Assembly (NCBI GenBank): GCA_049303835.1 | Contig: JBAQNN010000004.1 | Span: 2,784 to 66,783, forward strand | Direction of reading: 5' to 3' | Source: Minisyncoccia bacterium | GTDB lineage: Bacteria > Patescibacteriota > Minisyncoccia > Phycocordibacterales > UBA9973 | DNA length: 64,000 bases | Part shown: one piece after another, positions 1 through 64,000 of the stretch | Layout: each line of letters opens with the position of its first letter | Numbering within the stretch: the first letter of the stretch is position 1 | Made by a program: the position numbers and the translations under genes | The notes under the pieces: generated by a model | The model's database searches: none | What the model was told of the DNA's origin: nothing | Seen by the model: the letters and a program-made list of their open reading frames with translations, nothing else

Positions 1-1
1 G

Positions 2-478
2 TCCAGTCCTTATGAACGCACAAAAGAAACAGCGAAAATTATCGGAGACTATCTTCATCTTAAAGTTAGATATTCAGATTTACTCGCAGAAAGAAAAAAT
101 CCCTCCGGCATCGTCGGACGTGAAGCCGGAGATCGTGAAGTTAGAAAAGTTCTGGATAAAATTGATAAAAGTTATCACGAAGACGATTTGCGAATTGCGG
201 ATGAAGAAAATTTCACCGACCTAAAAAAAAGAGCCCAGAAATTATTGGGCTATATCAGCCGTAGAAACGCGAAGAGAATCATCATGGTGACTCACAGCAG
301 ATTTCTAAAAATGATTATCTCCTATATGTTATACGGGAAAAAACTTACCGCTTCGCAATACAACACTCTTTCTTTTTTTAATAAAATTGATAATGCGGGA
401 ATGGCTATCTGCACCTACAAACACCATTGGCTGAAAAAGAATGAGTGGAAACTCATAGTCTGGAACGACTTAGACTAA
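2..478 (+). CDS. Histidine phosphatase (phosphoglycerate-mutase-like) family protein, 5'-partial. The ORF is open from the window start in frame 2.
   Basis: Continuous frame from nt 2. C-terminal VTHSRFLKMI motif is typical of the histidine phosphatase superfamily. The track ORFs 12..224 and 188..478 are fragments of it. Confidence 0.55.
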   Translation, partial: SSPYERTKETAKIIGDYLHLKVRYSDLLAERKNPSGIVGREAGDREVRKVLDKIDKSYHEDDLRIADEENFTDLKKRAQKLLGYISRRNAKRIIMVTHSRFLKMIISYMLYGKKLTASQYNTLSFFNKIDNAGMAICTYKHHWLKKNEWKLIVWNDLD

Positions 479-573
479 AAACTAAAAAACAGCAAAAGAA
501 TTTTTTGGGATTACTCCAGCCTTCGGCCGGAACCTTCCCCCACAAAATTCTTTTGCTGTTTTTTAAAATTCTT

Positions 574-762
574 TTACTTCATCATTGCTTCCCCATCCGT
601 AGCAGACATAAATTTAAACATATTGCCTCCGCACACACTGCATTGACCTTTCGCGGAATATCGCCCCTTTTCATTCTTGGTGACAACAGGATTACTCATC
701 ACCTGCATCGTCGGCTTGTTATCCGTTCTACACTTCATACACAAAGCTTTTAGTTCTGCCAT
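574..762 (-). CDS. Small zinc-ribbon protein with two CxxC pairs (DUF5679-like)
   Basis: 62 aa with CMKC...CSVCGG; MAELKALC N-terminus resembles small Zn-ribbon proteins common in CPR genomes. Confidence 0.45.
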   Translation of the reverse strand: MAELKALCMKCRTDNKPTMQVMSNPVVTKNEKGRYSAKGQCSVCGGNMFKFMSATDGEAMMK

Positions 763-828
763 AAATATTTTCTCTAACTTACGCCTCTTTCGAGGCTAAT
801 TAATAATATTAGCCTTCTTATTATAGCA

Positions 829-1764
829 TTAATTCCATTTAAAATCACGGCCGAAATGTCCCCAGGCGGAAGTCTCCGCGAATTTTACCTTGTCCAGTTT
901 TAAATATTCACGAATTCCGCGAGGGCTCAAATCGTAGCTAGTGATCGGCTCTTCCACTCCATTTACAATAGCGACTGCCATCACGGGTTCACTTTTCCCT
1001 ATAGCATAAGCGAGTTTAGTATGGACTTCCCTCGCTCCGCGTTTATGTAAAAGTTCCACTGCAATTTTTCGTGCCATATAAGCTCCACTCCTATCTACTT
1101 TTGTGTAATCTTTCCCGGAAAAAGATCCCCCGCCAATAGGAACTTCTGGACCATAATTGTCTATCACAAGCTTTCTGCCCGAGAGCCCCGTATCCGCATC
1201 AAACCCTCCTTGCGTCCATTCTCCTGCGGGATTTATCAAGTATTCATCTGCTTCTATAAAATCTTTTACCAGTTTTAGAAGCTCTTCATTTTTTGTATTC
1301 TGGAAACTCGCCACTACTGTTTTTACCTTATCGTCACCTATCGTCACCTGGGTTTTCCCATCATACGGATACACTTCATAAATTTTTTTACATAAGTCAC
1401 GGGCTAGTACGTATTCCTTCGGCAAGAATTCCGGAGTCTCATTCGTGGCATAGCCTTTCATTATTCCCTGATCCCCCGCCCCACCTAAGTCCACCCCGCG
1501 CGAGATTTCTCTGCTCTGCGCCACAATTTTTGAAATAATTTTATAATCTTTACCGACAATATTTTTTACCAACTTTTCAATATCCACCTTGGCATACGAA
1601 GTCACCTCACCATTGATAGTGATGAGCTCGTGCCCACCCATCACTTCTACTGCTACTCTGCTCTCAATATCGTCTTCCAAATACGCATCCAAAATACTGT
1701 CCGCGATAAAGTCGCAAATTTTATCCGGATGCCCGGGGCTCACAAATTCAGCCGTCTTGATCAT
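829..1764 (-). CDS. metK: S-adenosylmethionine synthetase (short form)
   Basis: GHPDKICD, GAGDQG and GGGSFSGKD motifs; 311 aa short MetK. Confidence 0.9.
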   Translation of the reverse strand: MIKTAEFVSPGHPDKICDFIADSILDAYLEDDIESRVAVEVMGGHELITINGEVTSYAKVDIEKLVKNIVGKDYKIISKIVAQSREISRGVDLGGAGDQGIMKGYATNETPEFLPKEYVLARDLCKKIYEVYPYDGKTQVTIGDDKVKTVVASFQNTKNEELLKLVKDFIEADEYLINPAGEWTQGGFDADTGLSGRKLVIDNYGPEVPIGGGSFSGKDYTKVDRSGAYMARKIAVELLHKRGAREVHTKLAYAIGKSEPVMAVAIVNGVEEPITSYDLSPRGIREYLKLDKVKFAETSAWGHFGRDFKWN

Positions 1765-1774
1765 AATGATTCTT

Positions 1775-1920
1775 AAAACAAAAAATTCCTGGTAATGCAG
1801 GAAATATAAAGACCAATTATCTTTCCCGTTTGGGTTGGAGTTAGCACCCGTTCGAGAGATATTCTCAGGGTTGCTGTGGGGTCACCGAGCCAATTCTCTA
1901 CCACCACTCTTGATACTTAT
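1775..1920 (-). promoter_or_regulatory. SAM-I (S-box) riboswitch in the metK leader, with terminator hairpin
   Basis: Minus-strand sequence ..TATCAAGAGTGGTGGTAGAGAATTGGCTCGGTGACCCCACAGCAACC...GGTGCTAACTCC.. matches the S-box consensus. It is followed by hairpin TTCCTGcattacCAGGAA plus a T-run 10 nt before the metK ATG. Confidence 0.8.
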
Positions 1921-1985
1921 TAAGTTGTAAATACATTATAGCACTATTTTGTTTTTAAACCAGATTATTTTTATTCCACAATTTA

Positions 1986-2060
1986 TTCTTAAGCAAGAAC
2001 GGTTCTTCTTAAGCAAGAACGGTTCTTGCTGATTCGGTTCTTGCTGATTACTTGCTGATT
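1986..2060. repeat. Short tandem repeats (2x ~19-nt CTTAAGCAAGAACGGTT units, then 3x CTTGCTGATT units)
   Basis: Direct reading of sequence 1986-2060. Confidence 0.6.
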
Positions 2061-2071
2061 ATTAAAAGAAT

Positions 2072-2425
2072 TTAGTCTAAATGTATGTGTATTTTGTGCT
2101 CCCTTATCTTTGATGCTTCAGCTAAAGCTTCCGAAATTTCTTTTAAATGAGAACGAATCATTTCGTTTGGAATATGCATTGTATTATAACCATTTTTATG
2201 AGAATAATAACCACGACCCAAATCCGCCAAAATCTGGCGAGGGTCTGTAAGGTGTTTAATTCCATCAACTTCTATATTTAATTTTGCCCTAGGAATTGCT
2301 AAATCTACATGTTTATACCCATTATTTAATTCCACATAAACAAGAATGCCTTTTTGTTCCAAAGCTTCTTTTAGATCTTTAGCTTCCTTGGTTGGAATTG
2401 GATATTTATTTATTATTTTTAGCAT
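2072..2425 (-). CDS. DUF559-like endonuclease-domain protein (Vsr/restriction-endonuclease-like fold)
   Basis: 117 aa; HVDLAIPRAKLNIEVDGIKH resembles the DUF559 core. Adjacent to the R-M genes. Confidence 0.45.
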   Translation of the reverse strand: MLKIINKYPIPTKEAKDLKEALEQKGILVYVELNNGYKHVDLAIPRAKLNIEVDGIKHLTDPRQILADLGRGYYSHKNGYNTMHIPNEMIRSHLKEISEALAEASKIREHKIHIHLD

Positions 2426-2426
2426 T

Positions 2427-2858
2427 TTATTTTTTTAACAAAGTAAAATACGGCAATTTATCTATCCCAACATAATTAAACATTTTGTAATTGGCACGGC
2501 GAGCTGTTGAAGAGAGTTGATGTTTTTTTAGGTTTGTTTTGGGGACAAATGGATAAAATCTAATTTCTTGGTGAATTTCTGATTTTTCAGACCATTTGAA
2601 ATTTACTATAAGAGAAGGCACAAGGAAACCTGATTTCAAAACTTTTTCTATAATATCCCAACCTGCCCCAAAAATTGTAGATTTTGGTTTGGAATTGTTT
2701 GTCTTAACTTGTGCCCGAAAATTACATCCGACACACTGCACATCGTAAAGGGGGTAATTCTTAGGTAAGAGCATTAATTTTTTTGAACAATTTGGACACG
2801 GAATAAATTTTACCACTTCTGTCTCCCCAGCATCGCCTGATTCTTTGTTTCTAGACAT
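2427..2858 (-). CDS. Zinc-ribbon hypothetical protein
   Basis: CPNC...CVGC pairs; 1-bp spacing to downstream DUF559 gene suggests co-transcription. Confidence 0.4.
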   Translation of the reverse strand: MSRNKESGDAGETEVVKFIPCPNCSKKLMLLPKNYPLYDVQCVGCNFRAQVKTNNSKPKSTIFGAGWDIIEKVLKSGFLVPSLIVNFKWSEKSEIHQEIRFYPFVPKTNLKKHQLSSTARRANYKMFNYVGIDKLPYFTLLKK

Positions 2859-3046
2859 ATCCGTATTAGATCATTTTTAGATCTAGGGTGCAAACGGAGA
2901 AACAATTTTAACAAAATCCAAATACAAATTCTTTGGATTACAGCCTCACAACTTGCCAAAAATATTATACTTCAGTCTAATATTAAATTGGGTATAACTT
3001 TTCCTTGTTTAGGTTATCGTTAGGTATTATAATTAATGGCATCAAT

Positions 3047-4216
3047 ATGCCAAATTTATTAAATTCACAACTTACAAAAAAGCAGGCTGAAGTGTTTGGT
3101 TACTTGGAGAAATTTCAGCAAAAAGAAAAATATTCCCCTGCCCTGAAAAATGTGGCAGACCATTTTGATGTTTCCGTACCCACCATTTTTCAACACGTAG
3201 ATTATTTAGAAAGAAAGGGATATCTAGTGAAAGAAAAAGGAGTAAAGTACTCTATTCGATTATTAAAAAAGCTGAGTGATATTGCTCTGGTTTTTCCCCA
3301 AGAAGAAGTTCAATCTGAGATTGAAACAACAAAATACAAAAAATTACCTTTAAATAAAATTATATTGGGCGATGCACTCGTTGAGTTAAAAAAACTTCCT
3401 AGCGAATCCTGCGACGTAATTGTAATTGACCCCCCTTACAACATTGGAAAGGATTTCGGTAATAATATTGATAAAAGAGAAATGGGAGAATATGTTTCTT
3501 GGTGCAAGGAGTGGATCAACCAGTGTATCCGAGTCATGAAACCAAATGGAACGATGTTTATTTATGGTTTCAGCGAAATATTGGCATATCTTTCAGTTGA
3601 AATCCCAATAAACAAAAGATGGCTCATCTGGCACTATACAAATAAAAATGTAGCTTCATTGCATTTTTGGCAAAGGAGTCACGAGTCCATAATCTGTGCT
3701 TGGAAGGAAAAGCCTGTTTTTAATCGTGATGAGGTGCGAGAGCCTTACACAGAAGGATTTTTAAATGGCGCAGCAGGAAAAACTAGAAAAGGTACAATCG
3801 GTAGATTCAGTTCAAGCGGAAAAGAGACAACCTATAATGCCCACGCAGGTGGTGCCCTCCCCCGAGATGTAATTAAAATACCAGCTTTGGCTGGTGGAGC
3901 GGGAATGAATGAAAGATGGTTTATGTGTAAAACCTGTAAAAATATTTTTGCGCCTAGAGAATTGAAAAACCATGTAGATCATGAGATTGAAAAACATCCA
4001 ACTCAAAAACCTTTTGAATTATCAAAAAAACTAATTTTATCTGCCACTCCTAAAAAGGATGGTGTAATTTTAGTACCATTTGTCGGTACTGGTTCAGAAT
4101 GTGCCGCGGCAAAAGCACTGGGGCAAAATTATATTGGTTTCGAAATAAATCCTGATTATGTAAAAATGGCAGAAAAATATATAGCTTCAGTAGAAGTTAC
4201 ATCAAGGTTATTTTGA
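3047..4216 (+). CDS. Site-specific DNA methyltransferase (beta-class N6A/N4C, DPPY) with N-terminal LexA-like wHTH and internal CxxC Zn-finger insertion
   Basis: DPPYN motif IV precedes the FVGTGSE motif I (beta-class order). The N-terminus resembles the LexA DNA-binding domain. CKTCKN...H...H insertion. ATG at 3047. Confidence 0.8.
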   Translation: MPNLLNSQLTKKQAEVFGYLEKFQQKEKYSPALKNVADHFDVSVPTIFQHVDYLERKGYLVKEKGVKYSIRLLKKLSDIALVFPQEEVQSEIETTKYKKLPLNKIILGDALVELKKLPSESCDVIVIDPPYNIGKDFGNNIDKREMGEYVSWCKEWINQCIRVMKPNGTMFIYGFSEILAYLSVEIPINKRWLIWHYTNKNVASLHFWQRSHESIICAWKEKPVFNRDEVREPYTEGFLNGAAGKTRKGTIGRFSSSGKETTYNAHAGGALPRDVIKIPALAGGAGMNERWFMCKTCKNIFAPRELKNHVDHEIEKHPTQKPFELSKKLILSATPKKDGVILVPFVGTGSECAAAKALGQNYIGFEINPDYVKMAEKYIASVEVTSRLF

Positions 4217-4903
4217 GTCAATTGCTTTCTTATTTTTTAAAAAAACATAGGGAGTAAAAACAACAAAGCCATTTGGAAATCTTTCTAGTTCTTTATTGTC
4301 TATGAATCTTTTATATGGGAGTTTGTATTCACCGTCCTTTTTTCTTGGATTATCAAAATATTCACTACTTGGAACTTCGTAATTAATATCAATGAATTCG
4401 CCATCTATTTGTTTTTTCACTCCCCCCTTCCCACGTCTCACTTCTCCACTAAATGATTTCTTTTTTACTTGATAGTTTAAAGTTTTTCCTTTGTATTTAA
4501 CTTGAAAATCAGCTCCCTGATGGTCCAACTCGCCTGACATCATTACTGAACCATCTCCAAAAACTGATTCAGCAACATAACCAGCATGGATTTGGGTAAT
4601 AATACTTGCCCAGGTACGATAAATTCTTGCGGGAAGCCCACGGTAATAGCAATCTTTACACATTGTTATTTTTTGTCGAAAAGATTCAATTTCAGTTTTT
4701 TGCGAATTTAAATACGCTTCGTAAAAGTCTTCAAAAGTTAAAAACTTTTTTTGATTCCAATACACTTCATAAAGCATATTGATAGCCTGAACCTCTTTCG
4801 GTAAATCCATTTCCACAATTTTAATAGGCCTGAATTTTTCGCGATAACTTGTCAGATCAACCGCTTTCAAAAAAGCATTAAATTTTTCCAAATTTTTCAT
4901 CAT
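4208..4903 (-). CDS. Putative Type II restriction endonuclease partner (candidate PD-(D/E)xK: GELD...FQVK)
   Basis: Convergent with the MTase, overlapping it by 9 bp. No recognisable housekeeping homology. Candidate D...QxK catalytic motif. Confidence 0.35.
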   Translation of the reverse strand: MMKNLEKFNAFLKAVDLTSYREKFRPIKIVEMDLPKEVQAINMLYEVYWNQKKFLTFEDFYEAYLNSQKTEIESFRQKITMCKDCYYRGLPARIYRTWASIITQIHAGYVAESVFGDGSVMMSGELDHQGADFQVKYKGKTLNYQVKKKSFSGEVRRGKGGVKKQIDGEFIDINYEVPSSEYFDNPRKKDGEYKLPYKRFIDNKELERFPNGFVVFTPYVFLKNKKAIDSK

Positions 4904-4954
4904 AATTGGACGATTATACCATATTTCAAGAAAATTTTCAACCCATTATTCTAT

Positions 4955-5686
4955 CTATATCTCTTCCACCCTAAAAGTAACTTTGTAGTTTTTGAATGGA
5001 ACGGGGTTGCTCGCTAGAGGAAAAGGAGAACTGGAAACCAAAGAAACTTTCCAGGTATCAAATCCTCGTGGGGTATCTGTGTCGGCGATGTTTATCGTCT
5101 CTTGATCTGTGTCGGACTTTAAGGTGACATTCGCGACAATTTTCCCGGCTTGGATGCAAGTGGCATCTGCGGGACAACGGCTATCTTCCAGAATTTTATT
5201 TAAGGTGATGCGCACACCATTTATATATTTAGTCTCACCTACTCCAACGGCGCCAGTAGTGACTACTTCGGGCGTAGTTTCTTCTATCATATCCACTTCC
5301 AAAATATTTCCCGTAGTAAATGCGCCCTTTACTTTTACGTTTTTATTTAACAAAGTTCCAAGGACGTTGCTTATCCTGGAGAATTTTAGAGGCATGGAAT
5401 AAGAAGCCCCAAACCCCGAATCCTCCGGAGCGGCTACTACCAAGAAATATTCTGCACCCTGCTGGTTGAGCTTGCCGGTAAATGATTCCTTATTCTGGCA
5501 AGCTTCAAATTCACATTTTGGACCGGACCTGCCGACACCTGACCCATCCGGACAAATGAGCGCATCCATGGTGCAGAAGTTTTGCTCTTCTACCTGCTCG
5601 GGTCCTTCAGCTTTTGGAATAAAGACGAAATAAGAGAGAGCACCTACTGCTAATAATATTAAAATAATGATATAAATTTTTTTCAT
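4955..5686 (-). CDS. Secreted/lipoprotein-like hypothetical, Cys-rich N-terminal region
   Basis: Signal peptide/TM MKKIYIIILILLAVGAL; no known motif. Confidence 0.4.
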   Translation of the reverse strand: MKKIYIIILILLAVGALSYFVFIPKAEGPEQVEEQNFCTMDALICPDGSGVGRSGPKCEFEACQNKESFTGKLNQQGAEYFLVVAAPEDSGFGASYSMPLKFSRISNVLGTLLNKNVKVKGAFTTGNILEVDMIEETTPEVVTTGAVGVGETKYINGVRITLNKILEDSRCPADATCIQAGKIVANVTLKSDTDQETINIADTDTPRGFDTWKVSLVSSSPFPLASNPVPFKNYKVTFRVEEI

Positions 5687-5767
5687 ATCCGGATATTATA
5701 GCAGAAAGGCAATGCCCCGCAAAACAGCTGTTTTGCGGGGCATTTTAGGCTAATTTTACTGTATCTT

Positions 5768-6610
5768 TTACCAATCTATCGCATCTATCGCTTCGTCGGC
5801 GAGGTCTATGGCTTCGTCGGCCAAGTCTTCGGCGTCATCATAATTCTCGTCGTCAAACTCATCTTCGGCGTCATCCAGGGTATCCTCGGCATCATTAAGT
5901 AAATCTTCCGCTTCATCCACGTCAGCGCCATCATCATCCGCATCGTTTATCTCATCGCGAGCGTCGTCTATGACATCACGCGCATCATCTATCGCATCCT
6001 CGGCGTCGTTTTCATCTCCGTCTCCACCATCTACATCATCAAAAGCATCCTCGGCATTTTCAAAAGCGTCATCAGCTTTGTCATATGCTTCGTCGTAATC
6101 TTGGTCAACATAGAAAGCGATGACGGCATCCCAAATATCATCCTCTGCTTCTTCCAGACTGTCTTCCGCGGAGCTAGTGTTTTTATTTGAATCATCAATC
6201 TCGTCTCGTGCATCTTCTATCATCACGAATGCTTCTCCTATCCTCATGGCTGCCCTCTCTTTTTCACTATCTTCCCAGACAAATTGAGAACCGAGCACTT
6301 GCCCGCCCACATATCCACCAGTCAATTCAAAATATTTGGCTCTAGAAGTTGAGTCAAAAGCTCCATAAGCTGGAAGACCATAGTTTGCTTGCCAGAGCAT
6401 AACTGACTGCGCAGTTCGTGGACCAAAAACACCGTCCGGATAGCTCATGCCATAGCCTGAATTGGTCAAATATTGCTGCAGACAACGTACATCTTCGCCC
6501 CTTGTACCTTGCATCAAATCACGAGAAAAGCCACAGGAAGACGCATCGGCGTTAAAAGCAAAGAGCACTATAACTGCAAAAAATAATACCTTAAATATGT
6601 GTGTTTTCAT
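5768..6610 (-). CDS. Secreted peptidoglycan-binding (PG_binding_1-like) protein with extremely acidic D/E-rich repetitive C-terminal half
   Basis: Signal peptide. GTRGEDVRCLQQYL...GVFGPRTAQSV resembles the PG-binding domain. ~150-aa tail of DDAEDxxDDA-type repeats. Confidence 0.55.
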   Translation of the reverse strand: MKTHIFKVLFFAVIVLFAFNADASSCGFSRDLMQGTRGEDVRCLQQYLTNSGYGMSYPDGVFGPRTAQSVMLWQANYGLPAYGAFDSTSRAKYFELTGGYVGGQVLGSQFVWEDSEKERAAMRIGEAFVMIEDARDEIDDSNKNTSSAEDSLEEAEDDIWDAVIAFYVDQDYDEAYDKADDAFENAEDAFDDVDGGDGDENDAEDAIDDARDVIDDARDEINDADDDGADVDEAEDLLNDAEDTLDDAEDEFDDENYDDAEDLADEAIDLADEAIDAIDW

Positions 6611-6656
6611 AGTTTTTATTCGTTAGGGTTTGTAATACCCCCATACTACTCCTATT

Positions 6657-7394
6657 TTATTTTTTGACAAATCCCTCTAGCGCCTTTATCGCTTCTACTG
6701 GAACCATATATACTACGGTATTACTTTGGTCTGAAGACATATCATTTATGGATTGGAGAGTTCGGAGGTGAAGGGCACCTGGAGTTTTGGCCATTACTTC
6801 GGCAGCTTTTGCTATATTTTGAGAAGCAGCAAGTTCTCCTTCGGAGTTGATGATGACAGCCCTCTTCTCCCTCTCCGCTTCAGCTTGCTTACCTATCGTT
6901 CTCTCCATCTCTGCAGGGAGACTGACGTCTTTTAATTCCACGTTCTGAACTTTCAGACCCCAGGCATCTGTTTCTTTGTCCACTATCTCTCTGATTCTGT
7001 CAGCTATTTTATCTCTACTGGAAAGCAATTCATCCAAGGTGACTTCACCTACGATATTTCTCATCGTAGTCTGGGCGTATTGAGAGATGGCATACCTAAA
7101 ATCTTCCACTTCAATAATCGCTTTCTCGGCATCACTAACTTTGTAATAAATAACAGCGTTTACTTTCACTGTGACGTTGTCTCTCGTGATGGCGTTTTGA
7201 TCCGGAACATCTACGGCCTTCACTCTGATATCTACTTTCTGAGAACTCTGAATAATGGGCCAGACTATCCTCCAGCCAGGTTCCATGATAGAAGTAAATT
7301 TACCGAAGGTGAATTTCACTCCTCTTTGATATTGATTTATTTGACGAACACTGATAATCACCAAAACAATAAGCCCGTAAATTACGTATGTCAT
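6657..7394 (-). CDS. SPFH/band-7 (stomatin/HflC-like) membrane protein
   Basis: N-terminal TM followed by a typical SPFH core and a coiled-coil EAEREKRA region. Confidence 0.8.
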   Translation of the reverse strand: MTYVIYGLIVLVIISVRQINQYQRGVKFTFGKFTSIMEPGWRIVWPIIQSSQKVDIRVKAVDVPDQNAITRDNVTVKVNAVIYYKVSDAEKAIIEVEDFRYAISQYAQTTMRNIVGEVTLDELLSSRDKIADRIREIVDKETDAWGLKVQNVELKDVSLPAEMERTIGKQAEAEREKRAVIINSEGELAASQNIAKAAEVMAKTPGALHLRTLQSINDMSSDQSNTVVYMVPVEAIKALEGFVKK

Positions 7395-7452
7395 AAAACT
7401 AATTTAAATTAAAATTTTTTATAATACTCGTATTTTAACACAAAAAATAAAG

Positions 7453-7680
7453 CTAATCCTCTACCACCAAAAGCTTGCTAGGGTGTCGGTGGCCGTTGAT
7501 TATCCTTACTTTATTAACTGACACTTTAAAGTGTTCCGCCACAAGGGCCAAGACGCGAGAATTCGCCATGTTGTGCTCCGCTTTTTCTTTAACTGAAACT
7601 TCAAAATGATCTACAGATTTTTTCTTCTGTTTAAAAGATTCTTTTTTGGCACCTGCTATAACTTTGGTGTGGATATACAT
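7453..7680 (-). CDS. DUF167 (YggU-like) protein
   Basis: GAKKE..V.V.E.A..NMAN..VLALVAEHFKVSVNKVRIINGHRHPSKLL is typical of the UPF0235/DUF167 family. Confidence 0.6.
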   Translation of the reverse strand: MYIHTKVIAGAKKESFKQKKKSVDHFEVSVKEKAEHNMANSRVLALVAEHFKVSVNKVRIINGHRHPSKLLVVED

Positions 7681-7689
7681 CCGTCAAAA

Positions 7690-7980
7690 CTATTTACCGA
7701 GCGGTTCTTCTCCCTCAAATTCAGAGATACCTTCCTCTCCTAAAGCTTCTCCAGTATCCAAGGCCTCTTCTTTATATACTAAGCCATTTTCAGCGGTACA
7801 CTCTCTTGGTGTGCCTTCTCTGACCGGGAACCCTGCTCGAGCACATTCTTCAAAATTTGTGACTATTGTGGTCGTCTCTTCATCTTCGGACTTTAAATCC
7901 AAATACATGAGATACCCTAAAATAGCCAAAATTACTACCCCTACTATAATCCACAATGTTTTATTGCTTTTTTCTTCCAT
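7690..7980 (-). CDS. Small membrane-anchored acidic protein
   Basis: TM helix followed by an acidic C-terminus. Confidence 0.35.
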   Translation of the reverse strand: MEEKSNKTLWIIVGVVILAILGYLMYLDLKSEDEETTTIVTNFEECARAGFPVREGTPRECTAENGLVYKEEALDTGEALGEEGISEFEGEEPLGK

Positions 7981-8014
7981 AAAATTAATGATTTTAATTA
8001 ATTGATAATACCCC

Positions 8015-8980
8015 CTATATTATATCACATTTTAACTTGAGCTCCTCTATATCTGACGCAGTCAGGGTCTGTTCATTACCTTGATTGAAACTATACATGA
8101 CGGCCTTGGGGTCTTCTACGTGCCCCAGCCCAAGCGCATGGCCGAGCTCGTGTGCTAACACTCTGACCAATTTATCTCTGTTGCTAAATTCATAAATATC
8201 TATCTGCCTACTTAAGCCTTCTTCTATATAGACACCCTCCTCAAACGATTCTCCGCGAGAAGCACCGATAGTATTGTATTTTTCCACCACCAAGTTGAGG
8301 GTAGCAGCCAGACGATTCAAAACCACTACCATGGAATTTATCTCCTCCACCATTTCGTTAATATTTTTTTGTAATGCCTGCAATTTGGATACCTCTCTAT
8401 CTAGTGCAACTCTCTCATCCTCCAGTTTTTCATATTCTTCAGCTGGAGCTCCTCCTCTCTTGTTCCAATATCGTACTTGTTCTTCATAAACCTTCTGCCT
8501 TTTATTGAAACTCTCTACCCGTGCGTCATAATCAATCTTCGCCAGATCAAATTTCTTTTTTAAAATATCCAGTTTGGTCCGAAGCATATCGTACGAAGCA
8601 CGGTTGTCTTTGACGACGATGCCTAAACTGGCTAGTTTGCTTGTGGCTTGTTGCCTGTAATCATAAATTAAATTTATTTTTAAAGTATTAGAAGCGGAGC
8701 TGGTCGGCTCATAAGTAAAAAGTTCCACCCCGGCAGATTTTTCCCAAATGGCTTCCGCGTCGGAAAGAGCGCTCAAAAAATACGTTTTAGAAATATTAAA
8801 TTCTTTGTCAAAAGTATTGAGAACATATGCTATGGGCTCTTCGCAGGGTGCTTTAGAAAAAAGATATAGCTTTGCATTGTTCCAAACGGGCAAAAGTCGT
8901 GCGGCTAAAACATCTCTGTATTGATATATCAACACCATCGCCACAACAATTAATATTATATTTAGTAAAAATCTTTTCAT
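8015..8980 (-). CDS. Membrane-anchored metzincin-type Zn metalloprotease (HExxHxxGxxH with Met-turn) and coiled-coil region
   Basis: LAHELGHALGLGHVEDPKAVMY near the C-terminus. True start taken at MKRFLL (ATG 8978-8980). The track ORF extends spuriously into the GC island. Confidence 0.6.
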   Translation of the reverse strand: MKRFLLNIILIVVAMVLIYQYRDVLAARLLPVWNNAKLYLFSKAPCEEPIAYVLNTFDKEFNISKTYFLSALSDAEAIWEKSAGVELFTYEPTSSASNTLKINLIYDYRQQATSKLASLGIVVKDNRASYDMLRTKLDILKKKFDLAKIDYDARVESFNKRQKVYEEQVRYWNKRGGAPAEEYEKLEDERVALDREVSKLQALQKNINEMVEEINSMVVVLNRLAATLNLVVEKYNTIGASRGESFEEGVYIEEGLSRQIDIYEFSNRDKLVRVLAHELGHALGLGHVEDPKAVMYSFNQGNEQTLTASDIEELKLKCDII

Positions 8981-9033
8981 GATATGTGGCGTTAAGCTCG
9001 TAGTTATATGAAAATCATACCATAAACAATCAT

Positions 9034-9067
9034 GCGCCGGCACGAGTTTAAGTACTCGTGCCGGCGC
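9034..9067 (-). terminator. GC-rich 13-bp stem hairpin, candidate intrinsic terminator of the sORF
   Basis: GCGCCGGCACGAG-tttaagta-CTCGTGCCGGCGC; T-rich run follows on the minus strand. Confidence 0.45.
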
Positions 9068-9078
9068 GATTCCCTTCG

Positions 9079-9309
9079 CTAACAGAAATGTGGGCCATCG
9101 GCCCGAACGCCGTGCCACGGCTCGCTGGTCCTTGCGGCCACTTCCCTGGCTTTCTCTTCGGTCTCCCCGAAGACGGCCGTGCAGGCATGCCTGCCTACTC
9201 CCTTCGTCACGTAAAAGGCCGCCCATCCCATAGCAGTGACCTTGGTCACAACTCCGCCTTCCTCCAAGATGGACGCCTCTTCCGGAGAAAACTCCAATTT
9301 TTCGCTCAT
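9079..9309 (-). CDS. 76-aa sORF of unknown function in a GC-rich (~58% GC by eye) cassette
   Basis: Strong SD (GGAAGGAG-6nt-ATG) and downstream terminator hairpin. Codon usage is strongly GC-biased relative to neighbours. Confidence 0.45.
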   Translation of the reverse strand: MSEKLEFSPEEASILEEGGVVTKVTAMGWAAFYVTKGVGRHACTAVFGETEEKAREVAARTSEPWHGVRADGPHFC

Positions 9310-9353
9310 GTGCTACTCCTTCCGCTTAATATTATACTCTTTATTTATTGAAA

Positions 9354-10064
9354 TTAAATATTTTGATTTATCTCGGATCTAATAAAATAAAGTCTTCGGT
9401 GTTCATTGTCAAAACGAAGACTATCTTGCCCTCCATCTCTTTTTGGACCGTTTACTTCCCGAGGATTAAAACCCAAAACCTGTTTTACGTTTTCTTTTAG
9501 TATTTCAACCGATAAAAGATAATCATTCATTTTTTTTCTTTGTTCTGTTAATTCTACCGGAGTCAATTTACCAAGAGATCCTCCGACAATCACGGCATCG
9601 GTCGTCCCCGATTCACATTTTTCTTTCATTTTTAAAAGCTGTGTTTTCAGATCATCCAAAAATGGATATATCCTTCTGACTTGCTCTTTCTTGGCCTCAT
9701 CCGCAAAAACATATTCTTTCATAAAAGAAATCATCCCCGGGGGTTGATGAGTCAAAAAAGAAATATTTTTCTTGGTTTCTTTGTCTAGACCCGAAACAAT
9801 CAAACTAGTACACCTGTTTAATCCTTCCGTAAATTTATCCTTATCATCTATCGCTGAGATGACATAAGTAGTAGGCCCGGCAGTAAAAAACTCTCCTTTC
9901 TGTCCGGATTGATATACCCCATTTTTCCAATCTACCCCAAAAGAGACAGCAGATTCCAAATCTTGTTTGGAAAAATCTTCCGGAGTACCGATGCAAACCA
10001 CGATAGGTTTTACCCCTTCTTTTAGATGCTCTCGCGGATTAGGAAATTTAAATTTTTCTTCCAT
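9354..10064 (-). CDS. Hypothetical protein
   Basis: 236-aa ORF with no recognised motif. Confidence 0.4.
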   Translation of the reverse strand: MEEKFKFPNPREHLKEGVKPIVVCIGTPEDFSKQDLESAVSFGVDWKNGVYQSGQKGEFFTAGPTTYVISAIDDKDKFTEGLNRCTSLIVSGLDKETKKNISFLTHQPPGMISFMKEYVFADEAKKEQVRRIYPFLDDLKTQLLKMKEKCESGTTDAVIVGGSLGKLTPVELTEQRKKMNDYLLSVEILKENVKQVLGFNPREVNGPKRDGGQDSLRFDNEHRRLYFIRSEINQNI

Positions 10065-10066
10065 TT

Positions 10067-11062
10067 TTATTTCTCGCTTAGAGTATAGCGATCCAAGATG
10101 GCTTCAAAGATGAGCGGAGCGACGATAGTGGCATCCGACTCAATCACAAACATTGGAGTTTCTTTCGTTAGTTTGTCCCAAGTAATTTTTTCGTTTGGGG
10201 TAGCTCCGGAATACGAACCATATGAAGTGGTACTGTCGGAAATCTGACAGAAATATCCCCAAGGGCGAACAGGTTTTTTCAAGTCATATTTAATGCTTGG
10301 CACTACGCAAATCGGGAAATCGCCGGAAATTCCTCCACCAATCTGGAAAAACCCTAAGCCTGGACCATCTTTGGCAAGCTCTGTGTATCTGTCGTAGAGA
10401 TACATCATATACTCTACCCCCGTCTTCATCACACTAGGTTTTACCTCGCCTGCTTTGCAATATCCAGCAAAAATATTTCCGAGCGTAGAGTCTTCCCAAC
10501 CCGGAACCACGATAGGTAAATTTTTCTTCGCTGCTTCCAAAAGCCAACAGTGTTCGGGATTGCCTTCGTATTTACCATGGAGTTCGTCCGAGAGAAGGAT
10601 TTGATAAAAATATTCATGCGGGAAATATCGCTCCCCCTTTGCCTCTGCGTCCTTCCAATGTTTTAAAATAATCGGCTCCATCACGCGAAAAGCTTCTTCT
10701 TCCGGGATAGAAGTATCGGTCACTCGCCTCTCGCCTCTGTTTAAGATAGCTTCATCGTCTTCTTTGGTAAAATATCGGTAATCGGGATAATCTTTGTAAC
10801 TATCGTGCGCTACTAGGCGGAAGATTGACTCTTCTAAATTTGCCCCGGTACAAGACACGGCATGAATCTTGCCTTCTCTTATCATCGCTGCCAAAGTGAT
10901 ACCCATTTGTGCGGAAGACATGGCACCCCCCATAGCGAGGAGCATCTTGCCTCCCTCGTCTAAGTGTTTCTTGTAAGCGAGCGTCGCATCCTTCATCGCT
11001 CGAGCGTTAAAGTTATGGAATAATTTCTGAAACAAACCCAAAATTGTAGTTTCGTTTTTCAT
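10067..11062 (-). CDS. Deoxyhypusine synthase-like protein
   Basis: DHS family signatures (SCTGANLEE, QIGGG...). Start taken at MKNETT. Confidence 0.75.
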   Translation of the reverse strand: MKNETTILGLFQKLFHNFNARAMKDATLAYKKHLDEGGKMLLAMGGAMSSAQMGITLAAMIREGKIHAVSCTGANLEESIFRLVAHDSYKDYPDYRYFTKEDDEAILNRGERRVTDTSIPEEEAFRVMEPIILKHWKDAEAKGERYFPHEYFYQILLSDELHGKYEGNPEHCWLLEAAKKNLPIVVPGWEDSTLGNIFAGYCKAGEVKPSVMKTGVEYMMYLYDRYTELAKDGPGLGFFQIGGGISGDFPICVVPSIKYDLKKPVRPWGYFCQISDSTTSYGSYSGATPNEKITWDKLTKETPMFVIESDATIVAPLIFEAILDRYTLSEK

Positions 11063-11149
11063 ACCCTCATTATATAAAATATAAAACAAAAAAAGCAACA
11101 CGATTTGAACTGGTTTGCTTTTTGGATACAAATATGTAATAATGTGTGC

Positions 11150-11380
11150 ATGAATTTAGTAGCGAGTATCTTGCCATATGCGCAGATTATTCTTTCAGTA
11201 ATATTAATAGCAGCAATCTTACTTCAGCAATCCGCGGCCGGTACAGGGGGAGCATTGGGAGGAAGCGACGCTGGTTCTTTTCATCATACTCGTAGAGGAT
11301 TTGAAAGATTTCTTTTCTATTTGGCCCTAGCTTGTGCCATTCTTTTTGCTTTATTTGCATTTTTGTCTATAATTATCTAG
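11150..11380 (+). CDS. secG: Preprotein translocase subunit SecG
   Basis: LLQQS..G-rich loop, two TMs, HTRRGFER. Confidence 0.75.
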   Translation: MNLVASILPYAQIILSVILIAAILLQQSAAGTGGALGGSDAGSFHHTRRGFERFLFYLALACAILFALFAFLSIII

Positions 11381-11477
11381 TAAGCAAAGAACAGCCTTAA
11401 CTTGTTTGGTTTATCTGATTACTTCTCTAAATGTTTCTAAATTTATCTCAAGTAATATTTACACTATAAATTCTCAT

Positions 11478-13229
11478 ATGGAAAATCTTTTTAGTCGGAT
11501 GCGAAATTTTAAATTACCAAAGAAAGAGGAAATAAATAGGGCACTAGCTACTTTCTCAAGAAAAGAATGGGCTATTTTTAGTGTGTTACTCTTAGCTCTT
11601 TTAATAAGTACAATATCTATCGTACAGAGCATAAACAAATCCTTGATGGTGAGTGTACCGTTGCGCGGAGGATCCATCTCTATCGGAATCATAGGCACTC
11701 CACGTTTTATAAACCCAGTCTTAGCTACTTCTCCGGTAGACCAAGATCTGGTCGCTATGATTTATTCCGGTCTTATGAGGAAAAATCCCGACGGGACAAT
11801 TACCCCTGACTTGGCTGAAAAATATGAGATGGATAAAAATGGTCTGGTATATACATTTACTCTGAAAGATAAAATATTTTTTCAAGACGGAAAAGCCATC
11901 ACCGCTGATGACATAGTATTTACCGTCAGTAAAGTAAGGGATTCAATAATTAAAAGCCCACGCAAAGTGGATTGGGATGGAATTACTGTGCAAAAAATAG
12001 ACGAAAAAACGGTGGAGTTTACTCTCAAACAACCTTATTCCTCGTTTCTGGAAAATGCGACCATCGGTATAATGCCCCTACATTTGTGGAATGATTCCCC
12101 CATAGAACTAAATAATGCCAATACTTCCCCGATAGGGTCTGGCCCATACAAGGTGGAAGATTTTACCCAAGAATCTTCGGGAATAATCAATTCCTATAAA
12201 TTATCTTCGTTTAAAAAATTTATCCTGGGTGAGCCACATATTGAGAGTGTAAACTTACATTTTTATTCAAACGAAGAATCTCTCATCGCTGCATTGGAAA
12301 AAAAGGAAGTGGACCAGATAAGTTCTATCACCCCTCTAAACGCGGACATCTTGAAAGAAAGAAATTACAAAATAGAATCCTCGGTGATACCCAGAGTATT
12401 CGGACTTTTCTTCAATCAAAACCAAAACCACCTTTTTACTGATAAGGTCATAACCAAAGCTATCAACAGAGCTATAGATAAAAATAAAATAATCCGTGAA
12501 GTACTTTTTGGATACGGAGTAGCTATAGATGAACCAATACCTCCAAATATGCTGGCCTACAGAGAATACAAAGAAGGAAATCTTTCGCGTGAGGAAATCT
12601 TGGAAGATGTACAAAATAGTTTAATCAAAGATGGATGGACCAAGGGAGAAGATGGTTTCCTGGAAAAAATTATCACCGACAAAAACAAAAAAAAGACGAC
12701 CACCCCGTTACAATTTTCCATCTCTACCGGTAACGCACCTGAATTGGTAAAAACCGCTGAGATAATAAAACAAGATTTGACTGCCGTCGGTATGAAGGTT
12801 GATATAAAAACTTTTGAAGTTGGTAATCTAAACCAAAGTGTCATCCGCCCCCGCAAATATGACGCTTTGCTTTTCGGACAAATCATCACTGACGAAGCCG
12901 ACTTGTACGCTTTCTGGCATTCTTCCCAAAGAAAGGACCCCGGATTTAATGTAGCTATGTATACCAACGCCAAAGTAGATAAAATTTTAGAAGAAGCTTT
13001 CATAACAGTAAGTGAAGAAGAGCGAATAAAAAAATACATACAATTTGAAGATGAAATAAAAAAGGACATGCCGGCTGTGTTCTTATATAGTCCTAATTAT
13101 ATTTACACTGTCCCAGATAAGCTAAAAGGAGCTCTAGTAAGTCATATGGTCTCCCCCTCCGATCGCTTCTTAAATATACATTCTTGGTTCACGGAAACCG
13201 AGAATGTTTGGAAAATATTCACTAAATAG
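11478..13229 (+). CDS. ABC-transporter family-5 substrate-binding protein (OppA/DppA-like), N-terminal TM anchor, orphan
   Basis: SBP_bac_5-like sequence throughout; ATG at MENLF; no adjacent permease or ATPase genes. Confidence 0.7.
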   Translation: MENLFSRMRNFKLPKKEEINRALATFSRKEWAIFSVLLLALLISTISIVQSINKSLMVSVPLRGGSISIGIIGTPRFINPVLATSPVDQDLVAMIYSGLMRKNPDGTITPDLAEKYEMDKNGLVYTFTLKDKIFFQDGKAITADDIVFTVSKVRDSIIKSPRKVDWDGITVQKIDEKTVEFTLKQPYSSFLENATIGIMPLHLWNDSPIELNNANTSPIGSGPYKVEDFTQESSGIINSYKLSSFKKFILGEPHIESVNLHFYSNEESLIAALEKKEVDQISSITPLNADILKERNYKIESSVIPRVFGLFFNQNQNHLFTDKVITKAINRAIDKNKIIREVLFGYGVAIDEPIPPNMLAYREYKEGNLSREEILEDVQNSLIKDGWTKGEDGFLEKIITDKNKKKTTTPLQFSISTGNAPELVKTAEIIKQDLTAVGMKVDIKTFEVGNLNQSVIRPRKYDALLFGQIITDEADLYAFWHSSQRKDPGFNVAMYTNAKVDKILEEAFITVSEEERIKKYIQFEDEIKKDMPAVFLYSPNYIYTVPDKLKGALVSHMVSPSDRFLNIHSWFTETENVWKIFTK

Positions 13230-13249
13230 ATTATAAATTAATAATTAAA

Positions 13250-15217
13250 ATGACAAAGAAAACAAGACTATCTTTCAGCGCGATAAGTGTTGATGAAAAA
13301 AAAGAAAATATTACAAACGCTCCACACCCGCAAAATAAACGTACGGCATCTGTGGTGCCGATAGACCACCGAAAAAGAACAACCAAAAGTTCTACTTATC
13401 AATACACAAAAAAAAGATACGGGCAAACCAAGGGGTCCAACCAGAATCAGTTTAATTCAAAAAATCAATACAAAAATTCTAAAAACACAAAGATACCTCC
13501 ACCGGAAGCGGGAGTGGTGCGTATTATACCTTTGGGAGGAGTAGAAGAAATCGGAAAAAACATGACCGCGATAGAAATAGGAGATGACATCATCATCGTA
13601 GATGCCGGTATGCATTTTTCCACAGAGGCAACTCCTGGAGTTGACTATGTGATACCAAACACAACTTATCTAGAAGAACGTAAGGATAAAATCCGAGCAC
13701 TTTTTATAACACACGGACATTTGGACCACATAGGAGGAGCGCCGTTGGTTTTATCGCGCATCGGGAATCCACCGGTTTATTCCAGAAAACTCTCAATTCT
13801 TTTAATGAGAAAACGTCAAGCAGAGTTTCCTCATCTGCCTGCCATGAAAGAAAATATAGTAGAAAAAGATTCCGTAATAACTTGTGGAAAGATAAAAGTT
13901 AGATTCTTTGGTGTCACCCACACCATCCCGGATTCAATGGGAGTGATAGTGGAAACAGAACATGGCTGGATAATAACTCCAGGAGACTACAAACTTGACC
14001 AAGTGGACGGAATTGTTTCTAAGGAAGAAGAAAAAGAATACTCTATTTTTGATAAAGCAAAAGTACTCCTTCTGATGACTGATTCCACCAACATTGAAAA
14101 TGAAGGATTTTCTTTGCCGGAAATAAAAGTGCATCAAGGACTAGAAAATTTATTAAAAAAAAGCCAAGGGAGATTGATTATCGCGGCCTTTGCTTCCCAC
14201 ATCACTCGACTGGCTCATATAGTAAAGGTGGCGGAAGCTATGGGAAAGAAGATAGCCATTGACGGACGCTCCATGAAAACAAACATTGATGTGGCGATAG
14301 AAGCCGGATTTTTTACTCCTAAAAAAGGAGCCATCATACCGCTTGAGGAAGCAAATAATTATCCCCCAAATAAAGTAGTGGTATTGATGACCGGAGCACA
14401 AGGAGAGGAGTTCGCTGCTCTCAATCGTGCGGCAAACAAATCCAATACAAAGTTTGCACTGCACAAAGGAGACACGATAATTCTCTCTGCTTCTATTGTT
14501 CCCGGCAATGAACTTCAAGTCCAAAAAATGAAAGATAACCTGACGAGGCTGGGGGTACGTATCATCACTTACCGAACGGGAGGTGAAGACTTCGTGCATG
14601 CGACAGGCCACGGCAACCAAGAAGATATAAAGTGGCTTCATAGAAAGACTCATCCGAAATTTTTTATCCCTATACACGGACATCACTCTATGCTTGTACG
14701 CCATAAAGAACTGGCAATGGAGCTCGGGATGCCTGAAGAAAACATCATTGTTCCTGACAATGGTTCTGTAATTGAAATATCGGCCGACGGACAAAAGATA
14801 ATAGCTCGTAAAGAACGTGCACCGTCTAGCCCAATGATGGTAGATGGAACTTCTATAAGTGACACTCAAGATGTAGTAATCCGAGACCGAGTTATGCTCG
14901 CCCAAGATGGAATGTTCGTCATCATAGCACTTTTGGACCAAAAAACAGGAAAACTAAAAAAATCTCCTGATTTAATTTCTCGTGGATTTGTTTACCTAAA
15001 AGAAAATCAGGAGCTCCTACGCCAAGTAAGAATTATCATCAAAAGTGGAGTAGAAGATACAAATACAAAAATGCACACAGGACCAAGCAATAGATTGGAT
15101 GGTGGGTCTATGGATTTTGATAAAATCAAAGCAAATCTTGGTGAGAATATATCAAAATTCCTATATCAAAAAACCGGCAAAAGACCACTGGTCATACCTG
15201 TGATATTAAGTGTATAA
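13250..15217 (+). CDS. rnj: Ribonuclease J (beta-CASP metallo-beta-lactamase)
   Basis: HGHLDHIGG motif, beta-CASP region, ~560-aa core plus a basic N-terminal extension. Confidence 0.9.
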   Translation: MTKKTRLSFSAISVDEKKENITNAPHPQNKRTASVVPIDHRKRTTKSSTYQYTKKRYGQTKGSNQNQFNSKNQYKNSKNTKIPPPEAGVVRIIPLGGVEEIGKNMTAIEIGDDIIIVDAGMHFSTEATPGVDYVIPNTTYLEERKDKIRALFITHGHLDHIGGAPLVLSRIGNPPVYSRKLSILLMRKRQAEFPHLPAMKENIVEKDSVITCGKIKVRFFGVTHTIPDSMGVIVETEHGWIITPGDYKLDQVDGIVSKEEEKEYSIFDKAKVLLLMTDSTNIENEGFSLPEIKVHQGLENLLKKSQGRLIIAAFASHITRLAHIVKVAEAMGKKIAIDGRSMKTNIDVAIEAGFFTPKKGAIIPLEEANNYPPNKVVVLMTGAQGEEFAALNRAANKSNTKFALHKGDTIILSASIVPGNELQVQKMKDNLTRLGVRIITYRTGGEDFVHATGHGNQEDIKWLHRKTHPKFFIPIHGHHSMLVRHKELAMELGMPEENIIVPDNGSVIEISADGQKIIARKERAPSSPMMVDGTSISDTQDVVIRDRVMLAQDGMFVIIALLDQKTGKLKKSPDLISRGFVYLKENQELLRQVRIIIKSGVEDTNTKMHTGPSNRLDGGSMDFDKIKANLGENISKFLYQKTGKRPLVIPVILSV

Positions 15218-15220
15218 ATT

Positions 15221-16381
15221 ATGTTCAAAAACAATACTAAATTAAAAAATATCTTCCTGATGGGTTTTTTATTGTCTCTACACCTAGCCTTCACTTCTTA
15301 TATCAATTCTAGCTTTCTATCTATCTCCTCTACCGAAAAATATGTAGGATTGATATATATACTAGGTTCTTTAGCTTCTATCTCTGCTCTTTTTTTTGTT
15401 CCTCTAATGCTTCGCAAGATGGGCGGCTATAAATTTCTACTTTGGTCATCGGGACTAAACGCCCTTTCTCTCCTCTTGTTATCTGTCCTAAAAACTCCGG
15501 CCCAGGTCATACTTATTTTTATTTTTTATTTTACTCTCAACAACATACTCATCTTTGCCCTAGATGAGCTGTTGGAAATATTTTCTAGAAATTCTTCTAC
15601 CGGAAAAGTCCGCGGACTATACCTGACAGTAGTCAACCTAGCCTGGGTAATTTCACAATTTTTCTCAGGTAGGACGCTAGCAGAATTTTCTTTTTCCACC
15701 ATTTATGTCATAGCCTTCATTATCATGAGTATTTTCTTCTTAACTACCTTGCTAAGTCTAGAAAATCTGAAAGATCCAAAATATGATAGGGCTTTTGCTT
15801 GGCAATCTTTTAAAAAATTTTTTGCTGACAAAAACCTCGCCCGTTCCTATGGAATAAATTTTCTTCTACAATTTTTTTATACTTGGATGGTGATATATAC
15901 ACCAATTTACCTATCTGCTCATTTGGGATTTGACTGGAAAGAAATAGGGATAATTTTCACAACAATGCTCTTGCCTTTTGTTTTTATCCAATTTCCCCTC
16001 GGTCAATACTCGGACAAAATAGGCGAGAGGAAAATGCTTATGATCGGATTTTTCATCACAGCCATTACTACCATGGCACTATTTTTTATAGGAAAAAACG
16101 AAGTTTGGATATGGGCTTTAATTTTATTTTGCACCCGAGTCGGAGCTGCCACTGTAGAAGTGATGAGTGATGTTCACTTTTTCAGACATATTGATAAAGA
16201 AAATGACGGGTTTGTCAGTGTATATAGAAACGCGGGTCCTGCTGCTTATGTCCTGGGGCCAATTACCGCTTTTATTGTATTTTTACTCACACCATCTTTT
16301 AATTTTATTTTTCTTATTCTGGGAGCATTAATGTTCGGCGGGGTTTATCTGGCTAGCACAATAAGCAAACAAGATATCTAG
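15221..16381 (+). CDS. MFS-type transporter
   Basis: ~12 predicted TM segments with MFS-like topology. Confidence 0.5.
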   Translation: MFKNNTKLKNIFLMGFLLSLHLAFTSYINSSFLSISSTEKYVGLIYILGSLASISALFFVPLMLRKMGGYKFLLWSSGLNALSLLLLSVLKTPAQVILIFIFYFTLNNILIFALDELLEIFSRNSSTGKVRGLYLTVVNLAWVISQFFSGRTLAEFSFSTIYVIAFIIMSIFFLTTLLSLENLKDPKYDRAFAWQSFKKFFADKNLARSYGINFLLQFFYTWMVIYTPIYLSAHLGFDWKEIGIIFTTMLLPFVFIQFPLGQYSDKIGERKMLMIGFFITAITTMALFFIGKNEVWIWALILFCTRVGAATVEVMSDVHFFRHIDKENDGFVSVYRNAGPAAYVLGPITAFIVFLLTPSFNFIFLILGALMFGGVYLASTISKQDI

Positions 16382-16833
16382 TTTTTTGCTCTCAGTCTTA
16401 GCAAGTGATTTTTGTAGATATTTTCTTTGTATGGCTTCAAGCGCACAATCCTGACCGAAATGCCTCTATTTTTTAAGTATTTTTTTAGATTTTTAACATA
16501 CGCTTTTTGGTCATAACCGAGGGCAATAATACGGGGACGCATTTTCACGATATGCGAAATATGATCTTCCATTCCAGCCAATACCACCTTATCCACCAGA
16601 CTACATTTTTTGACCAAAATTTTTCTTTGCTTTTCGTTTTTATCAGGATATTTTCCTTTAATTTTTAAAACGTTTTTATCTCTGGCAATAGATACAATTA
16701 AAAAAGGATCTGGCGCCAGGTTTTTTGCCTGTTTAAAAAAATTAAGGTGTCCTTGATGCAACCCGTCAAAGGTTCCAAATACCATTATTCTATGGGTCTT
16801 TTTGGCCTTTTCCACAGTTCTTTTTGACATCAT
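16378..16833 (-). CDS. Cytidylyltransferase-like nucleotidyltransferase (RibL/FAD-synthase-like)
   Basis: GTFDGLHQGH (GxFDxxHxGH) motif. Confidence 0.6.
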   Translation of the reverse strand: MMSKRTVEKAKKTHRIMVFGTFDGLHQGHLNFFKQAKNLAPDPFLIVSIARDKNVLKIKGKYPDKNEKQRKILVKKCSLVDKVVLAGMEDHISHIVKMRPRIIALGYDQKAYVKNLKKYLKNRGISVRIVRLKPYKENIYKNHLLRLRAKN

Positions 16834-16879
16834 ATAAGGTAAGTATATACTAAGTAAGTTCCTTTTTAAAAATATAGAA

Positions 16880-17040
16880 ATGATTCGGGGAAACTGGTGA
16901 AAATCCAGTACAGTGCCGCTACGGTAAATCCTAATAAAAAAATAGGATAAGTCCGACTACCAATCATTTTATGTGTCCCGAGCAGGATAACCCTTTCTTT
17001 TTTGAAGGCCCACAAATTCTGCTCACAACAGAATTTTTTT
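16880..17040 (+). promoter_or_regulatory. Cobalamin (AdoCbl) riboswitch with terminator expression platform
   Basis: GGGGAAACTGGTGAAAATCCAGTACAGTGCCGCTACGGTAAATCC matches the cobalamin riboswitch core. A B12-box-like AAGTCCGACTACC follows. Hairpin AATTCTGctcacaaCAGAATT plus T7 lies immediately before the ATG at 17041. Confidence 0.65.
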
Positions 17041-17535
17041 ATGTCTAAATTTATAATAAAAAACAAAATAGTTAGTTTCTGTGTCATTATTGCAATAATT
17101 ATCTTTACAATATTTCTTCTAACTTACAATAAGGGCGATGAGGAAGTAACAGTCTTTACAAACTCCACAGAAAAAACTAGTGAAATAAAATCTGAAAAAG
17201 TTGAAACAACAAAAGAAACAAAACCAACTCTCCGGTCTCTCCCCTCTAAAAATACCGAAAAAATAACCATCATCGCTGGAGAAGAAAAAGTGAGTTTATT
17301 CGTCTCCACCAATACGCTTTTTTATGATGCCTTGGTAGAGGCCAAAAACAAAGGAACCTTGATATTTTCGGGAAAAAATTATTCGGGTATGGGATTTTTT
17401 GTTACCAACATCGGAACACTCCATGCTGGAGACGGGAAGGATTTACTTTATTATGTTAATGGCAAAGAAGCGACTGTCGGCGTTTCTTCTTATGTGCTCA
17501 AAGATGGTGACGTCCTAGAGTGGAAATTAGAATAA
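17041..17535 (+). CDS. DUF4430 (transcobalamin beta-domain-like) membrane-anchored B12-binding protein
   Basis: C-terminal YYVNGKEATVGVSSYVLKDGDVLEW signature. Sits directly under the cobalamin riboswitch. Confidence 0.65.
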   Translation: MSKFIIKNKIVSFCVIIAIIIFTIFLLTYNKGDEEVTVFTNSTEKTSEIKSEKVETTKETKPTLRSLPSKNTEKITIIAGEEKVSLFVSTNTLFYDALVEAKNKGTLIFSGKNYSGMGFFVTNIGTLHAGDGKDLLYYVNGKEATVGVSSYVLKDGDVLEWKLE

Positions 17536-17539
17536 TTTT

Positions 17540-19519
17540 ATGAGAAAAGTTTTTATTTTAGTATTAATATTATTGGTTGGAATGGGGAGAATAACTAAGG
17601 CAGAAGAACCCTCCCCTACACCCCCGCCGGTGGAACCGACAACTATAAGTTTAAAAATCAGAAGCGGAGAAACTATTTTTTTTGATAATTTGGTAGAACT
17701 TTTACCTACCGGCCCTACCGAGATAAATGGACATATTTTGGATGCAAAAAGTGTGCTTGCAACTTTAAATAGGGCTGATTTGAGCGACGTTAATTGGGAC
17801 ATATCTGATTTGCAATATTTTGAATCTTTTGGAAGTTTCCTTTTGAATTGCATAACCAGTTCTGTGGGTACAGATAGCCCCAAGAATGATTGTTACGACT
17901 GGCAATATGCGGTAAATGGCATGACACCCGGTGAAGGTATGGATAAAAAGATTTTAGTTGGTGGAGAAAATGTATATGTTTATTTTAGTCCGCAAAACAA
18001 AATTACTCTGAGCGCAAACACGATAAATACGAATGATTCCCTTCTGGCGACGGCGGAAAAATATAATTTTGAAGATAATACTTGGTTGCCAGCGATCAAT
18101 ATAACGCTTGGCGTCACCCAGCCTGACCCGGTAAGTTCATTCAACCCGCCGATAGAGATAATGACGAGCCCGACTGATACTATTGGACAAGTTGCTTTTA
18201 CTTCCATATCCGCCGGATTATATGACGTGGGAATAAGAGATAATTTTGGATATTACTTTCCGACCAAACCCCTTACAGTAACAACACCCCCACCTCCTGA
18301 TGAAGGAGGCGGAAGTAGTGGAGGAAGCTCCACTCCAGAACCAAAATTTAGCGCGGAAGATGCCTTGTCTTATTTAAAAAACGTACAAGACACAAATGGA
18401 TCTTTTGGTGATTCAAATTTATACACCGACTGGGCAGCCATCGCCTATGGTGCAGGAGGAGTATCTGGCAGCCCCCGCAGTTTACTTTTGGAATATTTCA
18501 ATTCTGACAATGAAATAAGTTCACTTATCACGGACAACGAAAGACGTGCACTGGCCCTGCTTGCTCTCGGAGAAAATCCTTATTCGTTTAATGATGTAAA
18601 CTATATTGAAGCTATCGTTGAGGAATTTGATGAAACACAATTCGGTGATGATAGTCTGGTCAATGATGATATCTTTGCTTTAATTCCCCTGAGCAAGGCC
18701 GGCTATGACGAAGATGATAGTATCATAACCAAAACTATTGATTTTATAATCTCTAAACAAGAGGGAGACGGTTCGTGGGAAGGGAGTGTAGACATCACCG
18801 CAGCGGCCATCCAAGCACTTCTGCCTTTCCAATCAATTGCCGGCGTCTCAGGGGCTCTCACGAACGCAGAAACGTATTTGATAAACACACAGGAAGAGGA
18901 CGGCGGTTGGGGAAATGTTTCCTCTACGAGCTGGGCGATGCAAGCAGAAAATATCCTCAACGCTTCTTGGACAAAAAATGGCAAGAGTGGACTTGATTAC
19001 CTGGCCGAAATACAGACAAGTGCAAACAACAACGGCGCGATGCTACCTTCTTCCGAAAGCTCTCAAAATATAATTTGGACAACAAGTTACGCAATACCTG
19101 CCGGACTGGGCAAGCCATGGAGTGATATTATGGAGCGAGTTTCAAGACCCAAGAAAGAAGACACAGAAGACAATTCTTCTCGCTCATCTAGAAATGACGA
19201 AGATTCCGAAGAAGAAAAAACGGAAGAAATTGTTTTACCTAGCGAGGAAACGAATCTTGTCGCGCCCATAGCCCCCATTTCACCAGAAAAAATTACTAAT
19301 ATCCAGGAAATCGAAAAGTTGCCAGACGATCCCAAAAAAGAAATTCCACCAGGAGAAGAAAAAAGCGATGAACCGACGACCGACATTTTCACCGCCACAG
19401 CAATCAACGCCGTACCACCACAAACTTCTGCCCCTATTCAAGACATTCCAATTATTATAGGGACAGTGTCGGGAACCATTCTCCTCTTTGCGCTACTCAA
19501 ACTTTTAGCTATCTTTTAA
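17540..19519 (+). CDS. Surface protein with DUF4430 domain plus alpha/alpha-toroid (prenyltransferase/transcobalamin alpha-domain-like) repeats and C-terminal TM anchor
   Basis: CYDWQYAVNGMTPGEG (DUF4430 signature). DGSWEG and EDGGWGN toroid-repeat motifs. Acidic linker. C-terminal hydrophobic anchor. Confidence 0.6.
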   Translation: MRKVFILVLILLVGMGRITKAEEPSPTPPPVEPTTISLKIRSGETIFFDNLVELLPTGPTEINGHILDAKSVLATLNRADLSDVNWDISDLQYFESFGSFLLNCITSSVGTDSPKNDCYDWQYAVNGMTPGEGMDKKILVGGENVYVYFSPQNKITLSANTINTNDSLLATAEKYNFEDNTWLPAINITLGVTQPDPVSSFNPPIEIMTSPTDTIGQVAFTSISAGLYDVGIRDNFGYYFPTKPLTVTTPPPPDEGGGSSGGSSTPEPKFSAEDALSYLKNVQDTNGSFGDSNLYTDWAAIAYGAGGVSGSPRSLLLEYFNSDNEISSLITDNERRALALLALGENPYSFNDVNYIEAIVEEFDETQFGDDSLVNDDIFALIPLSKAGYDEDDSIITKTIDFIISKQEGDGSWEGSVDITAAAIQALLPFQSIAGVSGALTNAETYLINTQEEDGGWGNVSSTSWAMQAENILNASWTKNGKSGLDYLAEIQTSANNNGAMLPSSESSQNIIWTTSYAIPAGLGKPWSDIMERVSRPKKEDTEDNSSRSSRNDEDSEEEKTEEIVLPSEETNLVAPIAPISPEKITNIQEIEKLPDDPKKEIPPGEEKSDEPTTDIFTATAINAVPPQTSAPIQDIPIIIGTVSGTILLFALLKLLAIF

Positions 19520-20117
19520 ATTCCGTAATTTTTCCGGCTCTAATCTCAATCTTATCTGCCTTACGAAGTTTCCCCGAAGTTCCCTTGGGTAGGATGTCGT
19601 AGTGTTTTATCTTATCCAACTCTTCATCTATACCCCACAGATCACCCCCTTCCCTCTCCCAACCTTTTTCAAAAATATTTAAATTAAGTGGTGTTGAGTA
19701 TTGTCTTAAAGTTTTTACACCATCATCTAAAAAATATTCATGGAAATAAGACAAGGCCAACTCGCGAATGTTTTTATAAATTGGTTCTCTATACCTTAAA
19801 ACGGCATGGTTTGTCTTTGACAATGCACCCCAGAATCCGCCTACCTTAAATAAAGCAATTACATGGTCATAATCCTCCCTGACAGCTTTTAAATGTAAAA
19901 TATAAGGCTTAAAGCCGTGTAGGGATAAAATATAAGCTCCGAGCAAGGCGCCCTCAAAACAGTGGCTACTCCCTTCGCGTAAAGAAAAAAGCGGAGACTT
20001 TAGCGTCTCCCCTTTTAACTCAAAATTAAATTTTAGTCCGTTTAAAAAATCCTGCATTAAAGCTGGAGTAACCAACTTTTTTAAAAGTCTCTTTTCTTTA
20101 GGACTAAAATCAAACAT
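19509..20117 (-). CDS. Hypothetical protein (possible transglutaminase-like Cys/His/Asp core)
   Basis: SHCFEGALL...DYDHV arrangement; weak. Confidence 0.3.
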   Translation of the reverse strand: MFDFSPKEKRLLKKLVTPALMQDFLNGLKFNFELKGETLKSPLFSLREGSSHCFEGALLGAYILSLHGFKPYILHLKAVREDYDHVIALFKVGGFWGALSKTNHAVLRYREPIYKNIRELALSYFHEYFLDDGVKTLRQYSTPLNLNIFEKGWEREGGDLWGIDEELDKIKHYDILPKGTSGKLRKADKIEIRAGKITEFKR

Positions 20118-20235
20118 TATTTCTTCTTTGCCTTTTTTGGCTTTTTTACATCCTTGCGGTATGCGTTATTTCCTTTTCCCATATTTTTTCCCCACCACGG
20201 GGGGCAAGTTATTTAATTAATAATAAGCACTTTTA

Positions 20236-20790
20236 TTATATCTCTTTTCTATAGAAATGGGCAACCGAAAGAATGGTAAGAAGAGAGAGGAAAGCCGTCA
20301 GGGCTAGCATCGGAATTGAGATATACCCACCAAAGACGGACACCAAGCGCTGATAACAAGATACACCGGATGCGTCACAAGGTAAATTTGAGTTTTGTCC
20401 AAAATAATAGAAAAAATTCTGATAAGCGGACAACAGAAAGCCAACACAAAGCAGTGGCATCGCATAACGAATTACTTTCCTATCTTTATCCCACAGAGCG
20501 ACACCAAACATGAGCACTAAAGGAAACATGAAGATTCTCTGCCACCAACATAAATAGCATGGGAGGAAGTTAGCAATCTCAGAATAAACCAGAGGGAAAA
20601 TTGAGGCGAACAAAGAAATAAAAAAACTCAGCACTAAAAAATGTTTGTCTATAAAATCCAAATAAAAATTTTTCTTATTTTCTTTAAATGGAAAAAACAA
20701 CAGAAAAAGCGCAACTACAGAAAAAACCTGGAGGATGATGGCTCCCGAACCAAGAAATAAATTCAAATAATATAGAGTATCAAAATTCAT
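20236..20790 (-). CDS. Disulfide bond formation protein B-like (DsbB/BdbC)
   Basis: 4 TM; CYLCWWQR and a second Cys pair (CDASGVSC). Confidence 0.6.
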   Translation of the reverse strand: MNFDTLYYLNLFLGSGAIILQVFSVVALFLLFFPFKENKKNFYLDFIDKHFLVLSFFISLFASIFPLVYSEIANFLPCYLCWWQRIFMFPLVLMFGVALWDKDRKVIRYAMPLLCVGFLLSAYQNFFYYFGQNSNLPCDASGVSCYQRLVSVFGGYISIPMLALTAFLSLLTILSVAHFYRKEI

Positions 20791-20798
20791 ATCTAAAC

Positions 20799-21191
20799 CT
20801 ACTGGGGTAACTGACAAGAAGTCTTTTGAGCCAATTGTTCCAGAGTGAGTTCTCCCATTAGTCTTGAGCCATCAGCAAATTCCCACGTAGGATAACTGGT
20901 TATATTTTTATCAGCACAGGCTTGAACTTGAGAATTACCATCAGCAGTAGAACACTCTACATAAGGTAGTAATTTTTGAGAAGAGCCGAATAGCTTTTTG
21001 GTAGCCTGGCAATGAGAACACCAGAAGGCGCCATAAAACACCGCCCCCTTATCTTTTAGGCAAGTAGCGAAAGTATCATATTTTCCGGGTTCAGATGACG
21101 TAATACTATCTGTTCGTAATAATACAGTAGCAATTGTGCCTAAAATCAAAAGAATTATAATTGAAACGAAAATTTTTATATTTTTATCCAT
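20799..21191 (-). CDS. Membrane-anchored thioredoxin-fold thiol:disulfide oxidoreductase (DsbA/BdbD-like)
   Basis: WCSHCQ active site; TM anchor. Confidence 0.6.
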   Translation of the reverse strand: MDKNIKIFVSIIILLILGTIATVLLRTDSITSSEPGKYDTFATCLKDKGAVFYGAFWCSHCQATKKLFGSSQKLLPYVECSTADGNSQVQACADKNITSYPTWEFADGSRLMGELTLEQLAQKTSCQLPQ

Positions 21192-21207
21192 GGCCTATTT
21201 TAACAAG

Positions 21208-21588
21208 TTAGAAAATCTTTGGCAAGAAAACGATTAGCCCCGCTATCACTGCTACAAACACAGACAGCAATACAGCAGCAGCAGCCACGTCCTTGGTGTC
21301 TTTAGCATAAGGATGGTATTCAGGCGAAGTCAGGTCTATATCTATTTCAATAGCTGTATTAAAAACCTCTGAAATTATCACCAAACCAATAGCAAACACC
21401 AGAACAACCCATTCAAGATCAGAAACATTAAAATAAAATCCGGCAATTATTACCGCTACCGCTGAAATCACGTGCACAGAAATAAGCCTGGTAGTTTTCC
21501 ATACAATATACATCCCCCTAAAGGCATTCAAAAACTTTTGACTGTATTTTACCTTTTTCCAAGCTTTTTTTTCTTGTTCTAAGTCCAT
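21208..21588 (-). CDS. dgkA: Diacylglycerol/undecaprenol kinase (DgkA family)
   Basis: 3 TM; EVFNTAIE motif. Confidence 0.7.
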   Translation of the reverse strand: MDLEQEKKAWKKVKYSQKFLNAFRGMYIVWKTTRLISVHVISAVAVIIAGFYFNVSDLEWVVLVFAIGLVIISEVFNTAIEIDIDLTSPEYHPYAKDTKDVAAAAVLLSVFVAVIAGLIVFLPKIF

Positions 21589-21591
21589 ATA

Positions 21592-22035
21592 TTATTCAAC
21601 CATCAAAATACCAGTCATGCCCATAGTCCTGTGGGTGCCGACGCTACAGTAATATTCAAATTTCCCGACTTTGTCGGCCGTAAACTCCAATATCTCTTGA
21701 GAAGGAGCCTCCGTCTTTCTAGTAGCAAGCCCGTATCCCTCTAAATTGAAATCATGAAATCCTGCGGTATTATAAAATGTTATTTTTACTTTATCCCCCC
21801 TCTTTACTTTTATCAATGATGGAGTAAAAGAAAAATTTTGACCGGAAATAGTAAATTCTTTCACAGAAGTATCTGTGTTACCACTAACGACAGGCTCATT
21901 GTTTTCTACGTTCGTTTCATTAATACTACCGTCAACGACAGTAGGAGCCTCCACCTCTCTACTCTTAGTTATAAAGAACCAAAACACCAATATCATAATA
22001 ATTAAAACAATTATTGCTATATATGTTTTTTTCAT
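21592..22035 (-). CDS. Cupredoxin-like (type-1 blue copper) membrane-anchored protein
   Basis: H...YYCSVGTHRTMGM (C-x2-H-x4-M ligand pattern) plus an upstream His. Confidence 0.55.
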   Translation of the reverse strand: MKKTYIAIIVLIIMILVFWFFITKSREVEAPTVVDGSINETNVENNEPVVSGNTDTSVKEFTISGQNFSFTPSLIKVKRGDKVKITFYNTAGFHDFNLEGYGLATRKTEAPSQEILEFTADKVGKFEYYCSVGTHRTMGMTGILMVE

Positions 22036-22093
22036 GAATTTAAAATTAAAACTGCTAATTTTCAATTTTTGATGTCACGTTAAGCAACTTTTT

Positions 22094-22327
22094 TTAAAAA
22101 CCTGTTTCCCAGGAACCATGTCGGGACTCCTCTCTGTCAAGTAATTCCAGCTCACTCATTAACGGTGTAAGACTTTTTCCTTCTCTTCTTCTCTTCATAA
22201 TTTCTTGCCTCAAAACATCCCGCTCTTCTTCAGAGACATCTTTTAATTCACGGGCGTCCACCTTTTCATTAGAAACAAAATCTAAATCCATTTGTTTGGG
22301 TTTAGGTTGTTCTTCCATGCCTTTCAT
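22094..22327 (-). CDS. Hypothetical charged small protein
   Basis: ORF only. Confidence 0.3.
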   Translation of the reverse strand: MKGMEEQPKPKQMDLDFVSNEKVDARELKDVSEEERDVLRQEIMKRRREGKSLTPLMSELELLDREESRHGSWETGF

Positions 22328-22347
22328 ATACTCGTATTATATCACAC

Positions 22348-23475
22348 CTACTGATACTGTATATAGACAGGTCTAGGATTTAATTTTAAAAGACTTTGTG
22401 GGGTCATCAGTACTGTACCTGGATCAAAGACATCATTCTTATAAAATAATTTAAAACCGGTAAACTGTACAGGTTCTTTATAAACAAACTGCTGATAAGT
22501 ATTTATCTTTTTGGCTTCCCCTCCCCATCCATCCATGTGCATCACTATTTGCACTTCCGGTAATGTTTTGATCAATTTATAATTAGTGACCATTTTCTGT
22601 GTGTAGCGATGAATTACCAAAACTTTCGGAGTAAGTTTGTTTTCTTTCACAATATTCGCTAAATAATTTGAAGCAAAATTTATATCCGCAGCATCTAGAG
22701 TGCCTACTACTTTCCCGGGACGAATACTCCCCTTCATTGAAAATTCGGGGTCAATTCCCAAATGCACGTTTGGTAATTTTAAATATTTTTCAAGCAGTGG
22801 AACCTCTGTCTCCACTGTGGAAAAACCGAGCTGAATATCTAAAAATACAATCGCATTTATCTTCTCTGCGATAGCGAGAACTTTATCTATTTCAGTATGT
22901 GGCATACGGGCTCTATATTTACCATCAGCTCCAGCGCTCCCTTGGGCTACCACCGCGATATAGTGTAGGGCCGGTATAACAGGAGTAGATGGATCAGCAA
23001 CATTCCATTTCTTTACTTCCGCATCCAATCTCGCCAACATTTCGTCTTCTTTGTATTCACCAAGCACACCCATTTTTGTAGAATATAAATTCCCATAATA
23101 AGCAATAATACGATTAAAAGGCAAAATAGCTCCGGCATTTGGATAAACCGTTTTGACTGGCCAGATATTGGGTGGGGTCGGTTTCGGGGGAATGATTACA
23201 GTCGTTTCTGCTCCGGTTTTTGGATCTTTCACAATTTTAGTAGTCGGTTCTTTCGGGATAGGATTATTTGCTATCTCATTTAATTTTTTATCGTATGCTA
23301 CTTTATCAAACGGTGGAATAACCGGTACTATTGGTTTTTTTTCTGCTTGGATAGCATCTACAATTTGATTACTTTTACTATAACGCACCACCCTACTTAA
23401 AAATGGAGAAAAGTTAAAAAATAAAACAACCAGCGATGTCGTCACTATTAGAAAAATCCATTTTTTTTTGTTCAT
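22348..23475 (-). CDS. Secreted hypothetical (possible TIM-barrel glycoside-hydrolase-like)
   Basis: Signal anchor; Pro-rich linker; no firm motif. Confidence 0.35.
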   Translation of the reverse strand: MNKKKWIFLIVTTSLVVLFFNFSPFLSRVVRYSKSNQIVDAIQAEKKPIVPVIPPFDKVAYDKKLNEIANNPIPKEPTTKIVKDPKTGAETTVIIPPKPTPPNIWPVKTVYPNAGAILPFNRIIAYYGNLYSTKMGVLGEYKEDEMLARLDAEVKKWNVADPSTPVIPALHYIAVVAQGSAGADGKYRARMPHTEIDKVLAIAEKINAIVFLDIQLGFSTVETEVPLLEKYLKLPNVHLGIDPEFSMKGSIRPGKVVGTLDAADINFASNYLANIVKENKLTPKVLVIHRYTQKMVTNYKLIKTLPEVQIVMHMDGWGGEAKKINTYQQFVYKEPVQFTGFKLFYKNDVFDPGTVLMTPQSLLKLNPRPVYIQYQ

Positions 23476-23517
23476 GCAAAAATAAGTATAGAGGAAAAGG
23501 CTCTTTATTGCAACGAA

Positions 23518-24555
23518 TTACTTTATATTCAAAACTTCATTTAGGGTACTTCCTTTTTTGTAGATTATAAAATTATGATTGGGAGAATTTACCCAAGTTT
23601 TTTGTATCGCTTCAAGGATTCTCCAACTTTGGAGCACTTCATCACTTGAAATAAACAAATCGTGTTCCCCTCTTATGGTAGCTTTGACGACACGTTCATA
23701 GGCCTTCGGCTCGTGTTCTATGTTAAAAATCTTTTCACTATTATCTTTGTATCTAATTTTTATTTGTGTCAACTTCTCACTAAAAGCTTTCCCCGTAGTG
23801 AGATTTATAGACACTCCACGCCAAGCTGGGTCTTTTGAAGCCAAGTTAATTGAAACAAATGTTTCGGTCATACTGTCTTTATTTCCAACTTCATCCCGAT
23901 ATCCTTCATATTGACCTCGTTTTACGCACTCATGTTTGCTTATATCACAGATAATCTCTAAATTTCCCAGTGCTTCTTCTCTGCGAATAATATCAAAACT
24001 TCCAGCCAGCACCACGGAGATCATCTCAATGAGGTGGCTCTGCACAAAATCTTTCAACGCCCCAGTCTGCTCATAAAAATTTACTCTACCTTCTATGTCT
24101 ATTTTCTCAACTGCAGTAATTTCAATGCCGGAGATATCGTTTCTATCCCATTTTTCGGTGACCACTTTTTGTAAAGACTCCTTTGCCAGATAATGATCTA
24201 CTCTATAGATCTGTTCTTCGGGAAAATATTGATCAATATGTCGTATTAAACTCTGAGCAGACCCTAAATCATTGCCAAAAGGCTTTTCCAACATTATTTT
24301 TATATTATCTTGGCCAAAATTGTCACTGATTATTTTGACGGCATCCGATACAGCCTCGGGTGGAATCGCCAGATGAAATATTTTTTCCTCATTCTCTTTG
24401 ATTAAATTTTTTAAATTACCATAATCTTTGCGAGAAATTGGCACCAGAGTATCCACCTCCCCCACCTCCTTTAGACTCTTGACAGCCGGCATCAAATACC
24501 GCTTTGCCAAGTCTCCCGAGGCTCCAAAAATTATGTAATTTATTTTCTTATTCAT
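23518..24555 (-). CDS. zwf: Glucose-6-phosphate dehydrogenase (short form)
   Basis: GASGDLAKR, EKPFG, RVDHYLAKE motifs. Confidence 0.85.
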   Translation of the reverse strand: MNKKINYIIFGASGDLAKRYLMPAVKSLKEVGEVDTLVPISRKDYGNLKNLIKENEEKIFHLAIPPEAVSDAVKIISDNFGQDNIKIMLEKPFGNDLGSAQSLIRHIDQYFPEEQIYRVDHYLAKESLQKVVTEKWDRNDISGIEITAVEKIDIEGRVNFYEQTGALKDFVQSHLIEMISVVLAGSFDIIRREEALGNLEIICDISKHECVKRGQYEGYRDEVGNKDSMTETFVSINLASKDPAWRGVSINLTTGKAFSEKLTQIKIRYKDNSEKIFNIEHEPKAYERVVKATIRGEHDLFISSDEVLQSWRILEAIQKTWVNSPNHNFIIYKKGSTLNEVLNIK

Positions 24556-24560
24556 AATTT

Positions 24561-25463
24561 CTACTGATTTATTTTATGTCCACCAAAAGCGTTGCGCATT
24601 GCCGCCAACAATTTCGTAGCAAAGTTTACTTTTCCCTTTTGTGATTCCAGTCTGACATTAAAGGCAGCCAAAATAGCTGGTGTATCTATGCTTAAACTTT
24701 TTGCCACTTCTAGCGCCCACCTTGCTTCACCCGATTCAGCGACAATTCCTTCTATACCATCCAATTCCGGATTTTTCTTCAAAGCGTCAGCAGAAAGTTC
24801 ATTCAACCACGAGGTAATCACACTATGATGTTGCCAGACTTCCCCGGCAGAAGCCAAGTCAAGATTTTCATAAGGCCCTTCTTTGAGTAATCTATACCCC
24901 TCGGCAAGACTTTCCATCATCCCATACTCAACGGCGTTGTGAGTCATTTTTACGAAATGTCCGGCTCCCGAATTTCCGAAATAATGATACGCGCCGGTTG
25001 GTTTCGCCAGAGTCATTAACACTGGTTCAATTATTTTAAAACTTTCTTGGTCTCCGCCCGCCATCATGCAAAAGCCGTTTTGATATCCCCAGATGCCTCC
25101 ACTCGTCCCCACGTCCATCATAGTTGATCCATTTTGAGTCACCAGCTCCGCTCTCTTTTTTGTAAGACGAAAATCCGAATTGCCTCCATCTATCAAGATG
25201 CTTCCTTTCGGTACGAGTTTGAGCCAAGCCTCCAATTCTTGGTCCACAGTATCAGAAGGTATCATGAGCCAGATGATTACAGGTTCATCGCCGAAATTCT
25301 TAATGACTTCTTCTTTGGTATAAGCAGGCATCATACCAAGTGTCTTCATCTCATCCACAGAACTACTGCTTCTGTTGTGCGCGATAACTTCATACCCATT
25401 TTCGTGTAGTTTCTTTGCAATTTGCGCCCCCATTCTTCCTAACCCTGCGATAGCTATTTTCAT
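24561..25463 (-). CDS. gnd: 6-phosphogluconate dehydrogenase (decarboxylating, short YqeC-like form)
   Basis: N-terminal Rossmann GLGRMG motif; 6PGD-like core. Confidence 0.85.
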   Translation of the reverse strand: MKIAIAGLGRMGAQIAKKLHENGYEVIAHNRSSSSVDEMKTLGMMPAYTKEEVIKNFGDEPVIIWLMIPSDTVDQELEAWLKLVPKGSILIDGGNSDFRLTKKRAELVTQNGSTMMDVGTSGGIWGYQNGFCMMAGGDQESFKIIEPVLMTLAKPTGAYHYFGNSGAGHFVKMTHNAVEYGMMESLAEGYRLLKEGPYENLDLASAGEVWQHHSVITSWLNELSADALKKNPELDGIEGIVAESGEARWALEVAKSLSIDTPAILAAFNVRLESQKGKVNFATKLLAAMRNAFGGHKINQ

Positions 25464-26131
25464 ATTTTTTGATAATCAGTAAAAATTGTTAATAATGGAA
25501 CTTTTTTCAAAATCTGTGCTGGTTGTTTAAAAATTTTAATATCTTTTTGTAAGTCCTCAATTATTTTCCACTTATCTTTACCCTGCGCCCAGACTATAGC
25601 TTCATCCAGTTTTTCTATAGCTTTTGGAGTCATCGTAATACGGGAAAATGTCGGCGTGTCATAGCTATGAGCCAAATTCTCCGATAAGACAGCTTCGCTT
25701 TCCGGCAAAATTCCCGCCGTATGCCCATCTACCCCGATACCAAAAAGGCCTATCTTGTAGTCTGCTTTTTCAAATTCTTGCTTGAGAATCATATCAAACT
25801 TTTCCGTAGTAATATTACGGTCATCATCAACTAAAATCGGAATTACTTTCGCTCGCGGTAAATTGAAACCTTTTTCCACTAATTGAAAATAATTTGAATT
25901 AAAATGATCTACCGGCCCATATCTCTCGTCCGTTAGAGTAATGGTTAAATTTCTAACCAAATCTTCGTCTTCTCTTAGAATCTCTGCTATTTTTATTCCC
26001 ACAGAGACAGACGACCCGCCAGTCAAAAAAAGCAGAACATGCTTTCCTGTTTTAAGTTGGCTTAAAACAGAAAGAACTATAAAATTTGCCGTTTCTTCTT
26101 TGCTGGTTGTCGTTTTGATAGCAAGACTCAT
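25460..26131 (-). CDS. pgl: 6-phosphogluconolactonase
   Basis: LTGGSS, DERYGP, GIGVDGHTAGI motifs; overlaps gnd by 4 nt. Confidence 0.8.
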   Translation of the reverse strand: MSLAIKTTTSKEETANFIVLSVLSQLKTGKHVLLFLTGGSSVSVGIKIAEILREDEDLVRNLTITLTDERYGPVDHFNSNYFQLVEKGFNLPRAKVIPILVDDDRNITTEKFDMILKQEFEKADYKIGLFGIGVDGHTAGILPESEAVLSENLAHSYDTPTFSRITMTPKAIEKLDEAIVWAQGKDKWKIIEDLQKDIKIFKQPAQILKKVPLLTIFTDYQKI

Positions 26132-26170
26132 AAACGCATTATAGCAGATTATGAGTATGTTCCAAAAAAT

Positions 26171-27226
26171 TTAGTCTCTCTCCTCTTCCCGGTCCTTACT
26201 TCCTTTTTCGTTTTCATCTTCTTTAAATTTCAATCCCGTTTTTAGAAAAATACCTGCTTCCTTTGCTGAACTTTCAGAATCCAGAAGCTTAAAATAAGCT
26301 TTTTTTGAATCCCCTCTTTCATTCTCTTCTTCCGCTTCCTTTAGGAACTGATCCGCCTCTTTTAGGGTTTTGTGAGTATCGTCTATTATCCTTCGCCTGG
26401 TTGGATATAAATCGGAGGAGGTGTGTCTTTCAAGTTCTCTGGTGGTTGAATCTATTATTTCTTTCACGTGTTTTTTCCTTTCTTCATTTTTCCCCTCATC
26501 ACCACCCTTTTCATCGTCTTTATCTTCATTCAATGTATCCCTGATTTTACTTGCATTTGTACGTGCGGTTTCTGAAATTTTAATATTTTTTTCCTGTTTT
26601 TCAGATTTATCATCTTGTCCACTGATAAAATCCAAAACCCTGGCATGTGCTTTCATTTCGGCTTGAAAATTTGTAACAGTATCATCGTCGTTGTCGTCAG
26701 TAGTTTTGTCTATTCTCTTCTGGGCCAATTTTTCTTGTTTGATATCATCAATGGCCTTACTAAAAGATTCAGTATGATTTTCTAAAAGAAGATTCAATCT
26801 TTCTTCTTTCTTTTTATCAAGCTTACCTTGAATTTTGAGAGTCTCCGCTTCAACTAGTCTTTTGGTAGCAAGATGACTTTCATATTGAGCCTTGGCCTTC
26901 GGAGAAAAGGTGAGGGTAGAATATAGAGGCTCAATGACACTGACTTTGAGTGGATAAAAAATATTCCCCGGCAAACTATTCCCCGAGGCAAAGACAGCTC
27001 CTCCACCCAAAACAACAAACAAACCCAACACAGATCCATAATAGACAAAGCGGTTTTTATGTATTGTGGCCATAAAAGAAAAGACAGCCCATGGGCTTTT
27101 CACGGGATGTGTATAAGAAATTACCGGAGAACTTAATATATTCCTATATATGTGATCTCTTTCAAGATCAGTCATTTTTATTTCCTTAATTTCTTTTATT
27201 CCAATTTTTAATTTATCATCTTCCAT
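26171..27226 (-). CDS. Putative membrane anti-sigma factor-like protein (charged, coiled-coil)
   Basis: Immediately downstream of the ECF sigma gene; single TM; K/E/D-rich. Confidence 0.4.
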   Translation of the reverse strand: MEDDKLKIGIKEIKEIKMTDLERDHIYRNILSSPVISYTHPVKSPWAVFSFMATIHKNRFVYYGSVLGLFVVLGGGAVFASGNSLPGNIFYPLKVSVIEPLYSTLTFSPKAKAQYESHLATKRLVEAETLKIQGKLDKKKEERLNLLLENHTESFSKAIDDIKQEKLAQKRIDKTTDDNDDDTVTNFQAEMKAHARVLDFISGQDDKSEKQEKNIKISETARTNASKIRDTLNEDKDDEKGGDEGKNEERKKHVKEIIDSTTRELERHTSSDLYPTRRRIIDDTHKTLKEADQFLKEAEEENERGDSKKAYFKLLDSESSAKEAGIFLKTGLKFKEDENEKGSKDREEERD

Positions 27227-27235
27227 ATTAATTTT

Positions 27236-27778
27236 TTATTTATTTTCGCCATCATAATATCCTGTTTTCTTCCGTAACTCAAGCAATCCTCTGTTCACCC
27301 TGACAGAAGCGGCATTTGCTGATATGCCTAGAATATCTCCTATTTCTTTTGGAGACAATCCTTCCACAAAATGTAAATAAATCGGATGTCTATATGTTTC
27401 TGTCAATTCATTTATCTTGGTCAAGAGATACCTACCTTCCGCCCGAAACTCGTGAACATCTCTAGTTTTTTCATCTACTATATCATACCCGGGTTCGTCC
27501 CCTTCTTCTCCTTCTCTATACATCATGCCTTCCAGGGAAATGCTCTTCTTTTTGCGGTACCAGTCAATGATAAGACGATGAGACACGGTAAAGAGAAAAG
27601 CTCTTTCGTTTTTTATGTCTTGTAGAGAAGACAAACTTTGCCATAGCCTTAGAAATGTTTCTTGGGTTATATCCAGCGCTTGTTCTCTGTTGGACACCCG
27701 AACCAAACAAAACCGAAAGATAGCATCCGATTCTTTATTGTATATTTTTTCAAATTTGCTTACATTTTCTGTTTCCAT
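27236..27778 (-). CDS. ECF-type RNA polymerase sigma-70 factor
   Basis: Region-2 (ETFLRLWQ) and region-4 HTH (LSPKEIGDILGISANAASVRVNRGL) motifs. Confidence 0.8.
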   Translation of the reverse strand: METENVSKFEKIYNKESDAIFRFCLVRVSNREQALDITQETFLRLWQSLSSLQDIKNERAFLFTVSHRLIIDWYRKKKSISLEGMMYREGEEGDEPGYDIVDEKTRDVHEFRAEGRYLLTKINELTETYRHPIYLHFVEGLSPKEIGDILGISANAASVRVNRGLLELRKKTGYYDGENK

Positions 27779-27971
27779 ATTGGATGACGTATATATAATC
27801 AATTTCTTACAATTCCTTGTCTGGGGGTTAGATATAAAATACAACATAAAAATATTTATGTCCATGTAAGAGAGGAATACCCAAAAACGTCTATCTATGA
27901 AGTGGGTCGTGTGTTTAGAAGTTCTAAACACCCAATATAAATTATAAGCTTAATAACTATAATAAAATATT

Positions 27972-29366
27972 ATGAAAAAAATGAACAGAAAACTAAAACC
28001 GTTTATCGCTAGCTTGTTTATATTAATAGCCGTAGTATTTGCTTCTATCCCATCCGTAGGTTTTGCCAAGAATCAAGAAAAAGAGAAGGATTATCGCGGT
28101 AATTCCGCCTGGAGTAGATTTTTTGACTTCTTCGGGATTCGCGCGAACGCAGCCACCAAGGTAAAAGTAAAAGGACTCGTACCTTCCATCTCCGGCATTA
28201 CCGCTCCTACAGTTCTTGAAGAAGGAGAAATGGGAACATGGACAGTCAAAGCTTCGGATCCTAAAAACACAGCGTTGAGTTATGCTGTTGATTGGGGAGA
28301 TAGTGATTCTAAATCACTTAAGATGATGGATACAAAATCTGCTTTTGTCCAGACGAGCACATTCACCCACGCTTACGCGAAAGAGGGAGAATATAAAATA
28401 AAATTTACCGTAAGTAATGAAAGTGGATTAAAGACTACCTCAACAGTCACCGTACATGTTGAAGAAGACGAAGATTCCGAAGATGGACCAGTCATAAGCA
28501 ACTTGACGGCAAAATCTTTGAAACCTCGTCAAGCTACCATCAGATGGACGACCGATACTCGGGCAACCAGTCTAGTATGGTACGGAACTACCTCTCCACG
28601 AGACACATCAAAACAACCAGAAGTATTCCGTCCAGCCAAGATATGGAATCACAAAATAAACTTATCCCAACTTAAACCGGATACAAAATATTATGTGATT
28701 GTCGGTTCATCCAATAAAGATGGTCTGACTAAATCATCCGAGATATCTTTCACCACCCCAGCGCTTACTGACAATGTGACTCCTGTTATTACCGGATTGG
28801 AGGGTCCTTCCACAATCGGGGTAGGAGAAACTGAGACAGTAACGGTCAAGGCTTATGATCCGAAAAATAGTCCTCTGTCTTATAGAGTAGAATGGGGAGA
28901 TGACTCATTACTCAAGACAGCCCTGTCTGCCGATTCAAAGCCTTTCGTCCAAACCGCTACCTTCAGTCATATGTATGACAATCCAGGAACTTATACCGCA
29001 ACCTTCACTGTACAAAACGAAGCAGGTAAAAACGCTTCTTCTTCTATGAAGATTACCGTGACAGGTGATACTACGAGACCGGTAATAAGTGGTGCCAAAG
29101 CAACTGCGACGGGTACTTCGACCGCTACCATATCGTGGACCACTGATGAGCCTTCTTCTTCAGAAGTACATTATTCTAAGATTACCCCGGTTGACCTAAA
29201 CGCAAACACTACGATTTCTGTCACCAATGAGTCTCTAACGAAAGAACACTCACTTGATCTTACCGGACTTACGGCCAATACCGTCTATTACTTCTTGATA
29301 GAATCTAGTGATGCCGAAGATAATTCGTCTACTTCTGCAGAACTCTCGTTCACGACAAATAGTTAA
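27972..29366 (+). CDS. Secreted protein with alternating PKD-like (WGD) and fibronectin-III-like domains
   Basis: Signal peptide; YAVDWGDSDS and YRVEWGDDS PKD signatures; two ISWTTD FN3-like modules. Confidence 0.6.
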   Translation: MKKMNRKLKPFIASLFILIAVVFASIPSVGFAKNQEKEKDYRGNSAWSRFFDFFGIRANAATKVKVKGLVPSISGITAPTVLEEGEMGTWTVKASDPKNTALSYAVDWGDSDSKSLKMMDTKSAFVQTSTFTHAYAKEGEYKIKFTVSNESGLKTTSTVTVHVEEDEDSEDGPVISNLTAKSLKPRQATIRWTTDTRATSLVWYGTTSPRDTSKQPEVFRPAKIWNHKINLSQLKPDTKYYVIVGSSNKDGLTKSSEISFTTPALTDNVTPVITGLEGPSTIGVGETETVTVKAYDPKNSPLSYRVEWGDDSLLKTALSADSKPFVQTATFSHMYDNPGTYTATFTVQNEAGKNASSSMKITVTGDTTRPVISGAKATATGTSTATISWTTDEPSSSEVHYSKITPVDLNANTTISVTNESLTKEHSLDLTGLTANTVYYFLIESSDAEDNSSTSAELSFTTNS

Positions 29367-29405
29367 AATGACCGACATAAATTAAATCACACGGCCCTTA
29401 CACTA

Positions 29406-29450
29406 TGACAAAAACCGTTCCATTTTGCCCAAGATGGACGGTTTTTGTCA
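29406..29450. terminator. Long (about 16-bp) hairpin between convergent genes, candidate bidirectional terminator
   Basis: GACAAAAACCGTTCCAT-loop-ATGGACGGTTTTTGTC. Confidence 0.5.
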
Positions 29451-31187
29451 TCTTTCCCCTATTTGCTGACGCCACATTGCATAATACAATCCTTTTTTAT
29501 TAATTAAGTCCTGATGCGAACCAGATTCAATAATTCTTCCCTTTTCAAGAACATGGATAGTATCGGCGTGCATAACAGTAGACAATCTGTGTGCAATTAA
29601 TATGGTGATGTGAGAACTTTTTTCAGAAAGGTCTTTTATTGTTTTACTGATTTCTTCTTCGGTTAGAGAATCAAGGGAAGAAGTCGCTTCATCAAAAATC
29701 AAGATATTCGGTTTACGCAAGAGTGCCCGAGCGATGGATAACCGCTGACGTTCTCCGCCGGAAACTTTCACTCCACCCTCACCAATCAAGGTGTCTAACC
29801 CCTTACCTCCCCGAGCAAGTAAATTTTGATTTTGCGCTTTATAAAGAGCATCCAAACATTCTTCGTCGGTGGCGCGCGGTTCTACAAAAAGCAAATTTTC
29901 ACGTATCGTTCCAGCGAAAAGCTGCGTATCTTGAGTTACAAAGCCTATCTGGGTTCTCAGCTCTTCTTTGTTTATTGACTCAAAAGGCACTCCATCATAA
30001 TAAATTTCCCCTTCTGTGGGTAAATAAAGTCCGACCAATAATTTCACTAAAGACGTCTTGCCGGAACCAGAAGGACCGACAAAAGCTACCGTCTCCCCTC
30101 GCGCCACATCATAAGAAATATTTTGTAGAGCATTCTCATTACTGGATTTATATTTAAAAGAAACATTTTTAAACGATAATTTTTCCACGGCTTCCAGGTG
30201 TAGAGAATTTTGAACCATCGCCTCTTTTTCTGTCTGCATTAATTTTTGGAAATTCTCCAAAGAAGCCTGCGCTTCACGATAAGTTCCTATCGTAGTCCCT
30301 ATTTCCTGAAGCGGATTAAAAATAAAAAAGGAATATATAAACAATGAAAAGAATTCTCCAAAAGTAATTGTTTTGTTGAAAATTAAATAAAGCAAAAAGA
30401 AAAGAATGCTCGTACGAATAAAATTAATCACCGTTCCTTGGATGAAGCTCAGACTGCGTAGATAGCGGAGCTTTTTTAGTTCCAAGTTCAATATTTTTTC
30501 AGTAGTGGTGTTGAGCCGGTCCACTTCTTGTCCAGAGAGACCCAAGCTTTTCACCAATTCAATATTGCGTAAGGATTCCGTGGTGGACCCAGCCAAGGCG
30601 GTAGTCTCCGCTACGATTACTGATTGGATATTCTTGATTTTCCTTGAAAGAAACAAGCTCATCCCACCAATTAGCGGAATAGTCGCAAAAAACACCACCG
30701 CTACCACCCAATATATATTGGCCGCATAGATAGCCACGAAGATAAACCCCACCAAAGAAACAAAAAGCACGTTGACTATCGCCACTATCAGTTTCTCGGT
30801 GTCTTGCCGAACTTTTTGCAATTTACCCAAGGTCTCCCCACTTCGTTCATCTTCAAAAGTGCTGTAGGGCAGAGCCAGAGCATGTGCGATACCATCCCGA
30901 TATAAATCCGCTCCGACACGCTGACTAATGCCGTTTAAGTAGTAATCCTGAAAATTTTTGGCTACCCTAGAAACAAAAGCCACACCGATGATGGCAAGCA
31001 GTAGCAGCCCGACTCCATAGAAAAATTGAGAGCTAGTGTATAGATCTGGCTTGGAAGCGTATTCATCAATAACATGTCTAAAAATATAGGGGTCCAACAA
31101 AGAAAAAATCTGATTGATAGATGCCAGAGCAAGAGTCAAAACACAAAGACCCCAATATTTTTTTAAGTAATTAAGAAAAACTCCCAT
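29448..31187 (-). CDS. ABC exporter, fused permease plus ATPase (MsbA-like)
   Basis: 6 TM; Walker A GPSGSGKT; LSGGERQRLSIARA signature. Confidence 0.85.
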   Translation of the reverse strand: MGVFLNYLKKYWGLCVLTLALASINQIFSLLDPYIFRHVIDEYASKPDLYTSSQFFYGVGLLLLAIIGVAFVSRVAKNFQDYYLNGISQRVGADLYRDGIAHALALPYSTFEDERSGETLGKLQKVRQDTEKLIVAIVNVLFVSLVGFIFVAIYAANIYWVVAVVFFATIPLIGGMSLFLSRKIKNIQSVIVAETTALAGSTTESLRNIELVKSLGLSGQEVDRLNTTTEKILNLELKKLRYLRSLSFIQGTVINFIRTSILFFLLYLIFNKTITFGEFFSLFIYSFFIFNPLQEIGTTIGTYREAQASLENFQKLMQTEKEAMVQNSLHLEAVEKLSFKNVSFKYKSSNENALQNISYDVARGETVAFVGPSGSGKTSLVKLLVGLYLPTEGEIYYDGVPFESINKEELRTQIGFVTQDTQLFAGTIRENLLFVEPRATDEECLDALYKAQNQNLLARGGKGLDTLIGEGGVKVSGGERQRLSIARALLRKPNILIFDEATSSLDSLTEEEISKTIKDLSEKSSHITILIAHRLSTVMHADTIHVLEKGRIIESGSHQDLINKKGLYYAMWRQQIGER

Positions 31188-31204
31188 AAATTTTATTTAG
31201 TATT

Positions 31205-32332
31205 TTATCTCCACTCTTTAAGAATTCTAAATTTGAGAGTAACTACAGATCCGAGAGTGATAAACAAGAGTAGCGTCTGCGCGAAACAACCCACAAACGG
31301 GACGAGCCCCAACAGCGTAAACAAGAACACTCCCAAGAGTATGGTCTTCCATGATACTTCAACTTCTCTCTTTGAGAAATAACGATAGACGATGCTTCCT
31401 ACGATGATAGGTGTCAGTATCCATGCGAATATCATCATTATTGCAAAACCAAGCAAACCAATTATCCCAAACGGAATACCCACTAAGGTCATGAGAAGCA
31501 GAATGGATGCAAAAGGAAGGACTATCAATGTCACAAGGCCCTTACCCATTTGACCCCATGGACTATCAGTGACGATACCCGCCAAATCTCTATGAAAACG
31601 ACGAAGCAACAGCCCGATTACAAGAGCGCATGCAAGCAGGGTGAGGAATTTCCACAAGAGAACAGCCGAGAATACAGCAAAAAATATTTTTGGAGAAACA
31701 CCCCTCCTTTCCATCAACTTAAAATCTACGGTACCCAAGACAGTGGCTCCGTCCTCTTTTATTATTTCTTCTTTTGCTTTGTAAGTTAGATTGCCTGATA
31801 TTACCGCATTGCTTCCGAGAGTTATTTTTTCCGCCTCAATTTTTACATCGCCCCCTATCGGCGCATTGATATAGACATTGCCACCAGCAATAAATAAATC
31901 CCCTGCTACCGGTGCGTCTAAGTTGACGACACCTCCGGCTATAGCCATATCTCCTCCTATGCCCAGACCACTAACGGTTACTTGTCCGCCACCCAAAAGT
32001 GCATCACCTTTTACTCCCCCAGCCAAAATAACAGTTCCCCCACCCGCCCGGACATCATCACCGATATTTGAGAGAATATTCACATTTCCACCTCCGACGA
32101 TGAGATCAGCTAGGACGTCTCCACTTACAACGATATTTCCTCCCGCCAAAACGAGGTCTCCATCTACCTCCCCGGCGCTCATGACACTACCACCAAAAGC
32201 ATAGACGTCATCTGTAATTTTTTCACTTTTCCCGATTGAAAGCTGTTCTCCTCCCTTAAATTCCGCAGAAAAAGAAACTATCGGCAAAACCAACATCAAA
32301 ACAAATACTCCATATTTCAAAAAATTCTTCAT
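31205..32332 (-). CDS. Bactofilin-like (polymer-forming beta-helix repeat) protein with C-terminal multi-TM domain
   Basis: Repeated GGNV/GDV motifs of the DUF583/bactofilin type; hydrophobic C-terminal half. Confidence 0.5.
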   Translation of the reverse strand: MKNFLKYGVFVLMLVLPIVSFSAEFKGGEQLSIGKSEKITDDVYAFGGSVMSAGEVDGDLVLAGGNIVVSGDVLADLIVGGGNVNILSNIGDDVRAGGGTVILAGGVKGDALLGGGQVTVSGLGIGGDMAIAGGVVNLDAPVAGDLFIAGGNVYINAPIGGDVKIEAEKITLGSNAVISGNLTYKAKEEIIKEDGATVLGTVDFKLMERRGVSPKIFFAVFSAVLLWKFLTLLACALVIGLLLRRFHRDLAGIVTDSPWGQMGKGLVTLIVLPFASILLLMTLVGIPFGIIGLLGFAIMMIFAWILTPIIVGSIVYRYFSKREVEVSWKTILLGVFLFTLLGLVPFVGCFAQTLLLFITLGSVVTLKFRILKEWR

Positions 32333-32388
32333 AAAATTATTAAAATTAATTTATAATATCCACACTAATCTACTAAACATTATAATTT

Positions 32389-32688
32389 TTATAGGAGAAA
32401 AAGTAAAACCAAAAAACCGACCACAAAACAGGCAAAAATCCCGACTATCCTTACAAAGAAAACCACTCCCTCTTGTTTACGATTGTCCATGTATAAACGG
32501 AAAGGTTCGGATAGAAATATAAATCCCATGACCGCGGCAGACAATACGAAAAGAGAGAGCATCATCATTAAAGGCAAAAGCGACCCACTATCGTCTTTCG
32601 GCAAAAAAGAAGTGGCAATATTCATAATAGAAACTATAAGCACTATATACACTGCCGCCGCTAGGGCATACACGAATGGTTTTTTCAT
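32389..32688 (-). CDS. Small membrane protein
   Basis: 3 TM. Confidence 0.3.
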   Translation of the reverse strand: MKKPFVYALAAAVYIVLIVSIMNIATSFLPKDDSGSLLPLMMMLSLFVLSAAVMGFIFLSEPFRLYMDNRKQEGVVFFVRIVGIFACFVVGFLVLLFLL

Positions 32689-32710
32689 ATATTTATTATA
32701 CTACTAAAAT

Positions 32711-33034
32711 TTATAAGATAGATATCGCCCGTTTTATAGCGACAAATCCGTAAGCCCACAAAAACGGTAGCCATAGAGGCATAACACCCAAAAATGATTG
32801 TCTGGTGAAAGTTTCCACTCCAGTGTTGATAAAAATATATTCAAAGATGGTCATAATAATGAAACCAAGGGCTAAAATGGCACAATCCCCTCTAATATAT
32901 TTAATCAACAATGAAATAGAAATAATTACAATATAAATTATTGTCAGAAAATAATCATTCTCCACCAACGGTATCAATCCAACCATTATAAAAATAGGAA
33001 TCGCATTTTGTATTATCTTTATCACTTTTTGCAT
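32711..33034 (-). CDS. Small membrane protein
   Basis: 3 TM. Confidence 0.3.
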   Translation of the reverse strand: MQKVIKIIQNAIPIFIMVGLIPLVENDYFLTIIYIVIISISLLIKYIRGDCAILALGFIIMTIFEYIFINTGVETFTRQSFLGVMPLWLPFLWAYGFVAIKRAISIL

Positions 33035-33041
33035 AATTTTA

Positions 33042-33824
33042 TTATATCAAATTTTTTTCCAAGATATTTTTCTTGAAATGCTTCAAATAAGCAACCAGAA
33101 TAAAACTGATGATGACCATTAGAAACCAAGAAGTTATCTTGCTCGTAGAAACGACGTCCCAACCATGAACCTGGTTCGGATATTGCCAGGCACCCAAATA
33201 AGTGGAGATGTTCTCAGCAACCCAGATAAAAAAAGCGATAAGCAAAAATGCCAAATTCATCGGCATCCACCTGCGAATATTGGTCACGGTAAAATACACC
33301 CTTGTCTTCCAAAAGAAAACAAAGACAGCCAGAATCAAAAATATCCTAAAATCATAAATATAATGATTGGTAAAAAAGTTTAGGTAAATCAAAAAGCAAA
33401 GCAATACACTCAAACCATAACGAGAATAATTCGTGAGTTCTAGTTTCATTATTTTCCAAGCTTGGCTGATATAGCTCCCGATCGCGGCATACATAAATCC
33501 GCTATAAAGCGGGACCGTGGCAATTTTTAAAATCCCATATTCAGGATAACTCCATGAGCCAATAGCTGGATTAGTTTTATATAGTTCCAAGATAAGTCCG
33601 ATAATATGAAACAAGAAAATTACTTTCACTTCATCTTTAGTTTCCAGTTTGGTGAAATAAAGTATCGCTTGTATTGCCACCGCCGCAAGAAAAAGGAAAT
33701 CATATCGGGCCAGTCCAAAAAGAGGAATATGATTGGAAATAAAAAGAAGTACAAAAAAAGACCCGGCAAATATCGCCGCCCGCGCTTGTTTGACTCCAAA
33801 AACTAAAAATTCTTTCATGACCAC
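33042..33824 (-). CDS. Polytopic membrane protein
   Basis: ~7 TM. Confidence 0.4.
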   Translation of the reverse strand: MVMKEFLVFGVKQARAAIFAGSFFVLLFISNHIPLFGLARYDFLFLAAVAIQAILYFTKLETKDEVKVIFLFHIIGLILELYKTNPAIGSWSYPEYGILKIATVPLYSGFMYAAIGSYISQAWKIMKLELTNYSRYGLSVLLCFLIYLNFFTNHYIYDFRIFLILAVFVFFWKTRVYFTVTNIRRWMPMNLAFLLIAFFIWVAENISTYLGAWQYPNQVHGWDVVSTSKITSWFLMVIISFILVAYLKHFKKNILEKNLI

Positions 33825-33839
33825 AAAAAAACTTCAATC

Positions 33840-34826
33840 CTAATCGCTATTTATAAGAAATTTGAAACTTTTAATCATTTTCTCAACATCATTGAGAACG
33901 ATAGATTTATCAAATTCTACTACTCCTTGCTCTTTGGGATAATTATCAATATTTACAGAATGAATGGCATACTCAATAGCATAACAATCACCATCTACTA
34001 TGCCACGATAACTAGTCGTCTCGTAAAAGTTCCCCGCACCGGCATCATTAAAGGTAAACTTTTTAAAAGGATATCCACCAATATCGGACGTCCCCCCTTC
34101 AGTGTAGATACTCAGTGTCTTTTTCAAACAACTATTTATCGCATCTGAAGTGGTCGATCTCCCGATGGTAAAACGAGCATTTGAGAAATTTGTATTGGGC
34201 ATATATGTTTTAGGGATAATCACACTTGCGAGAAGCAAACCTTCTTGTGTCGCATTTACACTCCAGTCTGTCGTTGGAATTTTAAATCCCGGTATACTTT
34301 TGAAAAACGGATTATAATCAAAAGAAAAGACACCATTGGCATCTAAAAAATTCTCAGTACAATCTTTTGATTTTGTAAAGGTTAGTTTTGGGTCATAAGT
34401 TATATTTGCAATATCAGTAAATGTTTCGGTACTTTCCGCCACTTTTACATCACCAAAGCCTTGAATAAAAGAATCGTCTATCTTTTTAAAGATCACTTGT
34501 CTATCTGAATGCATCCCTTCTGAATCAAAGGAATAATTACCCAAGAGAATACCATCTGCGAAAGTGCCCTCAAAAGATCCCGATGAACTATCTTTCTGAT
34601 AATTATTGTAAGCGAGCATACCAAAGACTGCTCCCTTCTCTGCGGATTGGATGACAAGCGTGTAAATATCTTTTTGTAAGTGTGCGACATAACACCCCAC
34701 GATAGAATCCCCTGTGCCTACCGAAGGAATTTTTTCCACAGCAGTTTCATTCCCCGTGAAATATATAATAATGAGAGCGAGGGTGACGATAAATATTAAA
34801 ATAACTATTTTGTAAATGTTTTTCAT
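33840..34826 (-). CDS. Secreted hypothetical protein
   Basis: Signal anchor; no recognised motif. Confidence 0.4.
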   Translation of the reverse strand: MKNIYKIVILIFIVTLALIIIYFTGNETAVEKIPSVGTGDSIVGCYVAHLQKDIYTLVIQSAEKGAVFGMLAYNNYQKDSSSGSFEGTFADGILLGNYSFDSEGMHSDRQVIFKKIDDSFIQGFGDVKVAESTETFTDIANITYDPKLTFTKSKDCTENFLDANGVFSFDYNPFFKSIPGFKIPTTDWSVNATQEGLLLASVIIPKTYMPNTNFSNARFTIGRSTTSDAINSCLKKTLSIYTEGGTSDIGGYPFKKFTFNDAGAGNFYETTSYRGIVDGDCYAIEYAIHSVNIDNYPKEQGVVEFDKSIVLNDVEKMIKSFKFLINSD

Positions 34827-34932
34827 AACTATATTGTATAGACGTTTTTAAAATAGATCTATTACAAATACTCGTTAGAAACAAGTAAGAATCGCTCTTG
34901 CTTGTTTCTAACACAGTTTATGTGTGTCTTCC

Positions 34933-35325
34933 CTATTCAGCTTTTTTGTATTGAGATAAACCGAGAATGTTTCCCTCGGAATCCTTAAACCAAGCCAGGA
35001 AACCCATCGCACCATTTTCTCCTAGAGGAGTTTTGCCTTTTACGACCATGCCACCATTTTCCACAACTTTATTTAAAGCCAAATCAATGTCCGCAACATC
35101 AACATAAAACATCGGATATGGCATACTAGGATCACGCTTACTAGAACCGCCATTTATAAAGCCTGGCTCGGTCGGTTGCATTTTGGCATCAACCTCTCCA
35201 GTTTGCCAACTGGTATAACCAAATTGCTCCCATTCAAACGGCTTCCAACCAAAAACGTTTTGATAAAAAGCTTTTGCTCGCTCCTTGTCATCCCATGGAA
35301 ATTCAAAATGTGTTACTTTATTCAT
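34933..35325 (-). CDS. VOC/glyoxalase-bleomycin-resistance family protein
   Basis: VOC-like bab-babbb sequence pattern; start taken at MNKVTHFEF. Confidence 0.6.
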   Translation of the reverse strand: MNKVTHFEFPWDDKERAKAFYQNVFGWKPFEWEQFGYTSWQTGEVDAKMQPTEPGFINGGSSKRDPSMPYPMFYVDVADIDLALNKVVENGGMVVKGKTPLGENGAMGFLAWFKDSEGNILGLSQYKKAE

Positions 35326-35465
35326 AAGATAATTATAACACAAAATAAGATAATCTAAAGGCAGGCTGTGATGACTGGTCTAGTACGTGCCAGCTCAAAC
35401 GTCGTAAGAGTATTCTACCACTATCAAGAACTATCCGGCGACCCGTCTAGGTCTACTTGTTTTAC

Positions 35466-35930
35466 TTAATTTTTTCTATCCACATCATATAGACGTCCGT
35501 AGTCTATCTTAAAGGGTTTTAATAATTGAATTTTGGTAAATAATTGATATACAAAAGATCGTGCTTTAGGATCTTTTAGGTAATGCCTAATAGGATCATT
35601 GATTTTACCCAAGCTTTTACCATCTAAAAGTCTAAGGGTTCCATTTATGCGATATTCTAAATCATGTTCGCTTACATCAAAAATAGTTCGGGCTTCCTTA
35701 ATGATTTCTAGTCGATATTTAATCTGTCTGATATATTCTTCTTTAGATTTTTCAAAAAAGTCAAAATGCTTTTTTATATTCTCCAACACATCCGGTAAAA
35801 TACCTTTATTAATTTTCTCAATCTTCAAAACAAGAGGGTAGCACTTTGCACAATATCCTCTTCTGAAAGAATGATCTTCCACCTCACAGTTTAAACATTT
35901 TTTAAATTCATCAGGATATTTCATAAACAA
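35466..35930 (-). CDS. Hypothetical Zn-finger (CxxC...CxxC) protein
   Basis: CLNC...CAKC. Confidence 0.35.
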   Translation of the reverse strand: MFMKYPDEFKKCLNCEVEDHSFRRGYCAKCYPLVLKIEKINKGILPDVLENIKKHFDFFEKSKEEYIRQIKYRLEIIKEARTIFDVSEHDLEYRINGTLRLLDGKSLGKINDPIRHYLKDPKARSFVYQLFTKIQLLKPFKIDYGRLYDVDRKN

Positions 35931-35963
35931 TATTATCTGGGTTAGATTCTTTTAACTACATTA

Positions 35964-36149
35964 TTACACTAAATTTGCCCCGCACTTCTGGCAGAAGTAA
36001 TCTTCTAATGGTTCTAGGGGGTTATTGTTGTCATCAACATTAATTATAATGTTTTCAAGGAAAATGGTTCCAAATTCACCACATTTATCGCATTTAAAAT
36101 AAAGTTTTCTACTAGTATTTAAAGGTGTTATTTCTATTGGTTTAATCAT
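35964..36149 (-). CDS. Small zinc-ribbon protein
   Basis: CDKC...CQKC. Confidence 0.35.
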   Translation of the reverse strand: MIKPIEITPLNTSRKLYFKCDKCGEFGTIFLENIIINVDDNNNPLEPLEDYFCQKCGANLV

Positions 36150-36542
36150 ATTTTGATTATATCATTTCTATTCCTTAACCCTAACCCGTTTAGGTCGGGT
36201 TTCTAATTAAGAAGATGGCCAACCATCGGACATAAACCGAGAGTTTTTGCAGTAGTTTTGCGACAAGTTTGGTTGCCTTGATAGAGATATAATATCTATA
36301 TATTACAGCCTTAAATATAGCTTGAATCATTAAGTATGATATTTTAGTTGTGTAAAAACTATCACATAACCATCGACCACAAAAAAATAAAATATTCTTT
36401 ATAATTAACGTTTTTACTTACTTTTGTACCAAAAAATATGTTTTATAAAAAGCACGCTTTTATATCCTTTATTTATAAAGCTTAAAACATAAACATAAAA
36501 AGTGTTTTACAAAACTCTCTATTATTTTGCTATACTTTCAAC

Positions 36543-37202
36543 ATGTCTTTAGATAGAAAGAAAGAAAAATTTATCCCTATGTATTCAATCCCCTTAAAGG
36601 AGGGTACATATTTAAAGATAAGGCCTTCTGCCAATGCTTGGTGGAAAGATCAGACTAAGACACAAAGACTTATGGCTCTTTTCTATGTAGGCGTATCAGC
36701 AGCAGAAGCTCGCAGGAATATCGGTATTAGTAAAAGAAAATATGATTATTTTATAAAAATACATCCAGAGGTTCCCGAAATACAGAAGCAGTATAAAGAT
36801 GAAATTTTTATACTTGCCACTAAGACAGTAAGAAACAGGGCATTAAGTGATCCTGCATGGGCATTAAAGTATTGGGTTAAAAAAGAACCTGAAGAATTTC
36901 GTCCTCCTCGTTTACTTAAAGAAATAAAACTAATGAAGATAGAGTTAAAAAAAGACCAAGAGGAATATCGAGATGAGGTAAGAATTTTAAAGAGAATAAT
37001 TGGAGCTTATAGAGAAGCTATCGATTATAAAAAAGGAAAATATAATGTAAATTATTTAAAGAAAATTGATAAAATGATAATTTATTACAATAGACAAAAT
37101 CGAGGAGCGAGAATAGAAAGGTTTAAAGAATTAGAGGCTTTGGAAATAAAGAGACAGAAACCAAATTCAGAGCAAAGTGGATTCCCAGGTTTTAATAATT
37201 AA
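36543..37202 (+). CDS. Basic HTH-containing protein (phage terminase-small-subunit/transposase-HTH-like), tentative
   Basis: VGVSAAEARRNIGISKRKY HTH-like segment; highly basic. Confidence 0.3.
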   Translation: MSLDRKKEKFIPMYSIPLKEGTYLKIRPSANAWWKDQTKTQRLMALFYVGVSAAEARRNIGISKRKYDYFIKIHPEVPEIQKQYKDEIFILATKTVRNRALSDPAWALKYWVKKEPEEFRPPRLLKEIKLMKIELKKDQEEYRDEVRILKRIIGAYREAIDYKKGKYNVNYLKKIDKMIIYYNRQNRGARIERFKELEALEIKRQKPNSEQSGFPGFNN

Positions 37203-37229
37203 TCTTATAACTAAGCACTAATTAATATC

Positions 37230-37610
37230 CTACTCAGTGGGAAATACACCAACATAAGAATTGCCGAAATCATCTTTACAAGACACTTTCCAATCGTAGA
37301 AGTCGTCGGAATGAATAACGTGTTTCTCTGTCGCACTTTTCGCTGATGTTGTTTCTATATACGGAATTACCCCACTACCACCATTATAATTCCAAGTACA
37401 AATCGATGAGTTTCCACTCGGAATTGATAACGAATAACCGTCTTCGCCATCGTAGAATGTCCCTACTTGTATGCTTGTTGCTTTAATTTCTGTATTTGCT
37501 TTTACATCTATCGTTGGGTCGCGAACATCACTATTTTTACTAAACCAATATATACCCCCTGCGATTATCATTATCGCGATGATTCCATTTTTTAATTGCT
37601 TGTTTTCCAT
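37230..37610 (-). CDS. Small secreted protein
   Basis: Signal anchor. Confidence 0.35.
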   Translation of the reverse strand: MENKQLKNGIIAIMIIAGGIYWFSKNSDVRDPTIDVKANTEIKATSIQVGTFYDGEDGYSLSIPSGNSSICTWNYNGGSGVIPYIETTSAKSATEKHVIHSDDFYDWKVSCKDDFGNSYVGVFPTE

Positions 37611-38060
37611 AATTATTTATTGCTTACTTTCTTTTTATTAAATCGTTGGATTAATAATGTAATTGCTAAAGCAATAAAAACCATCGGTACATTTACAAAA
37701 CTAGGAAACAAAATTGCTAGAGCTGCTCCGATCCCAAAAACTATTAATAGTTGCTTATTTTCTGGTTTCATTTCTTATTTTCTTTTGCGCTTAGTAATAA
37801 GCTACCCGAGATAAGACGCAAAAAGCCCATCACGGGTAGTAGCTTGCGCCACTCATATAGGTTTCCCTATACGGCCAGTAACGACGACCCCATGACGGGT
37901 TCTTTATGCGTTACTGGACTTGTGACCATACCCTAAACGAATTTAGGGGTTAGGTCGCCTTATTAACTTGTAATGAGATTATACCTCCTTTTGGAAGGCT
38001 TGTGTAGCTTAGCTTCCTTTCAAACTAATGCGTAGTGGAGTTATCCACACTTATAATATT

Positions 38061-38861
38061 CTACAAAGTGGTACCAGCAGCCCAACGGGTATTAAAATTC
38101 TGAGTTAAAGTTTTCCTTATATCTTTACCAAATTGATCTGGGATCATAACTATAAGCGATTCTTTACTACCTAAGTCTATTAACCCGTGTCCTATAATTA
38201 AGAATCTATCTTTCGATAAGATATATCTGTCATGAAAATCCCTTGTATTGATCAGACGAATTTCAATCTTTGTTGCAGGGTATTGTTTTTTAAAATGTGT
38301 AATTGCAGTAGTAAGTGCTGTTATTTTCTCTCTTGAACCTTTCTCGCGTGTAAGGAATCTTATTTTAGGATGATATTTAATAAATTCTTCTAAAACATCT
38401 AGAGAGCGGACACCGTAATATGGATCACATATTAATAATTCTCCTTTAGGAATTGATTTAACCAGTTGTTCTAAATTTTGAGTCGCTTCTCTTGGTTTCT
38501 TAGGGTCAATACACACGACATTCAATAGGCCATCTTTTCTAAGACCTTTTAAATGTTTTTCTCCAATAATACTAATTTTTATTCCCTTACCATCTTTTCC
38601 CTTACTAAGCTTGGTGCCGTAGGCAGGAGCCATAGCTTTTTTTAATTTTGTTAATCTAATCGGAATATCTAAATAAGTATCAAGAATGGTTTCAATTTCT
38701 TCGTAAGTTAAATATTCGTTAGAAAATTCATGTTTACTTACATACAGACACCAGAGGCCTAAATCAAGTAATTTTTTTGTTCCAATATCATACACTGAAG
38801 GTATTTCTGTTTGTTTTTTATTTACTGAACCCCACTTTTTCTTTTCGGTGTTTAGAGCCAT
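38061..38861 (-). CDS. Hypothetical island protein with degenerate PLD-like (HxR/K...D...GS) motif, tentative
   Basis: FHDRYILSKD...GHGLIDLGSKE motif. Confidence 0.3.
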   Translation of the reverse strand: MALNTEKKKWGSVNKKQTEIPSVYDIGTKKLLDLGLWCLYVSKHEFSNEYLTYEEIETILDTYLDIPIRLTKLKKAMAPAYGTKLSKGKDGKGIKISIIGEKHLKGLRKDGLLNVVCIDPKKPREATQNLEQLVKSIPKGELLICDPYYGVRSLDVLEEFIKYHPKIRFLTREKGSREKITALTTAITHFKKQYPATKIEIRLINTRDFHDRYILSKDRFLIIGHGLIDLGSKESLIVMIPDQFGKDIRKTLTQNFNTRWAAGTTL

Positions 38862-38867
38862 CTTGTT

Positions 38868-39299
38868 TTAAGAGAAAATATTCATCCAAGTATTTCTAAG
38901 GTGATAAGTTCCATGCTTCTTAGAATCAACCCACCCTGAAGTTTTTGCTGTGACTGAGTAATAAAGATTAAATTTATAACCTAATAAATCTTTCCCCGTC
39001 ATCTTGCTCCATTTTGTGCTTATTGCACTCATTTCTACGTCAACATTAGTCCTACCTTTTGCCATAAATGCAAGCAAAAGAGTAAATTTCTTTGGCCCGC
39101 TCATTCCCTTAGCGTAAGTTTTTATAAAATTTCTCTCATTAAGCGAAAAATCTACATTAGATACAGCGGATCTCTCACCCTTCTTTTTTACTCTATTTGA
39201 GATTAGAATTTTTCCGGATGCAGACTCTAGAGCGTCAAGACAGGTATTAATAATTTTTTGTGCTTTTTTTAATTCAAAAACAATCTCTTCTTTTTTCAT
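38868..39299 (-). CDS. Hypothetical island protein
   Basis: ORF only. Confidence 0.35.
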   Translation of the reverse strand: MKKEEIVFELKKAQKIINTCLDALESASGKILISNRVKKKGERSAVSNVDFSLNERNFIKTYAKGMSGPKKFTLLLAFMAKGRTNVDVEMSAISTKWSKMTGKDLLGYKFNLYYSVTAKTSGWVDSKKHGTYHLRNTWMNIFS

Positions 39300-39302
39300 A
39301 TC

Positions 39303-39638
39303 TTATTTTCTTTTTACATATACCTTCTGACCTGATTCTTCAAGAGCAGTTAAAAAACCCTTTTTATCAGAAAGTCTATTTAAGGTTGTTTGCACAACCG
39401 ATATCTTGTAATGATAATCATTCTTTGCAAGTTCCTCTAATACTTCTCGCGCTGTATGTTTTTTAGAAAAATAATTTTTAGATACAAGAAATAAAACACC
39501 TCCTTTTGTTCCAGTAAAATTGATGCTACTAGAAGCAGGAGTTACTACCTTCTTTTTACCTTTGGGAAAGACAAAAGTCTCAAGTCTATCTAGGCGTTTC
39601 AGTATATTAATTATTTCTTTGTTTATTTTATCCGACAT
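39303..39638 (-). CDS. Small basic protein with wHTH-like C-terminus (paralogous architecture to next gene)
   Basis: Start taken at MSDKIN. Confidence 0.35.
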   Translation of the reverse strand: MSDKINKEIINILKRLDRLETFVFPKGKKKVVTPASSSINFTGTKGGVLFLVSKNYFSKKHTAREVLEELAKNDYHYKISVVQTTLNRLSDKKGFLTALEESGQKVYVKRK

Positions 39639-40002
39639 ATAGCCAACGCTTTTTATCTTTAATCCTTCGCAACTCACGCTTACGTACCAGACGAAGCACT
39701 GTCGATGAAAGAGTGGTAACTGGATAATAGTGGCCATGTTCTTCCAGGGCAATCTTGATCACACCAAGCTCTTTGGGTTTTTTAAAAAAACCACCATCAA
39801 TTAATTCTGCAATCAAGGTTGCGGGTGTTGGCTTGGAAGGAGTTTTCCCACTCGGTTTCATTTTTTGAAAAACAGGTTTTTCTTTATTCCTGCTGGGAGA
39901 TATGCCACCCTGAATTTGAACGATCAGCTCAGCAACCTCCCTAGGAGTTCCTTCTACTGTTATTGTTGCACCATTTTTATTTTTTATATTTGCTTTAGCC
40001 AT
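39628..40002 (-). CDS. Small basic protein with wHTH-like C-terminus
   Basis: Lys/Pro-rich linker followed by a predicted wHTH. Confidence 0.35.
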   Translation of the reverse strand: MAKANIKNKNGATITVEGTPREVAELIVQIQGGISPSRNKEKPVFQKMKPSGKTPSKPTPATLIAELIDGGFFKKPKELGVIKIALEEHGHYYPVTTLSSTVLRLVRKRELRRIKDKKRWLYVG

Positions 40003-40151
40003 GTATTCACTTATTCAAGTATACTAAGTATATATGAATAAGTGAATAAAGTCAAGGCATTTTCTGATTATTATACAAGATAGTAATTTACCATAAAGTT
40101 ATCCACTCATTCACTAGACTTAATAAGTGTTCAGAGTATGTTGTGTGTTGT

Positions 40152-41474
40152 ATGGATAATACACAAACATATGGGGCTCAGATAGGGTTTCCGGCGTTCG
40201 TAGCCCAAGAGCAGATTAAATACTGCCTATATGCTCGTAAATCAAGCGAGGCGGAAGAAAAACAAGCTCTTTCAGTAGATTCTCAAATAAAAGAAATGCT
40301 CACGGTGGCACAAAGAGAGAACCTTAATATTGTTGATATGTATAGAGAATCCCATTCCGCCAAGGATTGTGGACAGCGTCCAGTTTTCAATAAGCTTCTA
40401 GTTGATATTCGTGAAGGAAAATTTAACGGAATAATGGTGTGGCACCCAGACAGATTGAGTCGAAACGCCGGCGACCTTGGAGCAATTGTTGATCTTCTAG
40501 ATCAAAAGAAATTAATTGAAATCAGAACTTATAGTCAGAGGTTCACAAATAATCCAAATGAAAAATTCTTACTAATGATTCTTGGATCACAAGCAAAACT
40601 TGAGAATGATAATAAAAGTGTAAATGTAAAACGTGGACTTAAAGCAAAATGTGAAATGGGACTATGGCCTTCAGTTGCACCTACGGGTTATCTAAACTCA
40701 AAAAATAAAGACCAGCCCGGAGTTGTATTTGTAGATCCTATACGAGCACCCATCATGAAAGAAATATTTGTAAAAGTTGGTCATCAAGGTTGGAGCGGAA
40801 GAAAAGTATTTAGATGGCTTAATGAAATAAAATTTGTTACTAAGACTGGGAAAGCGCTCACTCTTAGTAATGTTTATATTATTTTAAATAATAATTTTTA
40901 TCACGGTACTTTTGAATACCCAAAAGGTAGTGGCAGATGGTTTTTAGGTAAGCACATTCCACTTATCAGTAAAGACTTATTCGATGACACACAGAAACAG
41001 CTTCACCTACAGTTAAGATCTCATGTGAGAAATAAGGAGTTCGCTTTTACCAAGATGTTAACCTGCGGTAATTGTGGCTCTGGAGTAACAGCACAAGAAA
41101 AATACAAAACACTAAAAGATGGCACAGTTAATAAATATATCTATTATGGTTGCACTAGAGCAAGAGATATTAATTGCAAAGAAGGGTATATCGAGGAAAA
41201 AATATTAATTAGTAATCTTTTAGAAATCATAAATCAAATTGATTTAGATAAATCTGGGATCAAGAAAAAGCTTGAGGTAGAAATTGAGCGACATAAGAAA
41301 TTCCATTCGGGCATCATGGGTAAACCAAAAGAAGAGTATTCAGCTCAGGATGCTGATATAAGAAATTATGCCAAATACTTACTTACTGACGGATCAGTAT
41401 TTGAAAAGAGAGACTTATTGGGATGTTTAAAAAGTAAAATAGAGTTAAAAAATAAGAAGATTAATATTACTTAA
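40152..41474 (+). CDS. Large serine recombinase (resolvase catalytic domain, recombinase domain and Zn-ribbon)
   Basis: YARKSSEAEEKQALSVDSQ catalytic Ser region; CGNCGS zinc ribbon; coiled-coil tail. Confidence 0.85.
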   Translation: MDNTQTYGAQIGFPAFVAQEQIKYCLYARKSSEAEEKQALSVDSQIKEMLTVAQRENLNIVDMYRESHSAKDCGQRPVFNKLLVDIREGKFNGIMVWHPDRLSRNAGDLGAIVDLLDQKKLIEIRTYSQRFTNNPNEKFLLMILGSQAKLENDNKSVNVKRGLKAKCEMGLWPSVAPTGYLNSKNKDQPGVVFVDPIRAPIMKEIFVKVGHQGWSGRKVFRWLNEIKFVTKTGKALTLSNVYIILNNNFYHGTFEYPKGSGRWFLGKHIPLISKDLFDDTQKQLHLQLRSHVRNKEFAFTKMLTCGNCGSGVTAQEKYKTLKDGTVNKYIYYGCTRARDINCKEGYIEEKILISNLLEIINQIDLDKSGIKKKLEVEIERHKKFHSGIMGKPKEEYSAQDADIRNYAKYLLTDGSVFEKRDLLGCLKSKIELKNKKINIT

Positions 41475-42618
41475 TCTTTAAGATCGATTCAGTAGTCTTG
41501 TCATAAGAATAATTAACGATCTCACCTTTGATGATCAAATCAATCGCACTTCCGATCACCATAATTGGAGCAATGAACCACTCCTTTGGAATATAATTTT
41601 TTCCATGATTGTCAGTGATCTCAATGTCTAAACATGAATCACTAAAAAAGCGATGTATTAATCTCTCGAATCTTTGAGGGTTCATATTAAAGCATTTATA
41701 TGTAGCAACAATAGAAACTGGAGCCATAAGATAAGTAGGGTCTTGAATTGCATTTTTTATACGATCTTCAATACTAGTAGTCGAAAAGCCAATTTTGAAA
41801 AGATTTTTTGCACTAGCAATTCTAGGGTTATCACTTAAAGATTTTAGAACATATATATATCCAGTTTCTAAATCTTCATCTTCAATATTATTAATATTTT
41901 GCAAATCAGTAATTATTCTTCCTTGGTTAGCATGCAAACCATCAACAAGTGAGCGTAAAAACATATTAGATTCTGTACCGTTTTCAAAAATAATTCTTAA
42001 TCTAGAGTTAAATTTTCTTTGTTCATTTTTTGCAAGATTCCCAATATCTTGAACAAGTCCAACTAGTCCGCCTAAAACAAAGAAAGTTCCTATTTTAATT
42101 TGAGTTCTGTTTTCGAATGGAATTATTACTTTTTTCTTTTCATGCAAAAGATTTCTCATTTCGTTAAACACTTGTTCGAACTTTGAAAAATCAGAACAGG
42201 GTTTTCTTCGCGCAATAAAATCCGCAGTGTTAACTATTTTTCTTTGCGGAACATTCTTTATATTAAAAACAGAACTATCTTCAATAGAAAGTAGATCTAA
42301 GTCATCGTCTTCAAAAATATCACTTACTGTATCAATATCTTTTTTTTCAATCTTTAAAAGACCATGAGTATCATACTTACTTAGAAAGTCCCTTTGTTCC
42401 TTATTTTCTCTGATGTGTTTAAGACGTGATGCGAGCTTATGTTCATGAATATCTCCACCACTCTTTGGTTCAGTGTTGTGCAACGAAAAGAACTCATTTA
42501 TTTCCATAAATGATTCTGATAGCCGATCATCAGGTGTAGCAGAAACAGCCTTCTTGTCTATATCAAGAAGTCCTAAATCGTCATCGTTTATTAAATCTAG
42601 TAAATCGTTTTTATTCAT
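41467..42618 (-). CDS. T5orf172 (GIY-YIG-like) domain protein with tandem acidic DDDLGLLDI N-terminal motifs
   Basis: GYIYVLKS...FKIGFSTTSIEDRIKNA; last gene of the tightly coupled operon. Confidence 0.55.
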   Translation of the reverse strand: MNKNDLLDLINDDDLGLLDIDKKAVSATPDDRLSESFMEINEFFSLHNTEPKSGGDIHEHKLASRLKHIRENKEQRDFLSKYDTHGLLKIEKKDIDTVSDIFEDDDLDLLSIEDSSVFNIKNVPQRKIVNTADFIARRKPCSDFSKFEQVFNEMRNLLHEKKKVIIPFENRTQIKIGTFFVLGGLVGLVQDIGNLAKNEQRKFNSRLRIIFENGTESNMFLRSLVDGLHANQGRIITDLQNINNIEDEDLETGYIYVLKSLSDNPRIASAKNLFKIGFSTTSIEDRIKNAIQDPTYLMAPVSIVATYKCFNMNPQRFERLIHRFFSDSCLDIEITDNHGKNYIPKEWFIAPIMVIGSAIDLIIKGEIVNYSYDKTTESILKIK

Positions 42619-42619
42619 A

Positions 42620-44566
42620 TTAACTATTTAAATTATCTGTCTTAATCTTTATAAGATAAAGCCTTGCTTCTCCAAGCCTCTTTTCTAGAGGGTCAGAAGA
42701 ATTATGGTCAGGATTTCTTCCTGTACGTTTCTTGAATTCATTCATTTTTGGCCATAGAATTTTAACCTCCTCTGGAGTCATTTCAATTCGCGAAGAATCA
42801 ATAGTATCTTGAATGACTTTAAGAATACTCGATGTGACCGATTTTGAAAGTATTTCAAAAGCTTCTTGAAATGGATTAATTTTGTCGATAAGGTCAATAT
42901 TAAGTTCATCTATATTTACAAACTGTCCTGCCATTCTTACGAATTTCTTATCTCCAACTTCTTTGATTTCTCCGTTCTTGATCACAGAATCGACTACAAC
43001 ATGCTGACGCACTTCCTCAACTTCAAGATCGGTAAGATCAGGATATTTCATTTGAATAATCTTCGGGATCATCACTTTGTTTATTACCTCAGGGTCAACA
43101 TTTCCAGGCAAAGCCTTAATCATCTGATCATCCTGAAGAATTGAAGCTTTTAGATCGTTGATATCAGAATCAATAATCTCACGAACTCGATCAGTGCTTG
43201 GAGCCTTAAATCCGTTTACTTTGATTTCACCTGGAGTAAAGGCTGTGTCGTCATTTGGGAATCGTGGCTTGAAGTTGTAGTGCGGAGCCATGACTTGTTC
43301 CATAAGTAAAGAACAAGTAATAGCTTTCAACATGTTATTTACCGACACCTTAACTTCTCCATCTTTTGCATCTGGTTGTGCGATGAGGTTTGTAAACTGT
43401 GCGTGTTTTTTATTTGCACTATCACGAGTACAACGACCAATGATCTGAATAATTTCAGTAAGTGAACTACGGTAGCCGATAGTTAAAGCATGTTCACAGT
43501 ACGGCCAATCAAAACCTTCTTTTGCCATACCAAGAGCAATAATGATGTCCATATCCTCCTCCTTTTTCATTGTGCGGAGATAGTTTGAAATCTTTTCACG
43601 ATGCTTCGAATCATCTTCAACAAGATTTGCTATTTTTAGAATTTTTCCATCACGATCACGCCTGATTGTGTAAACTCCAGTTTCTTCGTCTACGCTAACT
43701 GTTGATCCGTCACCAATGATATCAAGTATCATGTTTACTTCTTGATATTTATCTTTCATAGACTCACCTGCGTTTACGTTTGGAATGTGAACAATAGTTT
43801 TTTTATCTGTATCTAAAACTTCCGCAATAGCAGAGATGTACTTACCTTGGTAAAAGTGATATCCAATGCCCAAGGTCTTTAAATAGGTGTAGCCATTCAA
43901 TTGCTGATAGTAGTTGTATGTTACTTTCTGAAACTTTGCCTCATCTTGTGGTAACAATATCGCAACACCATCTCCTCGGAAGTATGATCCTGTCATCGCA
44001 ATAATATGCGCGTTTGAGTTTGTCATTATTCCATGCAAAACTCGTCCTAAAATACTGCTTTCTTTATCAGCAGCTACATGATGAAATTCGTCGATAGCTA
44101 GTAGGGTATCATTAAATTTAAGGTCTTCAATTTGCTCGCAAGCAAATCTTAGTGTTGCGTGAGTACAAATAAGAATCTTCTCGTCGTTATCCATAAAATT
44201 CTTGAATGCTTCAACTTTGCCTTTGGCATTATCAAGACCTGGAGTACAGAGGTTGTAATTATCGTTGGGTTTCCAGTCAGCGAAGAATCCACCTTGAGTT
44301 AGGTTTGTTTCACTGAAAGATCCACCAATAGATTTTTCAGGAACGGCAACGATAACCTTTTTGATTCCTTGATTAGCAAGTTTGTCTAAAGCAAGAAACA
44401 TCAATGCTCTTGATTTTCCAGATGCAGGGGGTGCTTTCAAAAGGAGGTATTGAGCACCTCTTTTCTCAAATGCTTTTGCCTGCATTTCACGCATACCAAG
44501 TTCATTGAGTTTGGTACTTTGTCCTGTTTGCGCGTATGTTGCTTCTGCTACTTGAATTGTTTTCAT
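42620..44566 (-). CDS. SF2 DEAD/DEAH-box helicase (Type III res-subunit-like ATPase)
   Basis: Motif I PPASGKS, motif II DEFHH, motif VI QIIGRCTR. Confidence 0.8.
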   Translation of the reverse strand: MKTIQVAEATYAQTGQSTKLNELGMREMQAKAFEKRGAQYLLLKAPPASGKSRALMFLALDKLANQGIKKVIVAVPEKSIGGSFSETNLTQGGFFADWKPNDNYNLCTPGLDNAKGKVEAFKNFMDNDEKILICTHATLRFACEQIEDLKFNDTLLAIDEFHHVAADKESSILGRVLHGIMTNSNAHIIAMTGSYFRGDGVAILLPQDEAKFQKVTYNYYQQLNGYTYLKTLGIGYHFYQGKYISAIAEVLDTDKKTIVHIPNVNAGESMKDKYQEVNMILDIIGDGSTVSVDEETGVYTIRRDRDGKILKIANLVEDDSKHREKISNYLRTMKKEEDMDIIIALGMAKEGFDWPYCEHALTIGYRSSLTEIIQIIGRCTRDSANKKHAQFTNLIAQPDAKDGEVKVSVNNMLKAITCSLLMEQVMAPHYNFKPRFPNDDTAFTPGEIKVNGFKAPSTDRVREIIDSDINDLKASILQDDQMIKALPGNVDPEVINKVMIPKIIQMKYPDLTDLEVEEVRQHVVVDSVIKNGEIKEVGDKKFVRMAGQFVNIDELNIDLIDKINPFQEAFEILSKSVTSSILKVIQDTIDSSRIEMTPEEVKILWPKMNEFKKRTGRNPDHNSSDPLEKRLGEARLYLIKIKTDNLNS

Positions 44567-44570
44567 AGTA

Positions 44571-47249
44571 TTATTGGTTAGTTTTTCTAGTAATCATTTC
44601 TTCGTAAAGTTTAAACAAGTGGGCTAGTCGATCCTCGTCACTTTCAAATGGTTTACTTCGGTATATTTGATCAATAGCGAGATCTAAATATTTGTGAGCT
44701 TCCCGTAGTCCATCTGGCATCTTATCTGGATCATATAGGTCTGCCATCGTCTTTTCTGGATATTTCTCACGCTCTTCAAGAATGTTGTATACATGACTAG
44801 TGAGCGACTCTTTTTGTTTAGGTGTTATCTCAGGAAAAGGAAAATTATTGTACACAATATCCTTTGAATAACTCAATCTTGTTTCGAACTTTCCTCCTAC
44901 TGCTCTAACCCATGCCATATGCATTCTTGAAGTAATGACACTAAACAAATATAAATTTTCCGCTGGTACAATGTAACAACTATCCGTGATAATTGAATCC
45001 TTGCCTGCTATACCAATTGGAATATATTGTCTCCTTTCGGAAGAAACACGAGGAACAAAAATATAATCAATACTTTCTTTTTGAGTAATTTGTGCAAACA
45101 AATGAGGGATATTTGCAAGTTTCGGCCTTGAAGATGCTAACCTAATCTTCTCTACACTATCAACAATCTTTTTAATGGCAGGTATGTCCTTAAGTTTACT
45201 AAGGGCATCATTCTTCATCCATAAACAATAACGACTTCCGCCATTTAAAAAAGTATCAGAAGTTACTAATTTTTTAATATATTTTTGTGATCTTGGTTCA
45301 GTTGCTAAAAAAGAATCTTTCTCCTGGGTTGATAAAATCAATTTACCTCCATCTGCTGCCATGTTTCCAAAGTTTATTTCAGGGAAAGATGAGAGTGGTT
45401 TACTTCTTGAGTGCACAAAGATTGTCTTTCCTTCAACTAAATAAGGATTGATTTCCTTAGCGTTAACATATTGATGCTCTGTATATATACGTTTATTTTT
45501 AAAACCTGGATTCGACAGTCCAATAATTACACATGTTACACCCGCATTTCCCTTAGCAAGATTTTTCCATTTAAAAGATTGGTAACCAAAAATTATCTCG
45601 ACATTTTGTTTAAAAATAAGTGGCCACAACATGGAAACCTGTTCTCCTTGTGTCACAGAATTAGTAGAAACTAATGCTCCTTTAATTAAATTGAATCCTG
45701 ATATATATTGAGCCATTTTAAAATACCAAATAGACACATAATCTAGAGATTTATACAATCGTGTATTATTCTTAAAAACAAACTCAATATCAGATTTTTG
45801 CTCTTCTTTTTGCTTTCTAGAACCTTCAAATGGAGGATTACCGACAACATATATCTCGTGTTCTCCAACAGTTTGATCTCTACGAGGACAAACTTCATTC
45901 CAATCCACTCGTGTCGCATTGGCGCAAACAATCTTTCCGCTCTCTTTAAGAGGAAGTGTTGCTTTCATAATTCCAAACATTCCGTCAAAATACTGGTTCA
46001 TCTGGTGCTGAGCTAACCAAAGTGAAAGTCGTGCGATCTCATGTGCAAAGTCATCTATTTCTATTCCGTAAAATGAATTTAGCGAAACCCCTGAATACGA
46101 CATCATTTGATGTCCGAGGTCTTTGGCGTAACTAATTATTTTTGACTCTAACTTCGAGAGTTCTTTATAGGAAATAATAAGAAAATTACCTGATCCACAA
46201 GCAGGGTCAAAAATCTTAATTTTTGAAACTCTTTCACGAAGTTTTGTAAGTTTCTTAATATCATTCTTTGAATTTTCCAATTCCTCATAAAGATCATTCA
46301 AAAAGAGAGGTTCAATGACTTTCATTATATTGGGAACAGAAGTGTAGTGCATTCCCAAGTTTTCTCGTTGACCAGGATGAACAACAGCCTGAATCATAGA
46401 TCCAAAAATATCTGGGTTAATTGAACTCCAATCCAACTTTCCACATTCAATAATTAGTTTTCGTGAACTTGCGGTAAATGTTGGTAATTTAATCTTACTT
46501 TCAAAAAGACCTCCGTTTACATATGGAAATTCCAAGAAATGTGACGCGAATTTCGATCGATCAGAATCTTTAGTATTTAAAATATCAAAAAGTGTAGAAA
46601 AGTAAGTATCCATCTCGTCTCCATTTTCGTGAGTGTGAGATGTTACAGAATTAGTAAACATTCCTGTTGTAGGGAATATGCCCGTATCTTCAGCAAAGAA
46701 ACAGAATAAAAGACGTGAAAGAAATATGTTTAGATCGTGACTGTTGTTTTTATAGTATTCAGGATCGTCGCTTACAATTGCCTGATACAACTTATCCATT
46801 TTGTAGGCGGCACGAATATCAGCAGGATTTTCATTTACATGTTGAGATTTTTCCATTCCACACCATGGCAAGAAGAATGCATAGTGTTTACCAAGATCTT
46901 CGATTTGAATATCAAGTGTTTCTTTTGTTTTTGTATCAATTGCCAAAAATGTTACAAAATCCGTAACAATAATAAAACGTGGGTTGAACTTGTATGAACT
47001 CTTGTCTTTTTGAAAAATATCAATAGCGACATGCTCGTCTTCTTCGAGGGTAGTTATATGGAAAAGTACCTTGTTCTTTAAGATAATTTGATCATTCTTG
47101 CCAGATAATTTAGAAGGATTTTTAGACAGCAAAGAAATGGTGCTTTTCGGCAATTCATACACTGAAAGCAGATCAAAGATAAACGATTCTTTGGAAAAGT
47201 TTTGACTTAGATTTTCAAGATTTTCTTGTAAGGTTGCTAAATTGATCAT
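44571..47249 (-). CDS. MmeI-family Type IIL restriction-modification enzyme (N-terminal PD-DxK nuclease, gamma-class N6A MTase, TRD)
   Basis: RLLFCFFAEDTGIF, FPYVNGGLFE, IFDPACGSGNFL (motif I), VVGNPPF (motif IV), STNSVTQGEQVSMLWP. Colinear with MmeI (recalled from memory, no alignment run). N-terminal D-x8-DTK. Confidence 0.8.
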   Translation of the reverse strand: MINLATLQENLENLSQNFSKESFIFDLLSVYELPKSTISLLSKNPSKLSGKNDQIILKNKVLFHITTLEEDEHVAIDIFQKDKSSYKFNPRFIIVTDFVTFLAIDTKTKETLDIQIEDLGKHYAFFLPWCGMEKSQHVNENPADIRAAYKMDKLYQAIVSDDPEYYKNNSHDLNIFLSRLLFCFFAEDTGIFPTTGMFTNSVTSHTHENGDEMDTYFSTLFDILNTKDSDRSKFASHFLEFPYVNGGLFESKIKLPTFTASSRKLIIECGKLDWSSINPDIFGSMIQAVVHPGQRENLGMHYTSVPNIMKVIEPLFLNDLYEELENSKNDIKKLTKLRERVSKIKIFDPACGSGNFLIISYKELSKLESKIISYAKDLGHQMMSYSGVSLNSFYGIEIDDFAHEIARLSLWLAQHQMNQYFDGMFGIMKATLPLKESGKIVCANATRVDWNEVCPRRDQTVGEHEIYVVGNPPFEGSRKQKEEQKSDIEFVFKNNTRLYKSLDYVSIWYFKMAQYISGFNLIKGALVSTNSVTQGEQVSMLWPLIFKQNVEIIFGYQSFKWKNLAKGNAGVTCVIIGLSNPGFKNKRIYTEHQYVNAKEINPYLVEGKTIFVHSRSKPLSSFPEINFGNMAADGGKLILSTQEKDSFLATEPRSQKYIKKLVTSDTFLNGGSRYCLWMKNDALSKLKDIPAIKKIVDSVEKIRLASSRPKLANIPHLFAQITQKESIDYIFVPRVSSERRQYIPIGIAGKDSIITDSCYIVPAENLYLFSVITSRMHMAWVRAVGGKFETRLSYSKDIVYNNFPFPEITPKQKESLTSHVYNILEEREKYPEKTMADLYDPDKMPDGLREAHKYLDLAIDQIYRSKPFESDEDRLAHLFKLYEEMITRKTNQ

Positions 47250-47252
47250 AAA

Positions 47253-47459
47253 TTATTTAAAAAGCTCATCAACTGGAACTTTTAAAGCTTTCGCTAGATT
47301 GGCAATTGTTGAAAGTGTTGGATTGTTTTTTCCGTTTTCAATATTACTAACGAAAGACTTATCTACATTGAGAGTCTCGGCAAGTTCTGTCTGAGTAATA
47401 TTTTTCTTAGTTCTAATCTTCTTGAGATTTTCTCCTAGTTTTTTAGCATCATCTTTCAT
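47253..47459 (-). CDS. XRE-family HTH regulator (C-protein/controller-like)
   Basis: QTELAETLNVDKSFVSNIENGK HTH. Confidence 0.8.
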   Translation of the reverse strand: MKDDAKKLGENLKKIRTKKNITQTELAETLNVDKSFVSNIENGKNNPTLSTIANLAKALKVPVDELFK

Positions 47460-47625
47460 AAAAAGATTATATCATAAATAGTTGTATTAAACTACAACAA
47501 AAAATCACCACTTTGTTAATGGTGATTTTTTGCTCTGAATACTGCACTCAGCAGGTATGTCGTGACTGCATAGGTATCTGTTTAGTTTCTGACCCCTCTA
47601 GGTCCATCGATACTAAACTAGACTG

Positions 47626-47696
47626 CTGGGAGACTTGGATTCGAACCAAGATATCATCCTCCAGAGGGATGAGTCCTACCATTAGACGATCTCCCA
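47626..47696 (-). tRNA. tRNA-Gln (anticodon CUG)
   Basis: Hand-folded cloverleaf: U1-A72 acceptor, T-loop TTCGAAT, anticodon loop CTCTGGA. Confidence 0.75.
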
Positions 47697-47765
47697 ATCG
47701 TTATTCTTACAATAGTATAAAATCACCTTTTTATCAAATTGATTCCGAAGCAAAAAAGGAGTATA

Positions 47766-48092
47766 ATTAACGGTATGATTATACTTTTTATTATAGGAAT
47801 TTTACTCGGTGCTATGGCTGTAGTTTTCGCTTTACAAAATATTGCTGTTATCACGGTGACTTTCTTTTCTTGGGAGCTCACTGGCTCTCTCGCTCTCGTT
47901 TTATTGATGACTATCCTCTCAGGGATGCTTATCTCCATCTTTCTTTTGCTCCCGCAATTTATCAGAAATCATTTTAAGTTTAAAAATCTGCAAAAAGAAA
48001 AAGAGAACCTCACAGAGGAACTCAGAAAACAAAAAGAGCTCACTATTTTTGCCAAGAGACCCACAGAGGTAGAGGCAACCGATGTGTTATAA
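47766..48092 (+). CDS. LapA-domain-like (DUF1049) small membrane protein
   Basis: Two TMs followed by a charged coiled tail. Confidence 0.45.
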   Translation: MNGMIILFIIGILLGAMAVVFALQNIAVITVTFFSWELTGSLALVLLMTILSGMLISIFLLLPQFIRNHFKFKNLQKEKENLTEELRKQKELTIFAKRPTEVEATDVL

Positions 48093-48174
48093 AGAACTCC
48101 CCTAGCTCAACTCTATTTAGATCCGCAAAACTTCTGCTATAATATTTCTATTAGCATTAAATTAATAAAAATAT

Positions 48175-48708
48175 ATGTCAAAAAAATTAATTGGATTGAT
48201 TGTCGTAGTTTTAGTACTAATAGGTGGATATTTTATTTTTGGTGGTAATAAAGACGCGGAAAATGAAGAACCTGGAAATACAAACGCGGAACAACAACAG
48301 ACTGGCAAGAAAATGGCTTTCTCTGAATTCTTGAAACAAGGAGGAGCTTATAAATGTGAGGTCAAGCAGTTTCTGAGCGATTTTGAAAACAGTGGAACGA
48401 TGTATGTAAGCGGAAAAAATTTGAGAGGAGAATTCAGCACCGTCGCCGAAGGCAAGACGATGCTTTCTTCATTTATTTCTCGTGACGGATATTCTTACAC
48501 TTGGTCTTCTTTGGCGCCTGGGATGGGCTTTAAAATAAAAGTTGCTGAAAATACCAAAACTACGGACACGACTACTGACACGAGTGGAGCATACGCCTGG
48601 GACGCAGACCAAATCGGTGATTATAATTGTGAAAACTGGGTAGTGGATACAGCAAAATTTGAACTACCAAAAGACATTACTTTCCAAGAAATCAAAACAA
48701 ACTACTAA
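48175..48708 (+). CDS. Membrane-anchored hypothetical protein
   Basis: Signal anchor. Confidence 0.4.
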   Translation: MSKKLIGLIVVVLVLIGGYFIFGGNKDAENEEPGNTNAEQQQTGKKMAFSEFLKQGGAYKCEVKQFLSDFENSGTMYVSGKNLRGEFSTVAEGKTMLSSFISRDGYSYTWSSLAPGMGFKIKVAENTKTTDTTTDTSGAYAWDADQIGDYNCENWVVDTAKFELPKDITFQEIKTNY

Positions 48709-48734
48709 AAATCTATTTTCTTCATTGTTAACAT

Positions 48735-49214
48735 ATGACAACAAAAACATTACTTAGTATCATCACTGGTATTTTTGTCCTCTCTATGAGTGCGTATTTC
48801 TTCGTTTCGCCAATTGCAACCCGCACGTTAGACAATACACTCGTTGCTCAAAATAGTGAAAACTATGTGGTGTCAACTTCTAGCACACCTACCGAAAAAT
48901 TAAGCCCCGTTCAAGAAACACAGCCCACCCCAAAGCCGACACCTACGACCCCCAAACCAAAACCTACCCCAGCCCCAGTCACGGGATATACAGCTAGTGA
49001 GGTTGCACTTCATGCTTCAGAAAACTCGTGTTGGTCTATTGTAAATAAGAGTGTGTACAATCTTACATCATATATTTCACGTCACCCGGGTGGTGCAAAA
49101 AAAATATTGCGTATATGTGGCATAGATGGCACCAGTGCGTTTGAAGGACAACATGCTGGAGAGTCTAGTCCAGAAAAAACATTAAAGGGATATTATATAG
49201 GGCTACTTAAATAA
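48735..49214 (+). CDS. Membrane-anchored cytochrome b5-like heme-binding domain protein
   Basis: Pro/Thr linker followed by SEVALHASENSCW...HPGG. Confidence 0.6.
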   Translation: MTTKTLLSIITGIFVLSMSAYFFVSPIATRTLDNTLVAQNSENYVVSTSSTPTEKLSPVQETQPTPKPTPTTPKPKPTPAPVTGYTASEVALHASENSCWSIVNKSVYNLTSYISRHPGGAKKILRICGIDGTSAFEGQHAGESSPEKTLKGYYIGLLK

Positions 49215-49215
49215 T

Positions 49216-49632
49216 ATGAATTTTATTACACTACATCTTGTGGCCCTTATCATTACCGCCCCGGTCGTATTATATGCAGATCATATGGGTTTTAAGTATC
49301 TCACAGGTAGGACACCAACCATCAGCGCAAAGAAACTGGCATGGACGCATCACCTCGTGACTATCGGCCTCATCCTTCTGATTGTTAGCGGTATTATCAT
49401 CACAGTCCCCTTGTGGGCCATAATGTTTGAGAAGCCTTTATTCTATGCGAAACTTGCATTCGTTTGCACACTTGCAACTAATGGATTCTTTATTGGAAAA
49501 CTTATGAAAAAGGCGTCGGTGATCCCGTTCGCAGACCTTTCGGTAGAAGAAAAACGGCTTCTTTTTGTTTCCGGAATGGTATCCGCCTGTAGTTGGGGAA
49601 CAACAATTCTTATTGGATTTTTTGGTCTTTAA
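49216..49632 (+). CDS. 4-TM membrane protein, probably co-transcribed with the cyt-b5 gene
   Basis: 2-nt intergenic gap. Confidence 0.4.
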   Translation: MNFITLHLVALIITAPVVLYADHMGFKYLTGRTPTISAKKLAWTHHLVTIGLILLIVSGIIITVPLWAIMFEKPLFYAKLAFVCTLATNGFFIGKLMKKASVIPFADLSVEEKRLLFVSGMVSACSWGTTILIGFFGL

Positions 49633-49641
49633 TTTTTAGAT

Positions 49642-51318
49642 TTATTTCTTCCCTCGGCCATAGCTACGAGACTGTTTTCCTATACAAGCTTTTATAAAAG
49701 CTGAAAAAAGTGGGTGCGGAGAAAGTGGATGCGCTAAAAACTCCGGATGAAATTGAGTGCCTAGGAAAAACGGGTGCTTGCTCTTTGGAAGTTCTGCTAT
49801 TTCCATCAAATGCCCATCTGGAGAACGTCCAGAGAAGACGAGACCTTTTGCTTCCAGATCTCCGATAAATGAAGGGTTTACCTCGTAGCGATGACGGTGT
49901 CTCTCTACCACTTCTTTCTTACCATAACTATTTCTGGCGATAGTCCCCTCACGCAAAATAGCCTTGTATGCTCCCAGACGCATAGACCCTCCGTATAGAT
50001 TATTTTTCAAATTTTCTTTTTGGGATTCCATCACGTCAATCACCATATTTTTGGAATTTGGATTTACTTCTCTGGTATTCGCGTCTTTCAATCCCAAAAT
50101 ATTACGCGCATACTCTATCACCATCATCTGCATACCATAACAAAGCCCAAAATACGGAATCTTGTTTTCTCTCGCAAATTTTATCGCGCTCAGATTTCCT
50201 TCCACTCCTCTCTTACCGAAACCGCCGGGCACGATGATGCCGTCATATTTCTTTAGCTCTTTCAATTTTTCCGGATGCTCTTCAAAATCCACGGAGCTCA
50301 ACCAAGAAATTATCGGTTTCCTGTTTTGCGCGTAAGCCGAATATTTGAGTGCTTCAATGACAGAGAGGTAGGAATCCGACAGCATATAGTCTCCGGATTC
50401 AAAATATTTCCCCACCATCGCTATCTTTACCGTCTGTTTGCCGTTATGTGAATGTTTGGCAAAATTTTTCCAAGCATTCCAAGCTGCGACGTCCGGGCTT
50501 TTCTTTGGAAGATCCAAAATATCGCAAATTTTTTCAGATAATTTTTCTTTTTCAAAATTAAGCGGAATATCATAAATACTATCTACATCCGGTGCAGAAA
50601 TTATGCGGTCAGATGAAATATTACAAAACATGGAAAGTTTTTCTTTTCTCTTTGCGTCCAAGACGGTGTCTGCTCTGGCGACAAGCATATCAGGAGAAAT
50701 TCCGGACGAATTCAAAGTACGGACAGCATATTGTGTCGGCTTCGTCTTCATCTCCCCCACTTTCCCTGGAGTAGGCAAATAAGAAACCATGGCAAAGAGG
50801 ACATCTTTAGGATTCTCAATTTTCATCATACGAGCCGCTTCCAAAAACAAAATATTCTGATATTCTCCGATGGTACCCCCTATTTCTATAATGACGATAT
50901 CCGCCTTGGCATTTACTCCCGCTTTTTTTATACGGTTTATCACCTCCATCGGAATATGAGGAACGACTTCCACACACTTTCCGCCGTATTCCAAATTTCT
51001 TTCTTTTTCAATAACTGTTTTGTAAACCCGACCGGTGGTCATGTAGTTTATACGGGTTAAATTCAGGTCCAAAAATCTCTCATAGTTGCCCATATCTTGA
51101 TCCGTTTCATCCCCGTCCGACAAAACAAAAACCTCACCGTGTTCAGTGGGGTTCATGGTGCCTGCGTCAACATTTACATATGGATCTATCTTTACTGAAG
51201 TAACATTGAAACCGCGATTCTTCAAAATAAGTCCTATAGAAGAGGCTGTAATACCTTTCCCTACTCCGGAAATAACACCCCCAACTACGAAAATATATTT
51301 GGTATTCTTCTTCTGCAT
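49642..51318 (-). CDS. pyrG: CTP synthase
   Basis: N-terminal synthetase domain plus GATase domain (GLCYGMQ). Confidence 0.9.
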   Translation of the reverse strand: MQKKNTKYIFVVGGVISGVGKGITASSIGLILKNRGFNVTSVKIDPYVNVDAGTMNPTEHGEVFVLSDGDETDQDMGNYERFLDLNLTRINYMTTGRVYKTVIEKERNLEYGGKCVEVVPHIPMEVINRIKKAGVNAKADIVIIEIGGTIGEYQNILFLEAARMMKIENPKDVLFAMVSYLPTPGKVGEMKTKPTQYAVRTLNSSGISPDMLVARADTVLDAKRKEKLSMFCNISSDRIISAPDVDSIYDIPLNFEKEKLSEKICDILDLPKKSPDVAAWNAWKNFAKHSHNGKQTVKIAMVGKYFESGDYMLSDSYLSVIEALKYSAYAQNRKPIISWLSSVDFEEHPEKLKELKKYDGIIVPGGFGKRGVEGNLSAIKFARENKIPYFGLCYGMQMMVIEYARNILGLKDANTREVNPNSKNMVIDVMESQKENLKNNLYGGSMRLGAYKAILREGTIARNSYGKKEVVERHRHRYEVNPSFIGDLEAKGLVFSGRSPDGHLMEIAELPKSKHPFFLGTQFHPEFLAHPLSPHPLFSAFIKACIGKQSRSYGRGKK

Positions 51319-51351
51319 ACTTTACAACTTTATCAACTTTCTACTTTATAA

Positions 51352-52275
51352 CTATTTGTTAAGGTATTTTCTAATTGCCAGTAAACTGGAAACAACACCT
51401 AGGATTATACCCGATAATAAAAGTATTGCAAAAATTTGGAAAAAACTAGACAGATAGTACTGATACATATTGATACCGAGAAAATTCGTCATCGCACTTC
51501 CGAGCCAAGCAGTGATAGGTAAGAAAATCACGAGTGTAATCATAGTAGCTACTACACCATAGATCGCCCCTTCCACCATAAAAGGTCCACGCACATGCAT
51601 CTTGGATGCCCCGACTAGGCGCATTACTCCGATCTCTTCTTTGGAAATGAAGATAGTCAAGCGAATGGTATTGAAAGTGATAATCATAGTGATGATGACT
51701 GAAATTAGAGTGAGGAGAAAACCGAGCCTCTGCGCTCCGGAGATAATGGTATTTAACCTATTTATTACCAACTTATTCTGATGGTAATTTACTTTATCCA
51801 CGATAGATCCTCCACCGGGGGTAAGTGAATTATCGGACTTCATAAAGTTTGCGATATCTTCATATTGAGAAACTTCTTTGGCTTTGATGTTGAGATATGC
51901 ACCGAGCGGGTTGTCCCCTATCTCATCCAAGGCTTGGATAGTGGGATAATCATTCTGATGGCGTTCACGGAAAATTCTAAGAGCCTCATCCGCACTAGTG
52001 TAAGAAATGTGCGCCACTTCTGGCAACTTTTCCAAAGAAGATTTGAGCTCCATAATTTTTTCTTCCGAAGCACCAATAGTGAAATAAATAGTCACATCCA
52101 CTTTATCTTTTATTTGGTTGAGTGAAAAGTGTAAAACTGCTTGCAGTAAGATAATGGCCGTGATGACAGAGAGGGTGATGGTGACGACCAAGACAGCCGC
52201 CCAAGAAATGATTCCACTTCTTTTAAAGTTTAGAAATCCGCCCTTGATTATTCTTCTGAATGTAGTCATTGCCAT
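51352..52275 (-). CDS. ftsX: Cell-division ABC permease FtsX
   Basis: FtsX topology and motifs. Confidence 0.8.
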   Translation of the reverse strand: MAMTTFRRIIKGGFLNFKRSGIISWAAVLVVTITLSVITAIILLQAVLHFSLNQIKDKVDVTIYFTIGASEEKIMELKSSLEKLPEVAHISYTSADEALRIFRERHQNDYPTIQALDEIGDNPLGAYLNIKAKEVSQYEDIANFMKSDNSLTPGGGSIVDKVNYHQNKLVINRLNTIISGAQRLGFLLTLISVIITMIITFNTIRLTIFISKEEIGVMRLVGASKMHVRGPFMVEGAIYGVVATMITLVIFLPITAWLGSAMTNFLGINMYQYYLSSFFQIFAILLLSGIILGVVSSLLAIRKYLNK

Positions 52276-52299
52276 AAAAATATAAATTAATTATACCAC

Positions 52300-53004
52300 C
52301 TACTTGTTGTGTTTTGTATCCCTTACAATCTTCCCATTTTCCATCGTGATGACTCTCTTGTCCACAGACTCAATCACTCCGCGATTGTGTGTGGTCAAAA
52401 TCACCGTCGTGCCAAGATCATTTATTTTTTTTAAAATCTGCACTATCTCATAGGTATTGACTGGGTCCAGGTTGCCCGTGGGCTCGTCAGCGATGATGAG
52501 CTCGGGTTGGTTGATGATGGCTCGCGCTATGGCCAGGCGCTGTTGTTCTCCTCCTGACATTTGGTGAGGAAAATGATGGAGCTTTCCGCTCAAATCTACA
52601 AGTTCCAAGACATGCGGAACATCACACATTATTTCTTCTTCAGTTTTTCCGACTGCCTCCATGGCAAAAGCAATATTTTCATAAGCAGTCTTGTTTGAGA
52701 GCAATTTGTAATCTTGGAAAACCACTCCTATCCGTCGGCGGAGATCAGTCAATTCTTTACTTTTTAATTTATGCACGTTGATAGACTCAAAAAAGACCGT
52801 CCCGTCCGAAGGAAACTCATCTGCCAAGATCATTTTTACCAAAGTAGTCTTGCCTGCACCAGAATGCCCGACGATAGAAATAAATTCTCCTGGCTCTACA
52901 GTAAAAGTGATGCTGTTGAGTGCGACTGCGTCCTTATAATTTTTTGAAACATTGTTAAAATAAATCACGTTCTTAATCTTACCATAAATTCTTCTCCGCC
53001 TCAA
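52300..53004 (-). CDS. ftsE: Cell-division ATPase FtsE
   Basis: Walker [10 protein letters not shown]; signature [14 protein letters not shown]. Confidence 0.85.
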
Positions 53005-53866
53005 TGAACAAGTCTATCTCCCCATCCAAAACAGCATCCACATTGCTGGTTTCAGCATCTGTCCTGTGGTCTTTAACCATTTTGTATGGATGAAGTACAT
53101 ATGAACGAATCTGATTTCCCCACTCTATCTCTGTATTTTTTAGTTTTATACTTTCTTCTATACTTTTTTTCTCTTCTTCCGCTTTTTTGAAAATTTTCGC
53201 CCTTAGGATGGCCATAGCTCGTTCACGGTTATTCTCTTGTGACCGTTCTTCAGAAGAATGTACCGCTATCCCCGAAGGCAGATGCACTATTCTGACCGCT
53301 GTTTCTCTTTTATTTACATTCTGTCCTCCGGGGCCGGACGAACGGGAAAATTCTATCTTTAAATCCTGGGGCGGAATCACAAAATCTTTTTCTTCCAGTT
53401 TAGAAAATTTGGGCAAAACTTCAACAAGCACAAAGGATGTGTGGCGCAATTTTTTGGCATCAAATGGAGAGACCCGCACGAGCCTATGGACACCGGATTC
53501 TTTTTTTAGCATACCATATGTATTTTTCCCATCTATCTCAAAAGAAACATTCCTATATCCTCCACTGTTATTTTTATTTTCATGAATTAAAAAAACTTTC
53601 CAACCATTCTTGGTCGCATATTTCACATACATAGAGAAAAGCATAGCGCCGAAATCTTCTGCGTCTTCTCCACCGGCACCGGAAATGATAGTAATGATAG
53701 CATTACCTTTGTCATATTTATTCACTCCCTCCTTTCTGGCTTTTAAATCCGCCAACTCTTTTAAAACAATTTGCGCTTTATTTTTATCATTCCAAAAATC
53801 CGGAGACTGCATCTCTGCTTCAAGCTTTTTTATTTCATCTTCTATTTCATTTATGTCTTTCTCCAT
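52979..53866 (-). CDS. prfB: Peptide chain release factor 2 (short, apparently without programmed frameshift)
   Basis: SPF and GGQ motifs; gene begins immediately after the tRNAs. Confidence 0.85.
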   Translation of the reverse strand: MEKDINEIEDEIKKLEAEMQSPDFWNDKNKAQIVLKELADLKARKEGVNKYDKGNAIITIISGAGGEDAEDFGAMLFSMYVKYATKNGWKVFLIHENKNNSGGYRNVSFEIDGKNTYGMLKKESGVHRLVRVSPFDAKKLRHTSFVLVEVLPKFSKLEEKDFVIPPQDLKIEFSRSSGPGGQNVNKRETAVRIVHLPSGIAVHSSEERSQENNRERAMAILRAKIFKKAEEEKKSIEESIKLKNTEIEWGNQIRSYVLHPYKMVKDHRTDAETSNVDAVLDGEIDLFIEAEKNLW

Positions 53867-53882
53867 AATTTGAGTCCCGATG

Positions 53883-53953
53883 AGCCGAGAATGGGAATCG
53901 AACCCATGTTCCTACTTTACGAAAGTAGTGTTCTGCCACTGAACTATATCGGC
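53883..53953 (-). tRNA. tRNA-Thr (anticodon CGU)
   Basis: Hand-folded; T-loop TTCGATT; anticodon loop TTCGTAA; one U-C mismatch in the acceptor stem. Confidence 0.65.
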
Positions 53954-53960
53954 AATAGCA

Positions 53961-54036
53961 TGGAGCCGTTGATCGGGATTGAACCGATGACCTCGATATT
54001 ACCAATATCGTGCTCTACCAACTGAGCTACAACGGC
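53961..54036 (-). tRNA. tRNA-Thr (anticodon GGU), CCA encoded
   Basis: Hand-folded; GCTCAGTTGGTAGAGC D-arm; T-loop TTCAATC. Confidence 0.75.
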
Positions 54037-54229
54037 ATACCAACATACTAGTTTATTTTGACTAATTTTGCAAAAATTATTTTTATGATTTGAAACATAT
54101 TTTCCAATAAAAAAACAAACTGTGGATTGTGTGGATAGAGTGGATAAATATGTATTGTAGTTTTTGTTGGAAAAGTCTACTATTAAAAATAAGAAAAAAT
54201 ATTAAAATAAATTTTCTTAAAAAAATTAA

Positions 54230-54871
54230 ATGAAAATCAAAATTTTTAAAAGAGGATTAGTAGTAAGTTTTTTGGCCCTTTTTCTTTTCGTACAATTTTA
54301 TTCCTTGACTGAATATTCTTTCGCAGTAGTGGACAATGTCGTCGTCACCTTAGATGTTGACTCTGGAATCAGTATTTCAGATGGAGCAGCCGTCACCATG
54401 GCTCCCCATATCAGTATTTCTTCAAATAGTTCTATCGGCAGTTCTTCTTGGACAGTCATCACAAACGGAGCTAATGGATATTCTCTAGCAGTAAATGCCA
54501 GCACTGACCCAGCCCTAAAAAGCACCACCGATTCTTTTGCAAACTATACAGAAGCAGTAGCAGGAACCCCTGAAGCATGGTCTGTTCCTTCTGGAAGTAA
54601 AGAGTTTGGATATTCAGCCTATGGCACAGACACTTCTACTGTCACTTGGGGCGCAGCCGCTTCTTGCGGTGCAGCCGGTGTACCGAGTGGTACTCAAAAC
54701 TATGTTGGTTTTTTGCCGACTCCTACGACCAAGATAATCGCGACTAGAGCCACTGTCACTCCTTTCACTGGAGTAGCTACGACTATATGTTTCGCCGCCG
54801 AACAAGACGGTATCTTCGCTGCTGCCGGCACATACACCGCCACCATTACCGGTACTGCTGTAACTTTGTAA
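54230..54871 (+). CDS. Secreted beta-rich surface protein, WxL-domain-like (tentative), paralog of 55866..56648
   Basis: Signal peptide; SWTVITNG and DSFANYT blocks shared with the paralog. Confidence 0.4.
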   Translation: MKIKIFKRGLVVSFLALFLFVQFYSLTEYSFAVVDNVVVTLDVDSGISISDGAAVTMAPHISISSNSSIGSSSWTVITNGANGYSLAVNASTDPALKSTTDSFANYTEAVAGTPEAWSVPSGSKEFGYSAYGTDTSTVTWGAAASCGAAGVPSGTQNYVGFLPTPTTKIIATRATVTPFTGVATTICFAAEQDGIFAAAGTYTATITGTAVTL

Positions 54872-54878
54872 AAGCAAA

Positions 54879-55859
54879 ATGAGAACTTTCTTTATAAAAA
54901 GAACCTTCAACAGAGTACTTGTGCTATTTTTTTTGTTGAGTCTTTTTTTATTACCAAAACCGAGTGACGCTTACACAAAGACAAATATAAATGTAACTCC
55001 CCAAAATGACTTCGTCGTGGAACCAGGCAAAACAGAAGTCTTCCTAAATCCTGGAGAAAATATTGTAAAAAATATTTCAATCACTAATAGGATAAACAAG
55101 ACAGTCAAATTCAAACTAACTACCGAGGACTTCATCGGAACCGACAACGCCAAACAACCAGTTGTTTTATTGGGAGACACAAACAGTCCTTATTCACTTA
55201 AGGATTTTATCATTCCAGAGATAACGGAGTTTAGTTTAGAATTTGGAGAAAAGATTTCTATTCCTGTAAAAGTTTCCGTACCCCTAAATGCCGAACCGAG
55301 GGGCTACTATGGTGCGCTTATTATTTCAAATGATCCAGACAAACTTTCTCCGGAAGACAGCAAAGAAGCAGTCGGGCAGACACGCATAGTTTCTAGAATC
55401 GGTTCTCTCTTTTTACTTAGAATAAACGGCGAAGGAAAAGAGGAAGGAAATATTGAGGGTTTCAAGGTCATCGGTCCTGACAAGACGTTTTACAGCGAGA
55501 GACCGGAGGGTTTTGAAATTGCTTTTAAAAATACTGGGAACGTGCACTTGGTACCTCACGGAACCATCACAATCAGAAATATATTCAAACAAGTTTTAAA
55601 AACCATACCAGTAGACGCATATTTTGTGTTGCCAGAATCTACCCGATATCAAGAAATCCATTGGGAAGATGGTTTTAGCGTCGGCCGTTATACAGCGAAC
55701 CTCTCGCTATACAAAGGTTATGGCGAGGAGTTTACCGAAGCGCAAATATCTTTTTGGATAATTCCTTGGAAGATTCTCTTGCCGATAGCTATCGCTATCC
55801 TGCTAGTAGTGATGATCCTATACTATATGCTGACACGATTTGAATTAAGAAAAAAATAA
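54879..55859 (+). CDS. Surface protein with C-terminal TM anchor (DUF916/DUF3324-like, tentative)
   Basis: Signal peptide; C-terminal WIIPWKILLPIAIAILLVV anchor plus basic tail. Confidence 0.4.
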   Translation: MRTFFIKRTFNRVLVLFFLLSLFLLPKPSDAYTKTNINVTPQNDFVVEPGKTEVFLNPGENIVKNISITNRINKTVKFKLTTEDFIGTDNAKQPVVLLGDTNSPYSLKDFIIPEITEFSLEFGEKISIPVKVSVPLNAEPRGYYGALIISNDPDKLSPEDSKEAVGQTRIVSRIGSLFLLRINGEGKEEGNIEGFKVIGPDKTFYSERPEGFEIAFKNTGNVHLVPHGTITIRNIFKQVLKTIPVDAYFVLPESTRYQEIHWEDGFSVGRYTANLSLYKGYGEEFTEAQISFWIIPWKILLPIAIAILLVVMILYYMLTRFELRKK

Positions 55860-55865
55860 TTTAAA

Positions 55866-56648
55866 ATGAAATTTTTTATGCCCCCTTTCAAAAGAAGAAG
55901 CCTGGAAATTTTTTCACTTTTCTTGTTTTTTATTTTGATATCTGCATTTCCTACATACTTGCTTTTTGCGCAAGTGATGGAAAGTGGTACTTACAAAATA
56001 CAGACTGACAGCATAAACTTTGGAGGAGAGAGTTCCTCTAGTGCTAACTACAATCTAAATGACACATTGGGAGAAGTGGCTACTGGAGAGTCCAACAGCG
56101 CAAATTATTACATGCACGCCGGATATTGGCAGATGCAAGAGAGCTACATCTCTATCACCAGCCCATCCGATCTAGCCTTGGCAAACATTGGAGGCATCAC
56201 CGGAGAAAATAGCGAAGGATTATTATCCTGGCAAGTCATCACAGACAATACTGCCGGTTATACGATGACCATAAAGACAAATACCACTCCCGCCCTCACT
56301 TCAGCCCTAGACTCTTTTGCAGACTACACTCCAGCCGGAGCGGATCCGGATTATGATTTCTCTATTTCCCCTCTCATCTCCGCTTTTGGTTTTTCTCCAG
56401 AGGGAACGGATACAAACAATCGTTTCAAAGACAACGGCGCCACTTGCAACATCGGCACGGGAGAAACGGTGGGCAAATGCTGGGACGGGCTTTCTACTTC
56501 CCCCAAAGACATCGCCGGCAAGACTAGTAGCAACCATCCGAGTGGCAGTACGGTGGATGTGCGTTTCCGTGTAGAATCCGGTTCTAGTCACATCCAAACT
56601 TCTGGTAGTTATTCTGCTTCAATAATTGTAACTGCATTAACCTTGTAA
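55866..56648 (+). CDS. Secreted WxL-like paralog
   Basis: SWQVITDNTAGYTMTI and DSFADYT blocks. Confidence 0.4.
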   Translation: MKFFMPPFKRRSLEIFSLFLFFILISAFPTYLLFAQVMESGTYKIQTDSINFGGESSSSANYNLNDTLGEVATGESNSANYYMHAGYWQMQESYISITSPSDLALANIGGITGENSEGLLSWQVITDNTAGYTMTIKTNTTPALTSALDSFADYTPAGADPDYDFSISPLISAFGFSPEGTDTNNRFKDNGATCNIGTGETVGKCWDGLSTSPKDIAGKTSSNHPSGSTVDVRFRVESGSSHIQTSGSYSASIIVTALTL

Positions 56649-56658
56649 TATCGTTTTT

Positions 56659-57951
56659 ATGCTAAAAAAATTTTCCCTTTTTATTTTAATAATATTCTCT
56701 CTTTTTCTTTTCACTAAAAATATTTCCCAAGCTGAGACCAACGGCATTGAGGTAAATTTAGGAGTTGAAGGTTGCAACAACAACGGCATATGTGAAATAG
56801 GAGAAAATCTGACTAGTTGCCCCGCAGATTGCACTGTCGTTCCTACTCCAGATTCAGGCACCACCAGTGGCAGTATTCCAAAAAACCTATATATCTACAA
56901 TCTTTCTATCAAACCGGATTTTAATAGTGCGATTATATCTTGGGATAGCTCTATTGGTACTATCAGTACTCTAAAGTGGGGAGAAACTCCAGAAGTGAAG
57001 GCCGGCATTTTGAGCAATGTCGCTTTCGCCGTAAAACATAAAGTGGAAATAATAAATCTCAAACCGGGCACGATGTATTATTTTACCATAGAGAGCCTAG
57101 GCACCAATGAAAAAACAGATATCTATCCTCCTACTTATTTTTTTACAAAATTTTTAATTGATACGACATTCCCTCTAGCTCCACGCAATGTGAAAACTTC
57201 GGCCGACATCACTGGCATCTCTATCACTTGGGACAATCCGCCAGATGATAATTTTTCTTATATTCGGATCATGAGACATGAAGATCGTTTTCGTGGAGAT
57301 CCATTTTTAGGAAAATTAATTTATGAAGGAAGTAAAGAAGCCACACTGGACACAGAGGTGACTCCGGGTAAAAAATATTTTTATACTTTATTTGCTAGAG
57401 ACAACAAAGGAACTTATTCTTCGGGTGTAGGAGTGTCTCAAATTGCATATTCTCCGGAGACGACGACGCCAATAATTGAAACTCCTCCGAAAATTTCTTT
57501 ATCGGAAAATTTTTTCTTGCACCAATACAACCAAGCTGTTGAATTATTATCAAATAAAAATTTGATAAATGTTGAGAGTGAAAAAAGCACTGTCATAGAT
57601 ACAAACTTAAAAACTTATCCCGATGATCTGATAGAAATCAAAAACACGGATGGCGAAGTCATCGGCAGATATTTATTTTCATTTAATAAAGACAGCGGAC
57701 GCTTCCAAGGCGTGCTCCCACCCCTAGAAAAAAATAAAACTTTCTACATAGAAGTGTACCGGTACGAAGACGGAGTAAAGACAAAAATCAGCGAAGGTTC
57801 TATAAAAGTAAGGGAAGAAGGGGGACCAAAAATTCCATCATCTTACAATGAACTTTATATTTATTATCTCGCTTTGGGCTTTTCCCTCTTGATTTTGCTG
57901 TTTTTTATGCTCTTTTTGCTAAAACGAAGGAAAAAAGACCAACAAAAATAA
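56659..57951 (+). CDS. Surface protein with FN3-like modules and C-terminal TM anchor with KRRKK tail
   Basis: Signal peptide; ISWDSS and ITWDNPPDD FN3-like modules; C-terminal anchor. Confidence 0.5.
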   Translation: MLKKFSLFILIIFSLFLFTKNISQAETNGIEVNLGVEGCNNNGICEIGENLTSCPADCTVVPTPDSGTTSGSIPKNLYIYNLSIKPDFNSAIISWDSSIGTISTLKWGETPEVKAGILSNVAFAVKHKVEIINLKPGTMYYFTIESLGTNEKTDIYPPTYFFTKFLIDTTFPLAPRNVKTSADITGISITWDNPPDDNFSYIRIMRHEDRFRGDPFLGKLIYEGSKEATLDTEVTPGKKYFYTLFARDNKGTYSSGVGVSQIAYSPETTTPIIETPPKISLSENFFLHQYNQAVELLSNKNLINVESEKSTVIDTNLKTYPDDLIEIKNTDGEVIGRYLFSFNKDSGRFQGVLPPLEKNKTFYIEVYRYEDGVKTKISEGSIKVREEGGPKIPSSYNELYIYYLALGFSLLILLFFMLFLLKRRKKDQQK

Positions 57952-58113
57952 GACTTTTTTAGGAAAAAAATTAAAAGACATGAAATGTGGATAACTAGTG
58001 GATATCCTGTGTATTTCCTATTATAATATAAGGGTATAAATAAATATCGGATAAACGAGAAAGCATTTTTTTGAATCTCGGACATCCTAGAAATTATTAT
58101 ATATCTATATAAA

Positions 58114-58473
58114 ATGGAAAATCTTAAAAAAGCTATTCCCCTAAATCAGGCATCTAAAATTTCTGGATACCATTCAGACTATTTAAGCGCTCTCATCCGC
58201 AAGGGTGAGCTAAAAGGAGAGAAAATCGGAGGAAGTTGGTTCACCTCCGAAGAAGCGATCAAAGATTACGTCTTTAAACAAAAGGTCCGCCACAAGAAGC
58301 TCGCTGTCGTGGACTTCCTCTCCCCCACCAGGACACGCAAAATATTTATTTTGGCTACCATAATTTTCTTTAGCATTATTTTGTCCGGAATTTATTTTTA
58401 CGGGAAAAATACAAAGATAATTGTAGAAGAAGAGAGAAAGACTCTCTCTTCTGAGGTGGAAATAATAAATTAA
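58114..58473 (+). CDS. Excisionase-family HTH domain fused to a TM helix
   Basis: ASKISGYHSDYLSALIRKGELKGEKIGGSWF. Confidence 0.5.
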   Translation: MENLKKAIPLNQASKISGYHSDYLSALIRKGELKGEKIGGSWFTSEEAIKDYVFKQKVRHKKLAVVDFLSPTRTRKIFILATIIFFSIILSGIYFYGKNTKIIVEEERKTLSSEVEIIN

Positions 58474-58481
58474 AATTGTAA

Positions 58482-61400
58482 ATGAGAATTTCATTTTTAC
58501 AAATAAAAAATACTTCTCTCTCTAGAAAAATATTTGTTTCTATTTTTGTTTTTCTCTCTGCTCTTTCCCCTCTCTTTGTCCTGGAAGCTGCCATCAACAA
58601 ACAAATAAATTATCAGGGCAAACTAACCACCAGTGCCGGTGTCGCTGTGGCAAACGGAACTTATGTCATGGAATTCAAACTTTACACCGTGCCTACTTTA
58701 GGCACGGCGATCTGGACGGAAACGAGAACGGGGGCAAACGAAGTACAAGTGACAAATGGACTCTTCAGTGTGATGTTAGGAGAAGTCACCGCCCTTACTG
58801 GAGTAGATTTTAATCAAACACTTTACTTGGGAGTAAAGATAGAGAGTGATGCGGAAATGACCCCCAGAAAAAAATTAGGCACTGTTCCTTCTGCTGTCGT
58901 CGCTGAAGGTGCTTTAAATATTATCGGTGGTGGAGCTGGCACTATCCCCTATCAATCTGCCGCCAATACTACGGCCTTCTCGGCCGTGGGTATAGCAGGA
59001 CAAGCCTTAATTTCTGGAAACACAGGCTCTCCTACTTGGTTTGCTCCTACTTTAGGCTCGGTACTCTTTGCTGGTGCCAATGGAATCCTATCCCAAGACA
59101 ATGCAAACTTTTTCTGGGACGACACGACCAACAGACTCGGCATCGGCACGACGAGTCCGACAGAAAAACTGACAGTAGCTGGCGGTAATATTGTTCTAAG
59201 GGAAAATGATGATGGTTTTGATGCTTTACGCTTAGACGCTGGTGCTGCTTCTGCAGCTATTCGAGGATACAGTAACGGTGTTCAAACCATAGAAATTCAC
59301 ACCAATACAGGTAGTACTTCATATTTTAACGCAGGCAACGTAGGCATCGGGACGACGACACCGACAGTAGGAAAACTACAACTAAACCAAACTACCGACT
59401 CTAGCTCTGGGGGTATTACAGTTACAGATTCTTCTGTGACAAACTCGCTTCGTTTTTGGGCAAATGCCACCCAAGGAAGAATAGATGTAGCTTCCAGCGG
59501 AGTCGGTCCACTTATTTTAAACTCTGGTGGTGGCAAAGTCGGTATCGGTAACACTTCCCCTCTTGAACTCCTCACTCTCGGAACTGCAGGCACGACAGCA
59601 GGAACACTTTCACTAGCAGGAGCAACTTCTGGTAAAGCAACCATTGTAGTAAATGCAGTAGCGGGAACTCCTACTCTAACCTTGCCTACGACTACCGGAA
59701 CTTTAGCATTGGTGTCAGATTTAACCACAGGCTATGTCCCCTATACCGGAGCTACTACAGATGTAGATTTAGGAATCTATCAACTAAGCACTGGAAATTT
59801 GATAGCGGGTTCAGCAGAAATTTCAGGGCTTACTTCTGGTAGGATACCATACGCTTCAACTGGAGGACTTCTCGTAGACTCTACTGGTCTGATATATAAT
59901 GGCACAACTTTTGGCACAGGAGTAATTTCTGTTACCGATAACAGGTTGACTACTGTTGATACTCTAGCAGATTCCTCTGGAACACTTTTGAGTACTACAT
60001 ACAATACTCTCTCCACAGTGAGCGGAGCATATTTGGATTTTGTTTATGATACTACTGCCAACAAAAAAGTCTCTGCTGGGGTAACCGATACAGGTAGATT
60101 GGTTGGGCAGAGATTTAATGTTTTAAGAAACTATACAACCACCGCAGATAATGGAACACTCTCTCTCTTGCAAGGTATGGTGTTCGGTTATGGACATTTC
60201 AATTCTGATTTGACCGCAACCCCAACTACTACGACTGTTACAGGATTGGCTCTAGCTGGAAATAATATTACAGGAGCAATCGGGACTCTTACAGATTTAG
60301 ACATATCTTATTCGGGTGGTGGAACTGTAACTACTCATACAGGAGTAAACATCGGAGCATTAACAGGCACAACGGTGCGTGGTATGCGTTCACTTGTTGC
60401 ATCTGCAACTAACGCTTGGAACTTATACATTGATGGAACTGCTCAGAATTATTTTGCTGGGAATGTAGGTATTGGGACGACGACGCCAGCTGCAAAATTG
60501 CAAGTGACTGATACTTATAACATGTTTATCGCTGGGTCTGGTTTAGGCACAGGAGCAAATTTCTATTCAGATAATAGTGTGTATTACGGAACAACCGGAA
60601 ACAACAGTGCCAACTTCTTTACTAACAACCTACCAAGAATGAAAATCACAAACGATGGTCTAGTCGGAATTGGGACAACGAGCCCAGGGTATATGTTAGA
60701 TGTAAGTAATGCCGGTTCTCTTGGCCTTACAAATAAAACTGCCGCCTTAACAAATTCTCAAAGTTTGCCTGGTTCTTTAAATTTTAGTGGCTATGGATGG
60801 AGAACTGCTGTAGGTAGTGTGCCAATTGATGGACAACTTTTATTCAGCGGAGCTTATAATGGTGGAACAGGCACAGTAGAGCCTTATTTATCTTTTCTTT
60901 TGCATGGTTCAGGAGCATCAGATACTACCCTCTCTGAAAAAATGAGAATTACAAATAGTGGCAATGTCGGTATAAATGCAATCGCCCCAGGTGCTCCTTT
61001 GCAAATAGGTACTGGAACATCGGGTGGAACTATACTATACAGAGGTTTAATACTAAGTGGTGGTTGGTCAAGCACACCGCAGAGACAACAAAATCTTATA
61101 ACCTTTAAATCTACAAACGCTGTTAATGCTGACCCATTTAATGATACAACAGGAGAAAGTGCAAAAAACTTTCACATAGGTTTGCTTTCGGATACTGCTT
61201 TTATGAATACTACTCGTAGGTTTAGTATTATAGAACAAGGAGCCGAGAGATTTACTGTCCAAAGTGGCGGCAATGTGGGCATCGGGACCACGGCACCGAC
61301 TCAACTATTAGAAGTCTACGGAACCTCGGGAAGTACAACTTTAACTCTTAGGGACTACAAAGGTTCAGCTGGTGCAACGGCAAACATGCTTTTTGGTTTA

Positions 61401-64000
61401 TCTGATGGAGTCTTCGTATCATCTTCGGCTGCTAAAATTCAAGCAAGGCCAGTCACTGGCAGTACTTCTGCTCTAGCCTTCAGCACATATCATGGAGGGT
61501 TAACAGAAGATATGACAATAAACGCTGGCAACGTCGGAATCGGGACCACGGCACCTATCGGCTTGCTGAATATTTCTTCTTCTACCATCCCAAATCCTAT
61601 ATTTAATATTACTGCTCCTGCCTCCACAAATGGACAAGGAGGAATGGTTAACTTCTCTCATATAGGAACCGAATCTTCTCCTCGTTCTCAAATAAAAAGT
61701 CTACTAGAAAACATCTCAACGAATTATCAAACCTCTCTAACATTTTCCACCACAAAATCAACAAATGTTCTTACTGAGGCAATGCGTATTGATAGCACTG
61801 GCAATGTGGGCATCGGGACGACGGCACCAATCACCAAATTACAGGTCAATTCAACAACAATTGGCCAAGGGATTGTATCCGTATCTTCACCCGCAAGTGC
61901 CTTTGACCAAGTAGTGTCAAAGTATCAATTCTATAATTCATTTTCTCCTTGGGACATTGGTTGGGGAACCCAAACTTTGGCTGAAGTAACGACACAAACA
62001 GGATCCACTAGTCATGCTGTCGGTAATCTAAGTTTTAGTGTCAAAAAAGCTACCACAGATGCTAGTGTTACTGAGATTATGAGAATTACAAATAGTGGTA
62101 ATGTAGGCATCGGGACGACAAATCCAGGAGCGTTATTGGATGTATATGGTAGTGATAATGGCGTAATTAGAATATCTGGGTTAGGAGCATCAAACAGAGA
62201 CACAGTGAGTCAATTAGACTTTTATAATCATTACGCCCTTTCAGTAGTTACTACTGGACAAATAAAGTCCATGCGAGGATTGAATGATCACAAAGCAGGA
62301 CAATTAGGATTTTTCACTTCTGCCGCATCTACTGGAACTTTGACTGAAAGAATGACGATAAATGAAGCTGGGAATGTTGGAATTGGAACTGTTACTCCAG
62401 AAGCAAAACTTGATATGTATGGAGGATATTTATATATAAGTGCTGGGGCGGGTGCAGTAAACAATAGTGTCCAACCATCCGGAATAAAATTAGGAAGCGA
62501 TGTATATGCCAGAGCTGCTGTCATCTCTAACTACCGAGGCGCTTCCTCTGGAGATTCCGGTATAGATTTTCAGACATATGGCTCAGCCGTAGCCGTAAAT
62601 GCCATGAGAATTTTAGGTAATGGTAATGTGGGGATAGGGACGCCAGCGCCGGGAGATAAGTTGGATGTTATCGGAAAAGGGTCTTTTACTATAGCCCAGT
62701 CTGCTGGAATCAACGAGGCTCTGAAGATAGTTGATAGTGCGAACGGTCTCGTAGACAGGGGTGTGAAAATGGGACTATACGTAGCGAGTGGTGTGGGAGC
62801 AAATAGGCTCGGAGCAGAGATAAGTGCTGCCAACGAGGCAAGCCTTACGAGTTCATATCTGACATTCAATACGGAAAATAGTGGCGTTGTCGCAGAGAAA
62901 GTAAGGATAACAGGTGCAGGCAACGTCGGAATAGGGACAACGACGCCCAGTGACCAACTTGAGGTTGCTGGTCTTTCTGGGGCATATGGAAGAGCATTAG
63001 TATCTGATGGAATGGGGGCAGAACGTCGTGGTTTAATTTTAGCAAGTGCGTCGGCGGCAGTAGGTTATGCCAGAATTGATTCATATAAATATGGAACAGG
63101 TGCTGGGTATCTTCCTTTAGTCTTAAACTCTGGTGGTGGTAACGTCGGCATCGGGACGACGACGCCGACAGCGGGGAAACTTCAAGTTGATGGTAATATC
63201 ATATCTTTGTCTGCAACAAATGGTATTGTTACTGCTCGTAGCACGGGAGCAGATGGCAATAACGCATATCTTCAAGTTATCGGCGGAACATCAGGGGCAG
63301 ATTGGTTGATAGGTACAAATAGGTCTGCACTCGCGGGAAGTGCAGAAAATTTATTCTTCTATAAAAACGTCGCTGGAACAGGGACCACGGGGACGAAAAT
63401 GATGATTAGTGCTGATGGCAACGTGGGCATTGGGACGACGACGCCCAATGCAAATCTAGAATTATACCAGACAAGTAATACCGGAGCCGTGCCTCATCTT
63501 GGTCCAGCCTTGCGCTTATCAAATGGTTTTGCTGATAACGGTACTTTTACTTGGAATGTAAACAGTGATTATGCGGGAACTGTTGATTTTTACACAGCAG
63601 ACACATCATCGGGAGGGGCAAATGTTATAAGTTTTATTAGACCATATGTTCAAACGATTAGTGGCGTCGGATGGGATATGGCTTTTGGGACATCAACAAC
63701 TAATGCTACGGCTACTGAAAAATTCAGAATAACAGGTGCAGGCAACGTCGGTATCGGGACGACTACACCAGGATCAACTCTTCCGACAGGGTTTACTGCA
63801 GGGACAGTGTTAGAGATTCTTGATGCGGGCACGAATGAAGATACTGGACTGTTCTTAAGAAGGTCAGCTTCCTTGGGTCTTGATATTTGGCAAGATAGTT
63901 CAGTGGGAACTGCTTATATTGATAATCGTTATGCCAATGCTGCAGGAAATATTTACTTCCGAACACAAACCAATGGCACTCCTGTCAATGCGATGACAAT
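58482..64000 (+). CDS. Giant repeat surface protein (more than 1,839 aa, 3'-truncated by window end) with ~14 GNVGIGTTTP-type repeats
   Basis: Hand translation is open from ATG 58482 to the window end. Absent from the ORF track because no stop lies in the window. Signal peptide present. Repeats recur at ~85-100 aa intervals. Confidence 0.7.
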   Translation, partial: MRISFLQIKNTSLSRKIFVSIFVFLSALSPLFVLEAAINKQINYQGKLTTSAGVAVANGTYVMEFKLYTVPTLGTAIWTETRTGANEVQVTNGLFSVMLGEVTALTGVDFNQTLYLGVKIESDAEMTPRKKLGTVPSAVVAEGALNIIGGGAGTIPYQSAANTTAFSAVGIAGQALISGNTGSPTWFAPTLGSVLFAGANGILSQDNANFFWDDTTNRLGIGTTSPTEKLTVAGGNIVLRENDDGFDALRLDAGAASAAIRGYSNGVQTIEIHTNTGSTSYFNAGNVGIGTTTPTVGKLQLNQTTDSSSGGITVTDSSVTNSLRFWANATQGRIDVASSGVGPLILNSGGGKVGIGNTSPLELLTLGTAGTTAGTLSLAGATSGKATIVVNAVAGTPTLTLPTTTGTLALVSDLTTGYVPYTGATTDVDLGIYQLSTGNLIAGSAEISGLTSGRIPYASTGGLLVDSTGLIYNGTTFGTGVISVTDNRLTTVDTLADSSGTLLSTTYNTLSTVSGAYLDFVYDTTANKKVSAGVTDTGRLVGQRFNVLRNYTTTADNGTLSLLQGMVFGYGHFNSDLTATPTTTTVTGLALAGNNITGAIGTLTDLDISYSGGGTVTTHTGVNIGALTGTTVRGMRSLVASATNAWNLYIDGTAQNYFAGNVGIGTTTPAAKLQVTDTYNMFIAGSGLGTGANFYSDNSVYYGTTGNNSANFFTNNLPRMKITNDGLVGIGTTSPGYMLDVSNAGSLGLTNKTAALTNSQSLPGSLNFSGYGWRTAVGSVPIDGQLLFSGAYNGGTGTVEPYLSFLLHGSGASDTTLSEKMRITNSGNVGINAIAPGAPLQIGTGTSGGTILYRGLILSGGWSSTPQRQQNLITFKSTNAVNADPFNDTTGESAKNFHIGLLSDTAFMNTTRRFSIIEQGAERFTVQSGGNVGIGTTAPTQLLEVYGTSGSTTLTLRDYKGSAGATANMLFGLSDGVFVSSSAAKIQARPVTGSTSALAFSTYHGGLTEDMTINAGNVGIGTTAPIGLLNISSSTIPNPIFNITAPASTNGQGGMVNFSHIGTESSPRSQIKSLLENISTNYQTSLTFSTTKSTNVLTEAMRIDSTGNVGIGTTAPITKLQVNSTTIGQGIVSVSSPASAFDQVVSKYQFYNSFSPWDIGWGTQTLAEVTTQTGSTSHAVGNLSFSVKKATTDASVTEIMRITNSGNVGIGTTNPGALLDVYGSDNGVIRISGLGASNRDTVSQLDFYNHYALSVVTTGQIKSMRGLNDHKAGQLGFFTSAASTGTLTERMTINEAGNVGIGTVTPEAKLDMYGGYLYISAGAGAVNNSVQPSGIKLGSDVYARAAVISNYRGASSGDSGIDFQTYGSAVAVNAMRILGNGNVGIGTPAPGDKLDVIGKGSFTIAQSAGINEALKIVDSANGLVDRGVKMGLYVASGVGANRLGAEISAANEASLTSSYLTFNTENSGVVAEKVRITGAGNVGIGTTTPSDQLEVAGLSGAYGRALVSDGMGAERRGLILASASAAVGYARIDSYKYGTGAGYLPLVLNSGGGNVGIGTTTPTAGKLQVDGNIISLSATNGIVTARSTGADGNNAYLQVIGGTSGADWLIGTNRSALAGSAENLFFYKNVAGTGTTGTKMMISADGNVGIGTTTPNANLELYQTSNTGAVPHLGPALRLSNGFADNGTFTWNVNSDYAGTVDFYTADTSSGGANVISFIRPYVQTISGVGWDMAFGTSTTNATATEKFRITGAGNVGIGTTTPGSTLPTGFTAGTVLEILDAGTNEDTGLFLRRSASLGLDIWQDSSVGTAYIDNRYANAAGNIYFRTQTNGTPVNAMT

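Follow-up and report, generated by a model that had tools for sequence, protein, structure and literature searches.

A stretch of exceptional GC content within the 64-kb window (the whole stretch of DNA that was analysed) is best explained as one complete, independently expressed cassette for a lineage-restricted cytoplasmic protein of 8 kDa, passed on by vertical descent in one small subclade of the Nomurabacteria-like CPR bacteria (Minisyncoccia). We would put the probability of this reading at roughly 70%. As read from its sequence, the cassette is a self-contained unit on the minus strand, made up of a predicted promoter, a Shine-Dalgarno (SD) sequence, a 76-codon open reading frame (ORF) and a predicted terminator. 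The positions of these elements and of the neighbouring genes are compiled in Table 1.

Table 1. Features of the cassette and its surroundings, in window coordinates.
Feature	Position	Strand	Basis and remarks
Protein-coding gene, 76 aa (P0001)	9079..9309	-	ORF, homologues, dN/dS, codon-position pattern
GC island	9034..9325	-	Equals the predicted transcript of ~292 nt; starts just past the -10 box and closes with the terminator stem
-10 hexamer TATAAT (context GAGTATAAT)	9331..9336	-	Sequence reading; ends 21 nt before the ATG; putative promoter
Shine-Dalgarno AAGGAG	9316..9321	-	Sequence reading; 6-nt spacer (TAGCAC) to the ATG
Hairpin, intrinsic-terminator stem	9034..9067	-	14 bp, 11 G-C, 6-nt loop; predicted
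Terminator U-rich tail AUGAUUGUUU	9024..9033	-	Conserved in orthologues
TGGTATGAT, extended -10-like box of the M10 peptidase gene	9014..9022	-	Sequence reading; marks the 3' boundary of the cassette; putative function
Antisense 97-aa ORF	9058..9351	+	Open through composition; not a gene
M10 (matrixin-like) metallopeptidase, membrane-anchored	8015..8983	-	Pfam PF00413, E 5.6e-10; downstream neighbour
236-aa hypothetical protein	9354..10064	-	Upstream neighbour; no Pfam or PADLOC match

The GC content of the island is 0.603 (60.3%), the top value among all 292-nt intervals of the window, which have a mean of 0.384 (sd 0.051) and reach at best 0.534 outside the island. The 300-nt flanks have GC contents of 0.347 and 0.330. 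A similar picture was obtained with 200-nt intervals, which range from 0.575 to 0.615 at 9000-9299 and from 0.33 to 0.41 on either side, and with 300-nt bins, the highest of which in the window is 9001-9300 (0.563). A first-pass annotation of this DNA had described a sharply delimited GC-rich patch, and the windowed values do show the anomaly. Its estimate of about 58% GC was close to the 0.595 calculated for the span it gave, 9030..9320. The flanks are AT-rich as it said (33-35%), while its figure of mid-30s % for the genome was slightly too low, given a window mean of 38.4%. The island coincides end to end with the predicted transcript, UTRs included.

Composition changes abruptly at both edges of the island, as it would in an assembly chimera or around a contaminating GC-rich fragment, and the first-pass annotation had raised the former. 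The Logan assembly of SRR28062879, which is independent, contains a locus of 2703 nt (L015) that is identical to window positions 8063..10765 with 0 mismatches and spans both junctions. Additionally, the same architecture is repeated in at least five diverged lineages in assemblies from ENA, JGI, Logan and NCBI, which represent independent samples and assemblers, and a host-type promoter and a conserved peptidase promoter adjoin the island. An artefact of assembly or contamination thus has a negligible probability.

The 76-aa ORF quoted in the first-pass annotation is present in the window, and the protein was there taken for an ORFan. In the strict sense it is not, as a small family of eight known homologue clusters exists, with identities of 42-100%. 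Six of these clusters, all metagenomic, are 75-81 aa long and 59-100% identical, and the only further members to emerge when 1.84 billion representatives were searched with a profile were P0007, which belongs to the same family, and P0008 (E 5e-5), a distant orthologue that occupies the same genomic slot. Scans of genomes, metagenomes and viral contigs for a wider family returned only lineages that were already known. All homologues come from metagenomes of Nomurabacteria-like CPR (Minisyncoccia), among which the gene is confined to one small group of uncultured groundwater bacteria, and relatives of the host MAG are labelled Candidatus Nomurabacteria or Paceibacterota.

Evidence for protein coding came from a codon alignment of five distinct DNA orthologues; counting L019, six were available. 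Among the five DNA versions, indels are multiples of three and in frame. Between the window and locus L001, substitutions at the first, second and third codon positions number 12, 8 and 42, so that third positions dominate. Among the five orthologues, pN is 0.07-0.27 and pS 0.38-0.82, with dN/dS of 0.01-0.19, and on the evidence of this alignment the ORF is shown to be under purifying selection at the protein level. Judged by these comparisons, the 76-codon ORF is a real gene, whose expression is predicted. It is apparently missing from the NCBI annotation of this MAG, though some pipelines call it. Logan is the sole source of P0001, in contrast to its neighbours, which have MFZ accessions, and in place of the small gene, gene callers lengthen the adjacent peptidase ORF until it runs across the island.

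At the DNA level, the window and L001 are 80-90% identical in the flanking genes and 72% identical in the small gene. Hypermutation or diversifying selection in the small gene was considered and rejected, as its pS (0.72-0.82) exceeds the peptidase value (0.66-0.80) by little and the two genes have similar dN. By the same measures the small gene is moderately fast-evolving and not hypervariable.

The opposite strand of the island carries an ORF of 97 codons that the first-pass annotation had dismissed as an artefact, and this judgement is well founded. The ORF is broken by stops in L001 and L014, and the substitution pattern across it follows the sense (minus-strand) frame. Antisense or overlapping genes in general were rejected, with no other frame being conserved in the orthologues.

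The signals that surround the ORF are conserved along with it. In all orthologous loci (A/G)GTATAAT is kept at the same position and a GGAG(G) core stands 5-10 nt before the ATG, and all of them share the hairpin and a block, TTGTTTATGGTATGATTTTCATATAA, which contains TGGTATGAT. In the window, the leader between TATAAT and the ATG is 21 nt long and carries the AAGGAG. The terminator hairpin begins 11 nt beyond the stop codon and is followed by the tail ATGATTGTTT, so that a G+C-rich stem-loop and a U-rich tract, the marks of an intrinsic terminator, are found together at the 3' end of the gene. Its pairing survives two compensatory double changes (G-C to A-U and C-G to U-A) in L014 and L019, and its loop differs among orthologues both in sequence and in length (6 to 9 nt). 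A variable loop on a stem whose pairing is kept would be expected of a terminator that works as RNA, and less so of an operator bound by protein. A terminator of its own, as the first-pass annotation had assigned to the gene, is predicted here, and it is conserved in orthologues with its U-rich tail; the hairpin had been described as 13 bp and all GC-rich, and is indeed GC-rich but not exclusively so, with 14 pairs of which 11 are G-C. The two arms of the hairpin match only each other, and no second copy of the island or of a hairpin arm was found within the window. Beyond the terminator, TGGTATGAT is nearly invariant in the orthologues and stands there 9 nt ahead of the ATG of the peptidase gene; this distance suggests a promoter of the leaderless type.

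Translation initiation also appears to set the small gene apart from its surroundings. Predicted pairing of its leader with an assumed anti-SD gives -10.8 kcal/mol, compared with a mean of -1.5 (sd 2.6) over the 61 gene starts of the window, in a census that covers 64 kb of the genome. It is the sole start among the 61 at or below -8 kcal/mol, and all other combinations of an SD-like motif and a start codon in the window fall inside longer ORFs. The strong AAGGAG at 6-nt spacing, which had been called unusual for the neighbouring genes, is thus the only strong SD in this set. At 18 of the 61 starts, a -10-like box lies so close that only 4-12 nt separate its end from the start codon, which indicates leaderless mRNAs. 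The mRNA of the small gene is probably translated by SD/anti-SD pairing and would in this way have a translational regime of its own, unlike its mostly leaderless, SD-less neighbours.

The high GC content of the gene has two sources of similar size. The protein is rich in Ala, Gly, Glu, Val and Arg and poor in Ile, Leu, Lys and Asp (E 14.5%, A 13.2%, G 10.5%, V 10.5%). With the codon usage of the window, this composition would be expected to give 50.2% GC and a GC3 of 0.376, and the observed values are 59.6% and 0.684. The excess corresponds to a z of 5.9, with 0 of 20,000 simulations reaching it; the ORFs of the window have a mean GC3 of 0.351 (sd 0.072) and a maximum of 0.58. About half of the GC excess is accounted for by amino-acid composition and about half by synonymous codons ending in G or C.

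The orthologues show the same bias, with a gene GC of 0.53-0.59 and a GC3 of 0.53-0.69 in loci of 0.35-0.44 GC. The five orthologues have 14 conserved four-fold sites, at every one of which the third base differs in at least one sequence, and GC4 at these sites is 0.50-0.86, compared with 0.37 in host genes. As four-fold turnover is complete and GC4 is nevertheless high, the synonymous G/C must have been renewed rather than inherited, and foreign DNA that has not yet ameliorated cannot explain the present GC content. A GC3 that stays high in all orthologues despite full synonymous turnover implies selection. Since it is the predicted transcript as a whole, with its UTRs, that the island covers, we infer that such selection acts at the RNA level, on stability or structure; G/C may be selected for a compact, structured and nuclease-resistant mRNA with a strong terminator. 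Another possible cause of a lasting high GC3 is GC-biased gene conversion, if the junction is prone to recombination. When the native coding sequences were compared with synonymous-codon shuffles, folding gave z values of -0.4 to -1.7 for the five sequences, none individually significant, and in the RNAalifold consensus the covariation term was +0.62, near zero outside the terminator. These results are suggestive at most of a selected mRNA structure.

When a GC island stands out in an AT-rich genome, it is typically an ncRNA. The functional product could accordingly be, or include, a structured RNA to which the ORF is secondary, as in dual-function sRNA/mRNAs. Known examples of the latter are SgrS/SgrT, RNAIII/hld and SR1/SR1P. 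The cassette resembles them in that its predicted RNA is short, highly structured, independently transcribed and terminated, and encodes a small protein. The extension of the island over the UTRs agrees with a structured RNA, as do several local hairpins that are kept in all orthologues by means of wobble changes and the negative sign of the synonymous-shuffle z in all five sequences. For both strands, predicted folding is also stronger than that of shuffled sequences (z = -4.9 and -4.6), though these values are inflated by the perfect terminator hairpin, and no single synonymous-shuffle test is significant. The dual-function RNAs have a base-pairing function, and unlike in them, the coding region here fills the whole transcript. 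Covariation outside the terminator does not exceed expectation, and convincing compensatory pairs occur only within it. Searches of 8850-9450 with Rfam 15 returned nothing at gathering score (best E no better than 0.5), and ARAGORN reported no tRNA or tmRNA in the island. Codon periodicity and a dN/dS well below 1 show that the protein is selected. A structured RNA as the product, alone or alongside the protein, is, on balance, improbable, and we retain the reading of the island as a protein-coding cassette.

The genomic context of the cassette is that of a housekeeping chromosome, with genes for RNase J, SBP_bac_5, SecG, a deoxyhypusine-synthase-like (DS) protein, the M10 peptidase, DUF167 and SPFH. 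In the loci recovered, the cassette always lies between DS/236-aa genes and the promoter of the M10 peptidase gene (named matrixin family metalloprotease by NCBI), and the latter gene is directly downstream in every context. On the upstream side there is a DS gene, with or without an intervening hypothetical gene of 236-265 aa; the 236-aa gene is present in loci of the L001 type, in L015 and in loci of the L019 type, and missing from L014 and loci of the L007 type. The small gene occupies the same slot in all members of the subclade down to 42% identity and is missing in more distant relatives with the same neighbourhood. This distribution leaves two histories, an insertion in the subclade's ancestor or losses in other lineages.

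The first-pass annotation had suggested a horizontally acquired, moron-like gene. With phage morons the cassette does share its own promoter and terminator, a deviant GC content (0.603 vs 0.384; GC3 0.68 vs 0.35) and sharp boundaries. Unlike them, it lies outside any prophage or mobile context, is syntenic and vertical within its subclade, and has no viral relatives. Searches for relatives of the small gene gave only E = 1 in phages (tblastn), none in plasmids and none in viral contigs, and a phage moron was rejected on the strength of these results and of the housekeeping context. A recent acquisition is also at odds with the data, as orthologues of 42-88% identity share the slot and synonymous sites are saturated.

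The composition and the translation signal are indeed foreign to the surroundings. What stands of the proposed horizontal acquisition is an old insertion, which is possible because more distant relatives with the same neighbourhood lack the gene. In this scenario, a unit of promoter, SD, ORF and terminator would have entered the ancestor of the subclade from a GC-richer donor that used SD sequences, and the odd GC content and the SD would be donor traits. The neighbourhoods of relatives agree with it. Relatives with 57-63% identical M10 peptidases keep the RNase J/SBP_bac_5/SecG neighbourhood and have no small gene upstream, and in relatives whose DS is at least 90% identical, Nomurabacteria GW2011_GWB1_40_7 among them, the gene that follows DS is instead one for a PIF1 helicase; the presence or absence of the upstream 236-aa gene between loci points the same way. 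A mosaic junction between L014 and L020 lies exactly at the 3' boundary. These two loci, from one sample, are 92-94% identical from the hairpin onwards, and upstream of it their small-gene alleles are 47% identical and their upstream genes differ. The break would represent either a recombination junction at the 3' edge of the cassette or a chimeric contig of 857 nt.

The evidence against an old insertion is of several kinds. No donor or homologue outside the subclade was found among 5.8 billion clusters and 1.84 billion representatives, nor were phage, plasmid or viral relatives, and no integrase, repeats or tRNA were found at the cassette boundaries. The promoter (GAGTATAAT) is of the host type. 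Donor composition alone is also insufficient, with synonymous sites fully turned over and GC still high. Altogether we regard such an insertion as somewhat unlikely. As an account of origin it is compatible with the cassette having since been inherited vertically, which is the reading we prefer.

The product of the small gene is an acidic protein (pI 5.3; 5.3-5.9 in the family) with no signal peptide. AF2 was run twice, on 6 and on 8 sequences, and both times gave the same topology at a pLDDT of 67-69, falling below 50 in the C-terminal tail. The models place a helix at residues 9-16, strands at 20-25, 28-34/37 and 40/42-48, a helix at 51-60 and a low-confidence tail at 62/63-76. Invariant in the six close members are G28-W-A-A31, R40-H41-x-C43 and G48-x-T-E-E-x-A-R55, as well as the tail G67-x-R-A-D-G-x-H-F75, which is followed by a terminal C or H. 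The C-terminal pattern is RADG[PS]HF[CH], and P0008 is without this tail. Predicted tryptic peptides of P0001 include VTAMGWAAFYVTK and ADGPHFC. The tail is disordered and yet invariant, and its last residue is a potential metal ligand, as might be expected of a docking motif. The protein may consist of a small alpha-beta-beta-beta-alpha core, from which the disordered tail (G-x-R-A-D-G-P/S-H-F-C/H) docks onto a partner, possibly via a metal that the invariant R-H-x-C motif (H41, C43) would help to bind; we hold both parts of this model with low confidence.

The claim that the protein matches no known family was upheld by the database searches. With all 8 members, Pfam, NCBIfam and PHROGs gave only scattered single-member matches at E 0.018 or worse, with no consistent match in PHROGs; PADLOC was negative with the window protein, and a profile search of the PDB returned only an acid phosphatase at E 0.9. 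Foldseek gave no significant neighbour for the models, which are of moderate confidence (best E 0.18-0.6 overall; BFVD none better than E 0.18). The only recurring structural neighbours, which are not significant, were dsRBDs and HPF/YfiA hibernation factors (PDB E of at least 0.4, TM at most 0.44). The predicted order of elements, alpha-beta-beta-beta-alpha, is also that of dsRBD and HPF/YfiA folds and of the HicB-like (UPF0150) domain; unlike RNA binders, the small protein is acidic. Its G-E-T-E-E-x-A-R turn-helix presumably resembles the HicB motif 'GeT.eEA'. A HicB-like/UPF0150 antitoxin was considered and rejected, with no Pfam match in the 8 members at E up to 10 and no HicA-like neighbour seen.

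The position of the gene raises the possibility of a role connected with the adjacent M10 metallopeptidase. Small inhibitors are encoded beside bacterial metalloprotease genes, and zinc chelation by a cysteine or inhibition by terminal residues are known mechanisms. The small protein could by analogy be a latency factor or inhibitor acting in trans, with its H-F-C/H tail plugging the catalytic zinc in the manner of a cysteine switch. The small gene is immediately upstream of the peptidase in every context, even where the upstream neighbour differs, and the tail is invariant, disordered and terminated by a zinc-ligand residue. The two genes nevertheless appear to be separate transcription units, with a predicted terminator and a separate peptidase promoter between them, and obligate co-occurrence and co-expression with the protease gene were not found. 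The peptidase family, with more than 3000 members, occurs without the small gene in relatives, and P0008 keeps the adjacency in spite of having no tail. The N-terminal membrane anchor of the peptidase would also place its catalytic domain outside the cell, as inferred from sequence, whereas the small protein has no signal peptide. Taken together, these observations make an inhibitor of the peptidase quite improbable.

A parallel for the lone SD is found in Flavobacteriia, where rpsU (bS21) is the one strong-SD gene in an SD-'blind' lineage and is autoregulated via anti-SD availability (PMC9976891, PMC13000453, PMC7797042). The small gene is like rpsU in that no other gene start has a comparably strong, conserved SD (1 of 61 starts in 64 kb). 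Unlike it, its product is acidic (pI 5.3-5.9) and matches no bS21 or ribosomal family in Pfam or NCBIfam, and its lineage is CPR and looks leaderless rather than of the Bacteroidia type; sequestration of the ASD is a feature of rpsU. The parallel is one of analogy and not of membership. It is conceivable that the cassette produces a dedicated SD-dependent, GC-hardened mRNA whose translation reports free anti-SD, for example on a subpopulation or in a certain state of ribosomes, and that the protein it encodes is a novel factor associated with the ribosome, as its weak HPF/YfiA and dsRBD neighbours might hint. The logic of flavobacterial rpsU would then have evolved a second time, independently and with an unrelated protein. 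We consider this extension very doubtful.

Within its own group of organisms, the cassette can be compared with the lineage-specific small 'hypothetical' genes of CPR/Patescibacteria MAGs, with which it shares its short length, the lack of a detectable family and a narrow clade. It differs from most such CPR small genes in having four conserved signals (the -10 box, the sole SD in 61 genes, GC-rich codons and a strong terminator) and a composition that lies 4 sd off that of the genome. The analysis amounts to a correction of annotation, since the public entry for this MAG apparently omits a conserved small gene. More widely, GC islands of AT-rich genomes are not necessarily ncRNAs or foreign DNA, and a single gene can hold its synonymous G/C far from genomic equilibrium across saturated divergence. 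An otherwise leaderless, SD-less genome can, moreover, retain one SD-led gene. Should the lone SD be the mark of a special translational circuit, this would be relevant to the choice of start sites by CPR bacteria with reduced ribosomes.

The reading frame of the M10 peptidase gene, directly downstream of the GC-rich small gene, remains open upstream through the GC island and yields a spurious 403-aa ORF (8015-9226, (-) strand). At other loci, metagenome gene callers over-extended the peptidase likewise, to 354-362 aa, so that the call overlaps the small gene. The 76-aa small-gene product, P0001, was found only in the Logan assembly collection, and thus the NCBI annotation of the MAG from which the window derives appears to be without this gene. 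In the copy of L016 (a contig from the MAG labelled 'uncultured Candidatus Saccharibacteria', CAZXCD010000002.1), which is of the L007 type and lies in a GTDB-representative genome, the small-gene sequence contains a stretch of N (L016:4090-4100), presumably introduced through masking by the collection.

The 236-aa protein encoded directly upstream of the small gene had no match in Pfam and PADLOC searches. It is conserved at 67-83% amino acid identity, and its presence next to the small gene is variable: amongst the loci from other assemblies carrying small-gene orthologues, the gene is present in the L001-type, L015 and L019-type loci and absent from the L007-type and L014 loci. The 3' edge of the cassette was compared between L014 (L014:675-857) and L020, two contigs from one sample, ERZ27249449. 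Starting at the hairpin of the terminator and continuing into the peptidase gene, the two share 92-94% identity, whereas upstream of the hairpin their small-gene alleles diverge strongly, with 47% nucleotide identity, and the upstream genes differ (a deoxyhypusine-synthase-like gene versus one for a 265-aa hypothetical protein). Two readings fit this junction: a recombination breakpoint at the 3' edge of the cassette, or a short contig that is chimeric.

RNAalifold predicted that the start-codon region of the small gene, CAUGAGCGA (9285-9309, (-) strand), pairs with UUGUUUAUG (9023-9031, (-) strand) just past the terminator, with nine pairs, four of them G-U, kept in all six sequences. This pairing may be coincidental, since each of the two segments has other reasons to be conserved.

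Features located elsewhere in the window are listed in the table, together with the 236-aa gene and example gene starts. In L007, the TaqI-like endonuclease gene adjoins an N6/N4 methyltransferase gene (L007:5462-7323), and the peptidase gene lies a few genes upstream of the pair. Local GC rises to 0.443 at the LOOT RNA, in a region of about 0.30. Near the end of the window, a repeat with the common core GGCAACGTCGGCATCGGGACGACGACGCC (G-N-V-G-I-G-T-T-x-P) occurs at least 11 times (59130-63790, (+) strand; families D1, D2 and D5), at spacings of 219-549 nt, within a large ORF that extends beyond the window end and probably encodes a repetitive surface protein.

Selected features and gene starts of the window
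Feature	Position	Strand	Evidence or remark
SAM (S-box) riboswitch	1814-1919	(-)	Rfam gathering-level match
TaqI-like restriction endonuclease gene	4208-4903	(-)	PF09573, E 1.5e-37
236-aa protein gene	9354-10064	(-)	Directly upstream of small gene
AdoCbl riboswitch	16864-16995	(+)	Rfam gathering-level match
LOOT RNA	37838-37956	(-)	Rfam gathering-level match, 89.9 bits
Example starts	4903, 5686, 11062, 22327, 26131, 27931, 27972, 32688, 33034		All-starts survey of window

A Shine-Dalgarno sequence is absent at 60 of the 61 gene starts in the window, and at 18 of the 61 a TATAAT-like box ends 4-12 nt upstream of the start codon. By these signals, gene starts in the window look leaderless and SD-less. 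For the peptidase gene, about 23 additional nt (CTACGAGCTTAACGCCACATATC) separate the -10-like box from the ATG in the window (8984-9013, (-) strand), whereas in the orthologues the ATG follows the box by at most 9 nt. Judged from this spacing, the peptidase gene has a leadered mRNA here and probably a leaderless one in the orthologous loci.

Follow-up and report, generated by a model that had tools for sequence, protein, structure and literature searches.

BtuG, a surface lipoprotein of Bacteroides, binds B12 with high affinity, is under B12-riboswitch control and feeds a transporter; it is a beta-propeller, and its partner is a TonB-dependent transporter in the outer membrane of diderm cells. 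The eukaryotic B12 carriers transcobalamin, intrinsic factor and haptocorrin (PF01122 plus PF14478; PDB 2bb5, 2pmv and 4kki) are soluble proteins in which an alpha-domain, a linker and a beta-domain follow one another in a single chain that encloses one cobalamin. The closest bacterial counterparts are the transcobalamin-like fusions of SLBB and toroid domains, along with paired SLBB operons, for which Burroughs, Balaji, Iyer and Aravind predicted a role in B12 scavenging in 2007 (PMC1796856). Lactobacillus sakei encodes a split pair, the transcobalamin beta-like and alpha-like proteins Lsa1839 and Lsa1840, together with a full ECF transporter, and this set has been read as a heme system (bioRxiv 10.1101/864751).

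Here we describe a locus from a Minisyncoccia bacterium, a member of the CPR (Patescibacteria), that lies within a window of 64 kb, the whole stretch of DNA analysed. The reading that we favour, with a probability of about three in four, is that an OFF riboswitch sensing AdoCbl controls a two-gene operon for corrinoid capture, the products of which would act at the cell surface and would be repressed when cytoplasmic AdoCbl is sufficient. A B12-scavenging surface apparatus had already been suggested by the sequence-only reading of this DNA, and the riboswitch, the transcobalamin-type folds, the membrane tether and the B12-related gene context in sister lineages all support that suggestion. The architecture of the larger protein and the scavenging idea are not new: both were predicted for other bacteria in 2007 (PMC1796856). 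The features of the locus are listed in Table 1.

Table 1. Features of the riboswitch-controlled two-gene locus (nucleotide positions in the window; protein domains as predicted)
Feature	Position	Strand	Details
Sigma-70-like promoter	16824-16851	+	TTGACA, 16 nt spacer, TATACT; 11 of 12 consensus positions
AdoCbl (cobalamin) riboswitch aptamer	16864-16995	+	Rfam RF01482, clan CL00101
B12 box, inside the aptamer	16949-16961	+	AAGUCCGACUACC
3' P13/L13 element of the Rfam model	16976-16987	+	UCCCGAGCAGGA hairpin, near-invariant in the family
Antiterminator	16980-17024	+	GAGCAGGAU (16980-16988) paired with AUUCUGCUC (17016-17024)
Intrinsic terminator	17014-17040	+	Stem strands AAAUUCUG (17014-17021) and CAGAAUUU (17029-17036), loop CUCACAA, U7 tract to 17040
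Gene 1	17041-17535	+	164 aa, MFZ3012010.1; transcobalamin beta-domain-like protein
Gene 2	17540-19519	+	659 aa, MFZ3012011.1; multidomain surface protein with signal peptide
Gene 2, aa 35-150	17642-17989	+	Divergent DUF4430-like beta-grasp; C104 and C118 invariant; WQYAVNG motif
Gene 2, aa 153-248	17996-18283	+	All-beta Ig-like sandwich (model); matches containing complement/A2M MG domains
Gene 2, aa 270-535	18347-19144	+	12-helix (alpha/alpha)6 toroid; QxxDGxW repeats, invariant NDDIFA motif
Gene 2, aa 542-658	19163-19513	+	Disordered stalk (aa 542-636), then TM anchor (aa 637-658)

The riboswitch is real, and its expression platform is a terminator of the OFF type. When the entire window was searched with cmscan, the aptamer matched RF01482 over the complete model (positions 1-149 of 149) with 53.3 bits (E 5.9e-07), against a gathering score of 50. 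The earlier claim of a cobalamin riboswitch with a B12 box is thereby upheld; the family that had been proposed for the scan was RF00174, and the match is indeed to a cobalamin riboswitch, but the best-scoring member of the clan is RF01482. Among 59 aligned homologous elements, the GCCGCUACGGU core and AGUCCG..ACC are invariant or nearly invariant, as are alignment columns A90, G91, C93, C94 and G95 of the B12 box. RNAalifold analysis of the aligned homologues reveals compensatory changes on both sides at 13 of the 22 consensus pairs (for example, CUGG/CCAG versus GAGG/CCUC in a riboswitch helix, 26-27 sequences). The ligand is probably AdoCbl rather than another cobalamin.

Transcription is predicted to start at about position 16858, shortly 5' of the aptamer. 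In the free leader, the antiterminator is the minimum-free-energy fold (-16.2 kcal/mol), and the 3' part of the UCCCGAGCAGGA hairpin also serves as one of its strands; the terminator segment (-9.0 kcal/mol) appears in folding once positions 16976-16990 are blocked. This terminator was not picked up by a generic terminator scan because its stem has fewer than 3 G-C pairs. Its presence before the ATG had been noted from the letters of the sequence, with a gap of 1 nt that does not exist: the U-run reaches 17040, and the start codon of gene 1, which has no recognisable Shine-Dalgarno sequence, begins at the following position. The same design, with the terminator and its U-tract immediately 5' of the start codon, is found in most related loci. 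Compared with other AdoCbl riboswitches that have termination platforms (RF01482/CL00101), the element shows the same full-length match, B12 box and 3' hairpin coupled to the terminator/antiterminator choice, and nothing essential differs, the U-tract here running straight into the ATG.

Gene 1 encodes a transcobalamin-like DUF4430 protein, as the sequence-only reading had it. The match to Pfam DUF4430 (PF14478) covers aa 95-164 with 40.1 bits (E 5e-10), well above the gathering score of 23.8 bits, and includes the motif YYVNG...LKDGDVLEW. In the structural model, a TM helix (aa 6-29) is followed by a low-confidence linker and a DUF4430/SLBB beta-grasp (aa 72-163) with the strand and helix order bb-a-bb-bb-b, that is, a beta-grasp core with an extra beta-hairpin after the helix. 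The top 19 Foldseek matches of this model in the PDB are all beta-domains of transcobalamin, haptocorrin or intrinsic factor, or the bacterial DUF4430 structure 3u7z, the best being the human transcobalamin beta-domain 5no0 (TM 0.75, rmsd 2.1 A).

The AlphaFold2 model of the gene 2 product (pLDDT 83 overall, above 90 in the 12 toroid helices at aa 272-522) comprises a complete (alpha/alpha)6 toroid and a divergent beta-grasp on a membrane-tethered chain; with a pTM of 0.51, the inter-domain geometry is uncertain. The DUF4430 signature attributed to both genes holds for gene 1; in gene 2 itself, the match at aa 110-150 (17.0 bits, E 0.008) is under the 23.8 cut-off, but same-length orthologues exceed it at the corresponding N-terminal location (P0079, aa 89-163, 29.2 bits; P0093, 29.0 bits). 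The literal signature is split across the two proteins, the gene 2 version being WQYAVNG...LVGGENVYVYF. Alignment of the N-terminal domain of gene 2 with the gene 1 domain gives an hhalign E of 0.022, and its model has the same strand and helix order as the gene 1 beta-grasp, plus one hairpin.

The QxxDGxWG-type repeats that had been read in the larger protein are present at aa 283 (QDTNGSF), 407 (QEGDGSW) and 451 (QEEDGGW), in agreement with the match to Pfam SQHop_cyclase_C (33.9 bits) and with the 12 modelled helices. At the sequence level, the repeats of squalene-hopene cyclases, rather than PF01122, are the nearest relatives of the toroid. Pfam yields no match of gene 2 to PF01122 at E <= 0.01; the toroid of a single orthologue, P0039, passes (25.4 bits versus 25), with four others sub-threshold, and among PDB sequences transcobalamin is matched neither by the gene 2 sequence nor by the family profile. 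At the level of structure, Foldseek relates the gene 2 model to the transcobalamin structures 2bb5, 7qbf and 8ixu (E ~1e-5, TM 0.41-0.49), and the toroid fold is equally near squalene-hopene cyclase (8pak, TM 0.57). Past the toroid, an acidic, Pro-rich stalk of ~95 residues leads to the C-terminal helix. The TM anchor suggested for the larger protein is recovered in its model at aa 637-658, and gene 1 has a modelled anchor helix at aa 6-29. The proposal of a complete transcobalamin-like combination of alpha- and beta-domains on a TM anchor stands as far as the parts and the tether are concerned; the order, however, is beta'-Ig-alpha, and the better beta-domain is on gene 1. Because this better beta-domain is a separate protein, a split binder acting in trans appears at least as likely as a complete single-chain transcobalamin.

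The cassette of riboswitch, small gene and large gene is present in 66 of 80 related CPR genomes. In ~30 genomes, it directly follows genes for a CbrT-like membrane protein, an AdoCbl-dependent ribonucleotide reductase (RNR) and a cobalamin adenosyltransferase, and in 8 genomes the small and large genes are contiguous with this operon and have no riboswitch. The RNR of these sister loci is NrdJ (TIGR02505, 280 bits), and the adenosyltransferase is either PduO-type (154 bits, over the cut-off) or CobA-type; the best PDB match of the CbrT-like protein is 6FNP CbrT, a marginal one (E 0.029; Pfam and NCBIfam scores below cut-offs). In sister CPR lineages, the neighbouring genes are explicitly B12-related. 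Within the 64 kb window, no importer, B12-dependent enzyme or adenosyltransferase was found: Pfam searches of 35 window ORFs detected no BtuCD or ECF components, as the sequence-only reading had stated for the adjacent genes, and the CbrT-like, NrdJ and adenosyltransferase families of the sister loci, used as tblastn queries, gave no match.

The locus shares several features with the family described in 2007. An SLBB domain N-terminal to the toroid is the order reported there for a Bacillus protein (PMC1796856), and the two also share extra Ig-fold domains, a second small extracellular SLBB protein in the operon, a signal peptide or a membrane or cell-surface anchor, and occurrence in organisms without B12 synthesis. 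In contrast to that family, which comes from Firmicutes or archaea, the proteins described here belong to CPR/Patescibacteria, their operon has no CbiO/CbiQ-type (ECF) genes, and the anchor is a TM helix at the C-terminus, beyond a long disordered stalk, instead of LPXTG; an AdoCbl riboswitch of its own precedes the cassette, which in sister lineages is linked to the CbrT-like, NrdJ and adenosyltransferase genes. With the eukaryotic carriers, the locus has in common the 12-helix alpha6/alpha6 barrel and the beta-grasp with the clade-specific hairpin. It differs from them in the reversed domain order (beta'-Ig-alpha instead of alpha-beta) with an inserted Ig domain, in the location of the best beta-domain on a separate polypeptide, and in the membrane tethering; sequence identity is 13-20%. 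The L. sakei pair, a proposed heterodimeric binder feeding a transporter, likewise consists of separate genes for extracytoplasmic beta-like and alpha (toroid)-like proteins, whereas the operon studied here contains no transporter, is preceded by a cobalamin riboswitch and encodes a toroid protein with additional SLBB-like and Ig domains. With BtuG, only the idea of surface B12 capture is common, the folds being unrelated.

The same architecture and location could serve another ligand, the riboswitch reporting only the end product: the true ligand would then be a different tetrapyrrole or an incomplete corrinoid, with cobinamide, another cobamide and heme as examples. The L. sakei precedent, in which Lsa1839/1840, encoded in an ECF operon, are proposed to scavenge heme (bioRxiv 10.1101/864751), points this way, as does the wording of Burroughs et al., who wrote of "B12 or its precursors" and allowed for a distinct metabolite in archaea (PMC1796856). 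Yet this alternative is made unlikely by the cobalamin riboswitch that controls the cassette in 66 of 80 genomes, by the physical linkage of the cassette to the AdoCbl-dependent RNR and cobalamin adenosyltransferases, and by clustered neighbourhoods in which no heme-related genes were found. More improbable still is the notion that gene 2 encodes an adhesin, a host-contact protein or a protease trap of the complement/alpha2-macroglobulin type, in which MG-like beta domains accompany a TED-like toroid, and that its expression merely tracks B12 status, which might, for instance, signal a nearby host. Complement C3/C5, TEP1, A2ML1 and bacterial alpha2-macroglobulin are the top Foldseek PDB matches of the full model (E 8e-08 to 1e-05), but at TM-scores of 0.17-0.28 and rmsd of 18-32 A; orthologues show sub-threshold Pfam matches to TED_complement, but the CGEQ thioester motif is absent from gene 2, the only Cys residues of which are at aa 104 and 118, and just 1 of 57 family members has a Cys in the toroid. 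Surface display on a long stalk would suit a contact protein of an episymbiont, an explanation that accounts neither for the obligatory transcobalamin-beta-like partner nor for the NrdJ/adenosyltransferase neighbourhood.

Database names such as prenyltransferase/squalene oxidase repeat protein or terpene cyclase/mutase family imply that gene 2 is an enzyme, which we regard as scarcely credible. The best sequence matches are, admittedly, SQHop_cyclase_C and squalene-hopene cyclase PDB chains (E 4.7e-05 with the single sequence, 1e-11 with the family profile), but these are limited to the QW-repeat region, and in NCBIfam the scores (18-34 bits) fall far short of the cut-offs (300-851), e.g., 33 versus 323. 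Gene 2 has one DEDD, at aa 390, of which only the last D is conserved, and no more than 11 of 57 members have a DxDD at any point of the toroid; the Cys needed for a zinc site of the prenyltransferase kind is missing. Moreover, the toroid, located between a signal peptide and a C-terminal anchor, is predicted to be extracytoplasmic, away from isoprenoid diphosphates, and the B12-related context would go unexplained. In CPR genomes, the names 'prenyltransferase/squalene oxidase repeat-containing' and 'terpene cyclase/mutase family' most likely do not denote enzymes of isoprenoid metabolism.

Under the preferred reading, a riboswitch-controlled operon for corrinoid capture, the strong promoter would start transcription just ahead of the aptamer. 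At low cytoplasmic AdoCbl, the leader would take its most stable fold, in which GAGCAGGAU pairs with AUUCUGCUC; the terminator would be blocked by this antiterminator and both genes therefore transcribed. With AdoCbl bound, the UCCCGAGCAGGA element would be held within the tertiary structure of the aptamer, the terminator would form, and transcription would end just 5' of the ATG. Both products are predicted to reside on the outer face of the cytoplasmic membrane, where the gene 1 protein, anchored by its N-terminal helix, would present the transcobalamin-beta-like SLBB domain, and the gene 2 protein, on its C-terminal anchor and flexible stalk, would present the divergent SLBB domain, the Ig-like spacer and the toroid, the putative equivalent of the transcobalamin alpha-domain. 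The toroid and one SLBB domain would clamp the corrinoid as in transcobalamin, the SLBB being provided in cis or, more likely, in trans by gene 1. The corrinoid would presumably be handed to a membrane importer, for which the CbrT-like ECF S-component that adjoins the cassette in sister lineages is a candidate, and then would be adenosylated and used by the AdoCbl-dependent RNR. A more specific version of this scheme, which we put forward tentatively as a possibility, is that CPR possess a two-piece, membrane-tethered analogue of transcobalamin, in which the stalked toroid and the separately anchored beta-domain close in trans around a corrinoid acquired either from the surroundings or at a host cell's surface, and then deliver it to a small S-component of the CbrT/BtuM type, perhaps with no dedicated ECF module.

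CPR/Patescibacteria synthesize hardly any cofactors of their own, and cofactor acquisition is therefore central to their dependence on other cells. The locus described here and its 66 or more counterparts are predicted to represent a conserved, regulated module for B12 acquisition that, in many lineages, is wired directly to the AdoCbl-dependent RNR, i.e., to DNA synthesis. In the literature that was searched, the transcobalamin-like family of bacteria has rested purely on computational prediction since 2007, and the compact CPR proteins, with their confident models, are good candidates for its first biochemical and structural test; they could also serve to test the proposal that animal B12 carriers originated in bacteria. 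If the two-piece analogue is real, B12 piracy would be a conserved, riboswitch-gated input to the synthesis of DNA precursors in minimal cells, and the ancestor that the animal B12 carriers had in bacteria would have to be placed in a far wider range of monoderm lineages than Firmicutes.

The window cassette is a two-gene unit in an AT-rich sequence (38% G+C) of a Minisyncoccia (CPR/Patescibacteria) MAG and consists of an AdoCbl riboswitch, a small gene (gene 1) and a large gene (gene 2). Scanned against Rfam over its full 64 kb, the window yields six matches above gathering scores, RF01482 among them. The sequence-only reading had called a cobalamin riboswitch here and expected it to be RF00174; the riboswitch stands, whereas the best match within the clan is RF01482 (53.3 bits) rather than RF00174. 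The elements quoted in that reading, GGGGAAACUGGUGAAAAUCCAG and GCCGCUACGGUAA, are found in the sequence, and the B12 box AAGUCCGACUACC lies at 16949-16961. The coordinates of these and other features are collected in the table.

Features of the cassette, its surroundings and its large protein
Feature	Position	Strand	Remarks
N6/N4 DNA methylase	3047-4216	+	LexA-type DNA-binding domain
TaqI-like endonuclease	4208-4903	-	
MFS transporter gene, 386 aa	15221-16381	+	upstream of riboswitch
Cytidylyltransferase-like gene	16378-16833	-	divergent, bounds cassette
Promoter, near-consensus	16824-16851	+	TTGACA, 16 nt, TATACT; just 5' of aptamer
AdoCbl riboswitch RF01482	16864-16995	+	53.3 bits (cut-off 50), E 5.9e-07, full model length
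Intrinsic terminator	stem 17014-17021 / 17029-17036; seven U's to 17040	+	direct folding
Gene 1, 164 aa (NCBI MFZ3012010.1)	17041-17535	+	Pfam DUF4430
Gene 2, 659 aa (NCBI MFZ3012011.1)	17540-19519	+	multidomain protein
202-aa gene	19509-20117	-	convergent, bounds cassette
Gene 2, signal-peptide-like helix	aa 1-14		modelled; about 1-21 by sequence
Gene 2, beta-grasp-like domain	aa 35-150		model
Gene 2, Ig-like sandwich	aa 153-248		all-beta; model
Gene 2, Pro/Gly/Ser linker	about aa 249-269		pLDDT <50 at 254-263
Gene 2, (alpha/alpha)6 toroid	aa 270-535		12-helix; model
Gene 2, disordered stretch	aa 542-636		acidic, Pro-rich; model
Gene 2, terminal TM helix	aa 637-658		model

In the minimum free energy fold of the free leader (-16.2 kcal/mol, z = -2.45 against shuffles), GAGCAGGAU (16980-16988) pairs with AUUCUGCUC (17016-17024). 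The former is part of an almost invariant hairpin, UCCCGAGCAGGA, which falls on the 3' P13 element in the alignment to the Rfam model. When the segment 16976-16990 is made unavailable in direct folding, the leader refolds into an intrinsic terminator, directly after whose U-run the ATG of gene 1 follows. A generic terminator scan reported none on the + strand of the leader because its rule requires at least 3 G-C pairs. Given these alternative antiterminator and terminator folds, the leader has the architecture of a classical OFF switch that would act via transcription termination, in which, judging from the established behaviour of AdoCbl riboswitches, ligand binding would sequester 16976-16990. 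No recognisable Shine-Dalgarno sequence precedes gene 1. The small-gene start codon lies 0-12 nt after the terminator U-tract and lacks a Shine-Dalgarno sequence in the window (17030-17043) and in most related loci, such that translation of read-through transcripts must begin on an A/U-rich leader.

A scan of the genome collection with the large-protein family gave 80 related loci, all from CPR-type MAGs. With the window aptamer as the query, nhmmer detects a homologous element upstream of the gene, on the same strand, in 64 of these loci, and a profile of 59 elements raises the count to 66, with one copy each. In the riboswitch alignment the core is invariant and the helices vary, and RNAalifold finds 22 consensus pairs, 13 of them with compensatory double changes. 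The terminator with its U-tract just 5' of the start codon recurs family-wide, its stem coming in two sequence variants. A second riboswitch upstream of the CbrT-like and NrdJ genes was sought in the related loci and not found.

The identification of gene 1 as a DUF4430 protein with a transcobalamin-like beta-domain, proposed from sequence, is borne out by both Pfam (40.1 bits against a cut-off of 23.8, E 5e-10) and structure comparison. All homologues (44 of 44) begin with a basic N-terminus and a hydrophobic helix, after which a variable linker leads into a highly conserved C-terminal domain. The AlphaFold2 model (pLDDT 79 overall, above 90 in the domain) consists of a TM helix (aa 6-29) and a beta-grasp domain (aa 72-163) with an extra hairpin following the helix. 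Foldseek ranks 1-19 against the PDB are beta-domains of transcobalamin, haptocorrin and intrinsic factor or the bacterial DUF4430 structure 3u7z, and generic ubiquitin-like folds rank only below these; the human transcobalamin beta-domain 5no0 superimposes with TM 0.75 and rmsd 2.1 A over 98 columns. Searches of PDB chain sequences with the single sequence and the family profile returned nothing meaningful.

The N-terminal domain of gene 2 (model pLDDT 83, pTM 0.51) has the strand order of the small-protein domain plus one more hairpin, the invariant cysteines C104 and C118, and the motif WQYAVNG. Its DUF4430 score of 17.0 bits is below the cut-off of 23.8, its profile aligns with the small-protein domain in register but weakly (hhalign E 0.022), and the HMM of that domain gives non-significant yet co-located matches in many large-protein orthologues. 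Because two orthologues of the same length, P0079 and P0093, score above the Pfam threshold at the equivalent position, we take the domain, on this indirect evidence, as a probable divergent member of the small protein's family; longer relatives contain two DUF4430 stretches. At the other end of the protein, a motif T-A-(I/V)-N-(A/S/T)-(L/V)-P is conserved some 25 residues ahead of the C-terminal TM helix (window 19400-19519; orthologues P0002-P0021), which is followed by a very short tail. This motif is not LPXTG and might act as a lineage-specific sorting or anchoring signal.

The toroid that had been noted in the larger protein is present as a 12-helix model with three QxxDGxW-type repeats. 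At the sequence level, its nearest relative is squalene-hopene cyclase, and searches of PDB chains with the gene 2 sequence and profile retrieve squalene-hopene/terpene cyclases only, never transcobalamin; PF01122 reaches its cut-off in one orthologue only (25.4 against 25 bits). At the fold level, Foldseek matches the toroid about equally well to transcobalamin (E about 1e-5, TM 0.41-0.49, about 300 columns) and to small cyclases (8pak, TM 0.57). An enzyme is rejected on motifs, given that DxDD is not conserved and the toroid is essentially devoid of cysteine. A rival reading makes the large protein an adhesin or an A2M-like protein. The best Foldseek matches of the full gene 2 model are indeed complement and alpha2-macroglobulin proteins, in which a toroid likewise accompanies beta-sandwich domains, but the TM-scores are low and the CGEQ motif is absent; a thioester protein is rejected on the same absence, together with the scarcity of cysteine. 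The most conserved feature of the toroid is the near-invariant motif N-D-D-I-F-A (aa 375-380; window 18662-18679), a candidate site for ligand contact or for a structural role. Among the 57 family members, D376, D377 and F379 do not vary, and N375, I378 and A380 are each kept in 90% or more.

The sequence-only reading had noted no adjacent BtuCD or ECF transporter, and none of these kinds was found by Pfam among the 35 window ORFs; nor did Pfam, together with tblastn using NrdJ, CbrT-like and adenosyltransferase families, reveal a BtuM/CbrT-like protein, a B12-dependent enzyme or an adenosyltransferase within the 64-kb window. In 68 of the 80 related loci the small gene sits next to the large one, and two neighbourhood types dominate. 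The window's clade has the order SBP_bac_5, 655-aa protein, MFS, cytidylyltransferase (- strand), riboswitch, small gene, large gene. About 30 other genomes carry a three-gene set directly 5' of the cassette (L003:3516-6902; also, for example, loci L004, L011, L017, L025, L028 and L072). The first gene of this trio (3516-4061 in L003) encodes a 181-aa multi-pass membrane protein with weak matches to ECF S-components, whose profile finds as its best PDB match, over nearly the full length, CbrT (6FNP, E 0.029), the B12-specific S-component of ECF-CbrT. The second encodes an AdoCbl-dependent type of ribonucleotide reductase, 760 aa long, with an ATP cone and a B12-RNR insertion domain (TIGR02505, 280 bits), and the third, a cobalamin adenosyltransferase of the PduO type (154 bits, above cut-off) or the CobA type. 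No EcfA/EcfT genes were seen beside the S-component-like gene. In 8 genomes (L019, L029, L034, L037, L039, L040, L046 and L061), the CbrT-like, NrdJ, (adenosyltransferase), small and large genes are contiguous. Because the cassette is linked to CbrT-like, NrdJ and adenosyltransferase genes, there is strong guilt-by-association evidence for its role in cobalamin supply.

No cobalamin riboswitch was found in those 8 contiguous loci by Rfam at the gathering score or by profile nhmmer; in this clade, an ArsR-family HTH gene usually lies 3' of the large gene and might be an alternative regulator. The window's MFS gene keeps its position in about 20 genomes of its clade, where the other clade has the trio; as a B12 partner it was rejected, being syntenic there yet outside the riboswitch unit and without a B12 link. 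An ABC exporter-type gene (29448-31187), considered as a BacA-like importer, has homologues in 9 loci only, at a variable distance of 2-12 genes, and its association with the cassette is therefore unsupported. Loci L031, L044, L049, L050, L052, L069 and many labelled 'Saccharibacteria' have the same CPR-type cassette and neighbours, and hence the MAG titles Burkholderiales, Gammaproteobacteria and Saccharibacteria on these loci are probably mislabelled.

Elsewhere in the window, a SAM riboswitch (RF00162, 58.7 bits, 1814-1919, - strand) lies directly upstream of metK, the S-adenosylmethionine synthetase gene (829-1764, - strand), and the stretch 37838-37956 (- strand) strongly matches LOOT RNA, an sRNA motif (RF03000), at 89.9 bits where the cut-off is 46.4. 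A probable mobile or defence island (40152-47249) beside a tRNA (47626-47696, - strand) encodes a large serine recombinase, a T5orf172/MUG113-domain protein, a ResIII/DEAD helicase and a complete MmeI-type restriction-modification enzyme; a second restriction-modification pair occupies 3047-4903. A single ORF of more than 1839 codons with a signal-peptide-like start (58482-64000, + strand) extends past the window end and probably encodes a giant surface protein.

A transcobalamin-like SLBB clade has already been reported in bacteria, with SLBB-alpha/alpha toroid fusions in either order, added Ig domains, a second SLBB paralogue in operons, linkage to ECF-type genes and hosts lacking B12 synthesis; its members were predicted to scavenge B12 or B12 precursors (Burroughs et al. 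2007, PMC1796856). Compared to that family, the new aspects are the broad conservation in the CPR lineage, the cassette's own AdoCbl riboswitch, whose terminator platform is conserved, the tethering of the large protein by a stalk and a C-terminal TM helix, the absence of a transporter from the window operon and, in sister lineages, the presence of CbrT-like, NrdJ and adenosyltransferase genes in tight linkage with the cassette. The literature searched contains no experimental test of the bacterial transcobalamin-like family and no description of it in CPR. The feature is real, and the interpretation of the sequence-only reading is supported.

A split binder, of the type proposed for L. sakei Lsa1839/1840 (bioRxiv 10.1101/864751), is at least as likely as one formed in cis, because the small protein matches transcobalamin-beta much more closely and its gene is an obligatory partner of the large one. 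A rival reading assigns another tetrapyrrole as the ligand of the surface proteins. The explanation we prefer, to which we assign as a whole a probability of about three in four, is that low cytoplasmic AdoCbl would allow read-through, both proteins would be exposed on the membrane's outer face, and a corrinoid would be clamped by the toroid and an SLBB domain in the manner of transcobalamin. The corrinoid would then pass to an importer encoded elsewhere in the genome and, after adenosylation, would serve an AdoCbl-dependent ribonucleotide reductase.

What the first reader, a model, noticed from the sequence alone, without database searches (positions are those of the whole stretch)
41467..47459. 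Tightly coupled four-gene operon: XRE controller, MmeI-family Type IIL RM enzyme, SF2 helicase, T5orf172 protein
The four minus-strand genes are separated by 3, 4 and 1 bp, which indicates translational coupling and one functional unit. MmeI-family enzymes are normally solitary single-chain R-M proteins that need no helicase. Here an apparently intact one is locked to a res-like SF2 helicase and a T5orf172/GIY-YIG-like protein. The MmeI-family enzyme has a D-x8-DxK nuclease motif, all gamma-class MTase motifs and a TRD. The T5orf172 protein has an N-terminal duplicated acidic DDDLGLLDI motif. The unit is fronted by a C-protein-like XRE regulator. This arrangement resembles a split Type ISP or a BREX/PglX-like logic (PglX is MmeI-related). 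I cannot match it to any described system. It sits on a recombinase-bearing island next to tRNA-Gln.
Basis: partly seen in the sequence, partly recalled or inferred. Interest (0 to 1): 0.8.

Follow-up and report, generated by a model that had tools for sequence, protein, structure and literature searches.

The report
Known YeeA-YeeB-YeeC restriction-modification cassette
The four-gene operon is real and works as one unit, but it is a new example of a gene trio described in 2009 (an MmeI-like methyltransferase without its own nuclease site, plus a helicase and a GIY-YIG nuclease), not an undescribed system.

Summary
The four minus-strand ORFs, their 3/4/1-bp gaps and their domain assignments are confirmed. 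One key detail is wrong. The MmeI-like protein does not carry MmeI's nuclease catalytic residues: D70/E80/K82 of MmeI align with Q54/H64/T66.

That makes the protein a member of the second group of MmeI homologues of Morgan et al. 2009, typified by B. subtilis YeeA/DnmA. Those authors reported that this group is invariably flanked by a DEAD-type helicase (YeeB) and a GIY-YIG/T5orf172 protein (YeeC), and proposed a Type I-like restriction-modification system.

My own neighbourhood test agrees. Of 80 helicase relatives from more than 10 phyla, 72/72 with room have the T5orf172 gene just downstream, and 64/64 have the MmeI-like gene upstream.

The XRE gene is an optional add-on. In candidate-phyla-radiation (CPR) bacteria, the XRE gene, the trio and a convergent large serine recombinase form a cassette of about 7.4 kb inserted next to tRNA genes.

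Most likely function: an ATP-dependent, hemimethylating restriction-modification defence. This is inferred; there is no biochemistry.

Novelty: new member of a known kind. Interest is low to moderate.

The parts
47253..47459 (-). XRE-family (HTH_3) small regulator of 68 aa. It is a candidate controller (C-protein-like) and ends 3 bp before the methyltransferase gene.
   Evidence: ORF. Pfam HTH_3, E 7e-19. PADLOC HTH_VI and RM 'Control_protein' models, E 1e-10 to 1e-12. The same 68-aa gene sits at the same position in L117/L118. It is absent from most distant loci.
47466..47498 (-). Candidate promoter and operator of the operon. An extended -10 box, TGATATAAT, lies at 47474-47466, 6 nt before the ATG, so the transcript is probably leaderless. 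A 6-bp inverted repeat, GTTGTA-N6-TACAAC, lies at 47481-47498.
   Evidence: Sequence. Inverted repeat I6. The pattern is unique in the window, with 0 expected by chance. The block is identical in L117/L118 while the flanks differ. Function is inferred.
47498..47532 (-). 13-nt perfect inverted repeat (AAAAAATCACCA...TGGTGATTTTTT), a terminator-like hairpin between tRNA-Gln and the operon promoter.
   Evidence: I1. Related cassettes carry a hairpin of different sequence at the same place (AAAAGCAAGTCA...TGACTTGCTTTT).
44571..47249 (-). YeeA/DnmA-type MmeI homologue of 892 aa. From N to C terminus: a degenerate restriction-endonuclease-like N domain with no ExK, a helical spacer, a gamma-class N6-adenine methyltransferase, an MmeI-type target recognition domain (TRD) and a C-terminal helical domain.
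42620..44566 (-). YeeB-type SF2 DExH helicase/translocase of 648 aa. Walker A (GKS), DEFHH, TGS and QxxGRxxR motifs are intact. A conserved non-helicase C-terminal region spans about residues 430-648.
   Evidence: Pfam ResIII/DEAD/Helicase_C. Invariant motifs across 28 diverse homologues. The family has 388 clusters (at 50% identity) with E<1e-30. Only remote matches to solved structures.
41467..42618 (-). YeeC-type T5orf172 (GIY-YIG superfamily) protein of 383 aa, the predicted nuclease subunit. The N-terminal region carries acidic 'DDxLGLL' motifs, followed by a beta-rich middle domain and a C-terminal GIY-YIG domain.
40143..41474 (+). Large serine recombinase, convergent with the operon. 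Its 3' end overlaps the T5orf172 gene by 8 bp. It is the likely mobility gene of the cassette.
   Evidence: Pfam Resolvase+Recombinase+Zn_ribbon_recom. The same convergent 8-bp overlap occurs in L001 and L117. tblastn hits occur only in CPR loci.
47625..47696 (-). tRNA-Gln(CTG). The cassette begins about 120 bp downstream of its 3' end, so this is the probable integration site.
   Evidence: ARAGORN. Homology with L117 ends at 47502. Related cassettes lie just downstream of tRNA-Glu (five cases, including L117) or tRNA-Ser (one case).

Best explanation
This is a YeeA(DnmA)-YeeB-YeeC-type, three-component, Type I-like or 'split Type ISP-like' restriction-modification system. In this copy it is preceded by an optional XRE controller and carried on a serine-recombinase cassette of about 7.4 kb next to tRNA-Gln in a CPR (Minisyncoccia) genome.

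Shown here:
- The 892-aa protein has an intact gamma-class N6-adenine methyltransferase and an MmeI-type TRD, but no PD-ExK catalytic residues.
- The helicase has all its ATPase/translocase motifs.
- The T5orf172 protein keeps the conserved GIY-YIG-type residues.
- The three genes are essentially always neighbours in this order.

Inferred mechanism:
1. The methyltransferase-TRD subunit recognises a short asymmetric site and methylates one adenine on one strand, marking host DNA.
2. Its degenerate N-terminal domain serves as a docking platform rather than a nuclease.
3. On unmethylated sites it recruits or activates the DExH motor, which uses ATP to translocate.
4. The GIY-YIG subunit cuts the DNA.
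5. The XRE protein, made from a probably leaderless transcript with an inverted-repeat operator over the promoter, sets the timing and level of expression when the cassette enters a new host.
6. The serine recombinase moves the cassette.

The confidence given is for the whole statement. Membership in the YeeA-YeeB-YeeC class alone I put at about 0.9; the inferred ATP-dependent restriction mechanism at about 0.6.
For: Identity of the methyltransferase subunit:
- phmmer against PDB aligns the window protein to MmeI only from residue 87/105 onward.
- MAFFT and HHalign place MmeI D70/E80/K82 opposite Q54/H64/T66.
- The family consensus at these positions is E/K/gap, and 0 of 53 homologues have an acidic residue at the E80 position.

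Synteny:
- T5orf172 lies downstream in 72/72 loci and the MmeI-like gene upstream in 64/64, across Patescibacteria, Bacteroidota, Proteobacteria, Actinomycetota, Firmicutes, Chlamydiae, Planctomycetes, Campylobacterota and others.
- Twenty-four loci carry same-strand insertions between the methyltransferase and helicase genes. The ten inserted ORFs I scanned against Pfam include RhuM, Fic, Schlafen/AlbA_2, Abi_C and an extra helicase.

Intact motifs.

TRD behaviour: the TRD region is the part that has no detectable nucleotide-level match to L001, while the N-terminal 330 aa stay 85-95% identical among close relatives. That pattern suggests specificity turnover.

Literature:
- Morgan 2009 described exactly this group and proposed this mechanism. 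YeeA and MslORFHP showed no endonuclease activity when expressed alone.
- DnmA methylates GACGAG on one strand.
- yeeAB confers resistance to some phages in V. crassostreae.
- Synteny of DnmA with helicase and T5orf172 genes has been reported.

Cassette.
Against: - No biochemistry exists for any member. ATP dependence, translocation, and cleavage by the GIY-YIG subunit are all untested.
- In B. subtilis the trio gave no restriction of plasmids or of three phages.
- D97/D105/K107 of the N domain are highly conserved (47, 52 and 46 of 53), and their role is unexplained.
- The helicase is only remotely similar to HsdR, Res or Type ISP motors (LlaBIII 18 bits), so the analogy is architectural and does not rest on homology.
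- The operator and leaderless-transcript ideas rest on sequence inspection and on a few closely related copies.
Confidence: 0.7

Rival explanations
1. One reading: an intact, self-sufficient MmeI-type Type IIL restriction-modification enzyme has been newly coupled to a helicase and a T5orf172 protein, giving an undescribed system.
For: All five Pfam MmeI domains match, including MmeI_N. PADLOC calls the protein REase_MTase_IIG at 997 bits. A D...DxK-like string exists at residues 97-107.
Against: - The catalytic residues D70/E80/K82 align with Q54/H64/T66.
- The D97...K107 string maps to the later strands beta4-beta5 and aligns with MmeI 115-125, where MmeI has no lysine.
- The arrangement was published in 2009.
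Confidence: 0.04
2. A regulatory or orphan methyltransferase with relic partners. As argued for B. subtilis DnmA, the methyltransferase would act mainly in gene regulation and the helicase and nuclease would be non-functional leftovers.
For: No restriction or phage-defence phenotype was found for dnmA-yeeB-yeeC in B. subtilis. A 2026 preprint describes a Streptococcus mutans YeeA-motif methyltransferase as an orphan.
Against: - All three window genes are full length with intact catalytic motifs and 1-4 bp spacing.
- The helicase is 88-94% identical across many CPR lineages and the trio is universally syntenic. That indicates purifying selection on all three genes and recent horizontal spread as a unit.
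- The trio sits on a mobile cassette with a controller gene.
- The Vibrio homologue defends against phage.
Confidence: 0.1
3. Dual-nuclease variant. The N-terminal domain of the methyltransferase subunit keeps a non-canonical active site (conserved D97/D105/K107, and E54/K64 in most relatives) and cuts together with the GIY-YIG subunit.
For: D97, D105 and K107 are conserved in 47, 52 and 46 of 53 homologues. E54 is present in 43 of 53. The domain keeps a restriction-endonuclease-like fold.
Against: - YeeA and MslORFHP expressed alone showed no endonuclease activity.
- The window's CPR clade has Q54/H64 although the rest of the system is intact.
- In the AF2 model D97 lies in the turn after strand 92-96 and D105 at the far end of strand 100-105. 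That does not fit one metal site; this is inferred from the secondary structure only.
- MmeI itself keeps D115/D123 at these positions in addition to its true catalytic triad.
Confidence: 0.08
4. A selfish stabilisation module. The main role of the trio would be post-segregational killing that keeps the serine-recombinase cassette in the genome, with phage defence as a side effect.
For: Tight linkage to a serine recombinase and to tRNA-adjacent insertion in CPR genomes, with near-identical cassettes in several genomes. Controller proteins are typical of mobile restriction-modification systems; this last point rests on general knowledge of C proteins.
Against: Outside CPR the trio occurs without the recombinase and is interleaved with abortive-infection and Fic/RhuM-type genes. 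This explanation is also compatible with the best explanation, because the mechanism would be the same.
Confidence: 0.1
5. Chance juxtaposition of unrelated genes on an island.
For: None beyond the location on an island.
Against: 72/72 and 64/64 synteny across phyla. Overlapping or 1-4 bp junctions.
Confidence: 0.005

Closest known systems
[quoted passage not shown] 2009 (NAR 37:5208). Also MslORFHP of Moraxella osloensis and yeeAB of Vibrio crassostreae.
   Same: An MmeI homologue lacking PD-ExK is followed by a DEAD/DExH helicase and then a T5orf172/GIY-YIG protein, in the same order and on the same strand. The location is a horizontally acquired low-GC region. The trio is present in Vibrio, Moraxella and Bacillus loci in my own scan (L045, L071, L050).
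   Different: This copy is from a CPR (Minisyncoccia) genome. It has an XRE controller gene fused to the front of the operon and a convergent large serine recombinase, forming a compact tRNA-adjacent cassette. I could not make a direct pairwise comparison with the B. subtilis proteins.
MmeI / Type IIL (Type IIG) single-chain restriction-modification enzymes
   Same: Helical spacer, gamma-class N6-adenine methyltransferase, TRD and C-terminal helical domain (614 bits against 5HR4 over residues 87-886). The N domain has the same fold family. Methylation is probably on one strand.
   Different: The catalytic residues D70/E80/K82 are replaced (Q54/H64/T66) and the first ~86 residues are divergent. 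The protein is always partnered with a helicase and a GIY-YIG protein, whereas true MmeI enzymes have no consistent neighbours.
Type ISP enzymes (LlaGI, LlaBIII)
   Same: The same set of activities: nuclease, SF2 motor, gamma methyltransferase and a single TRD for an asymmetric site. They are the likely mechanistic analogue (ATP-driven translocation from the site, then cleavage).
   Different: Here there are three separate polypeptides instead of one. The nuclease is GIY-YIG rather than Mrr-like PD-QxK. The helicase is only remotely related (18 bits). The gene order is methyltransferase, then motor, then nuclease.
Type I restriction-modification systems (EcoKI, EcoR124I)
   Different: There is no HsdS: the TRD is fused and single. 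There is no HsdR: motor and nuclease are separate proteins and the nuclease is GIY-YIG. Hemimethylation of an asymmetric site is expected rather than a bipartite site.
BREX PglX and DISARM DrmMI methyltransferases
   Same: Distant homology of the methyltransferase and C-terminal regions (PADLOC DrmMI 116 bits, PglX about 30 bits; NCBIfam PglX 35 bits against a cut-off of 500).
   Different: All scores are far below family thresholds. The cassette has no PglZ, BrxC, BrxL, DrmA, DrmB or DrmC partner. The helicase does not match the DrmA/DrmD models.
C-protein-controlled Type II restriction-modification systems
   Same: A small XRE/HTH protein is encoded first and is translationally coupled to the system. 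It matches the PADLOC 'Control_protein' models. An inverted repeat overlaps the promoter and the start is probably leaderless.
   Different: The operator is a single 6-bp-arm inverted repeat, and it is untested. The regulator is present in only a minority of YeeABC loci, and different HTH families occupy that position.

Membership tests
MmeI family, Type IIL single-chain restriction-modification enzyme | N-terminal PD-ExK catalytic residues aligned with MmeI D70, E80 and K82 | tested here: not met
   MAFFT and HHalign give Q54/H64/T66. 0 of 53 helicase-linked homologues have an acidic residue at the E80 position. phmmer does not align residues 1-86.
MmeI family, Type IIL single-chain restriction-modification enzyme | Gamma-class N6-adenine methyltransferase, MmeI-type TRD and C-terminal helical domain | tested here: met
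   Pfam MmeI_Mtase 345 bits, MmeI_TRD 242 bits, MmeI_C 82 bits. 614 bits against 5HR4. FDPACGSGNFL and NPPF motifs present.
MmeI family, Type IIL single-chain restriction-modification enzyme | Stand-alone gene with no conserved partner genes, and ATP-independent cleavage at 20/18 | tested here: not met
   The partner genes are conserved in 72/72 and 64/64 loci. The cleavage chemistry itself cannot be tested with these tools.
YeeA(DnmA)-YeeB-YeeC three-gene system (Morgan 2009 group 2) | MmeI homologue similar over most of its length but lacking the PD-ExK motif and divergent in the first ~100 residues | tested here: met
   JGI annotates a 76%-identical homologue as 'YeeA'.
YeeA(DnmA)-YeeB-YeeC three-gene system (Morgan 2009 group 2) | DEAD/DExH SF2 helicase gene immediately downstream | tested here: met
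   4-bp gap. Pfam ResIII/DEAD/Helicase_C. GKS, DEFHH and QxxGRxxR motifs invariant.
YeeA(DnmA)-YeeB-YeeC three-gene system (Morgan 2009 group 2) | GIY-YIG/T5orf172 protein gene next | tested here: met
   1-bp gap. Pfam T5orf172 and MUG113. Present downstream of the helicase in 72/72 loci.
YeeA(DnmA)-YeeB-YeeC three-gene system (Morgan 2009 group 2) | Direct sequence homology to B. subtilis YeeA, YeeB and YeeC | not tested
Indirect support only: the trio in Bacillus mediterraneensis (L050), Vibrio (L045) and Moraxella (L071) has a helicase 63-64% identical to the window helicase.
Type ISP restriction-modification enzymes | Single polypeptide with Mrr-like nuclease, SF2 motor, methyltransferase and TRD | tested here: not met
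   Three separate ORFs. The nuclease candidate is GIY-YIG. The helicase profile scores 18 bits against LlaBIII and LlaGI.
Type I restriction-modification systems | Separate HsdS specificity subunit and HsdR (nuclease plus motor in one protein) | tested here: not met
   The TRD is fused to the methyltransferase. There is no HsdS- or HsdR-like ORF among the cassette's five genes.
BREX / DISARM | PglX with PglZ and BrxC, or DrmMI with DrmA, DrmB and DrmC | tested here: not met
   PADLOC and NCBIfam scores are far below cut-offs. The cassette of about 7.4 kb contains only the XRE gene, the trio and the recombinase.
C-protein-controlled restriction-modification system | Small HTH regulator upstream with cognate C-box operators that control its own promoter | tested here: inconclusive
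   The HTH_3 protein matches the PADLOC Control_protein models. A single inverted repeat and an extended -10 box lie upstream and are conserved in close relatives. Binding and regulation cannot be tested here.

The most novel reading that the evidence does not exclude
In candidate-phyla-radiation bacteria the YeeABC trio has been packaged with an XRE controller and a large serine recombinase into a self-integrating cassette of about 7.4 kb. The cassette inserts just downstream of tRNA genes (Gln, Glu, Ser) and has recently swept across many CPR lineages, and by source annotation into Izemoplasmatales and Woesearchaeota.

Its subunits may assemble through features not described before. The helicase C-terminus and the YeeC N-terminus share a helical module of about 45 aa. 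YeeC also carries repeated acidic 'DDxLGLL' peptide motifs that resemble the SSB C-terminal tail (that resemblance is my own recollection, not tested).
Probability: 0.4. Interest if true: 0.45.

Novelty: new member of a known kind. Interest (0 to 1): 0.3.

Why it matters
The YeeA-YeeB-YeeC class is widespread: the helicase family has 388 clusters at 50% identity with E<1e-30, found in more than 10 phyla. It has been recognised since 2009, yet none of the papers I found reports any biochemistry on the helicase or nuclease subunits. Whether it is an ATP-dependent restriction-modification type that uses a GIY-YIG nuclease and single-strand methylation remains open.

This window adds an intact, compact, controller-equipped copy on a mobile cassette from a CPR bacterium. 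That makes it a convenient construct for cloning, and it shows that these reduced-genome organisms exchange restriction-modification cassettes.

It also gives a practical warning. Pfam MmeI_N and the PADLOC 'REase_MTase_IIG' model match these proteins even though the nuclease catalytic residues are missing. Automated annotation therefore over-calls them as complete restriction enzymes.

Tried and rejected
- An exact look-up of the window helicase found no record. The source was inferred from a 100%-identical T5orf172 protein annotated as Minisyncoccia and a 100%-identical 3.8-kb Logan contig.
- A search for att-type direct repeats flanking the island found only short, chance-level repeats. That is expected for a serine recombinase.
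- phmmer against PDB found nothing for the helicase and only noise for T5orf172.
- PADLOC and NCBIfam give no named system for the helicase or T5orf172 protein. The weak PbeA, Cas3, DndF-like, RadD and PDC-S57 hits were rejected as generic SF2 or GIY-YIG similarity.
- BREX, DISARM and MADS were considered because of weak PglX, DrmMI and mad2 hits. They were rejected on scores and on the absence of partner genes.
- The viral-contig scan found about 21 good helicase relatives. Their context was not analysed further.
- The metagenome scan for the operator was selected by the exact pattern. It therefore cannot be used as evidence that the operator is conserved, only to locate insertion sites.
- Later literature searches for a newer name or a biochemical characterisation of this trio found none.
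Full report
**1. Observation**

The region holds four tightly packed minus-strand ORFs:
- 47253-47459, 68 aa
- 44571-47249, 892 aa
- 42620-44566, 648 aa
- 41467-42618, 383 aa

They are separated by 3, 4 and 1 bp. Pfam assigns them as follows:
- HTH_3 (XRE), E 7e-19.
- All five MmeI domains: MmeI_N 79 bits, MmeI_hel 84, MmeI_Mtase 345, MmeI_TRD 242 and MmeI_C 82.
- ResIII/DEAD/Helicase_C.
- T5orf172/MUG113.

tRNA-Gln lies at 47625-47696. A large serine recombinase lies at 40143-41474 on the + strand, and its 3' end overlaps the T5orf172 gene by 8 bp. The duplicated acidic motif in the T5orf172 protein is real (DDDLGLLDI at 12-20, DDDLDLLSI at 104-112) and is conserved in the family.

**2.

- MmeI's experimentally supported catalytic residues are D70, E80 and K82 (Morgan 2009). 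I verified the MmeI N-terminal sequence against PDB 5HR4.
- phmmer aligns the window protein to MmeI only from residue 87 (MmeI 105) onward.
It aligns with MmeI D115...D123-L-I, downstream of the catalytic hairpin.
- MAFFT and an HHalign of 53 helicase-linked homologues against MmeI 1-151 both place MmeI E80/K82 opposite window H64/T66. HHalign places D70 opposite Q54.
- Across the 53 homologues these columns read E/K/gap, and none has an acidic residue at the E80 position.
- An AlphaFold2 model of residues 1-330 has pLDDT 85-94 over residues 10-130. It keeps the hairpin (strands 54-57 and 61-65) and later strands at 92-96, 100-105 and 111-115.

The N domain is therefore a degenerate PD-(D/E)xK fold without the ExK site. 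D97/D105/K107 are nevertheless strongly conserved (47, 52 and 46 of 53), and their role is unexplained. In the model D97 sits in a turn and D105 at the far end of the next strand, which does not look like a single metal site. That is an inference from the secondary structure only.

**3. What it is**

This is exactly the 'second group' of MmeI homologues of Morgan et al. 2009 (PMC2731913).
- That group lacks the PD-ExK motif, differs in the first ~100 residues, and is 'invariably located next to' a DEAD-family helicase (YeeB-like) and a GIY-YIG protein (YeeC-like).
- The authors proposed a Type I-like system with single-strand modification.

Later work adds the following:
- YeeA was renamed DnmA. 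It makes m6A at GACGAG on one strand. Neither plasmid restriction nor defence against three phages was seen in B. subtilis (PMC7261158; PMC9973331).
- The 2023 paper also reports conserved synteny of DnmA with helicase and T5orf172 genes.
- yeeAB gave resistance to a phage subclade in Vibrio crassostreae (bioRxiv 10.1101/2021.05.05.442762).
- The Type ISP literature mentions related restriction-modification enzymes with helicase subunits and GIY-YIG nucleases.
- JGI annotates a 76%-identical homologue as 'YeeA'.

**4. Independent neighbourhood test**

- The helicase family is distinct and moderately large: 388 clusters (at 50% identity) have E<1e-30. GKS, DEFHH, TGS and QxxGRxxR are invariant in 28 diverse members.
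- A scan of one genome per species returned 80 loci at 59-83% identity. They come from Patescibacteria, Bacteroidota, Proteobacteria, Campylobacterota, Actinomycetota, Firmicutes, Chlamydiae, Planctomycetes, Leptospiraceae and others.
- tblastn with the window proteins shows a T5orf172 homologue within 500 bp downstream in 72/72 loci that have room. An MmeI-like gene lies upstream on the same strand in 64/64.
- In 40 loci the methyltransferase and helicase genes abut. In 24 they are separated by 0.5-6 kb of same-strand genes. The ten inserted ORFs I scanned include RhuM, Fic, Schlafen/AlbA_2-HATPase_c_4, Abi_C and an extra helicase. From my own recollection, not checked here, genes of these kinds are also found inside Type I operons.
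- Chance juxtaposition is excluded.

**5. Partner proteins**

- The T5orf172 protein has invariant G253, Y256, K275, G277, R286 and E346. These fit the GIY/(Y)IG/R/E pattern of GIY-YIG nucleases; the assignment of roles rests on general knowledge of that superfamily.
- The helicase has only remote relatives with solved structures: LGP2/MDA5, XPB, RadD, and LlaBIII/LlaGI at 18 bits.
- PADLOC v2 and NCBIfam do not assign either partner to a named system.

**6. Regulator and mobility**

- The XRE gene is not a general feature. Small HTH genes that abut or overlap the methyltransferase start occur in about 8 of roughly 56 loci, and they belong to different HTH families.
- In close CPR relatives (L117/L118) the same five-gene unit is present: XRE, methyltransferase, helicase, T5orf172 and a convergent serine recombinase with the same 8-bp overlap.
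- Nucleotide homology between the window and L117 stops exactly at 47502.
- Upstream of the XRE start, an extended -10 box (TGATATAAT) ends 6 nt before the ATG. A GTTGTA-N6-TACAAC inverted repeat covers the -35 region. Both are identical in L117/L118 while the flanks differ. A leaderless, autoregulated C-protein-like arrangement is a reasonable inference but is untested.
- Five further cassettes found by pattern scan lie just downstream of tRNA-Glu (four) or tRNA-Ser (one), and L117 also lies after tRNA-Glu. The window copy lies about 120 bp after tRNA-Gln.
- The serine recombinase is linked to the trio only in the CPR clade.
- The window's source is probably a Minisyncoccia MAG.

**7. Mechanism (best estimate)**

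Shown: intact methyltransferase and TRD, an intact motor, conserved GIY-YIG residues, and obligate synteny.

Inferred:
1. The methyltransferase-TRD subunit binds an asymmetric site and hemimethylates it.
2. On unmodified sites it engages the DExH motor through its degenerate N domain.
3. ATP-driven translocation delivers or activates the GIY-YIG nuclease.
4. Discrimination of self from non-self for a hemimethylated asymmetric site would need communication between two sites. This is by analogy with what is proposed for MmeI and shown for Type ISP enzymes.

The TRD region has no detectable nucleotide-level match to L001, while the N-terminal 330 aa stay 85-95% identical among close relatives. 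That pattern is typical of specificity turnover in restriction-modification systems.

**8. Verdict**

The operon is real and is a single unit. However, it is a new, well-preserved CPR member of a described though biochemically uncharacterised class. The claim of an intact MmeI nuclease is wrong.

Interest is low to moderate. The open questions are the actual cleavage mechanism of this class, the role of D97/D105/K107, and the newly noticed shared helical module and acidic motifs.

Noticed in passing
window 42632-42763 (helicase residues 602-645) and 42391-42519 (T5orf172 residues 34-76): The C-terminal ~45 aa of the helicase and an N-terminal helical segment of the T5orf172 protein look homologous (HHalign of family alignments: probability 81%, E 1.2e-5). 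They may form a shared interaction module between the two partners.
   Followed up: partly
window 41467-42618 (T5orf172 protein residues 11-19, 85-88, 104-110): Three acidic-hydrophobic '(D)DDxLGLL / HGLL' motifs are conserved family-wide. They lie in regions that AF2 predicts as disordered. They resemble the acidic SSB C-terminal tail (from memory, untested), so they could be docking peptides for the helicase or methyltransferase.
   Followed up: partly
loci L004, L008, L013, L019, L041, L042, L051, L055, L059 and others, between the MmeI-like and helicase genes: In 24 of 64 loci, 0.5-6 kb of same-strand genes sit inside the operon. The ten inserted ORFs I scanned include RhuM, Fic (with HTH), Schlafen/AlbA_2-HATPase_c_4, Abi_C and an extra SF2 helicase. 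One of the ten (L008, 426 aa) has no Pfam match.
   Followed up: partly
window 40143-47502; L117 5747-13062; L118; L119-L123: The XRE gene, the trio and the convergent serine recombinase form a conserved cassette of about 7.4 kb in CPR genomes. It is inserted ~80-120 bp downstream of tRNA-Gln, tRNA-Glu or tRNA-Ser. In L123 the cassette-side sequence GTAGGGTCACA appears to replace the tRNA 3' end.
   Followed up: partly
window 47498-47532 versus L117/L119-L123 upstream regions: A terminator-like hairpin lies immediately upstream of the operon promoter in all cassettes, but with a different stem sequence (AAAAAATCACCA/TGGTGATTTTTT here, AAAAGCAAGTCA/TGACTTGCTTTT elsewhere). The structure is conserved rather than the sequence.
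   Followed up: no
window 40006-40046: A perfect 12-nt inverted repeat (TTCACTTATTCA N17 TGAATAAGTGAA) lies about 100 bp upstream of the serine recombinase start, near the presumed other end of the cassette. It could be a recombinase site or a terminator.
   Followed up: no
window 36000-40002: A low-GC stretch (0.30-0.35, against about 0.40 in the flanks) holds several small ORFs with no Pfam match. It has no homology to the related cassettes. It may be a second, unrelated insertion adjacent to the cassette.
   Followed up: no
protein hits P0360 and P0474 (Candidatus Woesearchaeota), P0057 and P0479 (Izemoplasmatales): Homologues 65-88% identical to the trio's proteins are annotated by their sources as coming from DPANN archaea and from Izemoplasmatales. 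If the binning is correct, this suggests recent transfer across domains or phyla.
   Followed up: no
L001 10699-13488; L116 1035-1934: Related cassettes sit among other defence genes: Thoeris-like ThsB_TIR and ThsA_Macro genes in L001 and an Mrr-family Type IV enzyme in L116. These are defence-island contexts.
   Followed up: no
L083-L103 (IMG/VR viral contigs): About 21 contigs labelled viral encode helicase relatives at 44-70% identity. Whether these are prophage-borne copies of the trio was not examined.
   Followed up: no
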